From assembly GCA_002502295.1 (NCBI GenBank), contig DANX01000014.1, positions 1 through 47,485 of the forward strand: a DNA stretch of 47,485 bases, read 5' to 3'. The translations under genes and the position numbers were made by a program. The DNA is from Euryarchaeota archaeon UBA561. Its GTDB lineage: Archaea > Thermoplasmatota > Poseidoniia > Poseidoniales > Poseidoniaceae. Shown here in pieces: positions 1-47,485 of the stretch. Position 1 is the stretch's first letter, and the number at the start of each line of letters is the position of its first letter. Under the pieces are notes generated by a model, which saw nothing but the letters and a program-made list of their open reading frames with translations, was not told the origin of the DNA and did no database searches.

Positions 1-1
1 T

Positions 2-1951
2 CCCACCCTCGATGATGCGGTGGATTTTATTCGGCTTGAAACGGTTCAAGAACCCGGCCTGGGTGCGCCAAAGCAACCCACATCGGTGTTGGTAAAACGG
101 GATGAACACTCCTCAATGGCTTCGATGTTGTCAGGGGTCCAACGTGCGTTTAACCGCATGGACCCGGACATTGTGCTGACCGCCGGGGGAGATCAACGGT
201 GGTTTCCTTGGTTGGTTGAGCAAACCAGAGTTCATGGACGAACCTTGACTCTTGGAAGAACATCAACGCCTCTGCAGCGATCAACGAATCAACGCACGAT
301 TCACTCGTATGGACAAACCCGTCATCGACACGGAGCGTTCTTTTTGGAAGGTCGACTTCACCTTGATGTAAAGAACAGTTTCATCGTAAACGAGGGTGGG
401 CTTGCCGGGTTGTTTGAGCTCGCACAACATTCTCGGCAGTCTGCTCAAATCATTTCCCGTCTCTCTCCCGGTTCGGTCATCAGCGCCATCCAGATGCGCG
501 TCGCCATGGATGACGGCGTCCTTGTTCCATGGAAAAAAAACCGTCCTGAGGACACGAAGTCAGCCCTTGATCTCCTCCATGCAGACCGTGGTGGATTGTA
601 TTTAGACAGCAGAACCGGCGTCCATGCATCCGTCATTGAACTTGATTTTGCGAGTCTATTTCCAAGCATCATCGCAACCAGAAACATCTCTCCTGAAACG
701 TTGAATTGCTCGTGTTGCCAATCGCCTTCATCAAATCATGCCGGTGCGATTGTACCTCTGCATCCCGAAGAAGCCGTCCAAGAATTTCGTGAGCGGAGGG
801 TGCGTTCGGAATTTGGCCATGGCCTCTTTCCAATCGTTCACAAAAAATCCCTTACTGTGCCTGGATTGAACATGCATACTTGCGGCCGGATGCATGGATT
901 TCTAGGCCGTGTGGTTGCTCCGCTGATCGAGCGTCGCCGAATCCTGAAGCAGTTGCGAAAACAAAAAGGTGATGCCTACGATTTGCGGCAAAATGCACTG
1001 AAATGGTTGCTAGTGACATGTTTTGGGTACACCGGTTATCGAAATGCCCGGTTTGGACGTATCGAAGCCCATGAAGCGATCTGTGCCTGGTCTCGAGATC
1101 TTCTTCTGACCACGATTGAAGCCGCCCAGGACGATGGGTGGGACGTACTCCATGCCATCGTTGATTGTGTTTGGCTCTCTGACATTCGTGGGCGTTCAAA
1201 GCAACAGCAGCGCTTGGATGCTGAAGCATTTGCCCAGCGCCTTTCGTCCCGTGTTGGTATTCCCCTTGAATTTGAAGCGCATTACGATTTCATTGCTTTT
1301 CTACCAAGCCGAATGCACGGTTCTGGTTCACTGACGAAGTATTGGGCGTACGACGGTGAATCATTCAAGGTACGAGGTATTGAATTGAGGCAACATTCAA
1401 CGCCGCAGTGGGTTCGAACTCTCCAACAACATGGATTGGAATTGCTCGCTGAGGGGGAGCGTTCCAATGGTCTTCCATCTCAGCGTACACAGCGGTTGGT
1501 GTGGCGACATTTCCGGGCGGAAATCCGCCGATTGGCTAACGGCCTTGTTCCGTTGGAGGATCTTGTCATCACGCGCCGAACAAGTCGGACATGGCAGGAT
1601 TATCGCGTGAAGAATTTGACCTATGCTGCTCTCCTGCGAGCCCATGAACGCGGCTATGAGGTCCCACCCGGCGGTAAAGTGCGGTACGCTGTGTTGAACC
1701 GTTCATCTGAGCAGTTGTTGGAACGGGTGGTCTTGGCCGAGGAAGTGGACCAGTATGCTGGGCCCGGCACGGGTTGCGTGAGTCACTATGGTGAACTGGC
1801 TGAACGCGCCATCTGGGCGCTTCTCGCTCCTTTCGGATGGACTTCTGACCAGTTGCGCAACGGTGGGGCCCAACCGAACCTTCTGTCGTTCATGGTTCGC
1901 GATGTTGGAGCGGTAGGGCATCAACAGGAACAGGGACCTTTGGACGATTGA
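2..1951 (+). CDS. Family B DNA polymerase, 5'-truncated by the window edge; divergent, with degenerate exonuclease motifs
   Basis: The reading frame is open from nt 2, so the listed GTG at 20 is not the real start. PolB motif A is 'IELDFASLFPSIIATRNISPETL', the motif B region is 'KWLLVTCFGYTGYRNARFG' and the motif C region is 'VLHAIVDCVWL'. The Exo II region 'RMDPDIVLTAGGDQRWFPWL' aligns by eye to the Pfu-type '[20 protein letters not shown]'. Confidence 0.85.
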   Translation, partial: PTLDDAVDFIRLETVQEPGLGAPKQPTSVLVKRDEHSSMASMLSGVQRAFNRMDPDIVLTAGGDQRWFPWLVEQTRVHGRTLTLGRTSTPLQRSTNQRTIHSYGQTRHRHGAFFLEGRLHLDVKNSFIVNEGGLAGLFELAQHSRQSAQIISRLSPGSVISAIQMRVAMDDGVLVPWKKNRPEDTKSALDLLHADRGGLYLDSRTGVHASVIELDFASLFPSIIATRNISPETLNCSCCQSPSSNHAGAIVPLHPEEAVQEFRERRVRSEFGHGLFPIVHKKSLTVPGLNMHTCGRMHGFLGRVVAPLIERRRILKQLRKQKGDAYDLRQNALKWLLVTCFGYTGYRNARFGRIEAHEAICAWSRDLLLTTIEAAQDDGWDVLHAIVDCVWLSDIRGRSKQQQRLDAEAFAQRLSSRVGIPLEFEAHYDFIAFLPSRMHGSGSLTKYWAYDGESFKVRGIELRQHSTPQWVRTLQQHGLELLAEGERSNGLPSQRTQRLVWRHFRAEIRRLANGLVPLEDLVITRRTSRTWQDYRVKNLTYAALLRAHERGYEVPPGGKVRYAVLNRSSEQLLERVVLAEEVDQYAGPGTGCVSHYGELAERAIWALLAPFGWTSDQLRNGGAQPNLLSFMVRDVGAVGHQQEQGPLDD

Positions 1952-2711
1952 CCTGCGGTGAAGGCACATGAAAACGTGTCTGTAAATCGGTATTGAAGGG
2001 TAGCCACTGGCCTGCTGTTCCCGTTTGAAGATGATGCAAGTGAAGTGACCGTCGTCGCCGCCGTCCTTGCCACATCCCTTCGAGATGGTTTTCTGCGTGG
2101 CGTTGGACGTACTGAACATGGCGAGTATCCGTGAAGGGATCCTCTGCCCTTCCTGTGATGGCGATCACCGCAGCTTGTTTTCGATGCGCAAGTTCACGCA
2201 AGATGTGAACATGGCGCCGTAGTAGGGTGCGCGACTCCAATGACGATATGGCGTCGTCGTTGTGCATGGCCAGCAATCCATCGACAACGACCATGGGTGA
2301 ACGCGTGATGGCGAGTTCATCCGATAAACGTTCAAGTTGACGGTCAAGCTGATGCAGCGTGAAGCCTCGGCTGAGGTACAGACGAGCAAGACAGGCCTCA
2401 ACATCCGCTTCTAAAAATTCGAGAAGAGGGATGAACCGTGCAGGATCAATTCGGCAGGCCCCGTCAATCCAATGCACAACTTCTCCACGAGCAAGCGCAT
2501 AGGCTACCCAGTGCTCGCTAATGTCTCGCATGGTTTTTCCTGCAGGTCCAGGGCCGCTCAAATGGTAAATTTGTCCTTGAAACGGTTGGATGAGGGCAGG
2601 GTCGATGCCTCGGTGTTGTTGCGTGAGGGCGAAGATTTCCAAAGATTCTGGCGGGTCGGTTTCCATGTGAATCATTGAAGTCCGATTTTGGGGGTCGTCT
2701 ATCCTTGTCAT
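1890..2711 (-). CDS. RecA-fold P-loop ATPase (RadA/KaiC/ImuA-like); function unknown
   Basis: Walker A is 'HLSGPGPAGKT' and the Walker B-like strand is 'SPMVVVDGLLAMH', with RecA-like spacing. The C-terminal tail is Arg-rich ('GRRRRRS'). The start is ambiguous (ATG at 2711, 2675 or 2666). The 3' end overlaps the polB 3' end by 62 nt (convergent). Confidence 0.55.
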   Translation of the reverse strand: MTRIDDPQNRTSMIHMETDPPESLEIFALTQQHRGIDPALIQPFQGQIYHLSGPGPAGKTMRDISEHWVAYALARGEVVHWIDGACRIDPARFIPLLEFLEADVEACLARLYLSRGFTLHQLDRQLERLSDELAITRSPMVVVDGLLAMHNDDAISSLESRTLLRRHVHILRELAHRKQAAVIAITGRAEDPFTDTRHVQYVQRHAENHLEGMWQGRRRRRSLHLHHLQTGTAGQWLPFNTDLQTRFHVPSPQVNRPKVPVPVDALPLQHREP

Positions 2712-2775
2712 GACCCCTCAAGTTGAACTGAACACACACATCAAGTTCAAACACCATTGGCGGTGTTGAAGGTGC

Positions 2776-3906
2776 GTGGTCGATGAGGTTAGCAGCGTTG
2801 AGGCCACCGGCCCTCGTATTCTGATCCACTGCGACTTGGATGCGTTCTTTGCTGCGGTTGAAACCATCCATCATGGGTTTGATGAATCCATCCCCCTCAT
2901 CATCGGGTCCGATCCGAAACAAGGCCGTGGGCGTGGCATTGTATCCACCTGCAATTATGCAGCCCGTCAGTTCGGTATCCGTTCAGCCATGCCCGTTTCC
3001 GAGGCATGGAGGCGTTGTCCTGCCTCCCCTTTTGGACCCGGAGTCTACATCCGGGGAACGCGTGGCCTTTACAGTCGAGCCAGTCGAAAGGTGATGGATT
3101 GCCTTCGTGCGCCTGCCGTGTTGTTTGAGAAGGCCAGCATTGACGAAGCTTACCTTGACGTAACGGAAACGGTTGACGGGGATTGGGATGCTGCTCTGGC
3201 TTTGGCTGGTCAACTCCAACAGGCGATCAGAGAAGCGGTCAATCTCACCGCATCCTTTGGCATCGGACCTACACGGATCGTGGCGAAGATGTCGAGCGAA
3301 ATCAACAAGCCCAACGGCATCTTCAGAGTCATGCCCGATGAGGTTTCCCTCTTCTTTCATGGGCGGTCACTGCGCGATATTCCCGGCATCGGTCCAAAGC
3401 GAGCCACGCAGTTGGCGGAGTGGGGTTATACCACGGCCGATGAGCTCTATGAATTGGGTGAACTTTCTCTTTCACGGCTCACAGGGGAGCGGTTTGCAGA
3501 ATGGTTCATGCGGGTGGTCGACGGGGAAAGCAGTGCCGTCGTCAGCCCTCTGAGAAGCCGTAAGTCCGTCGGAAAAGAGCACACCTTTGAGCAGGACCGT
3601 GACAACCACGCTGAAGTGCTAGAACGGCTTGAACAACTGGTCCACTTGGTGATGGAGCGAGCTAAACATCTGGGCGTTTCGGGTCGGCTTGCCGAGGTAA
3701 AGATCAGATACACAGGATTTGAAACACACACCTCCGGTCGCAGCATACCGGTTGCGATGGACGATGAATCCGTGTTTAAGCGGCTTGCTCAGGTTTTGTT
3801 CGCAACAAACATTCAGCCCGATAGTCGGGTGCGACTCATTGGCTTTCGACTCGGTCAGTTGGAGATGCCGCCATCTCGTCAAACGACGTTGTTTGAGGAA
3901 GAGTGA
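2776..3906 (+). CDS. dinB: Y-family DNA polymerase IV (DinB/Dpo4)
   Basis: 'ILIHCDLDAFFAAVE' carries the catalytic Asp pair and the steric-gate aromatic. 'ASIDEAYLDVT' is the catalytic DE motif. 'LTASFGIGPTRIVAKMSSEINKPNG' and 'IPGIGPKRATQL' (HhH) are also present. GTG start, 13 aa upstream of the conserved core. Confidence 0.9.
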   Translation: MVDEVSSVEATGPRILIHCDLDAFFAAVETIHHGFDESIPLIIGSDPKQGRGRGIVSTCNYAARQFGIRSAMPVSEAWRRCPASPFGPGVYIRGTRGLYSRASRKVMDCLRAPAVLFEKASIDEAYLDVTETVDGDWDAALALAGQLQQAIREAVNLTASFGIGPTRIVAKMSSEINKPNGIFRVMPDEVSLFFHGRSLRDIPGIGPKRATQLAEWGYTTADELYELGELSLSRLTGERFAEWFMRVVDGESSAVVSPLRSRKSVGKEHTFEQDRDNHAEVLERLEQLVHLVMERAKHLGVSGRLAEVKIRYTGFETHTSGRSIPVAMDDESVFKRLAQVLFATNIQPDSRVRLIGFRLGQLEMPPSRQTTLFEEE

Positions 3907-3907
3907 C

Positions 3908-6409
3908 TTACTCAAGTTGGTGCATTTGTGTTAGTGTTGATTCAAATTCTGACAAACTTTTGGGGACGGATATGCCTGAAATTGGTTGCTTGAGACCCAT
4001 GCCTTGTTTCTGTTTGGTCGCCCATGTCTGGCCGTTAAATTCCTGTAATTCGTGGGACAATGAACAGAGGCGGGCTCCTTCTTCAGTGCCATGAGCGACA
4101 GCAGGGTAGGCATGTTCGGGGAAGTCGTCAACGTCAACGGCTGAACTGCCATAGACCGTGCTCGAGATGTGGTGGGTGAAGAACGGACAAACGGGACTGA
4201 AGGCAGCCATGAAGTCTCGAACGATTCGGTGCAATGTCCATGCGGCGGCTTCGTCTTCATCGTAAAGTCGTGACTTCACCATTTCGAGGTAATGGCTCGG
4301 TAGAAGGCCAGTTCCAAACGTCTTGAGTGCTTGAGTTGCACTGTAGATGTCAAGATTTGACCATGCCTGTTTTACGCTATGCATGGTGCGTTGGAATTCT
4401 GCCAGAATCCATCGGTCTTCAACAGCGAGTTGTTCCGGCTGCTCATCGAGGTGTTCGGGTACGTCAAATTGGGAAGCAAAACGAGCGACGTTGAACAATT
4501 TGGTTAATACTCCGAAATACTTCTTTTCAATCTCCTCGGGGTTGATGTGGAAATCATCACCCACTTGGGCCTCGCAGGCCTTCCAAAGTCTGAAGCATTC
4601 GCTCCCAATTTTGTTTGCTCGTAACTTAACCGTTTTGTCAGGCCCTTTGACTTGCCATGCTCCACTTCGTCCGTCGAAACCGCACTCAAGCACAGAATCT
4701 GCATCGATTCCATTTCCGAGTGACTTGCTCATCTTGCGACCCCATGGGTCCATGCCGAGGCCATCGATCCAGACGTGTTGGAAGCCCGGTTGGTCGAGCA
4801 CGAGGGTGGATTTGAGGAGCGTGTAATACAACCATGTTCGAACGATTTCTTTGCCTTGTGGTCGAAGCGCTGTTGGAAAGGCCTTTGCGAACACATCAGG
4901 GTGATTGAGGTAGCCGCTTACGAACAGATTGGAGTTGGAGGAATCCATCCACGTATCAAATACCTTTTCCTCGCCTTTCAATGTACCAAGTTCAGCCGCT
5001 CGTTCCTCGTACCCACCGATGTCTTCACGGCTCTCCCGGTCGAGCACTCTGCTTCCTGCAGGAGGCATGTCTTTCCACGGCTGAACGTATGTGCCCGACG
5101 GTGGAACGATGACTTTTGTTTCATCTTCGCTGTACCAGATTGGAATTTCAGTGTGGTACCATCGTCGACGGCTAATCGGCCAGTCGATGCTTATGTTGTC
5201 CATCCAGTCCAACAAGAACTGGCGGTTCCTTACAGGGTGGAAGGTGATGGAATCGATGTGTTCACGCATACGGTCTTGGATGTGGGTTTGCCGCACGTAC
5301 CATTCCTTCAAGAGAATGATTTCAACGGGGTTTTTTCCTCGCTCGGAAACGGGGATGTCTTGATCACGCTCAACGGATTGAACCAAGCGACCACTTTGCT
5401 CAAGCAACTCTATGGAGCGGGCCCGTGCTTCCAACACCGTCATGCCTTCCAACGGTCCGGAAACGTTGGTCATTTTTCCATCGAGGTCAATGGCTTGGAA
5501 GGGCGTTAACCCAAGTTCCCTGAACACTGCCACGTCGTTTTGATCCCCAAAGGAACAAACCATCAATACGCCGGTTCCAAATTCGGATTTGACCGATGGA
5601 TGTTGTTGAATTTCGACCGTTGTTTGCCGGCCATCGGTGTCCAACGGGAGGGATACTTTCGTTCCGACAAGATGGCTATATCGCTTATCATCGGGGTGGA
5701 CAACCACAACTCCGCACGCACAGATGAGTTCAGGGCGTGTCGTTGAAATGACGAGCTCTGTACCGTCTTCGCACGTCCAACGAACATCAACAAGATTGGT
5801 TTTGCGAGCGATGCGCTCGACTTCAGCATCGGCGATGGTGGTTCCTTCAACCGGGTCGTAAATGTTGGGTCGGAGGTCTTCAACGATGTCCCCTTTCTTG
5901 AACAATTCAACGAAAATGGATTGTGTTACGCTTCGGTAGTTGGGGGCATCGGTAAGGTACTCTCGGGAAAAATCACACGAGAGCCCCACACGTTTTGCGG
6001 TCTTCCTCATGGCTTGAGTAAACGATTCAATGGTCGTTTTGCAAAGGTCAAGAAATTCTTCCCGGTCGTACGTTTTCATCTTACGCTTGGTGTTTTTTTC
6101 CACGGTGAATTCAATGTTGATGCCGTTTCGGTCAACGCCCCAAGGGAAGTATACTTCTTTTCCAAGCAGACGTTGACTTCGTGCGATTACGTCGATCATG
6201 GAATATTGAGCAACAGCACCAATGTGCCATGTTCCCGAGGGGTAGGGCGGAGGTGTGTCAATGACGAACAATTCCTTTTCACTCTCGGGGTTGAATGCGT
6301 AGCGGCCGCTGTACGCCTCTTCGTTCGCGTAGTGTGCTTCTTGAATGGATTTTTCGAGGTTGATCGACCAACGCTTCTCGGGGAGTTTCGGGGCTGGCAT
6401 GGAACTCAC
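3908..6409 (-). CDS. valS: Valine--tRNA ligase (class I aaRS with CP1 editing domain)
   Basis: 'PPPYPSGTWHIGA' occupies the HIGH-motif position. The editing-domain signature is 'TTRPELICACGVVVVHPDDKRY'. The KMSKS loop is 'RKMSKSLGNG'. At 833 aa it is ValRS-sized rather than Leu/IleRS-sized. Confidence 0.7.
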   Translation of the reverse strand: MSSMPAPKLPEKRWSINLEKSIQEAHYANEEAYSGRYAFNPESEKELFVIDTPPPYPSGTWHIGAVAQYSMIDVIARSQRLLGKEVYFPWGVDRNGINIEFTVEKNTKRKMKTYDREEFLDLCKTTIESFTQAMRKTAKRVGLSCDFSREYLTDAPNYRSVTQSIFVELFKKGDIVEDLRPNIYDPVEGTTIADAEVERIARKTNLVDVRWTCEDGTELVISTTRPELICACGVVVVHPDDKRYSHLVGTKVSLPLDTDGRQTTVEIQQHPSVKSEFGTGVLMVCSFGDQNDVAVFRELGLTPFQAIDLDGKMTNVSGPLEGMTVLEARARSIELLEQSGRLVQSVERDQDIPVSERGKNPVEIILLKEWYVRQTHIQDRMREHIDSITFHPVRNRQFLLDWMDNISIDWPISRRRWYHTEIPIWYSEDETKVIVPPSGTYVQPWKDMPPAGSRVLDRESREDIGGYEERAAELGTLKGEEKVFDTWMDSSNSNLFVSGYLNHPDVFAKAFPTALRPQGKEIVRTWLYYTLLKSTLVLDQPGFQHVWIDGLGMDPWGRKMSKSLGNGIDADSVLECGFDGRSGAWQVKGPDKTVKLRANKIGSECFRLWKACEAQVGDDFHINPEEIEKKYFGVLTKLFNVARFASQFDVPEHLDEQPEQLAVEDRWILAEFQRTMHSVKQAWSNLDIYSATQALKTFGTGLLPSHYLEMVKSRLYDEDEAAAWTLHRIVRDFMAAFSPVCPFFTHHISSTVYGSSAVDVDDFPEHAYPAVAHGTEEGARLCSLSHELQEFNGQTWATKQKQGMGLKQPISGISVPKSLSEFESTLTQMHQLE

Positions 6410-6559
6410 CTGTGGCCTCCTCGGTATGGGAGGGGTTCATTCGCTCGGATGTGAGGCATCACTTCAACCCGTCGGCCTTCAAGGATTCAGGGCACAATGG
6501 ACCCATAGCGAAGGTAAGGCTTTGAAGGGTCCATGCTTGGGTAGGGTTGAGGTGGTGGC

Positions 6560-9500
6560 TTGGCTTCGGATGTCGATGAAACAAAACCCTCCACCACAGA
6601 GGCACCTGAATCAAAATCCTTTGGCAATGCCCGGCTTAACGCCATCACCGAAAAGAGCCGAGCCGTCCGTAACCAACTCGTTGGCCAAATGAAGACCATT
6701 GACTCAAAAAGAACACTGGATGCCGTGCTTGATGCTCCAAAACGCTTCAAACGCGAGTGGCAGAAAACCGGAGCGACCGGTGCGATTACAAAGTTTCCAA
6801 TCCCCACAGTCTTGGTGTTTTTGTTGCTCACCGCCTACTTCGTGTCGCAGTCGGGTTTTCTCGACAACACTCGGTTTGATGACGATCCAAACAATCCCGC
6901 CCTGAACGTCAACGGCGACCTCGAAGTTTACCTTCCAGAAGGAAGCCGTGTCGCTGAACTCATCGGTAAGGTGGAAGAAGACTGGTCCACCAACGTGATG
7001 GTTGTCTACATTGAATCCACCAAAGGAAACAACATCACAAATCAACGAATTCTTCAGGAAATTAGTTTCGTTGAGAACATTCTGAATCCTTACCTTTCAG
7101 ACGATTCGGATGACGTGATTTACATTCTTTCCCTCTCAACCGTGCTCAAGGAAGTCAACTCAAGTGCGCCTCGAATTCGTGAAGCGGTGTTCACTGAAGT
7201 CGGTGAACTTGGATGCTCGAACGACCCTACCGACGATTGTCCATCACGGGAATTTGCAAAAGAGATCAACGAGGCGTTTGCCTTGACCGACGAGCAGCTC
7301 GGTGGATCCTATGAGATTCCCAGTCAGACCACCATTGACCTCATCATTGGGGAAATGTACACCGAAGAAAACGAGCCAAGCGCGGGTTTGAATAAACTCG
7401 CTCGGGACATCGAAGGTGGGGAAGATGGCGGTCCTGATGGTGTTCTGGACCGAGCCATCATGGCGATTGCGGTCACCGAAGACCGACCTGCAAAAGAGAT
7501 CATCGCTGACACTCAAGAAGTTCTCGACGTTATCTCCAAAATGGAACGAGCCTGTGTGTATCAAGACAACGGTGAGCCCGATGAAAGGGAAGGCATGTGC
7601 ACATGGGAAGACCTCGGTCTTTCGATGGTGCTCACAGGCCCTGTTCCAATCACCAATGCGGTGACAGAATTTTCATTCAAGCTGTTTTGGGACATTTTCC
7701 CGAACGCTGTTGTGTTGGTCGCCATTGGGTTGTTTGTATTCCACTCTGACCTTCTTCAAGCTGGCATCACCGGTATCCGACCGCTTCAAGGTTTCAAGGT
7801 CGTCGTTATTGCCGGCTTGCCCACTTTGTGTGCTGTGTTTTGGACCTTGGGACTCATCGGCGCGACAAATTATGAGGTCACCATGACGGTGATCATCGTT
7901 GGTCCGATTTTGCTTGCTCTGGGGGTTTCATACGGCCTTCACATCACGAATCGGTATGCAGAAGAAGAAGGCAGCAAAGATGAGAAAATGCGAGCATCCC
8001 TCACCTCCACCGGGCGAGCAGTCTTTTTGTCGGCGGTCACAACCGTCATCGGATTTATTTCACTCGTGTTTACCCCCATGGCTCCCATTCAAACCGTTGG
8101 TATCGCCCTTTCTGCCGGGATTGTGATCGTGTATTTCCTGACCATGTTCATGGTGCCGAATTTAACTCTGATTTTGGACTTGAAGAAACCAAAACATCCT
8201 CCTCTCAAAGCGTTCGATGTGCTGGTTGATATTCCTGTCAAGCGAAACCGTGCCGTCATCGGCGTCTTTGTGTTCATGATTTTGTTGTCAGCCACAGTAG
8301 GCCAAGCGAACGTCGAAGAGAACATTGACTTGTTGGGCATGGCGCCGGAAACCGAATCACCGGTTGTAAAAATGAAACAATACAGCTCAGAGTTTGAAGC
8401 CGGACAAGTCGGTATGATTTTGGTGAACGCAAACGTGAGCGGTGACTTCAATGATGCGGATGTTTCAAACGATGATCCGGTTGAAATTTTGAAGAAAATA
8501 GACCACCTCGAGTCCTCGCTCAACACGGTTGAGAACACGTCGGCTGTGTCGGTCGTTTTCCTGATGAAATCCTCTGGCGTGCAGGTCACCGTCACTGGAG
8601 AAGGCGTGAACGACTTGTTCCAATTGATACCATGCGGCGGCAACCAGGCATGTGAAGATGTAAAACTAACAGCCAATGTGCTGTTGAATCAAAGCCAATC
8701 CCTCGACGCATCGTTTTGGGACCTCCTCAATGATCCCGATCAGTTCGGTCTTCCTGGCTCTCAGCAAAGCCAAATTTTCCTGCTTGATGTGTTCTATGCC
8801 TCGCTTACGAAAGAAACGCGGGAAATTTTCGTGAGCGAAGATTTCAGCCGGTCTTTGATCTACGTGGACATGCCGTTTATCCCCGTGGCTGACACTGCAA
8901 AAAGCGTCGATTCGGTCAACGAACAAGCTTCAACCTTCAACGGTAGACACGGAGAATCTGCTGAAGAATTGACCGGTGTTGCGGCCACGGCCATCGAGGT
9001 GAACGAATTGATTGTTGGTTCTCAATGGACCTCGCTTGGGTTTGCCATCATCCTCACGCTCATCACCCTGGCCGTCGTGTTCCGAGACATTCGGTACTCC
9101 ATTTGGACGACCTCTCCGGTTATTGCCACCGTTGCTCTCCAATGGCTTGTGATGTGGCGGATGGATGTGCCGCTCTCGTTGGTAACCGTCATGATCGGTT
9201 CAATTCTGGTCGGCGTGGGCGTTGATTTCTCAATCCACATTGCCAACAGAATTCGTGAGTTAGGTGGGGGAATACAGGCCATCCGAAGCGCGGCTGTCGG
9301 GACGGGCATGTCGTTGTTTGAGGCAGCCGTTGTCACATCGCTGGGAATGTACACTGCTTACGACATTCCGATTCCTGAAATTACACCGTTCATCACCGTT
9401 ATTCTGATCCTCCTTTGGGTGGCAGCCGCCAGCGCGCTCATATTACTACCTGCCATTTTCATCACGCTTGAAAAAATGGGCATAGGCGCCGTGAGTGGTG

Positions 9501-9601
9501 GGAACAACATGGCGAAAAAGCTCGGTCTTATTCGTACCACGGTGGACATGGAAGACGTGATGGATGCTGCTCTGGTCGACGACGACGTTGATGCTTGGTA
9601 A
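6560..9601 (+). CDS. RND/MMPL-superfamily membrane transporter (two 6-TM bundles with large extracytoplasmic domains)
   Basis: Two hydrophobic blocks resemble sterol-sensing/MMPL bundles: 'LVAIGLFVFHSD...GPILLALGVSYGLHITNRY' and 'VMIGSILVGVGVDFSIHIANRIRE'. Each follows a large hydrophilic domain. The start is uncertain (TTG at 6560, or the ATG at 'MKTIDSK'). Confidence 0.6.
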   Translation: MASDVDETKPSTTEAPESKSFGNARLNAITEKSRAVRNQLVGQMKTIDSKRTLDAVLDAPKRFKREWQKTGATGAITKFPIPTVLVFLLLTAYFVSQSGFLDNTRFDDDPNNPALNVNGDLEVYLPEGSRVAELIGKVEEDWSTNVMVVYIESTKGNNITNQRILQEISFVENILNPYLSDDSDDVIYILSLSTVLKEVNSSAPRIREAVFTEVGELGCSNDPTDDCPSREFAKEINEAFALTDEQLGGSYEIPSQTTIDLIIGEMYTEENEPSAGLNKLARDIEGGEDGGPDGVLDRAIMAIAVTEDRPAKEIIADTQEVLDVISKMERACVYQDNGEPDEREGMCTWEDLGLSMVLTGPVPITNAVTEFSFKLFWDIFPNAVVLVAIGLFVFHSDLLQAGITGIRPLQGFKVVVIAGLPTLCAVFWTLGLIGATNYEVTMTVIIVGPILLALGVSYGLHITNRYAEEEGSKDEKMRASLTSTGRAVFLSAVTTVIGFISLVFTPMAPIQTVGIALSAGIVIVYFLTMFMVPNLTLILDLKKPKHPPLKAFDVLVDIPVKRNRAVIGVFVFMILLSATVGQANVEENIDLLGMAPETESPVVKMKQYSSEFEAGQVGMILVNANVSGDFNDADVSNDDPVEILKKIDHLESSLNTVENTSAVSVVFLMKSSGVQVTVTGEGVNDLFQLIPCGGNQACEDVKLTANVLLNQSQSLDASFWDLLNDPDQFGLPGSQQSQIFLLDVFYASLTKETREIFVSEDFSRSLIYVDMPFIPVADTAKSVDSVNEQASTFNGRHGESAEELTGVAATAIEVNELIVGSQWTSLGFAIILTLITLAVVFRDIRYSIWTTSPVIATVALQWLVMWRMDVPLSLVTVMIGSILVGVGVDFSIHIANRIRELGGGIQAIRSAAVGTGMSLFEAAVVTSLGMYTAYDIPIPEITPFITVILILLWVAAASALILLPAIFITLEKMGIGAVSGGNNMAKKLGLIRTTVDMEDVMDAALVDDDVDAW

Positions 9602-9639
9602 GCGAGCAGTCCATAGACCCCTTCCTGTTCGGGTAGGTC

Positions 9640-10113
9640 ATGAACCACTGGTTGATGAAGTCAGAACTGGATGTCTATCCGTATTCACAATTGGTTGCTG
9701 ATGGTCAAACCCATTGGGATGGAGTGCGCAACTACCAAGCGAGAAACATGATGCGGGACGCTATGAACACCGGTGATTTGGTCCTGTTTTATCACTCCAA
9801 TACCAAACCTCCTCACGTTGCTGGTGTTGCGCGTGTGGTCCGAGGTGGTTACCCCGATTTCACCTCATGGGATTCCAATGGAAAGTACTTTGATGAAAAA
9901 TCAACACCTGAGAATCCTCGTTGGTTTATGGTTGACATAGAACCGGTGATGGAATTACCCATGGTTTCGCTGCATGCCATGAAGGAAAACCCCAATCTTG
10001 AGGGGATGCCTCTGCTGCAGCGAGGGCAGCGTCTTTCCGTGCAAGCCGTGTCCGCAACGCACTTTGATGAAGTGCTGAAGATGGCCAACGCTCAACGCTC
10101 TGATGTTGAATGA
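9640..10113 (+). CDS. EVE (PUA-like) domain protein
   Basis: 'HWLMKSE...WDGVRNYQARNMMRDAMNTGDLVLFYHSN...HVAGVARVV' is the typical EVE/THYN1-like signature. Length is 157 aa. Confidence 0.75.
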   Translation: MNHWLMKSELDVYPYSQLVADGQTHWDGVRNYQARNMMRDAMNTGDLVLFYHSNTKPPHVAGVARVVRGGYPDFTSWDSNGKYFDEKSTPENPRWFMVDIEPVMELPMVSLHAMKENPNLEGMPLLQRGQRLSVQAVSATHFDEVLKMANAQRSDVE

Positions 10114-10123
10114 AGGTGATGGT

Positions 10124-11347
10124 ATGACCGGTCCCATTCCAGTCTCAAACCGTGCGGCCAACATTGAATACGCCATTCGAGACGTTGTCGTGCCGGCTGT
10201 GGAATTGGAAGCACAAGGCCACGAAATTTTGAAACTCAACATCGGCGACCCCATCGCATATCCTGGCTTACCAACACCGCCTCACATGGTTGAGGCCTAC
10301 GTTGAAGCCCTTCGGAACGGCAAGAATGGCTACTCACCTTCCTACGGACTGCCAGTTCTTCGGGAAGCAATTGCGAAGGATGAGCAGCGAAAAGGATGGA
10401 ACGCAACGTCCGATGACGTGTATGTTTGTCATGGCGTCACAGAGGCACTGCAACTTATTTTTGCCGCCGTGCTTGATGAAGGTACCAAAGTGCTAGCACC
10501 CGGTCCACATTATCCCCCGTACATGGCGTACCCGCAGATGTACGGGGCTGAAACGGTTGAGTATCAGTTGCACAGTGATGATGGTTGGAAACTTGATTTT
10601 GGCGACATTGAAGAGAAAATGGACGACGATGTCCGTTTGCTGGTGCTCATCAATCCAAACAATCCCTGTGGAACGGTCTGTGGGGAGGAGGACATTGATG
10701 CGCTTCTCGCCATCGCACGGAAGTACCCAAACTGCATCGTGGTGGCGGATGAAATTTACGACGGTCTTGATTTTACAGGGCAACACGTATCGGTTGCCAG
10801 TCGAAGTCATGATGTCCCCGTTATCGCCCTTAACGGGGTTTCCAAGGTCTACTATGCCCCTGGTTGGCGCATTGGCTACATGGCGCTTCATGATCCTGCC
10901 AAACGAATGAACAATGTCCGAGATGGTTTGGAGCGCTTGCTCCGTTCCCGATTGTGCGCCTCAACACCGGCACAAATAGGCTACCTTGCTGGCTTGGAAC
11001 AAGACCGAAGCTGGATGGATGGCTACGCAACGCGAGTCAAACAACAGCGGGACCATTGCCTCAAACGCATTGAACAGATCGAAGGTTTGGAAGTTGAACA
11101 ACCCGGTGGGGCTTTTTACATGTTCATCCGTTTGACCGACGAGGCTTGGGCCAATGACGACAAATTGTTCGTTCTTAACCTGCTCCACGAAGAACATGTG
11201 TTGCTCGTCCATGGAAGTGGGTTTTCACCAAGGCTGGGGAAGGGGCATGTCCGGCTGGTCTACTTGGCTGACGTTGAGGTGTTGGATGAAGCATTTGACC
11301 GCATGGACCGGTTCTTGCAAAAGCATCGAACCACCAACATGTCGTAG
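10124..11347 (+). CDS. PLP-dependent class I aminotransferase (alanine/aspartate aminotransferase-like)
   Basis: 'NIGDPIAY', 'LLVLINPNNPCGTV' and the PLP-Lys motif 'LNGVSKVYYAPGWRIGY' are present. I prefer the ATG at 10124, which is preceded by 'GGTGAT' and lies 10 nt after the EVE stop, over the listed 10103 start. Confidence 0.85.
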   Translation: MTGPIPVSNRAANIEYAIRDVVVPAVELEAQGHEILKLNIGDPIAYPGLPTPPHMVEAYVEALRNGKNGYSPSYGLPVLREAIAKDEQRKGWNATSDDVYVCHGVTEALQLIFAAVLDEGTKVLAPGPHYPPYMAYPQMYGAETVEYQLHSDDGWKLDFGDIEEKMDDDVRLLVLINPNNPCGTVCGEEDIDALLAIARKYPNCIVVADEIYDGLDFTGQHVSVASRSHDVPVIALNGVSKVYYAPGWRIGYMALHDPAKRMNNVRDGLERLLRSRLCASTPAQIGYLAGLEQDRSWMDGYATRVKQQRDHCLKRIEQIEGLEVEQPGGAFYMFIRLTDEAWANDDKLFVLNLLHEEHVLLVHGSGFSPRLGKGHVRLVYLADVEVLDEAFDRMDRFLQKHRTTNMS

Positions 11348-11355
11348 GAGAATTG

Positions 11356-14300
11356 ATGAATCAAGGGCCAAGAGGCTTCGACATGGGCCGCAATTCCGTC
11401 GTTGGATTGGCAGTGTTAGCGGCCGTGATTTTTTCCCCCGTGGCTTCTGCATCGACCACATCGACAACCTACAATGCTTCATTCGAGAGTTTTCTGCCGC
11501 TGATTTTGGCATTGATCGTTGCTTACTTTGTTCGCAGATGGTTTATCCCTCAACAACTCAAAAATTTGCAAGTGGCTTTTGAGATTGATGATGACCTGTA
11601 CGAAGTTCACCGAATCACTCGAACCTTGCGGGACTCGCGACGGCTGCTCAAGGTTGGCCGTGTAGGCTACGGTGTTCTTCTGTACATGATGGGGCTCACT
11701 GGGGTTCTCATTCTCATTGCTGAACTCCTGTTGGATGCTGCGGTCTTTTCTCAGCTAAATCTCTATGTGATTGCGACACTTATCCTCATCCCCGTCCTGA
11801 TATCCCCGTGGGAGTCGCTCAACAGTCAACTTGCCTCACGAAGACGTGATGTTCGCTCATCGGTCAGTGCCGACCTCATTCGGCGCGTGTTTACCCTCGC
11901 TCTCCTCCTCATCATTACCTTCTTGGTTCTGGCGTACGGTGTCCAAGTTGAGGGTTCGCTAACACCCACATGGTTGGCTTTTGCCATGTTGGCCTTCATG
12001 GCACCGACAATCATTGCGTACGGTCGAATCATGGGTGCTTCTTGGAACATGCTTCTCATCAACAAATGGCGAACGACACGAGGTCGTAAAAATCCAATCG
12101 ATCCAGACAAAAATGGTTTCATCGGGCGTATATTTTCTTTCCTGCTTGTCCTCTTCCTTTTAACGATGCCCATTACGGCACTTAACGGCATATTGACGGT
12201 GTTTTATGTCATGATTAACGCTCCTCCAAATTCCGAAGAAATCCTCAATTACGGTGGCATTATTGGCTACTCGCTGTTCGTCCGCATCGATGCGATTTCG
12301 GAATTTTTGTTTCACTGGGAATTCATCAAATCGTTGCCTCAATTCCTTTCTCTTTACCTTACACTCAACATTGCTATTGTCGGCTTGGCGTTTATTTTTG
12401 AATTGACGCGCAACCTCATCCTTGGAGGTCAAACCTTCGGTGGTATGTTCGGTGTGGTTTTGGACACGCCCCGTGAAATTCGAGCTGAAAAATCGGCTCA
12501 AGCGAGGCAACTCACGTTTGCATTTGCTGGATTCTCAGGATACACCGTTCTCCTGCTCATTCTTGTCTGTTACAAGGAATTTGGCTCGCTGATGCCGCTC
12601 ACCACCACGCTGGAAGCGAATGACTTCGATGAAGAAATGCGTCTGCTCACCGTTTGGCTGTTCATTGCTGTTGGTCAACTCATTTTCCTCATGACCTGGT
12701 TGCTTTCAATCAGCAAGTTTGGGCATCTCGTCAGCCTTCGTTTTGACTTGAACCCCGACGAACGCCGTGAAGGAGCCGTTCTCCTCGAGGGCGGAGACCG
12801 CTTGAAAAACTTGGTAGAAAATGCAGCCTTTAATGAGGATTTAGACATGTTAATTCGTATTCAGACGCACGATTTCCCTGGTGATCAAGCGCTGATACGT
12901 CAGGAACAATCCCGTGCATCCATGTGGGAAAAGTCGCTTCGGGGTTTGTGGCCTGAGGCCATTGAAGAGAGTCGGAAACTCCTCGCCCAATCCGGAGGAG
13001 ACAACGACGAAGCCAGGATGCTCATCGCAACCGGCTACATGGCGCTGCGACGTTTGGACGCCGCTCGAGAGGCTCTGCATGGGTTGCAACAACCAGAAGG
13101 CTACGATGAACCCGAAATTCTCTCTTTCATCTGTGAATGGCTTGATCCTTGGAACGGTGCGGTGACAGAGGACGACATATGGGACTGGGAAAACAATTCG
13201 ACCATTGACTACCTCCAAATGTTGCAGACCATGATGAAGACATGGAAGCCTCAACCCACTGAAATGATGGTCCACAATGACAAACTCTCTCAGACTGGTC
13301 AACTTTCCATGGTTGCTCTTCTTCGAGGTCAACGAAGGTACGATGAAGCCCTGCAGCTGGCCATTTCACTTGTCCGTTCCGATCCGATTGGTGTTCGTCC
13401 TCGCCTCGCAGTCGCTCTTTGCCTTTTGGACACTGGACAATGGCACGACGCAAAAACCGTCCTTGATGAACTCATCAAAAGCGACAGCAAAGACCCAAGG
13501 GTCCAGGCATTGGCTGTCATCTTTGGATACGGCACAAAAGGACGAGAACACATGGAGGTCTCTTTGCTGCTTGACGACAGGAAGGAGACGAAGAAGTGGA
13601 TGGACGCTGCTCCAGTAAACGCTTACGCCGCCCTCCTCCAAAAAGGCGGGCTTGATGAAGCCATGAACGCAAACGTCCTCATCGCCGCCCACGAGGCAAC
13701 AAGGCGGGCCGTACCACCGAGGTATTCTCCTGGTATTCTGTCAGGCGTGTTCCAATACCTGGTACTCATCCCCGTATGGTTTGTGATGGGCATTCTCGCC
13801 TATCAGGAAATCGGTGATGTTGAGGGTTTAGCAGTGCTTGGCAGCTTGCTCTTTGCGCATTTCTCCTACCGGCGGGTTGCTCGGCAACAGGAACACCAAA
13901 TACGGCATCGAGATCAGCGCGGGATGATCAAATACGCCCGGCGCCTCAAGCGATTCAAGGCCGTCCCTGAAGCCAGTAATATTCCGATTGGGAACCATCT
14001 GCTGTTGAGCGGAATCCTTGTAACGGTGAACGGGGTTGTCCTCGATATCGGTTATCCTGCATGGATGTTCGAACGTCTACCAAAAGAACAGGACAAGAAA
14101 GTTCGGCAACGTCTTCGCAAGCGTAGCGTAGCCCTCGAGAAAGGAAAAACTCCTCGGGTGTCAACCCTCGGGAAAGCTTGGTGGCTAAAGCGGCCAAAAG
14201 AGCACGGTGAAGCCGGCCCTCTGCTGGAGCGCGCCATCGGTCCAGTTGCATACCGGGGACGCACCAATTACACCCGCAAGAAGGAGCCAAGGGCCTTAAA

Positions 14301-14379
14301 CGACGCAGCAGAAGGAAAAGAAACTCCGCTCCAAAAACGGTTCATTCCGCGAAACACCATACGGTCCGAACGCTCCTGA
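11356..14379 (+). CDS. Large polytopic membrane protein with a central TPR-like soluble region and a basic C-terminal tail; function unknown
   Basis: It has a signal/TM N-terminus and at least 10 hydrophobic segments in the first ~470 aa. A helical-repeat region follows ('RRLDAAREAL...', 'RRYDEALQLAISLVRSDP...GQWHDAKTVLDELIK'), then more TM segments and a Lys/Arg-rich tail. An AGGAG lies 5 nt upstream of the ATG at 11356. Confidence 0.55.
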   Translation: MNQGPRGFDMGRNSVVGLAVLAAVIFSPVASASTTSTTYNASFESFLPLILALIVAYFVRRWFIPQQLKNLQVAFEIDDDLYEVHRITRTLRDSRRLLKVGRVGYGVLLYMMGLTGVLILIAELLLDAAVFSQLNLYVIATLILIPVLISPWESLNSQLASRRRDVRSSVSADLIRRVFTLALLLIITFLVLAYGVQVEGSLTPTWLAFAMLAFMAPTIIAYGRIMGASWNMLLINKWRTTRGRKNPIDPDKNGFIGRIFSFLLVLFLLTMPITALNGILTVFYVMINAPPNSEEILNYGGIIGYSLFVRIDAISEFLFHWEFIKSLPQFLSLYLTLNIAIVGLAFIFELTRNLILGGQTFGGMFGVVLDTPREIRAEKSAQARQLTFAFAGFSGYTVLLLILVCYKEFGSLMPLTTTLEANDFDEEMRLLTVWLFIAVGQLIFLMTWLLSISKFGHLVSLRFDLNPDERREGAVLLEGGDRLKNLVENAAFNEDLDMLIRIQTHDFPGDQALIRQEQSRASMWEKSLRGLWPEAIEESRKLLAQSGGDNDEARMLIATGYMALRRLDAAREALHGLQQPEGYDEPEILSFICEWLDPWNGAVTEDDIWDWENNSTIDYLQMLQTMMKTWKPQPTEMMVHNDKLSQTGQLSMVALLRGQRRYDEALQLAISLVRSDPIGVRPRLAVALCLLDTGQWHDAKTVLDELIKSDSKDPRVQALAVIFGYGTKGREHMEVSLLLDDRKETKKWMDAAPVNAYAALLQKGGLDEAMNANVLIAAHEATRRAVPPRYSPGILSGVFQYLVLIPVWFVMGILAYQEIGDVEGLAVLGSLLFAHFSYRRVARQQEHQIRHRDQRGMIKYARRLKRFKAVPEASNIPIGNHLLLSGILVTVNGVVLDIGYPAWMFERLPKEQDKKVRQRLRKRSVALEKGKTPRVSTLGKAWWLKRPKEHGEAGPLLERAIGPVAYRGRTNYTRKKEPRALNDAAEGKETPLQKRFIPRNTIRSERS

Positions 14380-14437
14380 TTCACTCTCATATCCGACCTA
14401 ACGAGGGTTCAAAGACTGCCGAAACCACCGTGCAAGT

Positions 14438-15751
14438 ATGGACCAGCGTCAAGGTGCATGGAGTGCATCTGCAAAGCACAAAGAATTCGCAGAAACAGTC
14501 AGCCAAGCCGTTCAATCAAGCGGAGATCTCTACCGTCTAGGATTGGGCATGATCGCTTCGGAAAACATCGTTTCTCCCGCTGTCAGAAACATTGTCTCCA
14601 GCGATTTGCACGGCCGCTATGCAGAGGGGCTTCCTGGCAAACGCTACTACCAGGGATGCGATGATTTTGACACCATTGAAGCCTTGGGGATTGATCTCGC
14701 CCAGCAGGTGTTTGGAGCGAACTTTGCAAACATCCAATCCACGTCCGGGACGGTCTCAAACATTGGTGCTCTCAAGGCACTGGCTAAGCCGGGCGATGCC
14801 ATAACAGCTGTTTCCACCGCTGACGGTGGTCACATTTCTCACGCACGGATGGGGGCAGTGGGACTGCGGGACCTTAACCTGACAACGTATCCGTGGAACG
14901 AAGACCGCATGGAACCCGACATTGATGCTGCGTGCAAGACCATTCGTGAGGTTGAACCCAAAGTAGCTCTGTTTGGTCAATCGGTCTTTCTGTTTCCAAC
15001 CCCGCTTGAAGAAATGGCTGCAGCTGCAAAGGAAGTTGGTGCTTCGGTTATGTACGACGGAGCCCACGTTTTGGGCTTGATTGCCGGCGGTCAATTTCAA
15101 GATCCACTCCGGGAAGGAGCCGACCTCATGACCGGTTCGAGTCACAAAACATTTCCTGGTCCACAGGGCGGATTTTTGCTTTCTTCTTCGGAAGACGAGA
15201 CGTTCCAACGACGGTTGAACAACGCCATGTTCCCCGGCGTATGTTCTTCGTACCATCTTCACCATGTTGCGGGCAAAGTGATGGCCCTCGCTGAGTTCAT
15301 GGAATACGGTGAAGCCTACGCCCGGGATACGGTTTCTAATGCACAAGCATTTGCCGAAGCGTTGGCCTCAGAAGGGTTTGACGTGCTGGCTGAAAGCCGT
15401 GGATACACGGCATCGCATCAAGTGTTGACCCGACACGGCGAGTTGGATTCTGGTGCTGGAGCACGAGCGGCTAAGCGTCTTGAGGAAGCCGGCATCATAA
15501 CGAACATGAACATGCTCCCAGGCGATACCAAAGCGATGACTCCATCCGGTTTGCGGCTCGGTGTTCAAGAGCTGACTCGGGTTGGTTTCACCAACGACGA
15601 CATGCAAGATGTCGCTCGATTTTATGCTCGAGTCTTGCTCCAAGAGGAAGATACCAACCACGTGCGGAAAGACGTTCAAGCCCTGAAAAGTGAACGTCAG
15701 ACCATACGCTATTGTTTCAATGAAGAGGGACATTCGGGTTATCCAGTTTGA
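14438..15751 (+). CDS. glyA: Serine hydroxymethyltransferase
   Basis: 'MIASENIVSPAVR...LHGRYAEGLPGKRYYQGC' and the PLP-Lys motif 'TGSSHKTFPGPQGG'. Confidence 0.93.
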   Translation: MDQRQGAWSASAKHKEFAETVSQAVQSSGDLYRLGLGMIASENIVSPAVRNIVSSDLHGRYAEGLPGKRYYQGCDDFDTIEALGIDLAQQVFGANFANIQSTSGTVSNIGALKALAKPGDAITAVSTADGGHISHARMGAVGLRDLNLTTYPWNEDRMEPDIDAACKTIREVEPKVALFGQSVFLFPTPLEEMAAAAKEVGASVMYDGAHVLGLIAGGQFQDPLREGADLMTGSSHKTFPGPQGGFLLSSSEDETFQRRLNNAMFPGVCSSYHLHHVAGKVMALAEFMEYGEAYARDTVSNAQAFAEALASEGFDVLAESRGYTASHQVLTRHGELDSGAGARAAKRLEEAGIITNMNMLPGDTKAMTPSGLRLGVQELTRVGFTNDDMQDVARFYARVLLQEEDTNHVRKDVQALKSERQTIRYCFNEEGHSGYPV

Positions 15752-15763
15752 TGGGGTGTTCCG

Positions 15764-16786
15764 ATGGGGAACCCAGCCGTCCATACCCTCGAAGCCTTCA
15801 CGTTTGGTTCGGAAGGTTTGTTTTTTGATGCCATCGGTGAACCCTGCCTCCTGCTCGGGACGGTTGAATTCCAGAATTTCGTTCATGCGCTGGATGAATC
15901 GTTTGAGGCCCCTCTCGGGCGACGTCTCATCTACGCTGCAACAGACTCTGAGGAACGCGCCATCAACGGCGGAGATGCCTTTCAATTCGGTCGTTGGTTC
16001 GGAAAGCGCCGCGCTGAACAAGCCCTGAAAGCACGAGCTAAGTCCATGGGTTGGGGATGGATCGAACGCCAGCAAATTCTTGGGCCTGCCCACGATGGTT
16101 TGTGCGTCGGTTTTTCGCTTGCGCACGCCGAACATCTCTCCCAATCACGCCACGAATTGGAGTGGAATCAACGCACTCCTGAACTCATTCAAACGACGTT
16201 CAAGACAAAGCAGGGTGATATGCTCCCTGCTCCTCCTTCCGTCCGATTAAACTGGTCGGACACGTCCAGTGAAACTTCTGCTCTTGAGGTTGTGGAACTT
16301 GACCTTGATGTGCGCGAGGCAACCTTCTTTTGCGGCGAAGCCAGGTCATTTTTTGTTCCTACTGAGATGATGCATCATTTGATTGCCGGTCTCTGCGGTC
16401 GCCCGGTTGGGGATACACCCTCCCTCGAGATTGCCCATGTTGGTGAATTGGAACAGCCCGAAGTTTTCAGGGCCGTTGTTCACGCTGCAATGACGGCCTA
16501 CAACCAAACTGACTTTCCTATTTACCTTCAAACAAAGGATGACTGGTTCGGCCATTTATCGGCAAAGCTTACCATGCGAGGATTCGGAACGGTCGAAGTC
16601 GAAAAAAGCATCTTGGATGGCGATGATATGACGAGGTTTCTGGTTCGCTCGCCTGCACCGGCCATCGTTGCTGGAACCTTGCTCGGTATGTGGCACCGGG
16701 CCCATGGGAAACGATTTGTCGCTTCCTTTCATCTGAATTCATTGGGTTTGGTCGTTGAAGCAGCAGAACCCACCGTGGATTATTGA
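15764..16786 (+). CDS. Hypothetical protein with an internal two-module duplication (possibly V4R-like)
   Basis: It starts 12 nt after the glyA stop. The N-terminal half ('GLFFDAIGEPCLLLGTVEFQNFVHAL') and the C-terminal half ('ATFFCGEARSFFVPTEMMHHLIAGL') look like repeats of one module. The V4R assignment is a weak by-eye guess. Confidence 0.45.
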   Translation: MGNPAVHTLEAFTFGSEGLFFDAIGEPCLLLGTVEFQNFVHALDESFEAPLGRRLIYAATDSEERAINGGDAFQFGRWFGKRRAEQALKARAKSMGWGWIERQQILGPAHDGLCVGFSLAHAEHLSQSRHELEWNQRTPELIQTTFKTKQGDMLPAPPSVRLNWSDTSSETSALEVVELDLDVREATFFCGEARSFFVPTEMMHHLIAGLCGRPVGDTPSLEIAHVGELEQPEVFRAVVHAAMTAYNQTDFPIYLQTKDDWFGHLSAKLTMRGFGTVEVEKSILDGDDMTRFLVRSPAPAIVAGTLLGMWHRAHGKRFVASFHLNSLGLVVEAAEPTVDY

Positions 16787-16901
16787 AAGAAAGCGCACCT
16801 ACCTCGCTCTTTTGGGACCTCACATCGTGCTCATCTTTGGTCAAGGTTCATAACCGAACCAATGCCTCGGAGAATTAGCACAACAGTGCTGGGTGTCACA
16901 G

Positions 16902-19900
16902 ATGAGTCTCAATCACAACCAGATGGCGTATGTAGCAATCGTTTCTACCCTCATTTTTGGATCGCTTTTTGTGGGTATCTCTGGGTTTTTCCAAACAAGT
17001 GAGGAAATCGGCGGGTATGAAAGCGCTGTTGAGGAGGACATCCGTGGTGAAACCGCCCTCATCGAGGCGGGTCTTGATACCGATGGCGATGGTCTTTCGG
17101 ACAAGCTGGAAGAAACTCAGTACGGCACGGATGTCAACGATCCTGATACGGACAACGATGGCATGAGTGACGGTTGGGAAGTTCAACATGGACTGAATCC
17201 ACTCGATAACGGTGAATCAGAAGACCTTGAAATAGACCCAACACAAAACGACGAATCAAGCGATGCGCAAGTTGAGAATGAAACTGAATCATGGCCAGAT
17301 CCCAACCAAGGACCGAGTGGAGACCCGGACCGAGACGGATTAACAAACCAAGCCGAACAAGAACTCGGCACAGACCCACAACGCGCCGACACGGACAACG
17401 ATGGACTCAACGACCGCTGGGAATCATTGTACACAACCAGTGTCCAGACACCCGGTGGCGAAGTGGTTTTGTTCAACCCGCTTGATGGCAACTGGGATTG
17501 TCTCTTGCTGGATGCTGCTATGCTCGATGCTCTGCAGGACCGCTTTGACGGTGAAGACGGCATGGCAGACTGGGACGATTTGGCTTCCAATGACCGGCAC
17601 TCGTGCGACATGGTTCTTGATACGGACGACGATGGTTTGGCGAATTTTGAAGAAGAATCGTTCGGTACAAACCCAACATCTCGAGATTCTGACATGGACT
17701 TGATTGATGACATCGTTGAAGTGGCCAACGGAACATTCGGCCTGTTCACGGGCATGGGTGAAAACTGCAATGAACCGCTCCTCCAATCCGTCGTTCGCAC
17801 TGGACCGTTCCACGGCGTGGAACGCAGCTGGTTCATGATGGACATGGACGGCGATGGTCTGCTCAACGGTCCCTCAGATTGGGACACCGATGGCGACGGA
17901 ATGCCTGATGGGTTCGAATACTGCTATTCAGACAGCACCATGGCTCCAAACGCAGCCTATGTGCTGAATCCTGCTAACGCTTCGGACGGCTATGGCGACT
18001 GGGACGAAGATGGAATGAATAACCTAGAGGAATACCAAGTCGCTCAAATTTTTGGTGAAGGCAACTTTACCTCACCCTGGTTGGAAGACACCGACCAAGA
18101 CGAAATGCCAGACCAGTGGGAAGCAGTCAATGGGCTCCATCCTCGCTCAGCGTTGAACCGAAACGAAGACCCTGACATGGACGGATACGATCTTGACGCA
18201 GACGGCCACATCATGTTCAGCGAACTCGAAAACACGGCCATCGTCAACAGTGTTGATGTCTCACTGGGAGATCAAGTGTCAGAAAATCAACAAGTTGCTT
18301 CCGCTCGCATCACCCTCGCAGGTGGCAATCAGCAGGTTGTAGCTTTGCGTTCTCCAGTGGACGGTTACGTTTACGAAATGAACGTCGTTGTTGGGCAAAG
18401 CATTGAATCTCGATTGTTCAGTTGGATGAACATCGTTGAGGAGGAAGAACGCTTTACCAACGTAATGGAGTACAAAGCCAACGACCGTGACCAAGACGGT
18501 ATTCTTGACGGACGAAGCACCGACCCACTCAACGCCGATACCGATGCGGATGGACTCATTGACGGGATTGAAGTGATGGGTTGGGAAATTCTTGTCGTTA
18601 ACCGTGGCGTGCAACCGACTTGGGTGACGTCCGACCCGGGATTGTACGACACCGATGCGGACGGTCTCTCGGATTATGCTGAATTTTCGGCAACATGCAA
18701 CCTCGGCGGTTCAAACGCCTCCAACCCGGACACGGATTCGGATGGACTGACCGATCTTGAGGAAGCGGGTGACAATTTCATGTGGGAGGGTGAATCATAC
18801 TCCACCAGCCCGTGCATGTTTGACACCGACAACGACGGTCTCGAAGACGGTGAAGAGGTGGTTGCAGGCGCTGACAATTTCCTCACGCACGCCAACAATT
18901 CGGACACGGATGACGATGGACTGATCGACGGCCAAGAAGTGCTGTTTGTACCTCGTCCCTTCCAGAACCCGACCAACCCATTGCTTAACGACACCGATGG
19001 TGATGGTATGCTCGATGGATGGGAAATGCAAGTAAAGTCCGCAGAAGACAACACAAACTCTCACAGCCTTTGGGTCGCCACATCTACTTGGGAACGCCCG
19101 GGTTGCGAGTCCACCCAAACCAGTTCGTGCACAATGCAGCCTGGTGGCTATGTTTGGCAGAATTGGCTCGGTGGTTTTGCGCTGGAACCTAAATTCCAAG
19201 TGAGTGAAATGAACCTTACAGGATTCCAGATGCCCAGTAGCGACCTTTGCGACGGGTGCAATGGACGTTGGGCCCTTGACCCATCACTGAGTTCGTTGAA
19301 AGACGACACCTTTGACATTGACAACGATACGCTCGCAAACGGCATGGAAGCCCCTGATCGATGGGATACCAACCCTGTCGACGATGACACCGATGGCGAC
19401 ATGCTGCCCGATGGGTGGGAAGTCTACTACTCCCAACTTGCTTTCGAGACAGGACTGGCCGACAACGAAACCGTCGGCGTTTATGGCGCTCGTGGCGTGA
19501 TGGACCCGTCCATGCCGGACAGCGATTTGGACGGCATTGACGATGGGTTTGAAGACCCAGACAACGATGGTTTGAATCGAACTGGGTTGGTAAAGCGGTA
19601 TTGTCCTGGGTACAACGACACGACCAACTCGGAGTGCAATATTGACCCAGATACACCTGACGGTCAACGATTCTATGACAATCTACAGAACTACACGAAC
19701 TTTGAGGAGATGCAAAACGGGACCAACCCCATCACCAACGACTCGGATGGCGATGATTGGAACGATGGACCGGAGGTTTACTACCAAGACCACGATGATG
19801 ACGGCATGGCGACCGGCTGGGAATACCATTTCCAGTTCGATCCGTTTGACGGCGCCGACCGAATGGTTGACACCGACGGCGACGGCCACGTCAATTTCTG

Positions 19901-19982
19901 CGAATACAAGTGGGACACGAACCCTCGTAACCCTGTTTCCTATCCAGGTCAGGGTGAACTGTGCGACCCGTTTAGCGATTGA
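16902..19982 (+). CDS. N-terminally anchored, Asp-rich surface protein built from thrombospondin type-3-like Ca-binding repeats
   Basis: The N-terminal TM is 'YVAIVSTLIFGSLFVGISGFF'. Dozens of 'DxDxDGxxDxxE' units follow (for example 'DTDGDGLSDKLEE', 'DTDNDGMSDGWE', 'DTDADGLIDGIE'). I prefer the ATG at 16902 to the GTG at 16893. Confidence 0.8.
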   Translation: MSLNHNQMAYVAIVSTLIFGSLFVGISGFFQTSEEIGGYESAVEEDIRGETALIEAGLDTDGDGLSDKLEETQYGTDVNDPDTDNDGMSDGWEVQHGLNPLDNGESEDLEIDPTQNDESSDAQVENETESWPDPNQGPSGDPDRDGLTNQAEQELGTDPQRADTDNDGLNDRWESLYTTSVQTPGGEVVLFNPLDGNWDCLLLDAAMLDALQDRFDGEDGMADWDDLASNDRHSCDMVLDTDDDGLANFEEESFGTNPTSRDSDMDLIDDIVEVANGTFGLFTGMGENCNEPLLQSVVRTGPFHGVERSWFMMDMDGDGLLNGPSDWDTDGDGMPDGFEYCYSDSTMAPNAAYVLNPANASDGYGDWDEDGMNNLEEYQVAQIFGEGNFTSPWLEDTDQDEMPDQWEAVNGLHPRSALNRNEDPDMDGYDLDADGHIMFSELENTAIVNSVDVSLGDQVSENQQVASARITLAGGNQQVVALRSPVDGYVYEMNVVVGQSIESRLFSWMNIVEEEERFTNVMEYKANDRDQDGILDGRSTDPLNADTDADGLIDGIEVMGWEILVVNRGVQPTWVTSDPGLYDTDADGLSDYAEFSATCNLGGSNASNPDTDSDGLTDLEEAGDNFMWEGESYSTSPCMFDTDNDGLEDGEEVVAGADNFLTHANNSDTDDDGLIDGQEVLFVPRPFQNPTNPLLNDTDGDGMLDGWEMQVKSAEDNTNSHSLWVATSTWERPGCESTQTSSCTMQPGGYVWQNWLGGFALEPKFQVSEMNLTGFQMPSSDLCDGCNGRWALDPSLSSLKDDTFDIDNDTLANGMEAPDRWDTNPVDDDTDGDMLPDGWEVYYSQLAFETGLADNETVGVYGARGVMDPSMPDSDLDGIDDGFEDPDNDGLNRTGLVKRYCPGYNDTTNSECNIDPDTPDGQRFYDNLQNYTNFEEMQNGTNPITNDSDGDDWNDGPEVYYQDHDDDGMATGWEYHFQFDPFDGADRMVDTDGDGHVNFCEYKWDTNPRNPVSYPGQGELCDPFSD
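17076..19935 (+). repeat. Degenerate tandem coding repeats (TSP3-like DxDxDG units)
   Basis: The GAYACNGAYGGNGAYGG-type codon pattern recurs throughout the gene. This produces long spurious antisense ORFs. Confidence 0.7.
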
Positions 19983-20025
19983 TGAGAACAGGTGATGGAG
20001 GCTGCATCCAAACCACGGATGGCGA

Positions 20026-21564
20026 TTGACAAGCTCGTCTCTTGTCATCCTGATGTTGATGATGGCTACGGTGGTCACGGCCGAGTCATCCAGCGATGCA
20101 AGCGATTCGAACCTCCTCGAATTTGACCAAGCTGAAGGACTTCAAATGACGAACGTCATCAACCTCAGTGGCCATTCCAATTTCCCGTTGCGAAACGCCA
20201 GTTGGTCAATCGTCAACATTTCGAGTTCAACACCGACGACCTTGTTCTCAGGACCTTACCTCACGACCGTTCAGCCGGTTGCTGATGATGATTACCGCTG
20301 GGAACTTGTCGTTGAAGTCCTGGAGTTGGACTGCACCTGCTACGTCGAAATTAGCCTAAATCAAGACGATGAAGCCCAGCAATGGAGGCACCTTGTCTTC
20401 GTCGGAGAGGCCCATCACCGCCCTGTCTTCGCTGATGAACGGGCACTGATTGGAAAAAGCCTCGAAGAGGTTGCAGTCAACGAAGAACCTCAATTGGTGC
20501 GCATCGAAACCACTTTGTCGCTCTCATATGACGTTATACTTCCTCCAACCACGGCAAACGTTGCACAAGTGTCTGCAGAATTGTGCGAGGCCCCAAACGG
20601 CGTGTGCCGCGAAGTGCCTCGAATGGCTTCCATTCCGTTTGTCCAACAAGGCTCTGAAGTGGTGATGACGATCGATCCTGCAAGTCTTGACATGTCTCAG
20701 GGCGTATGGCATATGCAATTTACGGCGACGGATAACCTTCTACGAGAAACCGACTTCATTGAGTCCACGTTCCTCTTTGACAACGAGGCACCTCAAGTTG
20801 AGCTCGTTCTTGAATCCGTTGTGAAGGAACGGGAGCCAATCAACATTTATGCATCGGTGAAAGATGGATACCTTGGTGAATCCACATCGTACACATGGAC
20901 CATCATCAGTGAAAATTCACTACGCAGGGGGCCTTCCGCTGACGAACAAATCTCACCCGACCATCTAAGGCTCAATGTATCCGAACAGGGAACCTACACC
21001 ATCGAGGTGACCGTGAGGGACCGAGCAGGCTACATGACCCAGAAAACGTCGTCGTTCATCGTCATGAACCAACGCCCTACAGCACTCATGAGCGTTGATG
21101 GGTTGGTGTTGTCAAACGACGTTCGTCTCACCCTGACAGACGGCGAGGCTTGGGTTATCAGCGGCAACAATAGCCTTGATAACGAGCCTGTTGACTACCT
21201 TTGGGTGATCAACGACGACCGTTCATGGCGGGGGATTTCCGTCATTACACCAGAACAATTTGATCGGACGGGCTTGCACACCGTGGAACTGATTGTCTTT
21301 GATGACGATGGAGCGACACATGCTACGAAGATTGAGATTGAAATTCTGGCCTCGGAATCTGAACAAAACACCTCATTGCTTGGTTGGATTTTCCCCGCAT
21401 CGTTGGTGTTGGCCGTCATCGTGTTTGTGGGTTGGCGTTCAAGAACCAGCGCCAATCTGGAACTGCCAAAATGGAAGGTTTCCGCTCCTCAAGACGACAG
21501 GCCTGAACACGATAACTACATTGTAGCAGATGCAACGATTGAAGAAGACGAAGCGCGAGGGTGA
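20026..21564 (+). CDS. Secreted PKD/Ig-like repeat protein with a C-terminal TM anchor
   Basis: The signal-like N-terminus is 'SSLVILMLMMATVVTAES' (TTG start). PKD-like signatures include 'YTWTII...GTYTIEVTVRDRAGY' and 'YLWVINDD...GLHTVELIVFDDDGATH'. The C-terminal TM is 'LLGWIFPASLVLAVIVFVGW', followed by an acidic tail. Confidence 0.7.
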   Translation: MTSSSLVILMLMMATVVTAESSSDASDSNLLEFDQAEGLQMTNVINLSGHSNFPLRNASWSIVNISSSTPTTLFSGPYLTTVQPVADDDYRWELVVEVLELDCTCYVEISLNQDDEAQQWRHLVFVGEAHHRPVFADERALIGKSLEEVAVNEEPQLVRIETTLSLSYDVILPPTTANVAQVSAELCEAPNGVCREVPRMASIPFVQQGSEVVMTIDPASLDMSQGVWHMQFTATDNLLRETDFIESTFLFDNEAPQVELVLESVVKEREPINIYASVKDGYLGESTSYTWTIISENSLRRGPSADEQISPDHLRLNVSEQGTYTIEVTVRDRAGYMTQKTSSFIVMNQRPTALMSVDGLVLSNDVRLTLTDGEAWVISGNNSLDNEPVDYLWVINDDRSWRGISVITPEQFDRTGLHTVELIVFDDDGATHATKIEIEILASESEQNTSLLGWIFPASLVLAVIVFVGWRSRTSANLELPKWKVSAPQDDRPEHDNYIVADATIEEDEARG

Positions 21565-21567
21565 TTC

Positions 21568-22941
21568 ATGTTCGCTGAGGCCATGGCTCGTCTACCATCG
21601 CTCCCTCCGCCCACTTTGCTGGAGGAATTCCAGCAGCGCCAAGACCGTTTGACATCTCAATTTCGAAACGATGACGTGTTCGTGCTTGCATCTCCTCCAC
21701 ATGCCGTTCACTCCAACGATGTCCACTACCCATACCGAACATCCAGCGATTTGATGTATCTGACTGGATGGACGGAATCGGAGTCTGTCTTCGTCATTCG
21801 AAACAAAGATGGCCGTTGGGTCTCATCCCTCTTCGTTCAACCAAAAGACACACTAAAGGAAATTTGGGAGGGGCGCCGTCCGGGCGTTGAAGGAGCCCTT
21901 GCGTTGTTTGCTGTGGACGAAGCCTACGGCAATGATGAACTCGAGAGCCTTCTTTCCGGTTGGTTGAACGACGCCCAAAGGGTGTTTGTCCGTGGTGGTG
22001 TAGACCAAGGCATTGACCTGCTTGTTGAAGACGCAGTCCGGCGAAGAGATCGGGCTCGTCAACACTTTGGAAGCGGCCCCGTCGCCGTTGAAGACCCATC
22101 GCGTTTACTCGCTGAATTACGGTTGAGGAAGTCTGCTTCAGAAATAGAACAAATGACCTATGCGTGCAAAGTGGCCAGTGTCGCGCACGAATTGGCAATG
22201 CGACACAGCAGAGAAGGCGTGACTGAATACCAACTTCAATCGGTGATTGAAGGCTTCTTTTCCTACGCAGGGACTTCGGGATGGTCGTATCCATCCATCG
22301 TTGGGTGCGGTGAGAACGCAACGATTCTGCACTACAAAACCAACCAGGATGTCTGTGGAATGGGCGAAGTAATTCTCATTGATGCGGGTGCAGAATACCA
22401 CGGCTACGCCAGCGACATCACCCGGTCGTGGCCCATTTCAGGAAGGTTCACCGATGCTCAGCGGGAAATCTACCAACTCGTTTTGGATTCACAATTGGCC
22501 GCCATCGATGCCTGCCGTGTTGGTAATCTCTACACCGCTCCTCACGACGCTGCACGAACAGTTCTCGCAGAAGGTCTCATTCGCCTCGGTGTTATTTCAC
22601 AAACGCTGGATGAGGCCTTGGACATGGAAACTGGCGAATTAAAAAGCTGGTACATGCACAACACAAGCCACTGGATTGGCCTTGATGTCCACGATGTTGG
22701 TATCTACAAGCCGGGCGGTGAGCCGCGTGTGTTGGAACCAGGCATGTGCCTCACGGTTGAACCAGGCCTGTATTTCGGTGCATGGCGTCCCGACGTTGAT
22801 TGCCCAGAACGGTATGCGAACATTGGGATTCGAATTGAGGACGACGTTCTCATTACCTCCGACGGCCCGGTTGTAATGACAGAAGATTGCCCGAAAAGCA
22901 TTGAAGACATCGAGCGTATTGTTGGTCAACAACTCGACTGA
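21568..22941 (+). CDS. pepP: Xaa-Pro aminopeptidase (M24B, aminopeptidase P)
   Basis: The AMP_N signature is 'HSNDVHYPYRTSSDLMYLTGW'. The M24 metal ligands lie in 'ILIDAGAEYHGYASDITRSWP', 'HWIGLDVHD', 'LTVEPGLY' and 'IRIEDDVLIT'. Confidence 0.88.
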   Translation: MFAEAMARLPSLPPPTLLEEFQQRQDRLTSQFRNDDVFVLASPPHAVHSNDVHYPYRTSSDLMYLTGWTESESVFVIRNKDGRWVSSLFVQPKDTLKEIWEGRRPGVEGALALFAVDEAYGNDELESLLSGWLNDAQRVFVRGGVDQGIDLLVEDAVRRRDRARQHFGSGPVAVEDPSRLLAELRLRKSASEIEQMTYACKVASVAHELAMRHSREGVTEYQLQSVIEGFFSYAGTSGWSYPSIVGCGENATILHYKTNQDVCGMGEVILIDAGAEYHGYASDITRSWPISGRFTDAQREIYQLVLDSQLAAIDACRVGNLYTAPHDAARTVLAEGLIRLGVISQTLDEALDMETGELKSWYMHNTSHWIGLDVHDVGIYKPGGEPRVLEPGMCLTVEPGLYFGAWRPDVDCPERYANIGIRIEDDVLITSDGPVVMTEDCPKSIEDIERIVGQQLD

Positions 22942-22950
22942 GGTGATTGT

Positions 22951-24138
22951 TTGAACTGGGAAAGCATTCTACTGCGTCAATCTGGCTGGTCAAAGGCCCG
23001 CTCGAGTGAACTTCGCATGACTCCCGAGGAAGCCATCGTCATTTACAACGACGCTCCTCTGCATTCCCTCATGCGGGCCGCTCATCAACGGCGCTTGGCC
23101 ATGCACCCGAATGGAAAGGTCAGTTATCTTGTTGATCGAAACATCAACTACACAAATGTGTGCACCATCAACTGCCAATTTTGTTCCTTTTACCGCCCAC
23201 CGGGACACAAGGAAAATTACACTCAAACCTACGAAGAAATATCCGAGCGTATTCAGGAATTGGAAACGATCGGTGGTTCTCGTATTCTCATGCAGGGTGG
23301 CGTAAACCCGTCCTTGCCTTTCCAATGGTACACGGATTTGCTCAAGTTCCTGCGAGTCAACCATCCCTCCATTGACCTGGACTGCTTTAGTCCAATTGAA
23401 ATTGAAGGCCTTGCAGAAGTTTGTGAAATGAGTACACTTGAGGTCTTGCAGCATCTGAAAGCGGCCGGCATGCACGGTTTACCGGGCGGTGGGGCTGAGA
23501 TGTTGGTCGAGGAGGTTCGAAAAGATGTCTCGCCAAAGAAAGGAGCACCTGCGAATTGGCTACGGGTGATGGGTGAGGCTCAATCCCTTGGACTCACAAC
23601 AAGCGCCACCAACGTTATCGGTTTTGGCGAGGGTGCACGGGAGCGCGTTGAACACATGCGGAGAATCCGTGAGTTGCAGTCCTTTTCGCTCGAAAACCAC
23701 GGTCACGGCTTCACGTCATTCATTGCATGGCCGGTTCAACTCGAATCCAATACCTTTGGACGACGGAATCGCGGACAAAACAAGCACGTGCTTGGAGCAG
23801 GTTCTTCTGAATACCTCCGCCACGTTGCGGTCTCTCGCTTATTCCTTGACAACGTGGAAAATATCCAAGCCTCTTGGCCAACCATGGGTCTCAAAGTGGC
23901 CCAAATGGCCCTGCTAGCAGGGGCAAACGACGCGGGCTCGACCATGATGGAGGAGAACGTCGTTTCTGCATCGGGCACCAGCAAGCTCGACGCCACTGAG
24001 GTTGAACTTCAATCCGCAATTGTGCGCGCTGGTTTTTCACCGGTTCGAAGGGACAGCGACTACCAATACCTGCCTACCACCCTGCTTGTTCCTCGTGTGG
24101 CGGAACTTGCGGCACCGCCGCCCGTCATCACGTCGTAG
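22951..24138 (+). CDS. Radical SAM enzyme of the MqnC/MqnE/CofH family (futalosine-pathway menaquinone biosynthesis-like)
   Basis: 'VDRNINYTNVCTINCQFCSFYRPPG' carries the CxxxCxxC cluster in the family-typical context, and 'ILMQGGVNP' is also present. I cannot separate MqnC from MqnE by eye. The listed start is TTG; an alternative ATG lies at 23017. Confidence 0.75.
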   Translation: MNWESILLRQSGWSKARSSELRMTPEEAIVIYNDAPLHSLMRAAHQRRLAMHPNGKVSYLVDRNINYTNVCTINCQFCSFYRPPGHKENYTQTYEEISERIQELETIGGSRILMQGGVNPSLPFQWYTDLLKFLRVNHPSIDLDCFSPIEIEGLAEVCEMSTLEVLQHLKAAGMHGLPGGGAEMLVEEVRKDVSPKKGAPANWLRVMGEAQSLGLTTSATNVIGFGEGARERVEHMRRIRELQSFSLENHGHGFTSFIAWPVQLESNTFGRRNRGQNKHVLGAGSSEYLRHVAVSRLFLDNVENIQASWPTMGLKVAQMALLAGANDAGSTMMEENVVSASGTSKLDATEVELQSAIVRAGFSPVRRDSDYQYLPTTLLVPRVAELAAPPPVITS

Positions 24139-27100
24139 GGCCGTAGAACACAATCCAAACCACGGCACGAATGTTCCGTCCACCGTTGCCGATTCCATCT
24201 GAAGGCACGTATTCAGCACCGTTGTAGTAGCCTCTGTACACCATGTGGTTGGAGTTGTTCGTCGTGTTGTCAACCCAATCGGTAATGTCGTATGTCCACT
24301 GTTTCACATCCTGACCAGCGCACCATCCGGCTCGGCCAAAGGGCCATGATCCGAATTGATTGGCCACGACGCCATTGTTTACTTCGTTTTCACAACCCTC
24401 GTTGCTGTAGACGATGGGATGCCATTCGTAGGTTTGGTGCTCCCCAATGGTGTAGTAATGTTGGTGGTCACAAAATTCTGCACAATTGGCCGTGTCTTGG
24501 TTGAAACCGTGCCCTGTAATGGTCGCTACAATCCCTACGCTCGTGGCGTAGGATGGAACCGTGAAATTGAGCTGGCGTACATGGCGTGATTCGTTGTTGT
24601 AGGTGCCGTCAAATTGCCCACCACTGAACGCATAGGTGCCGTTGATGGCCCGAGTGCCGCTTCCCCAATTGCTGAACAAGAACGTCACCGTCAAATCGCC
24701 CTTGTTTGCGCCAGCATACTTGAACCGCCGCTCTTCACCGTCGTCAAGCATGAACAAATAGGGTGAGATGTCGGTGAGCCACATACCTTCGCGACCGTAA
24801 GTTGTAATCCAACGAATAGCCTCTGTGTTGCAAATGGAATCATTGGTGCGGTCGCAAATGTACATGTAGGCTAAGTAATCCCATTCGTGGCAACCTCCGT
24901 ATGACCCATCTGATTTTTGATATCGGTTCGTTCGCTCGAAACAGGCATGTTCGTGGTACACCTCCAAGGTGTCGTAGGAACTCAGATTATCAGGCAAGTC
25001 AAACGTTGCTTCAGCAAACGAAGAGTAGCCCCCTCCCCAACCGCCGGAGTGCCTTTGGAAATCCATGACGGAAATGGCGTGGACGGCCGGGTCGTGCTCC
25101 CGTATTTTTGTTGGGAATTCTGCGACCCACTGATTGGGTTCATAGGACAAATGGAAGGGGTCGTTGGATTGACTGGTCCATGCGTAAAGAGAACCGGTCT
25201 CACGTGAAAGTTGGAACCGATCAATGCCGATGAAGAAGGGACTCTTGAACGAGCTGATCATCGAACCAAGGCCACCTCCAAGGTTGCTGGCATCGACATC
25301 GATGTAGTGAATCCGAGAGTCCCAATGTGCTTCTTCCGAGGTCGTTAGACCTGCCATGACAGCGTTTCGCTGTTGGAGAACATCGTTGTGGTAGCTGCTG
25401 TCAAATGACCCATAGAAAAGATGGGTGTTTAGTGGAAGATTGCGAATAAACTTTCCAGGATTTTGTCCCCATGTCGCATCGTTGTTGTTGCCGTTGCTGT
25501 CGGTGTACTTGAACATGAAAAAGTAGACATCGTGGCCCGTCCAACGGTCTTTGAAATTGTAGGTTCCATTGAGCGTTGGAAAACTAAACTGTGGAACGGT
25601 TTGCATGGGGCCGTTGAGGCTGCTCGCATCGGTCCAATCAACGGGTTGTTGTACGACAGCACATCCCGTCAAATCAACGCTCCAACGGTCAGGAGATTGT
25701 GGACATTCATCGACGTTGGCAAACACTCCATCTCCATCGATGTCGGCACAACCAACGGCATTCACGACCAGTCCACTGGGTGTTCCTTCGCACTGGTCAA
25801 GCAAATCATTCACACCGTCTTCATCGGTGTCTCGTTCAACGGCTGCGCAGCCGAATTCGTTCACGTCACTGGCTTCGAGAGGAGTGCGTGGGCATTCGTC
25901 AAGGATAGCCCCGGTCCCGTTGACATCGTTCACACCGTCGTTGTCATCGTCTTCGTCTTCGGTTGCGTCCTCGCAACCGTCGTTGTCCCAATCGGTTGTG
26001 GTGTCTGAAATCCAGTTCGCAGCGCCTTTGGCACATGCATCGTTTTCGTCGGTGTGGCCATCGTTGTCATCGTTGTCATCTTCGTCCAAGTCAGAACAAC
26101 CGTCGTTGTCCCAGTCACTGTATCGGTTGGAATACCATCCTTTCCGACCGATCGGGCATAGATCATCGGTGTCCTCAACACCGTCGTTGTCATCGTCGTT
26201 GTCTTCGTCGGCATCGTGGCAGCCATCGTAATCGTAATCTGCAGACGGTGTGCTGACCCAACCATAGGAGCTTGGGCACAAGTCGTACGTGTCAATAATT
26301 CCATCGTTATCGTCGTCCTCGTCTTCATCGTTGTCTCTGCATCCATCTTGATCGCCGTCGGTCGCTTGCGTTGATTGCCAACCATCATCGGCACCGATGC
26401 CCGATGGACACCGATCGTTTGCGTCTTGTATGCCGTCACCGTCTTGGTCGTCACCTGCCCCCTCAATGACGACTTGTGTGGTTGCTGTGTCGCTTGATAG
26501 AGCATACGTTCCACACGTGGCTTGTGTTGTGATGGTATGGGATTGTGTAGCCTCGGTGAAATCAACGAGCACTTTCCAAGCCGATTCCGAATCCAGGCCC
26601 ACCGTGCCCTGAGTTCCGTCCGTGATGGTGTAGGTGATCGTGCATGAATCAGCGTTGAGGTGTTCAACAGAACCCTCAAACCAGACCACGTTGGGTTCCT
26701 CAAGCACCAGTCGGTTCGGTACAGAGATGATTGGAGCTGGTTCTACTGGTGCGAGAACCTCCAAGGGCAGCACAAGAGGAGACATTGCCGGGGTCAGGTC
26801 GGTCGACCCAGCGTTGATAATCGTGACTGAAACGATGTGCTCTCCTGTGATGGTCGGTATAAATTTCAGCTGATATCCAGCTTCATTTTCGGACCATGAA
26901 AGGTCAGATATGGGCGTGAAGTTGGGTTGGAGCACGGTAGGCTCAATCGTCCACTCACCCTCCCCCTCCTGCTGGATCCCGAGGGAAAAAATAGCTTCTT
27001 CACCCAGCGCAATCTCTGATGGTGAAACGATCCATGTCGTTTTCAATGAATACGTGGAAGCTTTGGGTTGTTCAACCTCTGGTGCAGGTTCAGTGGTGCC

Positions 27101-27163
27101 AAGACACCCTGCCAACATCATCAATGAAACGAGGAAGAGCGCAGAAAATTGCCGCACTTGCAT
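24128..27163 (-). CDS. Lipobox-anchored surface protein: Ig-like N-terminal region + TSP3 repeats + C-terminal PNGase F-like two-domain module
   Basis: I prefer the start 'MQVRQFSALFLVSLMMLAGC' (ATG at 27163). TSP3 units include 'DQDGDGIQDANDRCP' and 'DYDYDGCHDADED'. The C-terminus aligns by eye to Elizabethkingia PNGase F: 'GGCHEWDYLAYMYI' against 'TCDEWDRYANVYV', 'ATITGHG...NCAEFC' against 'TTISGWG...GCAEWC', and 'GRAGWCAGQDV' against 'DRAGWCPGMAV'. Confidence 0.8.
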   Translation of the reverse strand: MQVRQFSALFLVSLMMLAGCLGTTEPAPEVEQPKASTYSLKTTWIVSPSEIALGEEAIFSLGIQQEGEGEWTIEPTVLQPNFTPISDLSWSENEAGYQLKFIPTITGEHIVSVTIINAGSTDLTPAMSPLVLPLEVLAPVEPAPIISVPNRLVLEEPNVVWFEGSVEHLNADSCTITYTITDGTQGTVGLDSESAWKVLVDFTEATQSHTITTQATCGTYALSSDTATTQVVIEGAGDDQDGDGIQDANDRCPSGIGADDGWQSTQATDGDQDGCRDNDEDEDDDNDGIIDTYDLCPSSYGWVSTPSADYDYDGCHDADEDNDDDNDGVEDTDDLCPIGRKGWYSNRYSDWDNDGCSDLDEDDNDDNDGHTDENDACAKGAANWISDTTTDWDNDGCEDATEDEDDDNDGVNDVNGTGAILDECPRTPLEASDVNEFGCAAVERDTDEDGVNDLLDQCEGTPSGLVVNAVGCADIDGDGVFANVDECPQSPDRWSVDLTGCAVVQQPVDWTDASSLNGPMQTVPQFSFPTLNGTYNFKDRWTGHDVYFFMFKYTDSNGNNNDATWGQNPGKFIRNLPLNTHLFYGSFDSSYHNDVLQQRNAVMAGLTTSEEAHWDSRIHYIDVDASNLGGGLGSMISSFKSPFFIGIDRFQLSRETGSLYAWTSQSNDPFHLSYEPNQWVAEFPTKIREHDPAVHAISVMDFQRHSGGWGGGYSSFAEATFDLPDNLSSYDTLEVYHEHACFERTNRYQKSDGSYGGCHEWDYLAYMYICDRTNDSICNTEAIRWITTYGREGMWLTDISPYLFMLDDGEERRFKYAGANKGDLTVTFLFSNWGSGTRAINGTYAFSGGQFDGTYNNESRHVRQLNFTVPSYATSVGIVATITGHGFNQDTANCAEFCDHQHYYTIGEHQTYEWHPIVYSNEGCENEVNNGVVANQFGSWPFGRAGWCAGQDVKQWTYDITDWVDNTTNNSNHMVYRGYYNGAEYVPSDGIGNGGRNIRAVVWIVFYGPTT
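25690..26460 (-). repeat. Degenerate tandem coding repeats (TSP3-like, Cys-containing DxDxDGC units)
   Basis: 'D(W/Y)DxDGCxDxDEDDDDDNDG' units recur about 6-8 times. The matching codon periodicity yields long antisense ORFs (25463-26703). Confidence 0.7.
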
Positions 27164-27200
27164 GGATGCTGGTTCCCATGGCTGTCTTTGAATGTGTTGC

Positions 27201-28343
27201 TCACGACATATCAAGTTCACTTCGACCGTCATGAAGAGGTAGAAATTCCAGCGGTGTATATGTTCCTGAATGAGCGACCTTCAGTGGCTGGACCCAAAGC
27301 AGGGCTCCGCCACGTTTTCGGTCAATTCGAAGGATAATTTCCCAATGAATTCGCAAGAGTTCTGTATGAACTGAACCCGGCCATGTGGGTTCGGGTGGCT
27401 CCAGTTTCAAAGGCTCACCTTCCCTCCAACGTTCAGGTTTTCCTTGAACCATGATTCGCATCGGCCTGAGGTAAAGCCCTCCTTTGACCTCCTTGAGTTC
27501 CATAGGAGCGTCTTCCCCACCTGCGGTGCCGTCATCCAACCCCACCTCCCAGTGATGTGGAAGTTCGGTTGATAACCCGGGTGGTGGTTGGCGCTGTGGG
27601 TTCCTTTGGAGCGTTTCGAGCAGGGTTTCCCGAGACGGTGGTAGTACGCCGACACGAAGAATGGCATCGACATGGTTCCAAGCGGGTTCCCATTCTGGAA
27701 AATGCACGTTCAATTCAAGGGGGTTGTCGGCGGTGCTGGAATGAATAAAATCAATCGTTGGGGTTTTCAAATCCCGCTTGAGAAACTGGTTTTGCCTTCT
27801 CAGTTCCAACAGATTTGCTATCACTCGAATGAACAGGGGCGCAAAGATGAGGGGGACGACAAACACAGCCAAAGCTGGGTAATCCAACAGTCCCCAGCGG
27901 ACCGTTTCAAGCCCGTATACCGGCAAATTTAACCAAATCAAAACGGGTGAAATAAACAAGTAAAACAGGCACGTTAGGAGGACAATCACGACCCCATTGA
28001 TGAACTGGCGCAGGATGTTGTGCACCGGGTTTGGTATCAAGTACCATCCTTGTCGCTGTTTCTTCACTGCTTGAACATAACTGCCGGATTCGAGGCAATG
28101 GTCATTCATCTCAGAGACAAGTTCTTCATCGTCGTAAACAAAACTCCGTTCAATAAGCCAGCCACTGTCATGGCCCAAACGAAAGGAGGGTGGCTGACCC
28201 TGAACAGCTTGCTGGGCCGATTCCTCTGAATCGTATTGACCAATTTCATATCGTTTGACGGCGATAGGTAGGTTTTCTGGAGCCCACCTCGACGCTTCAA
28301 ACGGAGGATAGCGAATTCGATGCTGTTCATGAAGTGGCTTCAT
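27201..28343 (-). CDS. Hypothetical membrane protein (soluble N-terminal domain, 2-3 TM, soluble C-terminal domain)
   Basis: The hydrophobic core is 'INGVVIVLLTCLFYLFISPVLIWL ... YPALAVFVVPLIFAPLFIRVIANLL'. I recognised no motif. It is tightly packed between the GGR-family gene and the PNGase F-like gene on the same strand. Confidence 0.5.
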   Translation of the reverse strand: MKPLHEQHRIRYPPFEASRWAPENLPIAVKRYEIGQYDSEESAQQAVQGQPPSFRLGHDSGWLIERSFVYDDEELVSEMNDHCLESGSYVQAVKKQRQGWYLIPNPVHNILRQFINGVVIVLLTCLFYLFISPVLIWLNLPVYGLETVRWGLLDYPALAVFVVPLIFAPLFIRVIANLLELRRQNQFLKRDLKTPTIDFIHSSTADNPLELNVHFPEWEPAWNHVDAILRVGVLPPSRETLLETLQRNPQRQPPPGLSTELPHHWEVGLDDGTAGGEDAPMELKEVKGGLYLRPMRIMVQGKPERWREGEPLKLEPPEPTWPGSVHTELLRIHWEIILRIDRKRGGALLWVQPLKVAHSGTYTPLEFLPLHDGRSELDMS

Positions 28344-28352
28344 CTTGCCACC

Positions 28353-29567
28353 TCACGTGAGCAGGAGGCGAAAACCTGCTTTCAAGGCAAGCGGTCGGAA
28401 CGCTGGTACTTGTTTGAGCAGCGCCATTCCGAGGGGGACCGGTTTCTCAATATCACCAACGGCATTGATGAGGCTTAGCGTGTCTGGATGGGCAAAATTG
28501 AGGAAATGCTTGTCGAGAACTTCATCGGTGCAATCACTCACGAGAAGGTTGCGCAAGGCCCTCGCACGGTCCTGTTCTTTTTTCATCGCACTCCATGGTT
28601 TTTTGGTGATGGATTTGAGATCGGCTTCGCTCAGTGAATTGGATTTGATGGCTTTTGTTAGCGCTTCATGTATGCATTGAATTTGGTGGAAACCGGGGCC
28701 AATTCCGCCTCCTGTGGTTGGTTTGGCCATGCCCGCCGCATCACCGAGGAGCATCACTCTGTCTTTGACCGTTTTTCGTACCATACCGGAAGGAACTGGA
28801 CCACAATACCGTGCGATTTCGGATGTGTTTTCAAATCGATCTTTCCACAAAGGATGGTCCATAAGGTCTTGATAGCACGATTCAATTGACCTTCCGTTTA
28901 GGCGGTCAGCGGTGGACCAAAGACCGATTCGGTGTGTGCCAAAACCAGACGGTATGACCCATGCGAAAAACCCCGGTGCGATTGAACTGCCACTGTACAT
29001 CTCCAACCATCGTTCTCTTCCCTGATACCCAACGACCTCGGTTTGGAACCCGATCATGAGTTCTTTTGGTCTGCCCATTTTGAACGTACGTCGAGTCCAA
29101 CTGTGAGCTCCGTCGGCTCCGATGAGAAGTTTGCATGTGAGGTCAATCTCCTCATCATTCCTCCGTACGGTGATTTCAACGCCATTCTGCTTGGTGTTTG
29201 CCATGGTGGGTACGCAATTGAGCCACAGTTCTGCACCGGCTTCCATGCCTTGCTGGACCACGTATTGATCAAACCGCTTGCGGCAAACAACGTAGGTTCG
29301 CAAGGTACCCTCCGTTCCGACGGGCACAAGTGTGCCGCTTGGTCCGTGGATGAGTGCTCCATCAACCTCCTCGAGGACCGTGTGGTATCCCTCAACCACG
29401 TCCATGGCAGAGGGTGTCACCAAACCTGCGCATTGGAATGGTCGGCCGATTTCTTCGTGTTCTTCGAGCATCAACACGCGCAAACCGTTTTCGCTGAGCA
29501 GGGTTGCAGCCCTCCCTCCTACAGGCCCAGCGCCAACGATGATAACGTCGTAGTCCCACTGGTCCAT
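28353..29567 (-). CDS. FAD-dependent geranylgeranyl reductase family protein (archaeal lipid saturase-like)
   Basis: The dinucleotide-binding N-terminus is 'YDVIIVGAGPVGGRAATLLSENGLRVLMLEE'. 'LIGADGAHS' and 'VMLLGDAAGMAKPTTGGGI' are typical of the GGR family. Confidence 0.85.
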   Translation of the reverse strand: MDQWDYDVIIVGAGPVGGRAATLLSENGLRVLMLEEHEEIGRPFQCAGLVTPSAMDVVEGYHTVLEEVDGALIHGPSGTLVPVGTEGTLRTYVVCRKRFDQYVVQQGMEAGAELWLNCVPTMANTKQNGVEITVRRNDEEIDLTCKLLIGADGAHSWTRRTFKMGRPKELMIGFQTEVVGYQGRERWLEMYSGSSIAPGFFAWVIPSGFGTHRIGLWSTADRLNGRSIESCYQDLMDHPLWKDRFENTSEIARYCGPVPSGMVRKTVKDRVMLLGDAAGMAKPTTGGGIGPGFHQIQCIHEALTKAIKSNSLSEADLKSITKKPWSAMKKEQDRARALRNLLVSDCTDEVLDKHFLNFAHPDTLSLINAVGDIEKPVPLGMALLKQVPAFRPLALKAGFRLLLT

Positions 29568-29619
29568 GATTTTGCCTGCAGAAGGTATTGTTTCAACCTT
29601 CCTTCATTCCCAACCGTGC

Positions 29620-32364
29620 TCAGGAGCGTTTTGCGAACTTGTAGCCAACCGATTGATTCTTTTTCAGGTACAACGATGCACTGAACGGATTATTTGTTTT
29701 CTTTGACACAAAATCATCGAACGGACCCACCGACCCTGTTTCGATCAGTGCCTTGGCTTCATCCCTCGTTAGGTCTCGTTTTGATATGCATCGTTCAATG
29801 TGGATTTTGCAATCCGTGGAAGAGTTTTCGACGGTATAATGCGTTTCAGTCTCGATGATGTTCGCTTTGGTTTTGGGGCAAACGGCTACGATGCCAGGTT
29901 CAATCGGGAACCGTTTTGCGTCGGCAGCTGCGGCTCGAGGTGGGAAATCATAGGTAACCCTGTTCTTCTCAAGCTTGAGAAAGGCATTGAATGGCTTGTT
30001 TCGGCGGGACGTAAAATCTTCCAGCAGGGTTGATTTTCCTTCGGTGAAGATCGGTTTTGCCTCCGCTGGTGTGATGACTCGCTTGCACATCACGTTCTGC
30101 ATGCCTCTGAATGAGCACTCGGCATTGTCGCAAACATAGGCCATCTTCGTGATCCGAATTGAGCCTTGCTCACACGAGGGGCATGGGCAGAGCACTTCGT
30201 CATCTTCGGTGGCTTGGCCACTGCCCGAACCTTTGCTGACGACCTTTCCATCCTTGTGAAGTTCGATGGACGTTTCATACCCTTCACCTGCTTGTGAGAA
30301 GAATCCATGGACGTTGTCCAGTGATTTTTTCTCAAGCAAGCGAGACGCAGTCGTTCGGTCAAACCACCGCCCAGAGGTGTCTTTCCAAAACACAAAGGAG
30401 CACCCCTTGTCTCGACCTTCATTGTGTTCACACTGGTAAGCCAGCGTGTTCTCAATGACGTTTCCTTCGCATGCTGGGCATGGTCCAAGCGAGGGCTCAT
30501 CGAGATACAATGTATTTCGGTCATGGTCCCTTATCCGTTCAACCATGGTCTGCGTTTGATCTATGATTTTCTGCATGTAGATGTCCATTGGTGCTTCTCC
30601 ACGTTGAACGGAAAGAAGGGAGGCCTCCATATCGCCGGTCAATTCGGGAGATGTAATCCATTCAACCGGTATTCTTCGCAGCACATCGATCATTCGAATC
30701 CCGTGAGGCGCTGCGCTGATGGTGCCATTTCGTGATCGACGGATGTATTTTCGATTGAGGAGCTTTTCAATGGTGTCAGCTCGGGTAGCAGGCGTTCCAA
30801 GTCCCTTGTCCTTCATCGCATCTGCAAGATCATCGTCTTCAATGTGCTTCCCGGCATGTTCCATGAGTTGGAGAAGACTTGCTTCCTTTAGCCGGTTTTT
30901 GGGTTTACTCAACTCTTCAGAGAATTCATGTGAATCAAGGGTCGTAGGGCATGGATTTCCGGGAAGGACCCCCCAGCCCTCGGGAACCTTATCCTTCTTT
31001 GGCACGACGGCTCGCCAGCCAAGTGAAGCGATTTGTTCGACTTCTTTGATGAATTGGTGGCCGGCTTTTGTCGCAATGCGCTTGGTGACCGTCCACTCAG
31101 AGGGTGGATGCCACGAAGCGAGGAAATTACGGACGACCATGTCGTAAAGTTTCGCGTGGTCTCCTCCGAAATTTCCCGGAGGTTGTTGACCGGTTGGGAT
31201 GATGGCGTAGTGGTCAGATACCTTGCTGTTGTTGAAGTTCCGTTTGGAATTTGACAATCCTTCACTTTGCAGACGTTTGACGTGCTCAGCATAGTCTTGT
31301 TGACCACCGAGGTTGTCCAATGTTTTGGCGACTGTTTCATGCATATCGTCTGGAAGATGCTTTGAATCCGTCCTCGGATAAGTTGTCAGTTTGAATTTAT
31401 CATACAGATCTTGGGCCACACCAAGCGTGCGCTTGGCAGACCATGACCACATGCTGTTGGCTCGCTTTTGGAGGGTAGTGAGGTCGAAATTGAGTGGAGG
31501 TTGCTCTTTTTTCGTTCGTGCCTTTTCTTCGGTTGTAAACTTCTCAGGTGAGGCAAGCATGGCTTCAATCGCTTCTTTTTCTGATGCTTCTGTAATTCGG
31601 TGGGCTTTGTGTTCTGGACGGGCGGGGTCATCCTTGTGTCCTATGCGTTCCCATCGCCCAGTCCATCGAGCGTCTCCTGCCGTGAACGTGGCATTGAGTT
31701 GCCAATACGGGACCGGTACATGTGAGAGGACTTCCAATTCATGGTCAACAACAAGCGCAAGGGTTGCTGTTTGCACACGGCCCAATGAATTTGCCGAACG
31801 GTCCCTGTTTTGAGGCAGGCGGGTAGCGATACGGGATCCGTTCATACCGATGATCCAGTCGGCCCTTGAACGGGAGTAGGCGGCATCGCTCAAGGCCTGG
31901 TAGGTGTCCCCGGACTTCCTGGTCTCAAACGCTTTGTGCATGGCATCGTAGGTCATTGATTGCATCCACATTCTGGACGTTGGCGTCTTTACCTTCGAAT
32001 GTTCCAGGATTGTTCTGAAAATCAATTCGCCTTCGCGGGCTGCGTCACAGGCATTCACGATTTCCGTTACCGATTTGTCCTTGACGAGTTTCAAAATAGC
32101 CGACAACTGTTTTTTCCCTCGTCCGCTCTTTGGTTTGTATTGAAACGAAGTAGGAATGAACGGCAACCTGTCAATGGTTCCCCTCCAGTTTTTGAAGTCC
32201 GAATCATAATCATCCATGTACTTGAGTTCAAGCAGATGGCCAATGGCCCATGTAATGATGATGTCTTCGCTGTGCCAATGTGTTTCGAGTTTTTTCCCCA
32301 CGCCCAAGACATTGGCGAGGTCCTCGGCAACACTGGGTTTCTCAGCAATGATGACGATGGACAT
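29620..32364 (-). CDS. topB: Type IA DNA topoisomerase (Topo III-like) with C-terminal zinc ribbons and two Toprim C-terminal repeats
   Basis: The Toprim start is 'MSIVIIAEKPSVAEDLANVL...ITWAIGHLLEL'. The active-site Tyr region is 'LTTYPRTDSKHLP'. Zn ribbons include 'CPACEGN...CEHNEGRDKGC' and 'CPCPSCEQG...CDNAEC'. The repeats are 'FTSRRNKPFNAFLKLEKNRVTYDF' and 'FVSKKTNNPFSASLYLKKNQSVGYKF'. The listed ORF start at 32424 is probably an N-terminal over-extension. Confidence 0.88.
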   Translation of the reverse strand: MSIVIIAEKPSVAEDLANVLGVGKKLETHWHSEDIIITWAIGHLLELKYMDDYDSDFKNWRGTIDRLPFIPTSFQYKPKSGRGKKQLSAILKLVKDKSVTEIVNACDAAREGELIFRTILEHSKVKTPTSRMWMQSMTYDAMHKAFETRKSGDTYQALSDAAYSRSRADWIIGMNGSRIATRLPQNRDRSANSLGRVQTATLALVVDHELEVLSHVPVPYWQLNATFTAGDARWTGRWERIGHKDDPARPEHKAHRITEASEKEAIEAMLASPEKFTTEEKARTKKEQPPLNFDLTTLQKRANSMWSWSAKRTLGVAQDLYDKFKLTTYPRTDSKHLPDDMHETVAKTLDNLGGQQDYAEHVKRLQSEGLSNSKRNFNNSKVSDHYAIIPTGQQPPGNFGGDHAKLYDMVVRNFLASWHPPSEWTVTKRIATKAGHQFIKEVEQIASLGWRAVVPKKDKVPEGWGVLPGNPCPTTLDSHEFSEELSKPKNRLKEASLLQLMEHAGKHIEDDDLADAMKDKGLGTPATRADTIEKLLNRKYIRRSRNGTISAAPHGIRMIDVLRRIPVEWITSPELTGDMEASLLSVQRGEAPMDIYMQKIIDQTQTMVERIRDHDRNTLYLDEPSLGPCPACEGNVIENTLAYQCEHNEGRDKGCSFVFWKDTSGRWFDRTTASRLLEKKSLDNVHGFFSQAGEGYETSIELHKDGKVVSKGSGSGQATEDDEVLCPCPSCEQGSIRITKMAYVCDNAECSFRGMQNVMCKRVITPAEAKPIFTEGKSTLLEDFTSRRNKPFNAFLKLEKNRVTYDFPPRAAAADAKRFPIEPGIVAVCPKTKANIIETETHYTVENSSTDCKIHIERCISKRDLTRDEAKALIETGSVGPFDDFVSKKTNNPFSASLYLKKNQSVGYKFAKRS

Positions 32365-32447
32365 GTGTTGAAAGCGCACCGACGACCATACTTGAACCCT
32401 CCTTTGGTTCTTGGTTGATTTCATTTCGATGTATGAAATGTATCATT

Positions 32448-32885
32448 TCATGGTGCTTCGTTTGAAGAATTTTTGATGGCGATTCGACTGTTCATTTCGT
32501 TCCATGGCTCTTCTGAATGAGGTCCGCCGCAACCTAAACAACCCGGATAACCAGCATCCAGCAGGTCATTGGTGATCGAGTTGATGCATTGCCATGCTTC
32601 CTTTGAACCCATGGACAGCCACAGCACATCGATTGGAGGCTCAGTGGTGCTGCATATGGCCATTGTCTTGAGTGAAATTGGAATGCAAACTCGAATTTCA
32701 TCAACTTCACCGGGCGTGAATGTTGGGAATGATGTTCTGGATGGCTGGACATCACCCAACCGTACGGCAAGGCGTTCGATGTGTTCTCTCAACCACTTCG
32801 GCCCAACGATGGTCAATTCATCCGTTCGTAGAAGCATCCTGCTAAATTCACGGGCCGCCGGCCAACGTGGGTCCGTGATTCGCAT
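32448..32885 (-). CDS. Hypothetical small protein
   Basis: This is an ORF only, with no recognisable motif apart from the Cys cluster 'GYPGCLGCGGPH'. I chose the start at 'MRITDPRW' so that some promoter space remains before the divergent pyrD. Confidence 0.35.
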   Translation of the reverse strand: MRITDPRWPAAREFSRMLLRTDELTIVGPKWLREHIERLAVRLGDVQPSRTSFPTFTPGEVDEIRVCIPISLKTMAICSTTEPPIDVLWLSMGSKEAWQCINSITNDLLDAGYPGCLGCGGPHSEEPWNEMNSRIAIKNSSNEAP

Positions 32886-32940
32886 GATTTGTTGCAGTTG
32901 AAGGCAAGTCTTGAAGGATGTCGTTTGAAACCCCATCTCC

Positions 32941-34062
32941 ATGGGCGTCGGTTATCGCTGGTTCGGACGGCCTCTGCTTCGCTTTCAAGATTCCGAGAAG
33001 GCACATGGCCGCTCACTTTCTTTGCTAAGGTTTGCATCGGGGAACCCACTTACCCGATTGTTTCTAAAGATGCTCTACAAGCCGCGTATTTCCTTGCCCA
33101 TCAAAGTGTTTGGACACCAATACACCCATCCATTTGGCTTGGCTGCAGGCATGGACAAAAATGCGAAGGCGCTCATTGGTTGGGAGACGACAGGCTTAGC
33201 TTTCGTTGAAATTGGTGGGGTGACCATGCTTGAACAGGGCGGGAATCCCAAACCCCGAATGTTTCGTGCCCCTCATGCACAGGCTTTGGTCAACCGTATG
33301 GGCTTCAACAACGACGGCAGTGAAAAAATTAGAGATAGCCTTACTCGACATTTCAAGCGTCATGGACGCCCAGGTATCCCCCTTTGGGTGAACCTTGGGA
33401 AATCAAAAATAACACCCCTCGATGAGGCGCATCTGGACTACGGTGCCACACTTGAACGCCTTTGGGACCTTTGCGATGTCTTCGTCATCAATGTCTCGTC
33501 GCCTAACACGCCCAATCTTCGTGAACTTCAAACCGATGAGGGATTGAATCGAATTCTCCATCACTGTCAAACCATTAACGATAACATCGCAGCTGCCAAC
33601 GGCAGCAAACGAAAGCCGTTGCTCGTCAAAGTCGCCCCCGACATGACGGACGAACAACTGGTCCACATTGCCAATACAGCCAAGCAGACAGGGGCCGATG
33701 GCATCGTTCTCTCCAACACCACCATTGAGCGACCTACGCCCAACCATCCACGGGATAAATCGGTCTTTGTGGAACAAGGCGGGTTAAGCGGTATGCCGCT
33801 GAAAGAGCGGTCAACGGCGATGATTCGAACGGTTCGCACAGCCATCGGTCCCGACTGGCCCATCATCGGTGTGGGCGGTGTGTCAAACGCGCAAGACGCT
33901 TGGGAAAAAATCGAGGCTGGGGCAACATTGGTGCAGGCGTATTCTGGATTTGTGTTTGAAGGGCCAGCATTGAGCAAACAGATTGTACACGGCCTCGCAA
34001 AACGTTTGAAGGCATCAAAGCACACTTCAATGGCTGAGGTTGTTGGCAGTAAAACCACTTGA
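32941..34062 (+). CDS. pyrD: Dihydroorotate dehydrogenase (quinone), class 2
   Basis: A class-2 N-terminal extension is present. Motifs are 'FGHQYTHPFGLAAGMDKNA', 'GFVEIGGVT...GNPKPRMFR', 'LVNRMGFNNDG', 'VNLGKSK', 'INVSSPNTPNLR' and 'IIGVGGV'. Confidence 0.92.
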   Translation: MGVGYRWFGRPLLRFQDSEKAHGRSLSLLRFASGNPLTRLFLKMLYKPRISLPIKVFGHQYTHPFGLAAGMDKNAKALIGWETTGLAFVEIGGVTMLEQGGNPKPRMFRAPHAQALVNRMGFNNDGSEKIRDSLTRHFKRHGRPGIPLWVNLGKSKITPLDEAHLDYGATLERLWDLCDVFVINVSSPNTPNLRELQTDEGLNRILHHCQTINDNIAAANGSKRKPLLVKVAPDMTDEQLVHIANTAKQTGADGIVLSNTTIERPTPNHPRDKSVFVEQGGLSGMPLKERSTAMIRTVRTAIGPDWPIIGVGGVSNAQDAWEKIEAGATLVQAYSGFVFEGPALSKQIVHGLAKRLKASKHTSMAEVVGSKTT

Positions 34063-34098
34063 AAGAGGATTGTTAAGGGTGCGGGGCGTGGAACAAAC

Positions 34099-34494
34099 AT
34101 GTGGGCAAGACGCACACGGGTGTTGATCGTGGGGGCCGTCCTCACGATCGGGCTCCTTGCCACCCTGCTTCTGCAATCTCCAGCACCCACACAAACCGTG
34201 GATGAATTGATGTCTTCACCCTCTGAACACCTCAATCAAGAAATAGCCGTCCGTGGAGAAGTTCAGGACGGCACAATTGACAACTCAACCATGACCTTTA
34301 CACTTGAAGGATCTTCATCGACACTTACCATTCGGTTCACGGATGCGATGGTCTCAAACGGTCTTGATGATAACCGAACGGTGTACGCCGAAGGCATTCT
34401 TCTGTTTGAAGACGGTTCTTACATCCTCGATGCAAACGTCATAAAGACATCATGCCCTTCAAAGTATGAAGAACAGGCTGAAGGAGAGGATTAA
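34099..34494 (+). CDS. ccmE: Cytochrome c maturation heme chaperone CcmE, Cys (CxxxY) variant
   Basis: It has an N-terminal TM anchor and an OB-fold-like body. 'NQEIAVRGEVQDGTI...' aligns with E. coli 'GQRLRVGGMV.PGSV...'. The C-terminal 'VIKTSCPSKYE' sits where 'VLAKHDENY' (HxxxY) sits in E. coli. Confidence 0.7.
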   Translation: MWARRTRVLIVGAVLTIGLLATLLLQSPAPTQTVDELMSSPSEHLNQEIAVRGEVQDGTIDNSTMTFTLEGSSSTLTIRFTDAMVSNGLDDNRTVYAEGILLFEDGSYILDANVIKTSCPSKYEEQAEGED

Positions 34495-34508
34495 CCCGCT
34501 GCGCTGCC

Positions 34509-34518
34509 TTCATATAGG
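34509..34518 (+). promoter_or_regulatory. TATA-like box upstream of the SRP RNA
   Basis: 'TTCATATAGG' lies ~25-30 nt upstream of the inferred 5' end of the SRP RNA, which matches archaeal TATA spacing. This is a positional argument only. Confidence 0.3.
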
Positions 34519-34532
34519 CAGGTGGCCGGCCA

Positions 34533-34828
34533 TAGGACGGGATAGGTGGGGAGCTCGGCGTACCCTGTATCACAAATCGTCGTTATGGTGGACCGAACGC
34601 CTTAGGGCGGCGAAAGCGGTCGGAAGGTTCCCGTAGGCGGACGTTGATGTCTCGCCCCCACATGACTCGGGTGTCATGAGCCGTCTCCGGAAGGAAACGG
34701 GGAATGAATAACCGGGGGACTAGGTCAGGCCGGGAACGGAGCAGCCCTACCTGGGGCCATGGGTGCTGTGGGGAATCGGGATGGAGGAAGCTTGCGGATT
34801 TGGCCTTGCGAAGCGCCCGTCCACCTTT
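34533..34828 (+). ncRNA. Signal recognition particle RNA (archaeal 7S type, ~300 nt); ends are +/-20 nt
   Basis: The helix-8 core 'GGUCAGGCCGGGAACGGAGCAGCC' (34723-34746) matches the universally conserved 'GGUCAGGUCCGGAAGGAAGCAGCC', including the GGAA tetraloop. The 5' 'GGUGGGGAGC' resembles the archaeal Alu-domain start. The 5' 'GGACGGG' (34535-41) can pair with the 3' 'CCCGUCC' (34816-22). A GAAA hairpin lies at ~34608-34618. The RNA fills the only ~345-nt gap without a credible CDS. Confidence 0.8.
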
Positions 34829-34840
34829 GGCTCTCCCACC

Positions 34841-35335
34841 TCATATGTCAAACACAACATCTGCATACCAACCGGGCCCCTCGAATTCAGGAACATCCTC
34901 CCATTGGCTTGCCACCAGCTCTCCTTTGTTGACTTCAGCGACTACCAAATTGTGCGTGGTAACGGCTTTAATTTCAATTTCTCGCTCAACGAGTTCTGCG
35001 TCAACCCAACTTGCCTGGGCTACGACCATCCAACCATCATCATCGTGGACCACCTTCACCATCCCGTCGAGGTACCACTGTCCATGAACTTCAGCGCGGT
35101 AGAGCACTTCATCCAACCAGGCCAAGTAGAGAAAATGGACGTCGTTCGGATTGTGTTCTGACCGCACTCTCCACTCACCTGTGTGCCGTACATGTGTGTT
35201 GATGAGTTTGGCACTGGCTTCACTCATCAGGTAGGCTTGCACACCTAGAGCGGCTTCGGCAAACAACGATGGGAAATCCTTCGCAAATACCCGCATGCCA
35301 ATGTCAGCCGTTGTTGGCCACAACCAAGCACTCAT
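34841..35335 (-). CDS. Archease (RtcB tRNA-ligase activator/chaperone family)
   Basis: 'PTTADIGMRVFAKDFPSLFAEAALG' corresponds to the 'HTADIG.rayG....LF..AA' signature. 'IEIKAVTTHNLVV' corresponds to 'VKAVTYH', and the protein ends in 'VVFDI'. Confidence 0.85.
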   Translation of the reverse strand: MSAWLWPTTADIGMRVFAKDFPSLFAEAALGVQAYLMSEASAKLINTHVRHTGEWRVRSEHNPNDVHFLYLAWLDEVLYRAEVHGQWYLDGMVKVVHDDDGWMVVAQASWVDAELVEREIEIKAVTTHNLVVAEVNKGELVASQWEDVPEFEGPGWYADVVFDI

Positions 35336-35344
35336 TTTTCCACC

Positions 35345-36406
35345 TCATCGCTTGGAGACTTGTAAATTCCATACGTGCTCTCCGACTCGGTGGATAAGAT
35401 CGTCTTTGCTCAACACAAATGAGTCGGTTCGTTCAGCACCGAGGATGCATTCGCATGCAGCGTTCGCCAAAAGTGCCGTGGCGTGAACATCAAGGCCCCT
35501 TGAGAGAGAGAAGGCAATGGCTACGGCCGCAGCATCAATCAATCCAATCATTTGCCGCAAATCAACCAGTCCACATGGGGCGTGGACGGTTTCTTCATCC
35601 GCTGAATAAATGGTGACACCGGCTTCACCGGCGAGCACAACGAGGTGGTTCCAGTTGTACTGAGCGAGGAGTTTCTCGGCGGCTTCGGCTCCGGTTGAAG
35701 CACCTAAGCGCCGTCGCATTAATTCCAATCCCTGCGACTGAAAGAGGGTCCAATCAACACCCTCGGTGCGATGGAGGCCAGTGAGTTTAGGATCGGCAAT
35801 GACCGGAATTGACAGTTCCTTCGCTGCCTCAAACAGGCGGTCTGCACCTTGGTCGGTGATGACACCTTGCCCGTAATCCGAAGCAATCAGGGCCGAGGCT
35901 CCCTTGAGATCCTCAATGGCTTGTTCGTACAGGGCATGGGATGCTTCACTTGGTACTGGATCGTCCTCTTCAATGTCCCACCTGAGAAGTAACTGTTCGT
36001 CTCGGATGAGGCTCTCCCGGGACGCCAGCATCCTGGTCTTTACAGTGGTGGTGCGGTCTTCCACGATGGCTATTCCGTGGGTGGTTACACCTTCGAGTTC
36101 AAGCGATTCAATGATGCTCAATCCAGCTGTATCATCTCCAACAACCCCAAAAAGATGGCTGTCAAGTCCCATGGAACGCAAGCCTCTCGCTACGTGAGCC
36201 GCTGCACCTACGTCTTCTTCTCTGGAGGTTTCCCTAAGCACCGGGACGGGTGCCCGAGAATTGAGGTTGTTCGCGTATCCGTGGATGTAGCAATCCATCA
36301 TCACGTCGCCGATCAACACGATTTTCCCCGAATCGTCGGAACGCAGTTGCCGCTTTAATTCGGATAACGTGTCGTGTAAATTTGCCTCTTCATCCGTCAT
36401 TCCCAT
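35345..36406 (-). CDS. PfkB-family carbohydrate kinase (RfaE/HldE domain I-like, heptose-7-phosphate kinase-like)
   Basis: 'KIVLIGDVMMDCYIHGYANNLNSRAPVPVLRE' matches the HldE kinase-domain N-terminus. 'AAAVAIAFSLSRG' and 'ANAACECILGAERT' form the PfkB C-terminal motif. There is no adenylyltransferase domain. Confidence 0.75.
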   Translation of the reverse strand: MGMTDEEANLHDTLSELKRQLRSDDSGKIVLIGDVMMDCYIHGYANNLNSRAPVPVLRETSREEDVGAAAHVARGLRSMGLDSHLFGVVGDDTAGLSIIESLELEGVTTHGIAIVEDRTTTVKTRMLASRESLIRDEQLLLRWDIEEDDPVPSEASHALYEQAIEDLKGASALIASDYGQGVITDQGADRLFEAAKELSIPVIADPKLTGLHRTEGVDWTLFQSQGLELMRRRLGASTGAEAAEKLLAQYNWNHLVVLAGEAGVTIYSADEETVHAPCGLVDLRQMIGLIDAAAVAIAFSLSRGLDVHATALLANAACECILGAERTDSFVLSKDDLIHRVGEHVWNLQVSKR

Positions 36407-36410
36407 GTGT

Positions 36411-37373
36411 TCACCTCACGCTGTCGCCCACAACTTCACGCATGATTCGTTCATGCTCAACATCAGAAATTTCAAGTTTTAGTTGCAAGGTCTTCAAGAT
36501 AGCGTGCTCGTCGGCCGTGATCACATTGTCTTTCAGGGCTGTTTTTACAGCAGCAGCGTATGTGTGATAGTGTTCTGAGATTACGGGTGTTTGTCTCGCT
36601 CGCTCAAGGAGGTTTTGATGCGTGAGTTGGTCAATCCCGAAGTGAACACGGAACGTATCCAACAAGTCAATTTCATCTTGGAGTATTTCTCCGTCGTCAA
36701 GCGCTTGGAGAATCATGTCGTAATAGACTTCTTCGGGTGGTGGGATTTTGAGGGATTGGCGAGCTTCATTGGACAGGCGACGAACGCGCTCAGGATGCAT
36801 ACCAAGGAATCCCACAACTTCGTTGAGCAGCGATTGTTCATCCCGTGTGATTTTTCCATCTTCCCAAGCACGAGCAAACATCCGACGGACCAATTCTTCT
36901 CCGTACTGTGCATCAATCGAGGCAATACCTTCAGGATTCGAAACCGGTGATACCAGTGCTTGTTCGTGGTATGTCATCCCTTCATCCAGATGCGACAGCA
37001 ATTCGAGAATGGGTGTCGTCCGCGACCATAACGTCTCAAGACGGACACTGGCGTCCCCGTGGCGTACGATTTTATCCAGTATACGCTGAGACAGGGCGTC
37101 AGCTTGTTGCCGTCCCGTTTCGGTGAGTGTATACACGCGTTTCCGTTGTTTGCCACCAGGAATATGGCGTTGAGCAACGTTCAACAATCCGTTTTTTTCC
37201 ATCCTTTTCAGCGTTCGTGGAATGTGCTTTCGCTGGACGTGTACGGCAGCCGATATCCCTGCCTGTGTCAGGGTAGCCGGCGCTTCCCAACCACCACTGG
37301 GCAATTGTTGGTTAATGAGATGCAACAAAGACCGTTCTTCCGTGGTCAGGGTGCCCAAGTAACCGTCCACCAT
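36411..37373 (-). CDS. Winged-helix DNA-binding protein fused to three TerB-like helical repeats
   Basis: The N-terminal wHTH is 'LTQAGISAAVHVQRKHIPRTLKRMEKNGLL...KRVYTLTETG'. The C-terminus has three copies of 'D(G/N)xI(T/L)xDExxLLxxL' ('DGKITRDEQSLLNEV', 'DGEILQDEIDLLDTF', 'DNVITADEHAILKTL'). Confidence 0.55.
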   Translation of the reverse strand: MVDGYLGTLTTEERSLLHLINQQLPSGGWEAPATLTQAGISAAVHVQRKHIPRTLKRMEKNGLLNVAQRHIPGGKQRKRVYTLTETGRQQADALSQRILDKIVRHGDASVRLETLWSRTTPILELLSHLDEGMTYHEQALVSPVSNPEGIASIDAQYGEELVRRMFARAWEDGKITRDEQSLLNEVVGFLGMHPERVRRLSNEARQSLKIPPPEEVYYDMILQALDDGEILQDEIDLLDTFRVHFGIDQLTHQNLLERARQTPVISEHYHTYAAAVKTALKDNVITADEHAILKTLQLKLEISDVEHERIMREVVGDSVR

Positions 37374-37464
37374 AGCAGTCCCTCATGCGTTGGTTAAGGC
37401 GGTAGCACATAGGACAATCGGTGCCAAGCGACGGAATCAAAAACATGGCGATGGTGGCAGAGAC

Positions 37465-38550
37465 ATGAGTGGACGTGAACGTACATACCGTCCTCGGGCC
37501 CGTACGACACGTCCTCTTGGAGAACCTCGTTCAGCCAACGCCCCACCCTCTCAACCCCTTTCTCCACCTGAAAAGCGAGGCGGTGGGTGGCTCATACCAG
37601 ACCCGCTTGCCCAGCGACTTCATCAGAAAAGTGGTCTCGGAAAACGGACGAAAGATGGCATTCTCTTGACCGCTGAAGAAGTTCTCTTCTGCCATTGGTA
37701 CCGTCATGTGCCGCTGCCAAGCGACGATGAGTGGTTTCGTTCTCAACTCCATCAGGATGGAACACTCTTACGGCGTATTATTGCCATGGATGTCCTTCGA
37801 AATGGAGGAGAACGAGTCGTACCCGTTGACCATCTCAATGAACGGTTTGAATCGTTTCCCAAGTTTACCTGGGCAGTACGGTGGGAACGTCATGAGTCAT
37901 GGATGTCTCATACTGGATTTAGTCAAGTCCGATTGCAACGTACCCATGACCCACTTGACTGGGATGAACTTGATGCGTGGGTCGATTCGGTTAACTCGCT
38001 TGGCCATGTTGCAGAATTATGCGTGATCGATGATGAGTTTGACACGACCGTTTACCATCTCTCGAGATGTCATCCAAATGGTTCACATGTCCGTTTTTCG
38101 GATTTGGACGAAGAGCAAAAAGAGACGATTAGAGCCTCATGCAATGCGGCTCAATCAATTGATGATGGTTTCTTCTTGAATTATCCATCCGATTGGCCTC
38201 TTCCCGCCATTGGTATACCTCATTTTTCCGGCCGCTATCTACGCAATGAAGAACACACATTCCTCAACGATGACGATGGTGAAGGGGCCAAGAACCTTTA
38301 CGGGGCGTTGATCGAGCAAGGCCTCCTGCTTCGACCCGGATTCAAATACGGTTGCCGTTGGCGGGCGTATGAAGATTCAATCGAAGCAGCCCACGCTCCT
38401 TGGCTGATACAACCGCTTGCGGAGGCTCCTGCAAATTGGGAGGAAGTGTGCTTAGCTGTACGTCTTGCAGAAGGCGTTAACAAACGCTGGGTCTGCGCAC
38501 GTTTCACCAAGGGCGCCTCGTCATTCTTGAACATCAAGCGCGTTGGCTGA
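37465..38550 (+). CDS. endA: tRNA-splicing endonuclease, duplicated (two-unit) type with a basic/Pro-rich N-terminal extension
   Basis: The C-terminal catalytic unit is 'GLLLRPGFKYGCRWRAYEDSIEAAHAPWLIQP...VRLAEGVNKRWV' (Tyr/His/Lys pattern). The N-terminal unit contains 'LTAEEVLFC' and 'AMDVLRNGGERVVP'. I prefer the ATG at 37465 to the TTG at 37390, which would leave only 16 nt for two divergent promoters. Confidence 0.7.
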   Translation: MSGRERTYRPRARTTRPLGEPRSANAPPSQPLSPPEKRGGGWLIPDPLAQRLHQKSGLGKRTKDGILLTAEEVLFCHWYRHVPLPSDDEWFRSQLHQDGTLLRRIIAMDVLRNGGERVVPVDHLNERFESFPKFTWAVRWERHESWMSHTGFSQVRLQRTHDPLDWDELDAWVDSVNSLGHVAELCVIDDEFDTTVYHLSRCHPNGSHVRFSDLDEEQKETIRASCNAAQSIDDGFFLNYPSDWPLPAIGIPHFSGRYLRNEEHTFLNDDDGEGAKNLYGALIEQGLLLRPGFKYGCRWRAYEDSIEAAHAPWLIQPLAEAPANWEEVCLAVRLAEGVNKRWVCARFTKGASSFLNIKRVG

Positions 38551-40620
38551 GGCTTTTTCGTCCAACGGCCGGCCCCATGGGTCGAGTTGGTCTTTGTTCG
38601 GCAACATGGTGGACTGATGTTCCTCAGATTTGCTTTTGACATCCGTCTTCTTGATCGCGCCTGTGAGGACGGACAATCCAAGGATGGACAGCATCAACCC
38701 GATAACTCGACCTGGACTCGTCCACGACGTCCACCATGCATCGGTGTTTGAGGTGGCTTCCAATTCGACATTAATGGTCCAAGCCATGCCATCATCGGTT
38801 GCGAGGACGACGGTTCCGTAAACGAGCATGTTTTCTTGCAGTAGGTTCTTCGGATCAATGGCCAATTCATAGGATGCATCCTCCGCAACGACCAACGAGG
38901 AATCCCCATTCGCCACTCGCGCCAGCGGTCCATCAACCGATACGGTGAACCGCTGGTTGTCATCGCCATAGGAAGCAATTGGGATCTTCAAGACTGTAGT
39001 TGCTGTTGGATGAATGGTTCCCTCAAACATCGATGTAAGCGGGATTCGATTGAGAACATGCACGGGGTGTCTGAGGTCTATGGAGCTCTCGTCGCAGGTG
39101 ATTGTCCCCTCAATGTACGCCGTTGAAGGACCGTTCGCTTCGGTTGAAAAACTGAGTTGGTGCCCCCCCTGGGTACGGACTAAATTCACGGCACGCCCAT
39201 CGGATGATGTTAGTTCGCTTGTGCACGGATCTGTGTTCCCGATGATTTCCACACCGACGGATTCTGATGAAAGGACCGTGGTTCCATGGTTGCTTAAATC
39301 GATTCTAAACGCCGGGTTGCATGAAGGTGCCGTGAAGGAGATGGTAAGGTTCTCCTCTCCTGAAACCGTGGCTATCCACGGTACTAAGACACCATCGTGT
39401 GTCCTAATTTTTACGCCATCGGCACCAAACGAGGTATTGTTGAGAAAGAGGTCACTGGCTTCGCCTTGGTTTGAACCTCGAACCAAATCATCACCCTCAT
39501 CAGCTTCAACCACCTTAAGCCACGGCTGGTTGGGATTTGTGTTGACTTCGTTTCTCTCAAAATCTCCGACGCTCAAATCTTGGTAGGAAACCAGAATTCC
39601 AGCACCCGGTAACCTTGAATCGTAACCAGCGTCTGAGCGGTGTTCAATAAAGACCGATTCCGCGTCGGAAAGTGGTATTTTCAGCACTGCGCCCTCTTCT
39701 GTGACACCTCTGAGGGCGATTGTTGGTCCAATGCAGGGTTGAGCGGCATTTGCTGGCCAGGTGAGGTCAATGGTTTCAATCCGTTCAGCACGGATGAGTT
39801 CCATGTTGGCTCCTGTTGGCATGGCAGGCCAACGCCCGCCTCCGTTCCAGTTTCCACTGGCCATGATGTCCCAATCACCGGGTCCTTTCCACGATTGGAA
39901 CGCCACCTCGTCGTGAACCGGGTAGAGATCAATTGCTCCCATCTGGTGGAGCATCTCGTGAATGATTGTCCCTACACCGCTGCTTCCGGTTTGTAAACTC
40001 GCCATGGTGTAATGGGCAATACGCCGTTCGTCTGGAAGTTCGATCGGTTCTTCAAAATGCGTAAAATGCGACCATATTCGATCGCTGCTTCCGGGGTTTT
40101 CTTCCTGTCCTTTTGTCGTGTGCAACACCAGGAAGCGATCGATTGTACCATCTGCGTCCAGGTCAAACATCTCCCACGCTGCCTCGTCCTTAATGCTGTA
40201 AACGGCTTCTTCAGCGAGGGCCGAGGGGAGAAATGTCCCGTCAGCACCGGTGTCTTTTCCGTTTACATCTTCTCCATAGGATGCGACAGGGGAATCAGCA
40301 CGAACGACCGAATTGTGAACCGTGATGGTCAGGGTTGCCTCGCCCGCTGATAACTGCTCAATGTAGGGAACAACTGCTTGATTGAGCATGTCATTGGCTT
40401 CAGTCGTGCCCCAACCGTTGTTCGAGGTGTGTTCCTCAAAATCAACCACGACCACCAACCAATGTTCTTGATCTTGGAGCGGGAGTTGTTGATGGACTTC
40501 TTCACGTTCAGGTGTGATTTGTCCAACCAGCCATCCTTCTACTTCTGGTTCGTGGGTAAATGTCCAGGCTGCTGATGAAAGAAAAACGAGGGCCAAGAGT
40601 GCCGCCGCTACTTGCCTCAT
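38521..40620 (-). CDS. Secreted, C-terminally anchored zinc metalloprotease (M6/InhA-like HExxH...DLY)
   Basis: The signal peptide is 'MRQVAAALLALVFLSSAAW' (ATG at 40620). 'GTIIHEMLHQMGAIDLYP' matches the M6-type 'HExxHxxGxxDLY'. The C-terminal TM is 'VIGLMLSILGLSVLTGAI'. The 3' end overlaps the endA 3' end by 30 nt. Confidence 0.65.
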   Translation of the reverse strand: MRQVAAALLALVFLSSAAWTFTHEPEVEGWLVGQITPEREEVHQQLPLQDQEHWLVVVVDFEEHTSNNGWGTTEANDMLNQAVVPYIEQLSAGEATLTITVHNSVVRADSPVASYGEDVNGKDTGADGTFLPSALAEEAVYSIKDEAAWEMFDLDADGTIDRFLVLHTTKGQEENPGSSDRIWSHFTHFEEPIELPDERRIAHYTMASLQTGSSGVGTIIHEMLHQMGAIDLYPVHDEVAFQSWKGPGDWDIMASGNWNGGGRWPAMPTGANMELIRAERIETIDLTWPANAAQPCIGPTIALRGVTEEGAVLKIPLSDAESVFIEHRSDAGYDSRLPGAGILVSYQDLSVGDFERNEVNTNPNQPWLKVVEADEGDDLVRGSNQGEASDLFLNNTSFGADGVKIRTHDGVLVPWIATVSGEENLTISFTAPSCNPAFRIDLSNHGTTVLSSESVGVEIIGNTDPCTSELTSSDGRAVNLVRTQGGHQLSFSTEANGPSTAYIEGTITCDESSIDLRHPVHVLNRIPLTSMFEGTIHPTATTVLKIPIASYGDDNQRFTVSVDGPLARVANGDSSLVVAEDASYELAIDPKNLLQENMLVYGTVVLATDDGMAWTINVELEATSNTDAWWTSWTSPGRVIGLMLSILGLSVLTGAIKKTDVKSKSEEHQSTMLPNKDQLDPWGRPLDEKASANALDVQE

Positions 40621-40685
40621 GTTACCGTGTTTGTGCCTGCAGGTTTGAAGTTTCGTTGAAGATGCACACTGCGAAACAAAAAAAT

Positions 40686-41786
40686 TCAACCTTTGTTTTG
40701 ATGCTCGTTTGGCAAGATGGATACAAACGGGTGAAGAATGGATGTTCTGAGACTCAAATGGTCAGTTTCGTGCATGACGATGCCAAGGCGTTTAAAATTA
40801 TCAATCACAAAGGGTGGCAACGTGTTTGTCTCTCCATCAAGCACCATCACATCGGTTATCCGCTGATGTTGAATGAACACGATGGCCTTTTCTCGGTCCG
40901 ATTGCTGTTCATGCCAATTTTGAACCGTGAGGAGCGAGAAACCGGCTTTCGTGGCGTCTTCGGGTTGAATGCTGTTATGGTGTCCATGAACTTGAACCAC
41001 CGCCAAACGTCTTCGTTGGCCATCAACATCGAACCAATCGGTGACACGACCTGAAACGAGGCTCGGTTGCGATAGCCAAGGCTGAGCAAACACTTCGTTG
41101 CTGGCCAATGCAAAGACTACCAATGGGATGGACAGCGCCTGCGCTTGTTCTGGCACCGTGAGAAGTATGAGGACTGCGGTAATTCCATACACACGAATTC
41201 GCCACCAGTCTCCGGTTGTTTCTGTGAGTAGGCCCAATTGTCCAGCGGTAAACATCACCAACCAACTCGCGAGTATGAGTCCAAAAATCCACGTGAGGTA
41301 GGTGGCGATGCTCAGCATTTCAACGGCGCTGTACTGGGCTGATAGCCCCACAGAGCGATGGTGTTCGTGTCCAATTTCGAAAAGCCATGGAAGAACGGCC
41401 GTGGTCATCAGCATAAACGAGATCAGCAAGAGCACGGTTCCAGTCCAAGTGCATCGTTTGAGTGCTTTGTATTCATGGATGGTCAAACCCGGTTTAGCAA
41501 ATCGATGAAGGTGGTGCAAGACCAATGGAAGGGCCGATAGCGCACCGAGGTACAAAGCAGCCAACCAGCGCACAGCACTCCATTGAGCTGGATCGTAAAC
41601 GTTCAGACATTCTCCTTCGCAGGGATGAAGTACGGCGAGGAAATTCCGAAGAAGTTCATCGACAGAAAACGACCATATGACCGTAAGTGAGGCGACGGTG
41701 ATGAACACCACCATCGCCCGCTTAGACAATTCATCAAGGTGTGACTGTACGGCTGCATCCCTATCGGATTCAAGCAAAATTGTCAT
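40686..41786 (-). CDS. tatC: TatC-like membrane protein with a ~130-aa C-terminal soluble extension
   Basis: 'SHLDELSKRAMVVFITVASLTVIW' matches the TatC 'HLxELRxRL' N-terminus. 'HRFAKPGLTIHEYK' matches 'FxxPGLxxxE'. Six hydrophobic segments and 'LLTVPEQ' match 'TPPD'. At 366 aa it is longer than the ~250 aa typical of TatC. Confidence 0.55.
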   Translation of the reverse strand: MTILLESDRDAAVQSHLDELSKRAMVVFITVASLTVIWSFSVDELLRNFLAVLHPCEGECLNVYDPAQWSAVRWLAALYLGALSALPLVLHHLHRFAKPGLTIHEYKALKRCTWTGTVLLLISFMLMTTAVLPWLFEIGHEHHRSVGLSAQYSAVEMLSIATYLTWIFGLILASWLVMFTAGQLGLLTETTGDWWRIRVYGITAVLILLTVPEQAQALSIPLVVFALASNEVFAQPWLSQPSLVSGRVTDWFDVDGQRRRLAVVQVHGHHNSIQPEDATKAGFSLLTVQNWHEQQSDREKAIVFIQHQRITDVMVLDGETNTLPPFVIDNFKRLGIVMHETDHLSLRTSILHPFVSILPNEHQNKG

Positions 41787-41795
41787 GATGCGCCC

Positions 41796-42752
41796 TCAAA
41801 CGAGATCGGTGTAATCCTTGGGTGCGCGTGCCTGGACAATGGTTCTGTAGACACCAAATATTGCCCACAGGGTGAGCATTCCCGCAACCAGGGCATAACC
41901 CCATGGTTGGTCGCTGTCGACGAGGTAGGCGAACAAGATGGCCAAGCCAGAGGCCAGCACACCTCTGCGAAGTCCCTGAGGCACAGCGAGGCTCTTATCG
42001 AGGTGTGTGGGCCCTCCTCCAAATCGGCGTTCGTAGAATTCACCTTGAATGACGGCTGCAACGATGATCATTGAAAGTGTGGTCCAGTAGTAGAGGTTTC
42101 CATTGGTGAAGAAGTTGTGCGCAATCCCTTCCTGACGCTCTGCTTCGATGGCCTCTGGATCTTCTTCTGCGACAAAGAGAGAATCATAATCGCCAACGCT
42201 GATGGTTCGAAGGGAAACGTCCTCGTTGGTGGCGACTTCTGTATCGCCAGGTTCGTTGATGGTAAAGGCTAGAATGTTCCACTTGTCGCCTTCGTCAAAG
42301 TTTCCGTTTCCGTTAACCGCATTGCCAACCAACTGGAAGTTGGCTGGTCCCATGTCTTCATCAGGCGCCGTCCAGGTCACAACCCAGTCGTTTCCAGGTT
42401 CAGCTTGCGAGAGAGCACCAGGCTTGTCAGGGACGCTTTGGCTTCCTTCGCCGGGAGTGAGCGTGCCGATATCACCGTCCCAGAACAAGAATCCTCCTCC
42501 TGAATTGGAGGCGTGCTGCAGACTGATGACGAATTCGTAGGTTTCGCTTACGTTGTAAGCTCGCGGAACGCCAGAGACTGAAACAACGACTTCGGTGGAG
42601 GGTGCACCGCCGCCGTGGCATGTGCAACCTGTCTCGATGACGAGGTTTCCACCGTTGTCCCAGGGTGGTCCGTTTGGATTGCCCAAAACGGGGGCTACAA
42701 GCATGAGAGAGAGAACTATCATCAACGAAAAGTTACGAAACTTGCGTCGCAT
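41796..42752 (-). CDS. Twin-arginine-signal membrane protein with an extracytoplasmic Reeler/DOMON-like beta-sandwich domain and 3 C-terminal TM segments
   Basis: 'MRRKFRNFSLMIVLSLMLVAPVLG' gives an RRxF plus h-region. Reeler-like landmarks are 'YEFVISLQ...GGGFLFW', 'WVVTWTAPDED' and 'ANFQLVGNAVNGNG...DKWN'. The C-terminal TMs are 'TLSMIIVAAVIQ', 'VLASGLAILFAYLV' and 'YALVAGMLTLWAIFGVY'. The domain call is by eye. Confidence 0.45.
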   Translation of the reverse strand: MRRKFRNFSLMIVLSLMLVAPVLGNPNGPPWDNGGNLVIETGCTCHGGGAPSTEVVVSVSGVPRAYNVSETYEFVISLQHASNSGGGFLFWDGDIGTLTPGEGSQSVPDKPGALSQAEPGNDWVVTWTAPDEDMGPANFQLVGNAVNGNGNFDEGDKWNILAFTINEPGDTEVATNEDVSLRTISVGDYDSLFVAEEDPEAIEAERQEGIAHNFFTNGNLYYWTTLSMIIVAAVIQGEFYERRFGGGPTHLDKSLAVPQGLRRGVLASGLAILFAYLVDSDQPWGYALVAGMLTLWAIFGVYRTIVQARAPKDYTDLV

Positions 42753-42824
42753 GAACCCACCCTGCTTTTTCCACATGGCCCCGCTCTTTGAATGTTACTT
42801 CACCTTTGTTGGTGAGGGGCCGAT

Positions 42825-44246
42825 TCAGATTTCTTTGACGGCGTTGTTCAAACCGGTCATCATGGCCTTTCCATCTCCAAAGAGCATCATGGTTTTGTCT
42901 TCGTAGAACAGGTCGTTGTCCACACCAGCATAACCGACGGACAACGAACGCTTGATGATGACCACGGTTCGTGCCTGGTCCGCATCGATGATCGGCATAC
43001 CAGCAAGCGGTCCCTCGCCGCTTCGTGCGGCCGGGTTGCATGTATCGTTGGCTCCGATGACAACGGCAACATCGCATTCGGGGAACTCGGCGTTAATCTC
43101 ATCCATCTCAACGAGCTTCTCATACGGAACGTTGGCTTCAGCAAGCAGGACATTCATGTGCCCGGGCATTCTTCCTGCGACAGGGTGGATGGCATACTTG
43201 ACTTCGGTGCCAAACTTTTCCTCCAACAAGTCGCCAAATTCCTTAACCTGGTGTTGGCATTGAGAAACTGCCATGCCGTAGCCTGGCACAATAATGACTT
43301 TCTGAGCGCCGTCAACCATCATGGCGACTTCATCGGGATCCGAACCTACTTTGGTTCGTGTAACTGTTTCCTTTGTGCTTCCACCAAACGACTTGAACAA
43401 CACATCCGGTAGTGTCCTGTTCATTGCCTTACACATAATGAACGTCAAAATGAGTCCAGATGCCCCAACCAGGGAACCCGCAACGATCAGCACTGGGTTG
43501 TTGATGATGAAGCCCGTGAACGCCGCTGCTATTCCTGAAAGGGAATTGAGCAAGGAGACCACGACAGGCATGTCCGCACCGCCGATGGGCAAGACAAGAA
43601 CAATTCCGAGGAGGCAGGATATGCCGATGATGGCCCACAAATATGTTTCATTGGTTGGCTCGTTGATGGACATGAATATGAGTGTGAAAACGGCGAGTGT
43701 CAACAGCACCTTCACGGCGTTGAGCCACTTTGGTCCCCACGTTGGGGTTTTGAACCATTTTCCAAAGATTTCGATGCCGCCCTTGAGTTTGAACATGGCA
43801 AGCAAGGAACCGGTCAGCGTCATCCATCCGACCAAGGCCGAGAGTCCAGCAGCAACAACGACGACTTGCAGCGCCAAACCGGTGGGTAAAGCGAGCGTAG
43901 GGTCTTCGATGTATTTCCACGTCTCGGAAAGTGCAACAAGGGCGGACGCAGCTCCACCAAAGCCGTTGAACAACGCCACAAGTTCCGGCATGCCCGTCAT
44001 TTCAACCTTGACGGCCATGATTGCTCCGATAACGGAGCCGATCACGAGACCAGCGATGATGAGTTCCCAGTTCATCGTTCCGGACTGCAGTTGCATAGAA
44101 ACGATGGTCGTGATGACCGCAACCAGCATTCCGAGGGCACCGTATTGATTTCCTCGGGGTGCCGTTCTTGGATGGCCGAGTTTCTTCAACCCGAAGATGA
44201 ACAAGGCTGCTGAGAGCAGGTAGCCGATTGGAATCCATTCTTCCAT
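42825..44246 (-). CDS. pntB: NAD(P) transhydrogenase subunit beta
   Basis: 'IGYLLSAALFIFGLKKLGHPRTAPRGNQYGALGM' is present. The dIII domain shows 'VIIVPGYGMAVSQCQH', 'VKYAIHPVAGRMPGHMNVLLAEA' and 'VVIGANDTCNPAA'. I prefer the ATG at 44246, which has a GGAGGG 5-10 nt upstream. Confidence 0.93.
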   Translation of the reverse strand: MEEWIPIGYLLSAALFIFGLKKLGHPRTAPRGNQYGALGMLVAVITTIVSMQLQSGTMNWELIIAGLVIGSVIGAIMAVKVEMTGMPELVALFNGFGGAASALVALSETWKYIEDPTLALPTGLALQVVVVAAGLSALVGWMTLTGSLLAMFKLKGGIEIFGKWFKTPTWGPKWLNAVKVLLTLAVFTLIFMSINEPTNETYLWAIIGISCLLGIVLVLPIGGADMPVVVSLLNSLSGIAAAFTGFIINNPVLIVAGSLVGASGLILTFIMCKAMNRTLPDVLFKSFGGSTKETVTRTKVGSDPDEVAMMVDGAQKVIIVPGYGMAVSQCQHQVKEFGDLLEEKFGTEVKYAIHPVAGRMPGHMNVLLAEANVPYEKLVEMDEINAEFPECDVAVVIGANDTCNPAARSGEGPLAGMPIIDADQARTVVIIKRSLSVGYAGVDNDLFYEDKTMMLFGDGKAMMTGLNNAVKEI

Positions 44247-44247
44247 T

Positions 44248-44559
44248 TCAAGCCCTCCTGTTCTTTCCGGCAATCATGTTGAGCATTCGGTTGGTAACCG
44301 CAAATCCTCCGACCACGTTGATCATCGCTAGCACAATGGCTACAAACGCCAAGATGCCAGAAACGAGTGTATCTCCCCCTTGGTAAGCCACGTTGGCACC
44401 GAGCAGGGCACCAACGACGCTAATGCCAGAAATGGCGTTTGCACCACTCATCAATGGCGTATGGAGGGTGGCGGGCACCTTGGTGATGAGTTCAAAACCA
44501 AGGAAAATAGCGAGCATAAACAGTGTCAAGTTTGCAATCAATGAGGCTTCAGTAATCAT
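44248..44559 (-). CDS. pntAB: NAD(P) transhydrogenase subunit alpha, part 2 (membrane dII-alpha)
   Basis: It is 103 aa with 3 TM segments. 'LTLFMLAIFLGFELITKVPATLHTPLMSGANAISGI' is characteristic. It has a 4-nt ATGA overlap with pntAA. Confidence 0.88.
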   Translation of the reverse strand: MITEASLIANLTLFMLAIFLGFELITKVPATLHTPLMSGANAISGISVVGALLGANVAYQGGDTLVSGILAFVAIVLAMINVVGGFAVTNRMLNMIAGKNRRA

Positions 44560-45719
44560 TCAACCACCCCTGCGAGTCGGGTTTGTTTCGGATGGATGGT
44601 GCCGTCTTTGCAAATCAGCACGCCCCCCATCCCGTTCACGTAGAAATCTGACCCTTCAGGAGCGCCAACAAGGATGTCGTCGTCTTCCGATATGATCACA
44701 GCTCCCTCGTTGACAAGGGAGGTGAAGAAGGTGGTAAGGTTGTTTGAATACAACATAGACGCCGTGTTGGCAAGTGTGCCCGGTAGATTCGAGGTACCAA
44801 CAATGATGACGCCGTTTTCGGTGGTGGTTACCTCTCCTTGGACGGTATCTTCGCAGTTGCCACCGACGTCAGCGTTCATATCGACAACGACTGCTCCTGA
44901 TTTGAATGTCGCAACGGCGCTTGAGGGCACGGTTATGGGCGCAGGTCGACCGAAGATACGGGCGGTTGTGACGACGATGTCGGCGTCAGCCGCTACACCA
45001 CAGACAGTGTCGTTGACCTTCTGAATGAATTCTGGTGTTAGCGGTTTTGCGTAGCCTGATTCGTCTTCAAAATCATCCATTCCATCAACCTCAATGAATC
45101 GCCCGCCAACGGATTCAATTTGTTCGGCGGCGGACTTTCGAACATCCGATGCGAACACGATCGCTCCGAGGCGCTTGGCGGTAGCAATCGCTTGCAAGCC
45201 AGCAACACCGCTGCCCATGATCACAACTTTTGCCGGTCGGATGGTTCCTGCCGACGTGGTCATCATTGGAATGCCCTTTGGAACGGCGGCCGCTCCCAGG
45301 AGAACGGCTTTGTAACCTGCAAGGTTATCTTGGCTGGAATTGACGTCCATGGATTGAGCTCTTGAAAGACGCCGTGGAATCATGTCCATGGAGAGAAGGG
45401 TGATGTTGGCCTCCATGCAGGCTTTCACGTATTCTGGATGGCGGAACGGGTCTGAAACGCAGGCAAGGTTCGTACCTGCATTGATCCCATCTGTACCTGG
45501 GAACCGAATACAAACGAGGTTTTCACACGCCAACGCCTCTTTTCTTGAGACAACGTGTGCTCCTGCGTCTACGTATTCTTGGTCGTGATAGTTGGCCGCA
45601 AGTCCTGCACCTTGTTCGATGTAGACCTCAAATCCGGCGCGTGAAAGTTTCTTCATGCTTGACGGGACAATGCCGACACGAGTTTCGCCTTCAGGTTCCT
45701 TTGGTACACCGAGTTTCAT
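44556..45719 (-). CDS. pntAA: NAD(P) transhydrogenase subunit alpha, part 1 (dI, alanine dehydrogenase-like)
   Basis: 'MKLGVPKEPEGETRVGIVP' is the true-looking start (ATG at 45719, not the GTG at 45740). The Rossmann motif is 'KVVIMGSGVAGLQAIATAKRLGAIV'. Confidence 0.92.
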   Translation of the reverse strand: MKLGVPKEPEGETRVGIVPSSMKKLSRAGFEVYIEQGAGLAANYHDQEYVDAGAHVVSRKEALACENLVCIRFPGTDGINAGTNLACVSDPFRHPEYVKACMEANITLLSMDMIPRRLSRAQSMDVNSSQDNLAGYKAVLLGAAAVPKGIPMMTTSAGTIRPAKVVIMGSGVAGLQAIATAKRLGAIVFASDVRKSAAEQIESVGGRFIEVDGMDDFEDESGYAKPLTPEFIQKVNDTVCGVAADADIVVTTARIFGRPAPITVPSSAVATFKSGAVVVDMNADVGGNCEDTVQGEVTTTENGVIIVGTSNLPGTLANTASMLYSNNLTTFFTSLVNEGAVIISEDDDILVGAPEGSDFYVNGMGGVLICKDGTIHPKQTRLAGVVE

Positions 45720-45904
45720 GCTATCACCTGTGATTTGCACCTGCAGATGGGTAGGTGCAATTCGCCTACCGGAAGGAGGTTTTTAGATTCCGCGCTTTGA
45801 ATCACTGAACACTGCTTTCGCAATTCCATCAAAGGTCAACGAACGAACCCTACCATTTGACTTATGGACTGAACGCAACAGGTTTGAAATGAAAGGTGGA
45901 AACC

Positions 45905-46843
45905 ATGGCAAGCGGACGTCGGAAAATTGCAGTAATTGGAGCGGGAAATGTAGGAGCAACGTGTGCATTCGTGTTGGCTCAGATGAAAGTTGCCGATGTT
46001 GTCCTCCTCGACATCTACGAGGGTTTTGCCAAAGGGAAAGCCCTTGACATGTCGCAAAACGCCAACGTCCTGAATTACAACGGCACAATCACTGGAACGG
46101 CTGACTACAACGACATCGCTGGAGCCGACGTCGTTGTGGTAACATCGGGTTTTCCTCGCATGCCGGGCATGACACGAGAAGACCTCATCGGAAAGAACGC
46201 GGACATTGTGTCCCAAGTTGGAACAGGCATCAAAGAACACGCTCCTGAAGCCGTCGTTATTGTCGTCACCAACCCCCTTGACCTCATGACCTACCACATG
46301 CAAAAGGTGACAGGATTCCCACCAGAGCGAGTCATTGGCCAAGCAGGTGTTCTTGACAGTGCACGCATGGCTCATTTCATTGCCCTTGAACTCAACTGTG
46401 CCGAAGAAGATGTTTCACCGATGGTCCTCGGTGGCCATGGCGACACGATGGTGCCTCTTCCACGCTATACGACGGTTGGTGGCATTCCAATTACACAACT
46501 CATGAGCGAGGAGCGAATTGAGGCCATCAGTGCTCGAACCGCCAGCGGTGGTGGAGAGATTGTCAAATTGCTTGAGAAGGGATCAGCTTTCTACGCACCG
46601 GGTTCAGCGGCAGCCATCATGGCGGAATCGGTCTTGAACGACCGTCGTCGTTTGATTCCGGCCTCTTGCTTGTTGACCGGTCAATACGGTCTTTCCGATG
46701 TTTACATCGGCGTTCCGTGCATCGTTGGCGCCAACGGCGTTGAACGCATCTTCGAACTCGATTTAACCGCCGAGGAACTTGAATCGCTCCAAGGTTCTGG
46801 GGAATTCTACAAAGGCCAGCTCAAAGATGTCCTCGGTTATTGA
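45905..46843 (+). CDS. mdh: Malate dehydrogenase (LDH-like MDH family)
   Basis: 'RRKIAVIGAGNVGATCAF', 'GKALDM', 'SGFPRMPGMTREDL' (Arg at the MDH-specific position) and 'VVTNPLD' are present. The ATG at 45905 is preceded by AGGTGG. Confidence 0.92.
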   Translation: MASGRRKIAVIGAGNVGATCAFVLAQMKVADVVLLDIYEGFAKGKALDMSQNANVLNYNGTITGTADYNDIAGADVVVVTSGFPRMPGMTREDLIGKNADIVSQVGTGIKEHAPEAVVIVVTNPLDLMTYHMQKVTGFPPERVIGQAGVLDSARMAHFIALELNCAEEDVSPMVLGGHGDTMVPLPRYTTVGGIPITQLMSEERIEAISARTASGGGEIVKLLEKGSAFYAPGSAAAIMAESVLNDRRRLIPASCLLTGQYGLSDVYIGVPCIVGANGVERIFELDLTAEELESLQGSGEFYKGQLKDVLGY

Positions 46844-47484
46844 ATTCGTTCAAGTGTGAGGCTCTCACGCCCGCCTACCGTCGTTGCCTTTTCGACCGGA
46901 TTGCTCCGTTTTACCAAACGATGGCCTTTTCGACCTCGGCTCCGCATGCGTGTGAGCACTTCTTGACCAACATAGCACCCTTTCTGCGGGTGGACCAAAT
47001 CCCCGAGTCCGCAACCGAGGGGGTTTACTTTTCCAGTGATCTCATGACCGTGGTAGGGAATGAGGTTTGCGATTCGATGCTCGGTCCATTCGTCGTCTGT
47101 CCACGTGGGTTTCCATTGGTGTTTGGCGGGGATGATGTACATCGTGCCGAAATAGCTCTGATGCACGGTTGTATCAGGTGGGTGGTCAGCGCCCCCGGTT
47201 CCAAGAAATACATCGTTGAGCTGCGTGATGTCCGTGATGGTGATGGATTGTCCGAGAATTCGTTCTGTTAGGTGAGCCGTCAGTGCTGATTTTGACGGTT
47301 CGTATCCTACAAGGGCCACGTGAGCCCCGACTGGAATCACTTCGCAGACGTCGATGATCTTCGCAGACCGATTCGTGAAAGCGGTGGTGCATGCACCTTC
47401 TACTTTGTTGGTTGAGAGTCCGTTGATAAACGGAAGAATCTCAGAACCTTGCAAGAGAAGTGTGTAGGGACGATGCCTGACCAT
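46837..47484 (-). CDS. Folate-binding YgfZ/GcvT-family protein (possibly 5'-truncated by the window edge)
   Basis: 'HPQKGCYVGQEVLTRMRSRGR' matches the YgfZ/aminomethyltransferase 'KGCYxGQExxxR' motif. An ATG sits at 47484, 1 nt from the window end, so the true start cannot be judged. The 3' end overlaps mdh by 7 nt. Confidence 0.65.
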   Translation of the reverse strand: MVRHRPYTLLLQGSEILPFINGLSTNKVEGACTTAFTNRSAKIIDVCEVIPVGAHVALVGYEPSKSALTAHLTERILGQSITITDITQLNDVFLGTGGADHPPDTTVHQSYFGTMYIIPAKHQWKPTWTDDEWTEHRIANLIPYHGHEITGKVNPLGCGLGDLVHPQKGCYVGQEVLTRMRSRGRKGHRLVKRSNPVEKATTVGGRESLTLERIQ

Positions 47485-47485
47485 G

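Follow-up and report, generated by a model that had tools for sequence, protein, structure and literature searches.

The window analysed here, a stretch of 47,485 nt, opens with three neighbouring protein-coding genes in forward, reverse and forward orientation (Table 1). The first encodes a B-family DNA polymerase, PolB2, whose full-length product is 830 aa when read from the source contig, and its 3' end overlaps by 62 nt that of the convergent second gene, which encodes the RecA-like protein iRadA. iRadA and the third gene, which encodes the Y-family polymerase DinB, diverge from a spacer of 100 bp. Just past the left window edge, directly upstream of PolB2, the source contig holds the gene for PPB2, an 89-aa protein annotated as DUF8156 that starts with MGRSVPSWR and has Arg3 and Arg9. 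Beyond these genes, the window is chromosomal DNA with an ordinary housekeeping content.

Table 1. Positions of genes, protein motifs and promoter elements in the window
Feature	Positions	Strand	Remarks
PolB2, C-terminal 649 of 830 aa	2-1951	+	Frame open through left window edge
Exonuclease motif II remnant AGGDQRWFPWL	182-214	+	Asn and catalytic Asp replaced; HMMER alignment, P. furiosus PolB
Loop GVLVPWKKNRPEDTKSALDLLHADRGG, then PolB2-specific D(K/R) motif	515-595	+	Predicted iRadA-binding beta-alpha motif (published models)
Polymerase motif A ELDFASLFPSII	638-673	+	Catalytic Asp kept, 70/70 orthologues
Polymerase motif B variant KWLLVTCFGYTGY	1001-1039	+	Lys kept, 70/70 orthologues
Polymerase motif C HAIVDCVW	1151-1174	+	DxD: first Asp replaced by Ile, second Asp retained
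PCNA-interaction-like (PIP-like) motif QPNLLSFM ([QKR]xxLxxF), C-terminal	1871-1894	+	Sequence pattern
iRadA, 261 aa	1890-2675	-	ORF stays open to 2711
VHWIDGACRIDP	2442-2477	-	Replaces RadA 'IDTEGTF'; most conserved block of the iRadA family
Walker A-like GPGPAGKT	2532-2555	-	Intact here; family alignment
Divergent intergenic region, 100 bp	2676-2775	.	iRadA and DinB promoters
AAGGATAG	2699-2706	-	After GGGTC in iRadA promoter; architecture as in PPB2 promoter
GGGTC	2712-2716	-	After TTCAGTTCAAC in iRadA promoter
iRadA promoter element TTCAGTTCAAC	2722-2732	-	One base shorter than the tandem CACTTTCACTTTCA upstream of PPB2
Conserved DinB-proximal block CATCAAGTTCAAACACC	2739-2755	+	21-37 nt upstream of GTG start
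DinB / Pol IV Y-family polymerase, 376 aa	2776-3906	+	Catalytic motifs intact

The polymerase and its RadA-like neighbour

The polymerase frame in the window matched Pfam DNA_pol_B at 2.2e-21, archaeal PolB structures at ~1e-31 and the short PolB models of NCBIfam at 1e-114 (NF004418) and 2.5e-108 (another model). Because of these short PolB matches, together with IVD in motif C, the ADRGG element and the loss of the exonuclease motifs, the polymerase can be assigned to the PolB2 (Dpo2-type) group. It is an orthologue of EHR76801, which has been assigned to PolB2, and loss of the first Asp of DxD in motif C is a hallmark of that group, with IID in S. islandicus (PMC11791011); here motif C reads (I/V)VD in 70/70 orthologues. 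The ExoI region has become MEVKFA, and no Pfam match to an exonuclease domain was found in the window PolB2. The Lys and Tyr of the KxY region are invariant in 70/70 orthologues, as are the Asp of motif A, the Lys of motif B and the second Asp of motif C; PolB2 is a B-family polymerase with a dead exonuclease and a probably competent polymerase site. Ahead of motif A, the VPWKKN, EDTK and ADRGG segments of the loop are likewise unchanged in 70/70 orthologues, and 'IPWKKN..ADRGG' occurs in the PolB2 of Thermoplasmata and Bathyarchaeota (table of PMC11791011), the source of the models that give the loop its iRadA-binding role. The PIP-like motif is also conserved (Leu 70/70, Phe/Tyr 70/70), some orthologues having KKYTLFDFF.

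The reverse-strand reading frame at 1890-2711 could encode 273 aa, and homologues of iRadA begin at its Met13. Profile matches of the protein to Rad51/RadB were weak (PF08423, 2.6e-4; TIGR02237, 4.6e-6), and its AlphaFold2 model (pLDDT 82.9) had the ATPase cores of Dmc1, Rad51 and RadA as top PDB matches (E ~1e-11); iRadA amounts to a Rad51/RadA ATPase core that lacks the N-terminal domain. It is an orthologue of EHR76800, which has been assigned to iRadA (PMC11791011). In the family alignment, Walker A decays, with K changing to R or A and T to S, G, E or H, as in GEGRAGAS at locus L067 and GYGHAGRS at locus L073. No homologue keeps the catalytic Glu; the V, H, W, G and R of the VHWIDGACRIDP block are invariant, and the family has no conserved hydrolytic site. 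The window copy has a perfect GxxxxGKT, with which it might bind nucleotide.

DinB matched NCBIfam NF002677 with 262 bits (cut-off 256) and contains HCDLDAFFAAVE and SIDEAYLD. The first-pass annotation of this DNA had proposed three neighbouring genes in the orientation given above, a polymerase with inactivated proofreading motifs and a DinB with intact catalytic motifs, and inspection of the open reading frames and the motifs listed here agree with it on each. The RecA fold that it gave to the middle gene is confirmed by the model and its PDB matches, the length of 273 aa being replaced by 261 aa. Its term "orphan" ATPase no longer applies, as the protein is iRadA and neither the Walker A Lys/Thr nor the catalytic Glu is conserved in the family.

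Linkage across Poseidoniales

A PolB2-iRadA-PPB2 trio, which occurs in archaea and in some bacteria, was described in 2013/2014 by Makarova (PMC4104785). Timinskas modelled it in 2025 as a heteropentameric mutasome and listed Poseidoniales in operon group 3b (PMC11791011). In 79 loci from species-representative genomes, iRadA was linked to PolB2 in 73/73 cases and to PPB2 in 70/70. All through the order, no exception to this linkage of the three genes was seen, and PPB2 was present at every related locus examined. In classical operons of Thermoplasmatales and another archaeon, DUF8156 lies between iRadA and PolB2. With iRadA on the opposite strand, the argument from a 'single operon', as made for the majority of PolB2 systems, is inapplicable here.

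DinB adjoins iRadA in 57/74 species-level loci (77%), over iRadA identities down to ~37% and in both families of the order, which is above the expectation for a random neighbour. Persistence over such deep divergence speaks for DinB as a true fourth partner, which would insert opposite lesions for the mutasome to extend, with back-to-back promoters under common control and an adjacency maintained by selection. Against this, DinB is gone together with ValRS from 17 loci of one clade, where unrelated glycosyltransferase genes stand in the place of DinB and iRadA-PolB2-PPB2 remain intact, and it is also missing from the distant locus L001. The adjacency is already listed in the published Supplementary Table S1 (PMC11791011), in which IMS (PF00817) is a neighbour in 46/95 cases of group 3b, alongside 2-Hacid_dh, tRNA-synt_1 and Lactamase_B, but is almost absent near other PolB2 operon groups (4/1375 in group 1a, 6/187 in group 4). 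Judged by its motifs and surroundings, DinB is an ordinary active Pol IV within a ValRS-DinB synteny block present in most, not all, Poseidoniales.

Promoters of the divergent genes

The PPB2-PolB2 and iRadA genes have a common promoter architecture, consisting of a tandem A(C/T)TTTC followed by GGGTC and then an AAGNAT box. A PWM scan of 1.19 Mb on both strands yielded 128 matches, of which 71 preceded PPB2, 30 preceded iRadA and the other 27 lay elsewhere, and a relaxed pattern was present in 63/77 iRadA upstream regions compared to 2% expected. In the clade to which the window belongs, the iRadA motif is degenerate and shorter by one base, and it stays below the PWM threshold. This sameness of architecture argues for co-regulation of PPB2-PolB2 and iRadA despite their opposite strands, and the tandem ACTTTC motif that they have in common goes beyond the published system.

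In DinB orientation, the shared motif was found in 0/59 DinB-side regions and, by the relaxed pattern, in 0/61, which counts against a fourth partner under common control. DinB has a block of its own, CATCAAGTTCAAACACC, which is confined to DinB-adjacent loci and is probably its core promoter. The iRadA motif lies within a few bp of this block in an imperfect inverted repeat, with AGTTCAA in both orientations, an arrangement that favours partnership, as does the attention given to Dpo4/Dpo2 switching in abasic-site bypass in Sulfolobus (PMC8721586). In S. islandicus, on the other side, dpo2 is damage-induced and the Y-family polymerase gene is not (PMC6061795). Taken together, a fourth-partner role is unlikely; DinB is a frequent and dispensable neighbour in Poseidoniales rather than a demonstrated component, and cooperation between DinB as inserter and PolB2 as extender may occur.

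The PolB2 mutasome and related systems

We conclude, with a probability of roughly 85%, that this locus encodes the chromosomal PolB2 mutasome found in a marine Poseidoniales (Marine Group II) archaeon, in the group 3b arrangement, PPB2-PolB2 with iRadA alongside. The third mutasome component is PPB2 (arCOG07300/DUF8156), not DinB. At locus L073 (CM001443.1), iRadA and PPB2 are letter-for-letter the EHR76800/EHR76802 rows of the PMC11791011 supplement, a set modelled there as PolB2 + iRadA + 3x PPB2 with a ranking score of 0.866. Based on the published models and Sulfolobus genetics, a single PolB2 and a single iRadA would join a PPB2 trimer in a heteropentamer in which the PolB2 loop ending in ADRGG would bind iRadA as Rad51 subunits bind one another, and one PPB2 would insert its MGR(S/T) arm near the active site. 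After DNA damage, the complex would extend primer termini that are mismatched or carry lesions, and the conserved C-terminal [QKR]xxLxxF of PolB2 would probably tether it to PCNA. We infer the formation of the complex, its activity and its induction by damage from Sulfolobus work and published AlphaFold models.

A 2014 hypothesis takes PolB2 and iRadA for catalytically dead regulators of replication or origin use (PMC4104785), and the lost first motif C Asp and exonuclease site of PolB2 and the decayed ATPase site of iRadA fit it; a dead PolB2 is nevertheless unexpected because 70/70 orthologues keep the remaining active-site residues unchanged. The Dpo2 of S. islandicus, which shares the IxD, is described as an active extender needed for targeted mutagenesis (PMC8764526, PMC11791011), and orc1/cdc6 neighbours number 0/95 in group 3b (PMC11791011), leaving the hypothesis very improbable. 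That the polymerase is the ordinary housekeeping or replicative PolB of the lineage with incidental neighbours, as its high conservation and presence at every recovered Poseidoniales locus might suggest, is hardly credible for a PolB2 member with all the peculiarities of its group, no proofreading site and PPB2 and iRadA always alongside, PolD being the replicase reported as essential in those euryarchaea that have been tested (PMC4065339).

The PolB2 mutasome reading keeps part of the damage-tolerance module first proposed, namely an exonuclease-dead PolB with a RecA-like protein, a pair whose linkage the neighbourhood survey bears out. The module, for which no described archaeal cassette had been known at first pass, is not new, since the published trio includes Poseidoniales. 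DinB drops out as a member, its case having been one of proximity, given its incomplete occurrence, its departure with ValRS and its lack of the shared promoter motif. The analogies drawn at first pass, to Pol V, Pol zeta and Sulfolobus Dpo2, are the same ones found in the literature (PMC11791011).

Compared with the published PolB2 mutasome, the Poseidoniales locus has no difference in kind: all three components are present, with IxD in motif C, a dead exonuclease, ADRGG and its preceding loop, the N-terminal MGR(S/T) arm of PPB2, invariable linkage, and an iRadA without the N-terminal domain and conserved ATPase residues. Within that family, the distinguishing traits here are an iRadA gene that converges from the opposite strand, its 3' end overlapping that of PolB2, a clear PIP-like motif on PolB2 and not on iRadA, the GKT kept by the window iRadA, and a neighbourhood in which orc1/cdc6, SRAP and DUF72 are absent and DinB is frequent. 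The Sulfolobus/Saccharolobus Dpo2 system, as described in PMC6061795 and PMC8764526, has a polymerase of the same group. The Sulfolobus Orc1-2/ANTTTC damage-response element resembles the Poseidoniales promoters, which have two tandem hexamers fitting ANTTTC (ACTTTCACTTTC), in a six-base pattern only. The hexamers lie 62-66 nt before the ATG, compared to -23 to -55 in Sulfolobus, and no clear tandem copy was found in the three non-Poseidoniales PolB2 loci examined.

Pol zeta (Rev3-Rev7-Pol31-Pol32), which works with Rev1, is likewise an exonuclease-deficient B-family extender and heteropentamer acting after a Y-family inserter, but its accessory subunits are unrelated and include no RecA-family protein. 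E. coli Pol V (UmuD'2C-RecA) and ImuA-ImuB-DnaE2 also combine an error-prone polymerase, a small accessory subunit and a member of the RecA family, and this parallel in architecture has been drawn before (PMC11791011). Here, in contrast to both, the catalytic subunit is B-family rather than Y- or C-family, and the Y-family gene encodes an active stand-alone DinB rather than an inactive ImuB or a UmuC; a UmuD homologue, as in Pol V, is absent. Both systems are analogous, not homologous, to the PolB2 mutasome.

Parts of the polymerase module

Open reading frames and domain matches place three genes in the orientation -> <- -> at the left end of the window (2-3906), as the first-pass annotation had described: a B-family polymerase (PolB2), which is intact at 830 aa in the source contig (protein record P0079; locus L087), a RecA-like protein (iRadA), and DinB. 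The other 41 kb of the window is ordinary chromosome of even base composition, with genes for an MMPL transporter, EVE, aminotransferase, SHMT, topoisomerase I, DHODH, archease, tRNA-intron endonuclease, TatC, PntAB and MDH; a mobile-element origin was rejected on this housekeeping content and the even composition across the window. One stretch encodes several very large proteins in a row, probably secreted or on the cell surface, with genes for an Xaa-Pro aminopeptidase and a radical-SAM CofH/MqnC-like protein lying among them.

Features of the module and its surroundings, in window coordinates unless the source contig L087 is named
Feature	Position	Strand	Remarks
PPB2 promoter tandem CACTTTCACTTTCA	L087 5682-5697		just left of window
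PPB2	L087, outside window		89 aa; MGRSVPSWRRR start; overlaps PolB2 start codon
PolB2 frame	2-1951	+	open at window's left edge; C-terminal 649 of 830 residues
PIP-like [QKR]xxLxxF, QPNLLSFM	1871-1894	+	PolB2 C-terminus
iRadA ORF	1890-2711	-	273 aa; most likely gene 1890-2675, 261 aa
iRadA promoter element TTCAGTTCAAC	2722-2732	-	one base shorter (window's clade)
DinB-proximal block CATCAAGTTCAAACACC	2739-2755	+	21-37 nt before GTG
DinB	2776-3906	+	full-length
1029 aa protein	within 16893-27232		bacterial TSP3 repeats
512 aa protein	within 16893-27232		PKD domains
1034 aa protein	within 16893-27232		PNGase F-like C-terminal domain

The 649 window residues of PolB2 match Pfam DNA_pol_B (2.2e-21), and solved archaeal PolB structures match the protein at about 1e-31. 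Its best NCBIfam models are two short 'type B DNA-directed DNA polymerase' families of 717 and 665 positions, with E-values of 1e-114 and 2.5e-108 that lie far ahead of canonical archaeal PolB models. The motifs were read from a HMMER alignment to P. furiosus PolB, in which the motif A aspartate (ELDFASLFPS) and the motif B lysine (KWLLVTCFGYTGY) are kept, whereas motif C reads HAIVDCVW in place of the canonical YxDTDG, with the first aspartate replaced by isoleucine and the second retained. Both the Asn and the Asp of ExoII in P. furiosus PolB are substituted (AGGDQRWFPWL), the ExoI region of the full-length protein reads MEVKFA, and a search of PolB2 for the exonuclease domain in Pfam (PF03104) returned no match. 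The proofreading exonuclease active site is absent or decayed, as initially proposed. Seventy aligned Poseidoniales orthologues all share the Asp of motif A, the Lys of motif B and the segments ADRGG and VPWKKN..EDTK (70/70), and each has (I/V)VD at motif C; such invariance of the catalytic residues points to a functional enzyme and not to a relic.

The published table of PolB2 proteins gives IID/IVD at motif C, with IID in S. islandicus, a conserved D(K/R) after the iRadA-binding loop across the group, and IPWKKNMPENWKTAEELLIADRGG together with HGIVDSLWV in Thermoplasmata and Bathyarchaeota (PMC11791011). The loop segment in the window reads ...GVLVPWKKNRPEDTKSALDLLHADRGG, a D(K/R) motif with a preceding putative iRadA-binding segment is present by sequence, and both ADRGG and VPWKKN..EDTK are common to the PolB2 of Poseidoniales, Thermoplasmata and Bathyarchaeota. 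Judged by these motifs, the window polymerase bears the PolB2/Dpo2 signature. In addition, the PolB2 tail keeps a Leu and a Phe/Tyr in 70/70 orthologues, reads KKYTLFDFF in some clades, and looks like a PCNA-interaction motif. Such motifs are described as commoner in iRadA than in PolB2 (PMC11791011); a conserved PCNA-interaction-like tail on PolB2 itself in Poseidoniales is a new detail.

Directly upstream of the polymerase in every related locus lies a small gene that carries the precomputed annotation DUF8156, and a local Pfam search of the protein gave no match. By its published description, PPB2 (arCOG07300) is helical, measures about 90 aa and has Arg3, Arg9 and a conserved MGRT arm at its N-terminus (PMC11791011), and the gene left of the window adjoins PolB2 and encodes a protein of this length with an MGRT-type arm and Arg3/Arg9. 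A Thermoplasmatales genome and a further archaeon have classical operons, with the genes on one strand, in which DUF8156 likewise separates iRadA from PolB2. In Thermoplasmatales CP070712.1 (locus L089, 5001-6399), PolB2 is called in pieces of 316 aa and then 115 aa behind an intact iRadA and PPB2; these fragments may result from pseudogenisation, a frameshift or faulty assembly.

The sequence similarity of iRadA to Rad51/RadB is weak, and an NCBIfam search yielded only below-threshold RadB/RadA matches. The AlphaFold2 model (29 homologues) is confident, with pLDDT 82.9 and pTM 0.76, and its best Foldseek matches in the PDB are Dmc1, Rad51, Rad51 paralogues and RadA at E about 1e-11, in agreement with the RecA fold assigned earlier to this middle ORF. 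As the top target-normalised TM-scores (0.68-0.72) are to isolated RadA ATPase domains, the modelled protein has the ATPase-core fold of Rad51/RadA and lacks the N-terminal oligomerisation/DNA-binding domain. The shorter iRadA gene is preferred because most closer homologues, of 260-262 aa, begin at Met13 of the 273-aa ORF. The gene call on record starts from an internal Met (213 aa; L087 8432-9073, window 1890-2531) and loses the conserved N-terminal strand and the P-loop.

The P-loop that had been noticed in this protein is perfect in the window copy (Walker A, GPGPAGKT), but the proposal of an orphan active ATPase does not extend to the iRadA family. In several members, among them L067 and the MG-II locus L073, Arg or Ala replaces the Walker A Lys; the Thr becomes Ser, Gly, Glu or His across the family, and in every member IDGA(C/H/T)R stands where RadA has its catalytic-Glu segment IDTEG. 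What is invariant, VHW.DGA.R and RGFT.HQ, lies outside the catalytic residues, and iRadA is by published definition a RadA homologue whose ATPase site is inactivated (PMC11791011; PMC4104785). With neither Walker A Lys/Thr nor the catalytic Glu conserved, an active ATPase was rejected at the family level; the GKT-bearing window copy may still bind ATP.

Linkage across Poseidoniales and the position of DinB

A scan with the iRadA alignment over one genome per GTDB species gave 79 loci; except for a few records that are evidently mis-binned, all belong to Poseidoniales. Contigs with Poseidoniales loci are filed as 'Verrucomicrobiales bacterium', 'uncultured bacterium' and 'Woesearchaeota archaeon' (loci L025 and L009; protein record P0103), which are probably binning or labelling errors. 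Among loci whose contig extends far enough, PolB2 is linked to iRadA in 73/73 and PPB2 in 70/70, and iRadA is always convergent with PPB2-PolB2 in the surveyed Poseidoniales loci, which is the published group 3b arrangement. In Poseidoniales, which rank among the most abundant archaea of sunlit ocean waters, the PolB2 mutasome is universal and subject to strong purifying selection. In the window, the convergent 3' ends of PolB2 and iRadA overlap by 62 nt (1890-1951); the overlap is 49-77 nt in three compared loci (L001, L002 and L005), and a 13-nt gap takes its place in L073. Such an overlap would leave no space for separate terminators, implying that the transcripts overlap in antisense.

DinB matches NF002677 at 262.3 bits against a cut-off of 256, contains IMS, IMS_C and HhH domains, and carries the motifs DLDAFFAAVE and SIDEAYLD; it is a Y-family DNA polymerase IV with its catalytic Asp/Asp/Glu intact, as the first-pass annotation had held. 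It is divergent from iRadA across a 100-bp spacer and is followed by ValRS on the minus strand. The expected linkage in related genomes held without exception for the RecA-like protein and the polymerase but only in part for DinB, which adjoins iRadA at 57 of 74 loci. The remaining 17 lack DinB as well as ValRS and have unrelated glycosyltransferase or membrane genes at that site; the distant locus L001 has an AsnC regulator and cytochrome oxidase genes in DinB's place. This joint loss places a breakpoint between iRadA and DinB, such that DinB travels with ValRS and not with the mutasome, and DinB was rejected as a core component on these grounds.

In published neighbourhood counts, IMS (PF00817) lies near polB2 in 46/95 group 3b cases compared with 4/1375 in group 1a and 6/187 in group 4, and the group 3b neighbours beside IMS are 2-Hacid_dh_C (45), tRNA-synt_1 (42) and Lactamase_B (32) (PMC11791011, Supplementary Table S1). 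These neighbours are exactly the Poseidoniales synteny block seen here. The DinB adjacency is specific to the Poseidoniales lineage and is recorded in that supplement, undiscussed in the main text as far as the available portions of the paper extend; it gives a testable hint of cooperation between inserter and extender, and no more. The C-terminus of DinB, RQTTLFEEE (3877-3903, plus strand; RQAKLLLEEE in L073), is acidic and conserved, and this tail, built around QxxL(F/L), might be a degenerate clamp-binding motif.

A promoter element on both oppositely oriented units

A tandem element, CACTTTCACTTTCA, stands upstream of PPB2 in every Poseidoniales locus, immediately following the preceding gene's stop codon. 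In most loci it starts 62-66 nt ahead of the ATG, most often at 64 and over a full range of 62-82; GGGTC and then an AAGCAT-like (AAGNAT) box follow. A 16-nt position weight matrix built from these PPB2-upstream sites was scanned over both strands of 1.19 Mb and gave 128 matches, with 71 upstream of PPB2, 30 upstream of iRadA in the iRadA orientation and 27 elsewhere, such that 101/128 fall at these two promoters. With this matrix, 35/77 iRadA upstream regions, including those of 17 of the 18 DinB-less loci, lie above the 99th percentile of random windows. The shorter iRadA element of the window's clade is followed by GGGTC and AAGGATAG and stands about 61-62 nt from the ATG, and a pattern admitting this form is found in 63/77 iRadA upstream regions versus 2% expected. 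This common promoter architecture fits co-regulation of the PPB2-PolB2 and iRadA units despite their opposite strands, and so sharply conserved an element on both is a modest addition to the published picture, as a candidate operator for genome and metatranscriptome searches.

In the DinB orientation, the shared motif was found in 0/59 upstream regions with the matrix and in 0/61 with the relaxed pattern, and the block on the DinB side, seen only where DinB adjoins, is a different sequence; DinB was therefore dropped as a bearer of the shared motif. With the iRadA motif, a few bp away in the 100-bp spacer, this block makes up an imperfect inverted repeat that has AGTTCAA in both orientations. 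The sole exact ANTTTCANTTTC match in the window, AATTTCAATTTC (34970-34981, plus strand), is inside the archease gene and was rejected as a regulon member, being compatible with chance (25/100 shuffles); the best matrix matches to further candidate members in the window are weak and intragenic.

The tandem ACTTTCACTTTC is strongly conserved and fits the hexamer ANTTTC, a resemblance of short patterns only. ANTTTC is the Sulfolobales damage-response element bound by Orc1-2 (PMC6061795), and a Cdc6/Orc1-2 paralogue has been reported in uncultured marine group II (Raymann et al.). No clear tandem copy was found in three PolB2 loci outside Poseidoniales (L089, Thermoplasmatales; L090; L091, Halobacteriales), in which AT-rich spacers render single ANTTTC matches meaningless; the locus L088 ends at a contig end. 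Upstream of the iRadA-like gene in L091, a Halobacteriales PolB2 locus with a Cdc6-type neighbour, there is a palindrome, GATTTCCGGAAACCCGGAAATC (L091 2830-2860), which is a possible operator. As the element abuts the probable DinB core promoter within the 100-bp spacer, DinB as inserter could be coupled to the PolB2 mutasome as extender in most Poseidoniales. That the tandem A(C/T)TTTC is a damage/light-stress operator of Marine Group II, related to Orc1-2/ANTTTC and also coupling DinB to the mutasome, we nevertheless consider unlikely. If true, it would offer a first regulatory entry point to damage tolerance in these uncultured archaea, which abound in the surface ocean.

Relation to known systems

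The association of PolB2 with arCOG07300 and an inactivated RadA was described by Makarova et al. 2014, who proposed a damage-response complex (PMC4104785). The partners received their present names, PPB2 and iRadA, from Timinskas, Timinskas and Venclovas 2025, who modelled a PolB2:iRadA:PPB2x3 heteropentamer and likened it to Pol V and Pol zeta (PMC11791011). The supplement of the latter work lists Poseidoniales operons as 'group 3b (PPB2-PolB2-iRadA)', including EHR76800-EHR76802 of the MG-II genome CM001443, for which the published AlphaFold-Multimer model has a ranking score of 0.866. The iRadA and PPB2 translated here from the same locus (L073) are identical to the sequences in that supplement. 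The system, its composition, the Pol V/Pol zeta analogy and Poseidoniales representatives are therefore already known, and the earlier suggestion of an undescribed cassette had to be given up. Its reading as a damage-tolerance module survives in that such a polymerase module is present, but it is a known one, with PPB2 and not DinB as the third subunit. As a discovery this carries little weight, and its value is confirmatory.

Following the cited work, PolB2, iRadA and PPB2 would assemble into the heteropentamer, in which the loop before ADRGG in PolB2 is expected to bind iRadA and the PPB2 arm to insert near the active site. By analogy with S. islandicus Dpo2, PolB2 may act as the extender in translesion synthesis after damage (PMC8764526; PMC11791011). 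UV damage is constant in the sunlit ocean where these Poseidoniales live.

Among the systems compared, the likeness to the Sulfolobales Orc1-2 regulon consists of the hexamer fit in the Poseidoniales tandem. Membership in the ImuA-ImuB-DnaE2 group was rejected, as that system combines a C-family DnaE2 with an inactive Y-family ImuB, whereas the locus here has a B-family catalytic subunit and a Pol IV with intact catalytic residues. The PolB2 mutasome, in contrast, is matched here in motif C, exonuclease loss, the D(K/R) loop, PPB2, the iRadA fold and gene coupling.

Follow-up and report, generated by a model that had tools for sequence, protein, structure and literature searches.

Background

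The archaeal PolB2 group of family B DNA polymerases has been defined in part by an exonuclease-like region in which Exo I is not conserved and the exonuclease site is absent (PMC7544198, PMC11791011). Exo III is missing in this group, for which a specific D(K/R) motif has also been defined (as B2/G2; PMC7544198), and in published models the segment ending in this motif binds iRadA and the arm of PPB2 (PMC11791011). Published PPB2 proteins carry this arm as a conserved N-terminal "MGRT" sequence with Arg3 and Arg9. The type member of the group, Dpo2 of Sulfolobus islandicus, lacks 3'-5' exonuclease, incorporates nucleotides robustly as an active polymerase with I-I-D in motif C, and can extend primers from mismatched or lesion-paired ends; damage-induced expression is known for Sulfolobus Dpo2 only (PMC8764526). 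A 2025 survey table lists the Poseidoniales operons as type 3b (i.e., PPB2-PolB2-iRadA). Both the PolB2 signature and these operons are thus already in the literature, and a translesion synthesis (TLS) interpretation is not new. Here we describe a gene from a Marine Group II (MGII; Poseidoniales) archaeon, found at the start of a 47,485-nt stretch of DNA (the whole stretch analyzed, hereafter the window), which very probably encodes the catalytic subunit of a PolB2 "mutasome".

The polB2 gene is split over two contigs

The open reading frame at positions 2..1951 (+ strand) of the window represents the final 649 codons (182-830) of a family B polymerase with a length of 830 aa. Codons 1-214 are located on a second contig (C1; L002 958-1599), which overlaps positions 1-101 of the window. 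The two contigs are identical across this 101-nt overlap, and the joined polB2 frame is open for 830 codons; the 5' truncation of the gene is the contig start and not biology. The source is a metagenome-assembled genome with a completeness of 85%.

Exonuclease-like domain

The initial annotation of this DNA had described all three exonuclease motifs as substituted, and the six motif strings that it quoted (three from this domain and three from the polymerase domain) are all found in the frame-2 translation where it had placed them. Its register was correct for the Exo II remnant GGDQRWFPWL (185..214, + strand), as GGDQRW aligned with NGDxFD both in HMMER comparisons with the Pfu, Tgo and KOD chains and in an hhalign comparison with 27 canonical PolB3 proteins. 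W248 stands in place of the Exo II catalytic Asp, while D245 represents a conserved non-catalytic Asp; among 97 relatives, position 248 is occupied by L, I, V, H, W or F. FIRLET (26..43, + strand), on the other hand, had been taken for Exo I but forms the sheet's second beta strand in the exonuclease-like domain. Two profile-profile alignments (hhalign) placed the canonical (L)SFDxE strand at residues 168-176 (HVVKMEVKF), with E172 at the Exo I Asp position and K174 at the Exo I Glu position; the true Exo I strand is therefore encoded on contig C1, 5' of the window. In the AF2 model (DSSP assignment), the exonuclease sheet likewise begins with the strand of residues 168-175, with residues 188-195 (FIRLET) as strand two, and the FIRLET positions vary among orthologues.

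Exo III could not be interpreted as a substituted motif, as had been proposed, since that part of the domain is approx. 45 residues shorter than in canonical enzymes. The shortened region at the canonical Exo III site consists of the GRLHLD strand and a single helix after it (350..421, + strand), including VNEGGLAGLFEL (386-421). HMMER contradicted the proposed pairing, as it aligned ELAQHSRQS..SRLSPGS with QLSRLVGQS..SRSSTGN of Tgo and KOD. The stretch from "LGR" to "LSR" covers 50 profile positions as compared to 95 residues in solved PolB chains, and the spacing between D303 and S333 is 29-32 residues in 97/97 members. Narrow (A1) and broad (A3) hhalign profiles disagreed on Exo III, with F308 and E312 aligned to the Tyr and Asp in one case and the motif located in a gap in the other, and no residues are therefore designated here as the counterpart of Exo III; local alignment with solved PolB chains by HMMER passed over both Exo I and Exo III.

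The full-length protein showed no match to Pfam DNA_pol_B_exo1, even at E values up to 1, and in none of the 97 family members are the positions of the Exo I Asp, the Exo I Glu and the Exo II Asp all acidic. The previously reported loss of the exonuclease carboxylates is thus upheld for these members, even though two of the three registers were wrong. Overall, the protein has a full-size family B fold with an exonuclease-like domain that lacks the conserved catalytic carboxylates as well as the Exo III part; Exo I is not conserved and the exonuclease site is absent, as described for the PolB2 group.

Polymerase domain and C-terminus

The polymerase domain matched Pfam PF00136 (E = 7e-21), and the AF2 model (pLDDT 92.7) showed whole-length Foldseek matches to the KOD, 9N and Pfu polymerases (TM 0.68-0.76). 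The full-length protein scored 392 bits against NCBIfam NF004418 (cut-off 692) and 370 bits against NF004416 (cut-off 516); these scores below the cut-offs sit uneasily with the PolB2 mutasome reading. NCBIfam searches of named control genomes did not reveal an organism that matches NF004418.

HMMER and hhalign agreed with the initial annotation on all three polymerase motifs. Motif A is retained (DFASLFPSII; 644..673, + strand), with DFASLF aligned to DFRxLY, the metal-ligand D396 and F401 at the steric-gate position. Motif B (KWLLVTCFGY; 1001..1030, + strand) aligned with KxLANSxYGY; K515 is kept, while Asn, Ser and Tyr are replaced by Val, Thr and Phe, respectively. Motif C (HAIVDC; 1151..1168, + strand) aligned with Y(I/S)DTD(G/S) and keeps only the distal Asp, D569, with Ile in place of the first Asp. 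This first position is never Asp among the 97 members (I in 81, L in 10, V in 3, M in 2 and Y in 1), while D569 is present in 97/97. The published PolB2 row "HGIIDSLWV / IID" matches the HAIVDC pattern, and motif C H-x-[ILV]-x-D together with motif B KW(L/I)LV(T/S)(C/S)FGY is common to all 97 aligned members and to the approx. 130 nearest representatives of 50%-identity clusters. Complete conservation among the 97 members extends to the Asp of motif A, the Lys of motif B, the distal Asp of motif C and the K/R-Y motif.

These substitutions could also indicate a catalytically inert PolB paralogue that serves a replication or repair complex structurally, a view originally put forward for the family from the same motif pattern in 2008 (PMC2527604); replacements do affect the exonuclease carboxylates, the Asn and Tyr of motif B and the first Asp of motif C. 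However, Sulfolobus Dpo2 incorporates nucleotides robustly with I-I-D in motif C, activity is also known for primer-independent PolBs without the first Asp (PMC7544198), and the metal- and triphosphate-binding residues D396, D569 and K515 are invariant among the 97 members, which a purely structural role would not need. We thus consider an inert paralogue unlikely. The initial annotation had left it undecided whether activity is retained or reduced to a structural role; the Sulfolobus data and the invariance of D396, K515, D569 and the K/R-Y motif lean towards retained polymerase activity. The Sulfolobus proteins from which activity is carried over are much shorter and distant, a point against the mutasome reading.

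A loop ahead of motif A (DGVLVPWKKNRPEDTKSALDLLHADR; 512..589, + strand) ends in the PolB2-specific D(K/R) motif, here D376 and R377. Across 26 MGII orthologues, the entire block does not vary; among the 97 members, D376 is found in 97/97 and position 377 is R or K in 95/97 (R in 77 and K in 18). Four cysteines flank an insert of approx. 55 aa after motif A (707..883, + strand) and are highly conserved, i.e., C417 in 97/97, C419 in 96/97, C420 in 93/97 and C475 in 97/97 members; C420 and C475 align with a Cys pair of Pfu. Near the C-terminus, a PIP-box-like sequence (QPNLLSFM; 1871..1894, + strand) precedes a disordered tail (residues 818-830; pLDDT < 50 in the AF2 model). Its L808 and F/Y811 are conserved in 26/26 MGII orthologues and Q805 in 15/26, and hhalign aligned it with the terminal QATLFSF of the PolB3 from the same genome.

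Phylogenetic placement and genomic context

In a phylogenetic tree, the protein fell into a Poseidoniales clade with 100% support that is nested in the PolB2-like group, where it groups with operon-bearing relatives; the PolB2-like group was split from 27 canonical PolB3 proteins of the phylum (SH-like support 90). L112, an ORF included with the PolB3 proteins, is not a polymerase and had a branch length of 6.3, which did not affect the split. The tree sampled PolB2-like and PolB3 proteins and left out PolB1, the experimentally studied Dpo2 and haloarchaeal megaplasmid matches; the link to Dpo2 is thus drawn from motifs and partner genes in common and from the published table. Judged by its sequence, the polymerase is very probably an unexceptional representative of PolB2, a group already known from archaea. 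The same genome also encodes a canonical PolB3 (contig C97) with intact Exo I-III and DTD, as well as the DP2 subunit of PolD, so the PolB2 paralogue need not replicate the chromosome.

Horizontal movement of PolB2 is known, and haloarchaeal relatives with approx. 30% identity are located on megaplasmids, which would fit a second replicase or the polymerase of a mobile element (e.g., casposon, virus or plasmid) instead of an enzyme for chromosomal repair. We regard such an origin as very improbable, as the gene order is repeated in at least 29 Poseidoniales genomes, the clade divides into separate Poseidoniaceae and Thalassarchaeaceae groups, the neighbors of polB2 include a dehydrogenase and ValRS, GC content is flat throughout the window, and no element genes were seen beside the locus. 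Pseudogene decay or misassembly as the source of the non-canonical motifs, which the split of the gene over two contigs of an incomplete metagenome-assembled genome might suggest, has a negligible probability given the exact contig overlap, the uninterrupted 830 codons and the orthologue comparison that the initial annotation had called for, in which full-length orthologues with 76-85% identity (over the window-encoded part) came from many independent assemblies and motif blocks were invariant among 26 orthologues.

Partner genes

Upstream of the window (L002 702-971), a gene that overlaps the polB2 start by 14 nt encodes an 89-aa PPB2 protein starting with MGRSVPSWR. Residues M1, G2, R3, V5 and R9 are invariant in 42 sequences, and the model (pLDDT 91) shows an N-terminal arm and three helices; the protein thus has the small three-helix form, the MGR arm with Arg3 and Arg9, and the position next to polB2 that characterize PPB2. 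A bacterial promoter and terminator scan upstream of PPB2 found nothing, but its model is bacterial and not applicable to archaea.

Downstream, a gene on the opposite strand (1890..2711, - strand) encodes a 273-aa RadA-core protein of the iRadA family (Pfam Rad51, E = 2.6e-4); it is convergent with polB2 and the two 3' ends overlap by 62 nt. The family profile matched the P. furiosus RadA core (E = 5e-19) and covered residues 111-289 of the 349 residues of P. furiosus RadA (E = 1.7e-18), without the N-terminal domain. The protein thus resembles iRadA in its adjacent gene and in having a RadA/Rad51 core without the N-terminal helical domain. iRadA lacks ATPase active-site residues, whereas the copy in the window has Walker A (GPGPAGKT) and Walker B (VVVD). 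This difference from the "inactivated" iRadA and the location on the opposite strand are not what the PolB2 mutasome reading would lead one to expect. GK[ST] is kept in approx. 15/27 Poseidoniaceae-type RadA-like copies, while all other copies have a 3-residue P-loop deletion and lack the Walker B Asp. Complex prediction for PolB2 (residues 150-830) with the RadA-core protein gave a value of 0.50 as compared to 0.00 for the best control (partner pLDDT at least 80; contact agreement between runs at least 87%), which weakly suggests that the two proteins may associate.

A Y-family (DinB/Dpo4-type) polymerase gene (2776..3906, + strand; Pfam IMS, E = 3e-35; IMS_C, E = 1e-18) is divergent from the RadA-core gene, with a 64-nt spacer, and dinB is found at the same position in 17 Poseidoniales loci. 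Among 80 related loci, the polymerase is flanked by homologues of the 89-aa (69 ORF matches) and the 273-aa (71 ORF matches) neighbors. The gene order is iRadA-PPB2-PolB2 outside Poseidoniales, as compared to PPB2-PolB2 followed by an inverted iRadA in Poseidoniales. The Walker motifs kept in the RadA-like partner and the position of dinB next to its gene represent minor, lineage-specific details.

Proposed function

The PolB2 sequence and gene-context marks support the prediction of the initial annotation that the protein is a proofreading-dead, specialized or TLS PolB rather than a replicase. Based on the experiments with Sulfolobus Dpo2 and on published models, PolB2 would be an active polymerase without proofreading, complexed with trimeric PPB2 and a single RadA-like subunit, both of which would bind via the invariant loop ending in D376-R377. 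The C-terminal QxxLxxF may tether PolB2 to PCNA. A Y-family inserter, e.g., the neighboring DinB, would place the primer end opposite a lesion and PolB2 would extend it, while PolD and the canonical PolB3 would replicate the chromosome.

As Walker A and B are kept here, in contrast to the P-loop deletion of all other iRadA proteins, it is tempting to speculate that in Poseidoniaceae the RadA-like subunit still binds or hydrolyzes ATP and that its gene and dinB share the 64-nt divergent control region, forming an ATP-regulated module of a co-regulated DinB inserter and PolB2 extender. We consider this rather doubtful; if true, the logic of the module would be closer to Pol V with RecA-ATP than to the published PolB2 model. 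The retained Walker motifs are the sole point at this locus that could repay experiment. No new kind of enzyme is indicated, as the motif pattern is that of the published PolB2 definition and Poseidoniales operons have been tabulated. The analysis provides a correct annotation for a gene usually named just "DNA polymerase domain-containing protein" and a probable damage-tolerance polymerase set (PolB2, PPB2 and the RadA-like protein, plus DinB) for abundant uncultured archaea of the ocean surface.

Comparison with known systems

The closest described system is that of S. islandicus Dpo2, with which the polymerase shares a motif C reduced to the distal Asp, the D(K/R) motif, a non-conserved Exo I and the absence of Exo III. 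Both systems have a PPB2 gene with an MGR(T/S) N-terminus and an adjacent RadA-core gene, and the gene order PPB2-PolB2-iRadA is also that of Sulfolobales. The polymerase described here differs from Dpo2 in its length (approx. 830 aa), its complete N-terminal domain and its full-size but catalytically empty exonuclease-like domain. It also carries a PIP-like box; moreover, dinB is adjacent, and the inverted RadA-like gene overlaps the 3' end of polB2 and encodes a product that keeps Walker A/B.

Compared to canonical PolB3 (Pfu, KOD, 9N and the C97 copy of the same genome), the overall fold (TM 0.68-0.76), motif A, the K-x-Y-type motif and the C-terminal QxxLxxF are alike. FDxE, NxxxFD, YxxxD, KxxxNSxYG and DTD, on the other hand, are intact in PolB3 only, and the PolB2-like group and PolB3 are located on opposite sides of a long branch.

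With eukaryotic Pol zeta (Rev3), an analogy drawn previously for PolB2 (PMC11791011), the protein shares membership in family B and a dead exonuclease domain and, by analogy, would share a multisubunit organization and a role as extender after a Y-family inserter. The two are not orthologous, their accessory proteins differ, and the Fe-S C-terminal domain is absent here. The E. coli Pol V mutasome (UmuD'2C-RecA-ATP) would be similar as a TLS polymerase with a single RecA-family subunit; its catalytic subunit, however, belongs to the Y-family, its RecA is recruited out of an active filament, and the complex is under the control of ATP.

Loss of the exonuclease motifs

The initial annotation described the polymerase encoded at window 2-1951 by six motif strings (Exo I-III and motifs A, B and C), all of which were found in the translated ORF. 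Its account of the motifs was partly confirmed, as four registers were right and two wrong while the conclusion was right. Both HMMER alignments against solved Thermococcales PolB and hhalign comparison with a profile of 27 canonical PolB3 (the canonical archaeal family B polymerase) from the same phylum placed GGDQRW on the Exo II motif NGDxFD, with W248 at the catalytic Asp, as originally read (numbering follows the full-length protein P0002). The assignment of Exo I to FIRLET was out of register, as the canonical SFDxE strand fell on HVVKMEVKF (residues 168-176) in each of the two profile-profile alignments. HVVKMEVKF forms strand 1 and FIRLET strand 2 of the exonuclease-like sheet in the AlphaFold model (pLDDT 92.7), and Exo I is thus coded upstream of the window. 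The proposed Exo III was not supported either; HMMER pairs ELAQHS...SRLSPGS with the helix after Exo III in Tgo/KOD. This region spans 50 profile positions, as compared to 95 residues in the Tgo/KOD chains, and the D303-S333 spacing is 29-32 residues in 97/97 relatives; two hhalign runs conflicted on the Exo III equivalent. For the B2 group, Exo I has been described as not conserved and Exo III as missing altogether (Kazlauskas et al., PMC7544198). Among the relatives, the Exo I positions hold almost any residue, and the Asp and Glu sites of Exo I and the Asp site of Exo II are all acidic in 0/97; the inferred loss of proofreading therefore holds despite the two wrong registers. Orthologues with canonical motifs restored were likewise sought among these 97 relatives, and none was found.

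Extent of the gene

The source genome (1.95 Mb, 85% complete) contains the window as contig C85, the start of which truncates the ORF. Contig C1 ends with sequence encoding the first 33 residues of this ORF (100% identity), and its final 101 nt (L002, the C1 locus, positions 1500-1600) coincide exactly with window 1-101, inside polB2. Contigs C1 and C85 can be joined at these shared 101 nt. The joined frame encodes an 830-aa protein with the N-terminus MRMVEGW, identical to P0002 but for one substitution. Contig C1 carries polB2 codons 1-181 and the gene for the small partner protein PPB2, downstream of a D-2-hydroxyacid dehydrogenase-like ORF. Relatives from Candidatus Poseidoniales (i.e., Marine Group II archaea) are 828-834 aa long and 76-85% identical over the window-encoded part.

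Polymerase motifs and predicted activity

HMMER and hhalign agreed with the earlier reading of motifs A (DFASLF on DFRxLY), B (KWLLVTCFGY on KxLANSxYGY) and C (HAIVDC on xxDTDx); the first position of motif C was Asp in 0/97 relatives. Motif C H-x-[ILV]-x-D and motif B KW(L/I)LV..FGY.GY are common to the nearest 150 representatives of 50%-identity clusters. The predicted structure shows a complete polymerase fold. Variation is absent or almost absent at D396 (motif A metal ligand), D569 (distal Asp of motif C), K515 (motif B Lys) and the K/R-Y motif. The sequence blocks surrounding the catalytic residues are identical in 26 orthologues that elsewhere are only 47-81% identical to the window protein. 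The loop that closes with D376-R377 is just as invariant; these two residues form the D(K/R) motif, a hallmark of B2/G2 polymerases (PMC7544198). A QxxLxxF motif is found where PolB3 has its PCNA-binding box.

The same motif pattern was interpreted in 2008 as that of an inert structural paralogue (PMC2527604). This interpretation is unlikely because the catalytic residues are invariant and because Dpo2, the PolB2 of Sulfolobus islandicus, is active and exonuclease-free with I-I-D as motif C (PMC8764526). Dpo2 is accurate on undamaged templates and inserts poorly opposite lesions, and it efficiently extends mismatched or lesion-paired termini (PMC8764526). By analogy, the window PolB2 would be an active, proofreading-free extender. 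The initial reading of a proofreading-dead, specialised or translesion synthesis (TLS) polymerase is thus supported, as this is the known PolB2 signature and the type member has an established role in TLS.

Behind motif A, an insert of ~55 aa is flanked by four cysteines (C417, C419, C420 and C475; window 707-718 and 881-883), each conserved completely or almost completely across 97 PolB2 members. Two have counterparts in the Pfu PolB Cys pair, and the PolB3 of this genome lacks all four. These cysteines could represent a metal site or disulfides.

Family placement

The other PolB of the genome (contig C97, 918 aa) carries FSFDLE, NIDNFD, YCVRDA, KILMNSFYG and YSDTDS, and PolD DP2 is also encoded; this canonical PolB3 and PolD DP2 would be available for replication. 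In a FastTree phylogeny, 68 operon-type polymerases and 27 PolB3 formed two separate groups, with the window protein in a clade of Poseidoniales sequences supported at 100%. Because this clade splits into Poseidoniaceae and Thalassarchaeaceae groups, the data suggest vertical inheritance of polB2 within Poseidoniales.

Locus L080 (CAZJYO010000107.1, labelled Chitinophagales bacterium) has an iRadA-PPB2-PolB2 operon (iRadA being the RadA-core partner) with a DinB gene upstream. Its long-branched polymerase grouped with Hadarchaeota and Bathyarchaeia sequences, and the locus is either a bacterial G2 group member or a mis-binned archaeal contig. Relatives with ~30% identity, annotated as "type B DNA-directed DNA polymerase", were found on 116 haloarchaeal megaplasmids; PolB2 is often plasmid-borne in haloarchaea.

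Gene neighbourhood and partners

Directly upstream of the polymerase, an 89-aa ORF starting with MGRSVPSWR overlaps its ATG by 14 nt. M1, G2, R3, V5 and R9 are invariant in this family, the predicted fold of which has a free N-terminal arm and three helices; on sequence and model, this protein fits the published PPB2 with its "MGRT" arm, Arg3 and Arg9 (PMC11791011). Downstream, on the opposite strand (window 1890-2711), lies the gene for a 273-aa RadA-like protein with a weak Rad51 match. A profile of the protein family hits P. furiosus RadA over the ATPase core (E 5e-19), and the family lacks the RadA N-terminal domain.

Iterated HMM searches of 80 related loci found homologues of both neighbours adjoining the polymerase. 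The order iRadA-PPB2-PolB2 on one strand occurs in Thermoplasmata, Methanomassiliicoccales, Bathyarchaeia, Hadarchaeota and one Halobacteriota genome, and the Poseidoniales order is PPB2-PolB2 followed by the inverted RadA-like gene. In the supplementary table of a 2025 paper, operons of Poseidoniales and Poseidonia sp. are classed as type 3b (PPB2-PolB2-iRadA). An origin of polB2 from a mobile element or as a second replicase does not fit this conserved chromosomal context. An artefact or pseudogene is excluded, as the contigs overlap exactly and intact orthologues are numerous.

The convergent polB2 and RadA-like coding sequences overlap by 62 nt at their 3' ends (window 1890-1951). The majority of the other Poseidoniales loci, the closest among them, likewise show the polymerase match overlapping the RadA-like ORF, by ~10 to 150 nt. 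In the window RadA-like protein, Walker A reads GPGPAGKT and Walker B VVVD. Poseidoniaceae-type loci keep GxGxxGK[ST] and the Walker B Asp, whereas Thalassarchaeaceae-type and all non-Poseidoniales copies show a 3-residue P-loop deletion and Ser/Gly at the Walker B Asp. As the Walker Lys is found in only ~15/27 Poseidoniaceae-type copies, the motif may represent a remnant in decay and not a functional site. A predicted complex of PolB2 residues 150-830 with the RadA-like core scored 0.50, as compared to 0.00 for the best control (partner pLDDT at least 80, contact agreement between runs at least 87%), and was graded as weak support. Published AlphaFold models (PMC11791011) suggest that a PPB2 trimer and a single RadA-like subunit would dock on the invariant loop of PolB2.

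The adjacent dinB, encoding a DinB/Dpo4-type Y-family polymerase (window 2776-3906, + strand), and the RadA-like gene are divergent, separated by a 64-nt spacer starting at 2712. dinB occupies this position in 17 Poseidoniales loci (L007-L016, L024-L027 and L037-L039) and is absent there in Thalassarchaeaceae-type loci and one Poseidoniaceae subclade. Its product would be a natural inserter for a PolB2 extender. The supplementary text of the 2025 paper does not mention this neighbour.

Comparison with known systems

Every feature named in the initial annotation belongs to the published PolB2 definition, the TLS role of the type member was already established and the Poseidoniales operon already catalogued; the window locus is a known system. 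No paper in the searched literature treats both PolB2 and Marine Group II in its text. The new points are limited to small lineage details, i.e., a long PolB2 (~830 aa) whose exonuclease-like domain is full-size but empty, the inverted RadA-like gene overlapping the polymerase 3' end, the Walker motifs kept in the Poseidoniaceae-type RadA-like protein, and dinB as the next gene in 17 Poseidoniales loci.
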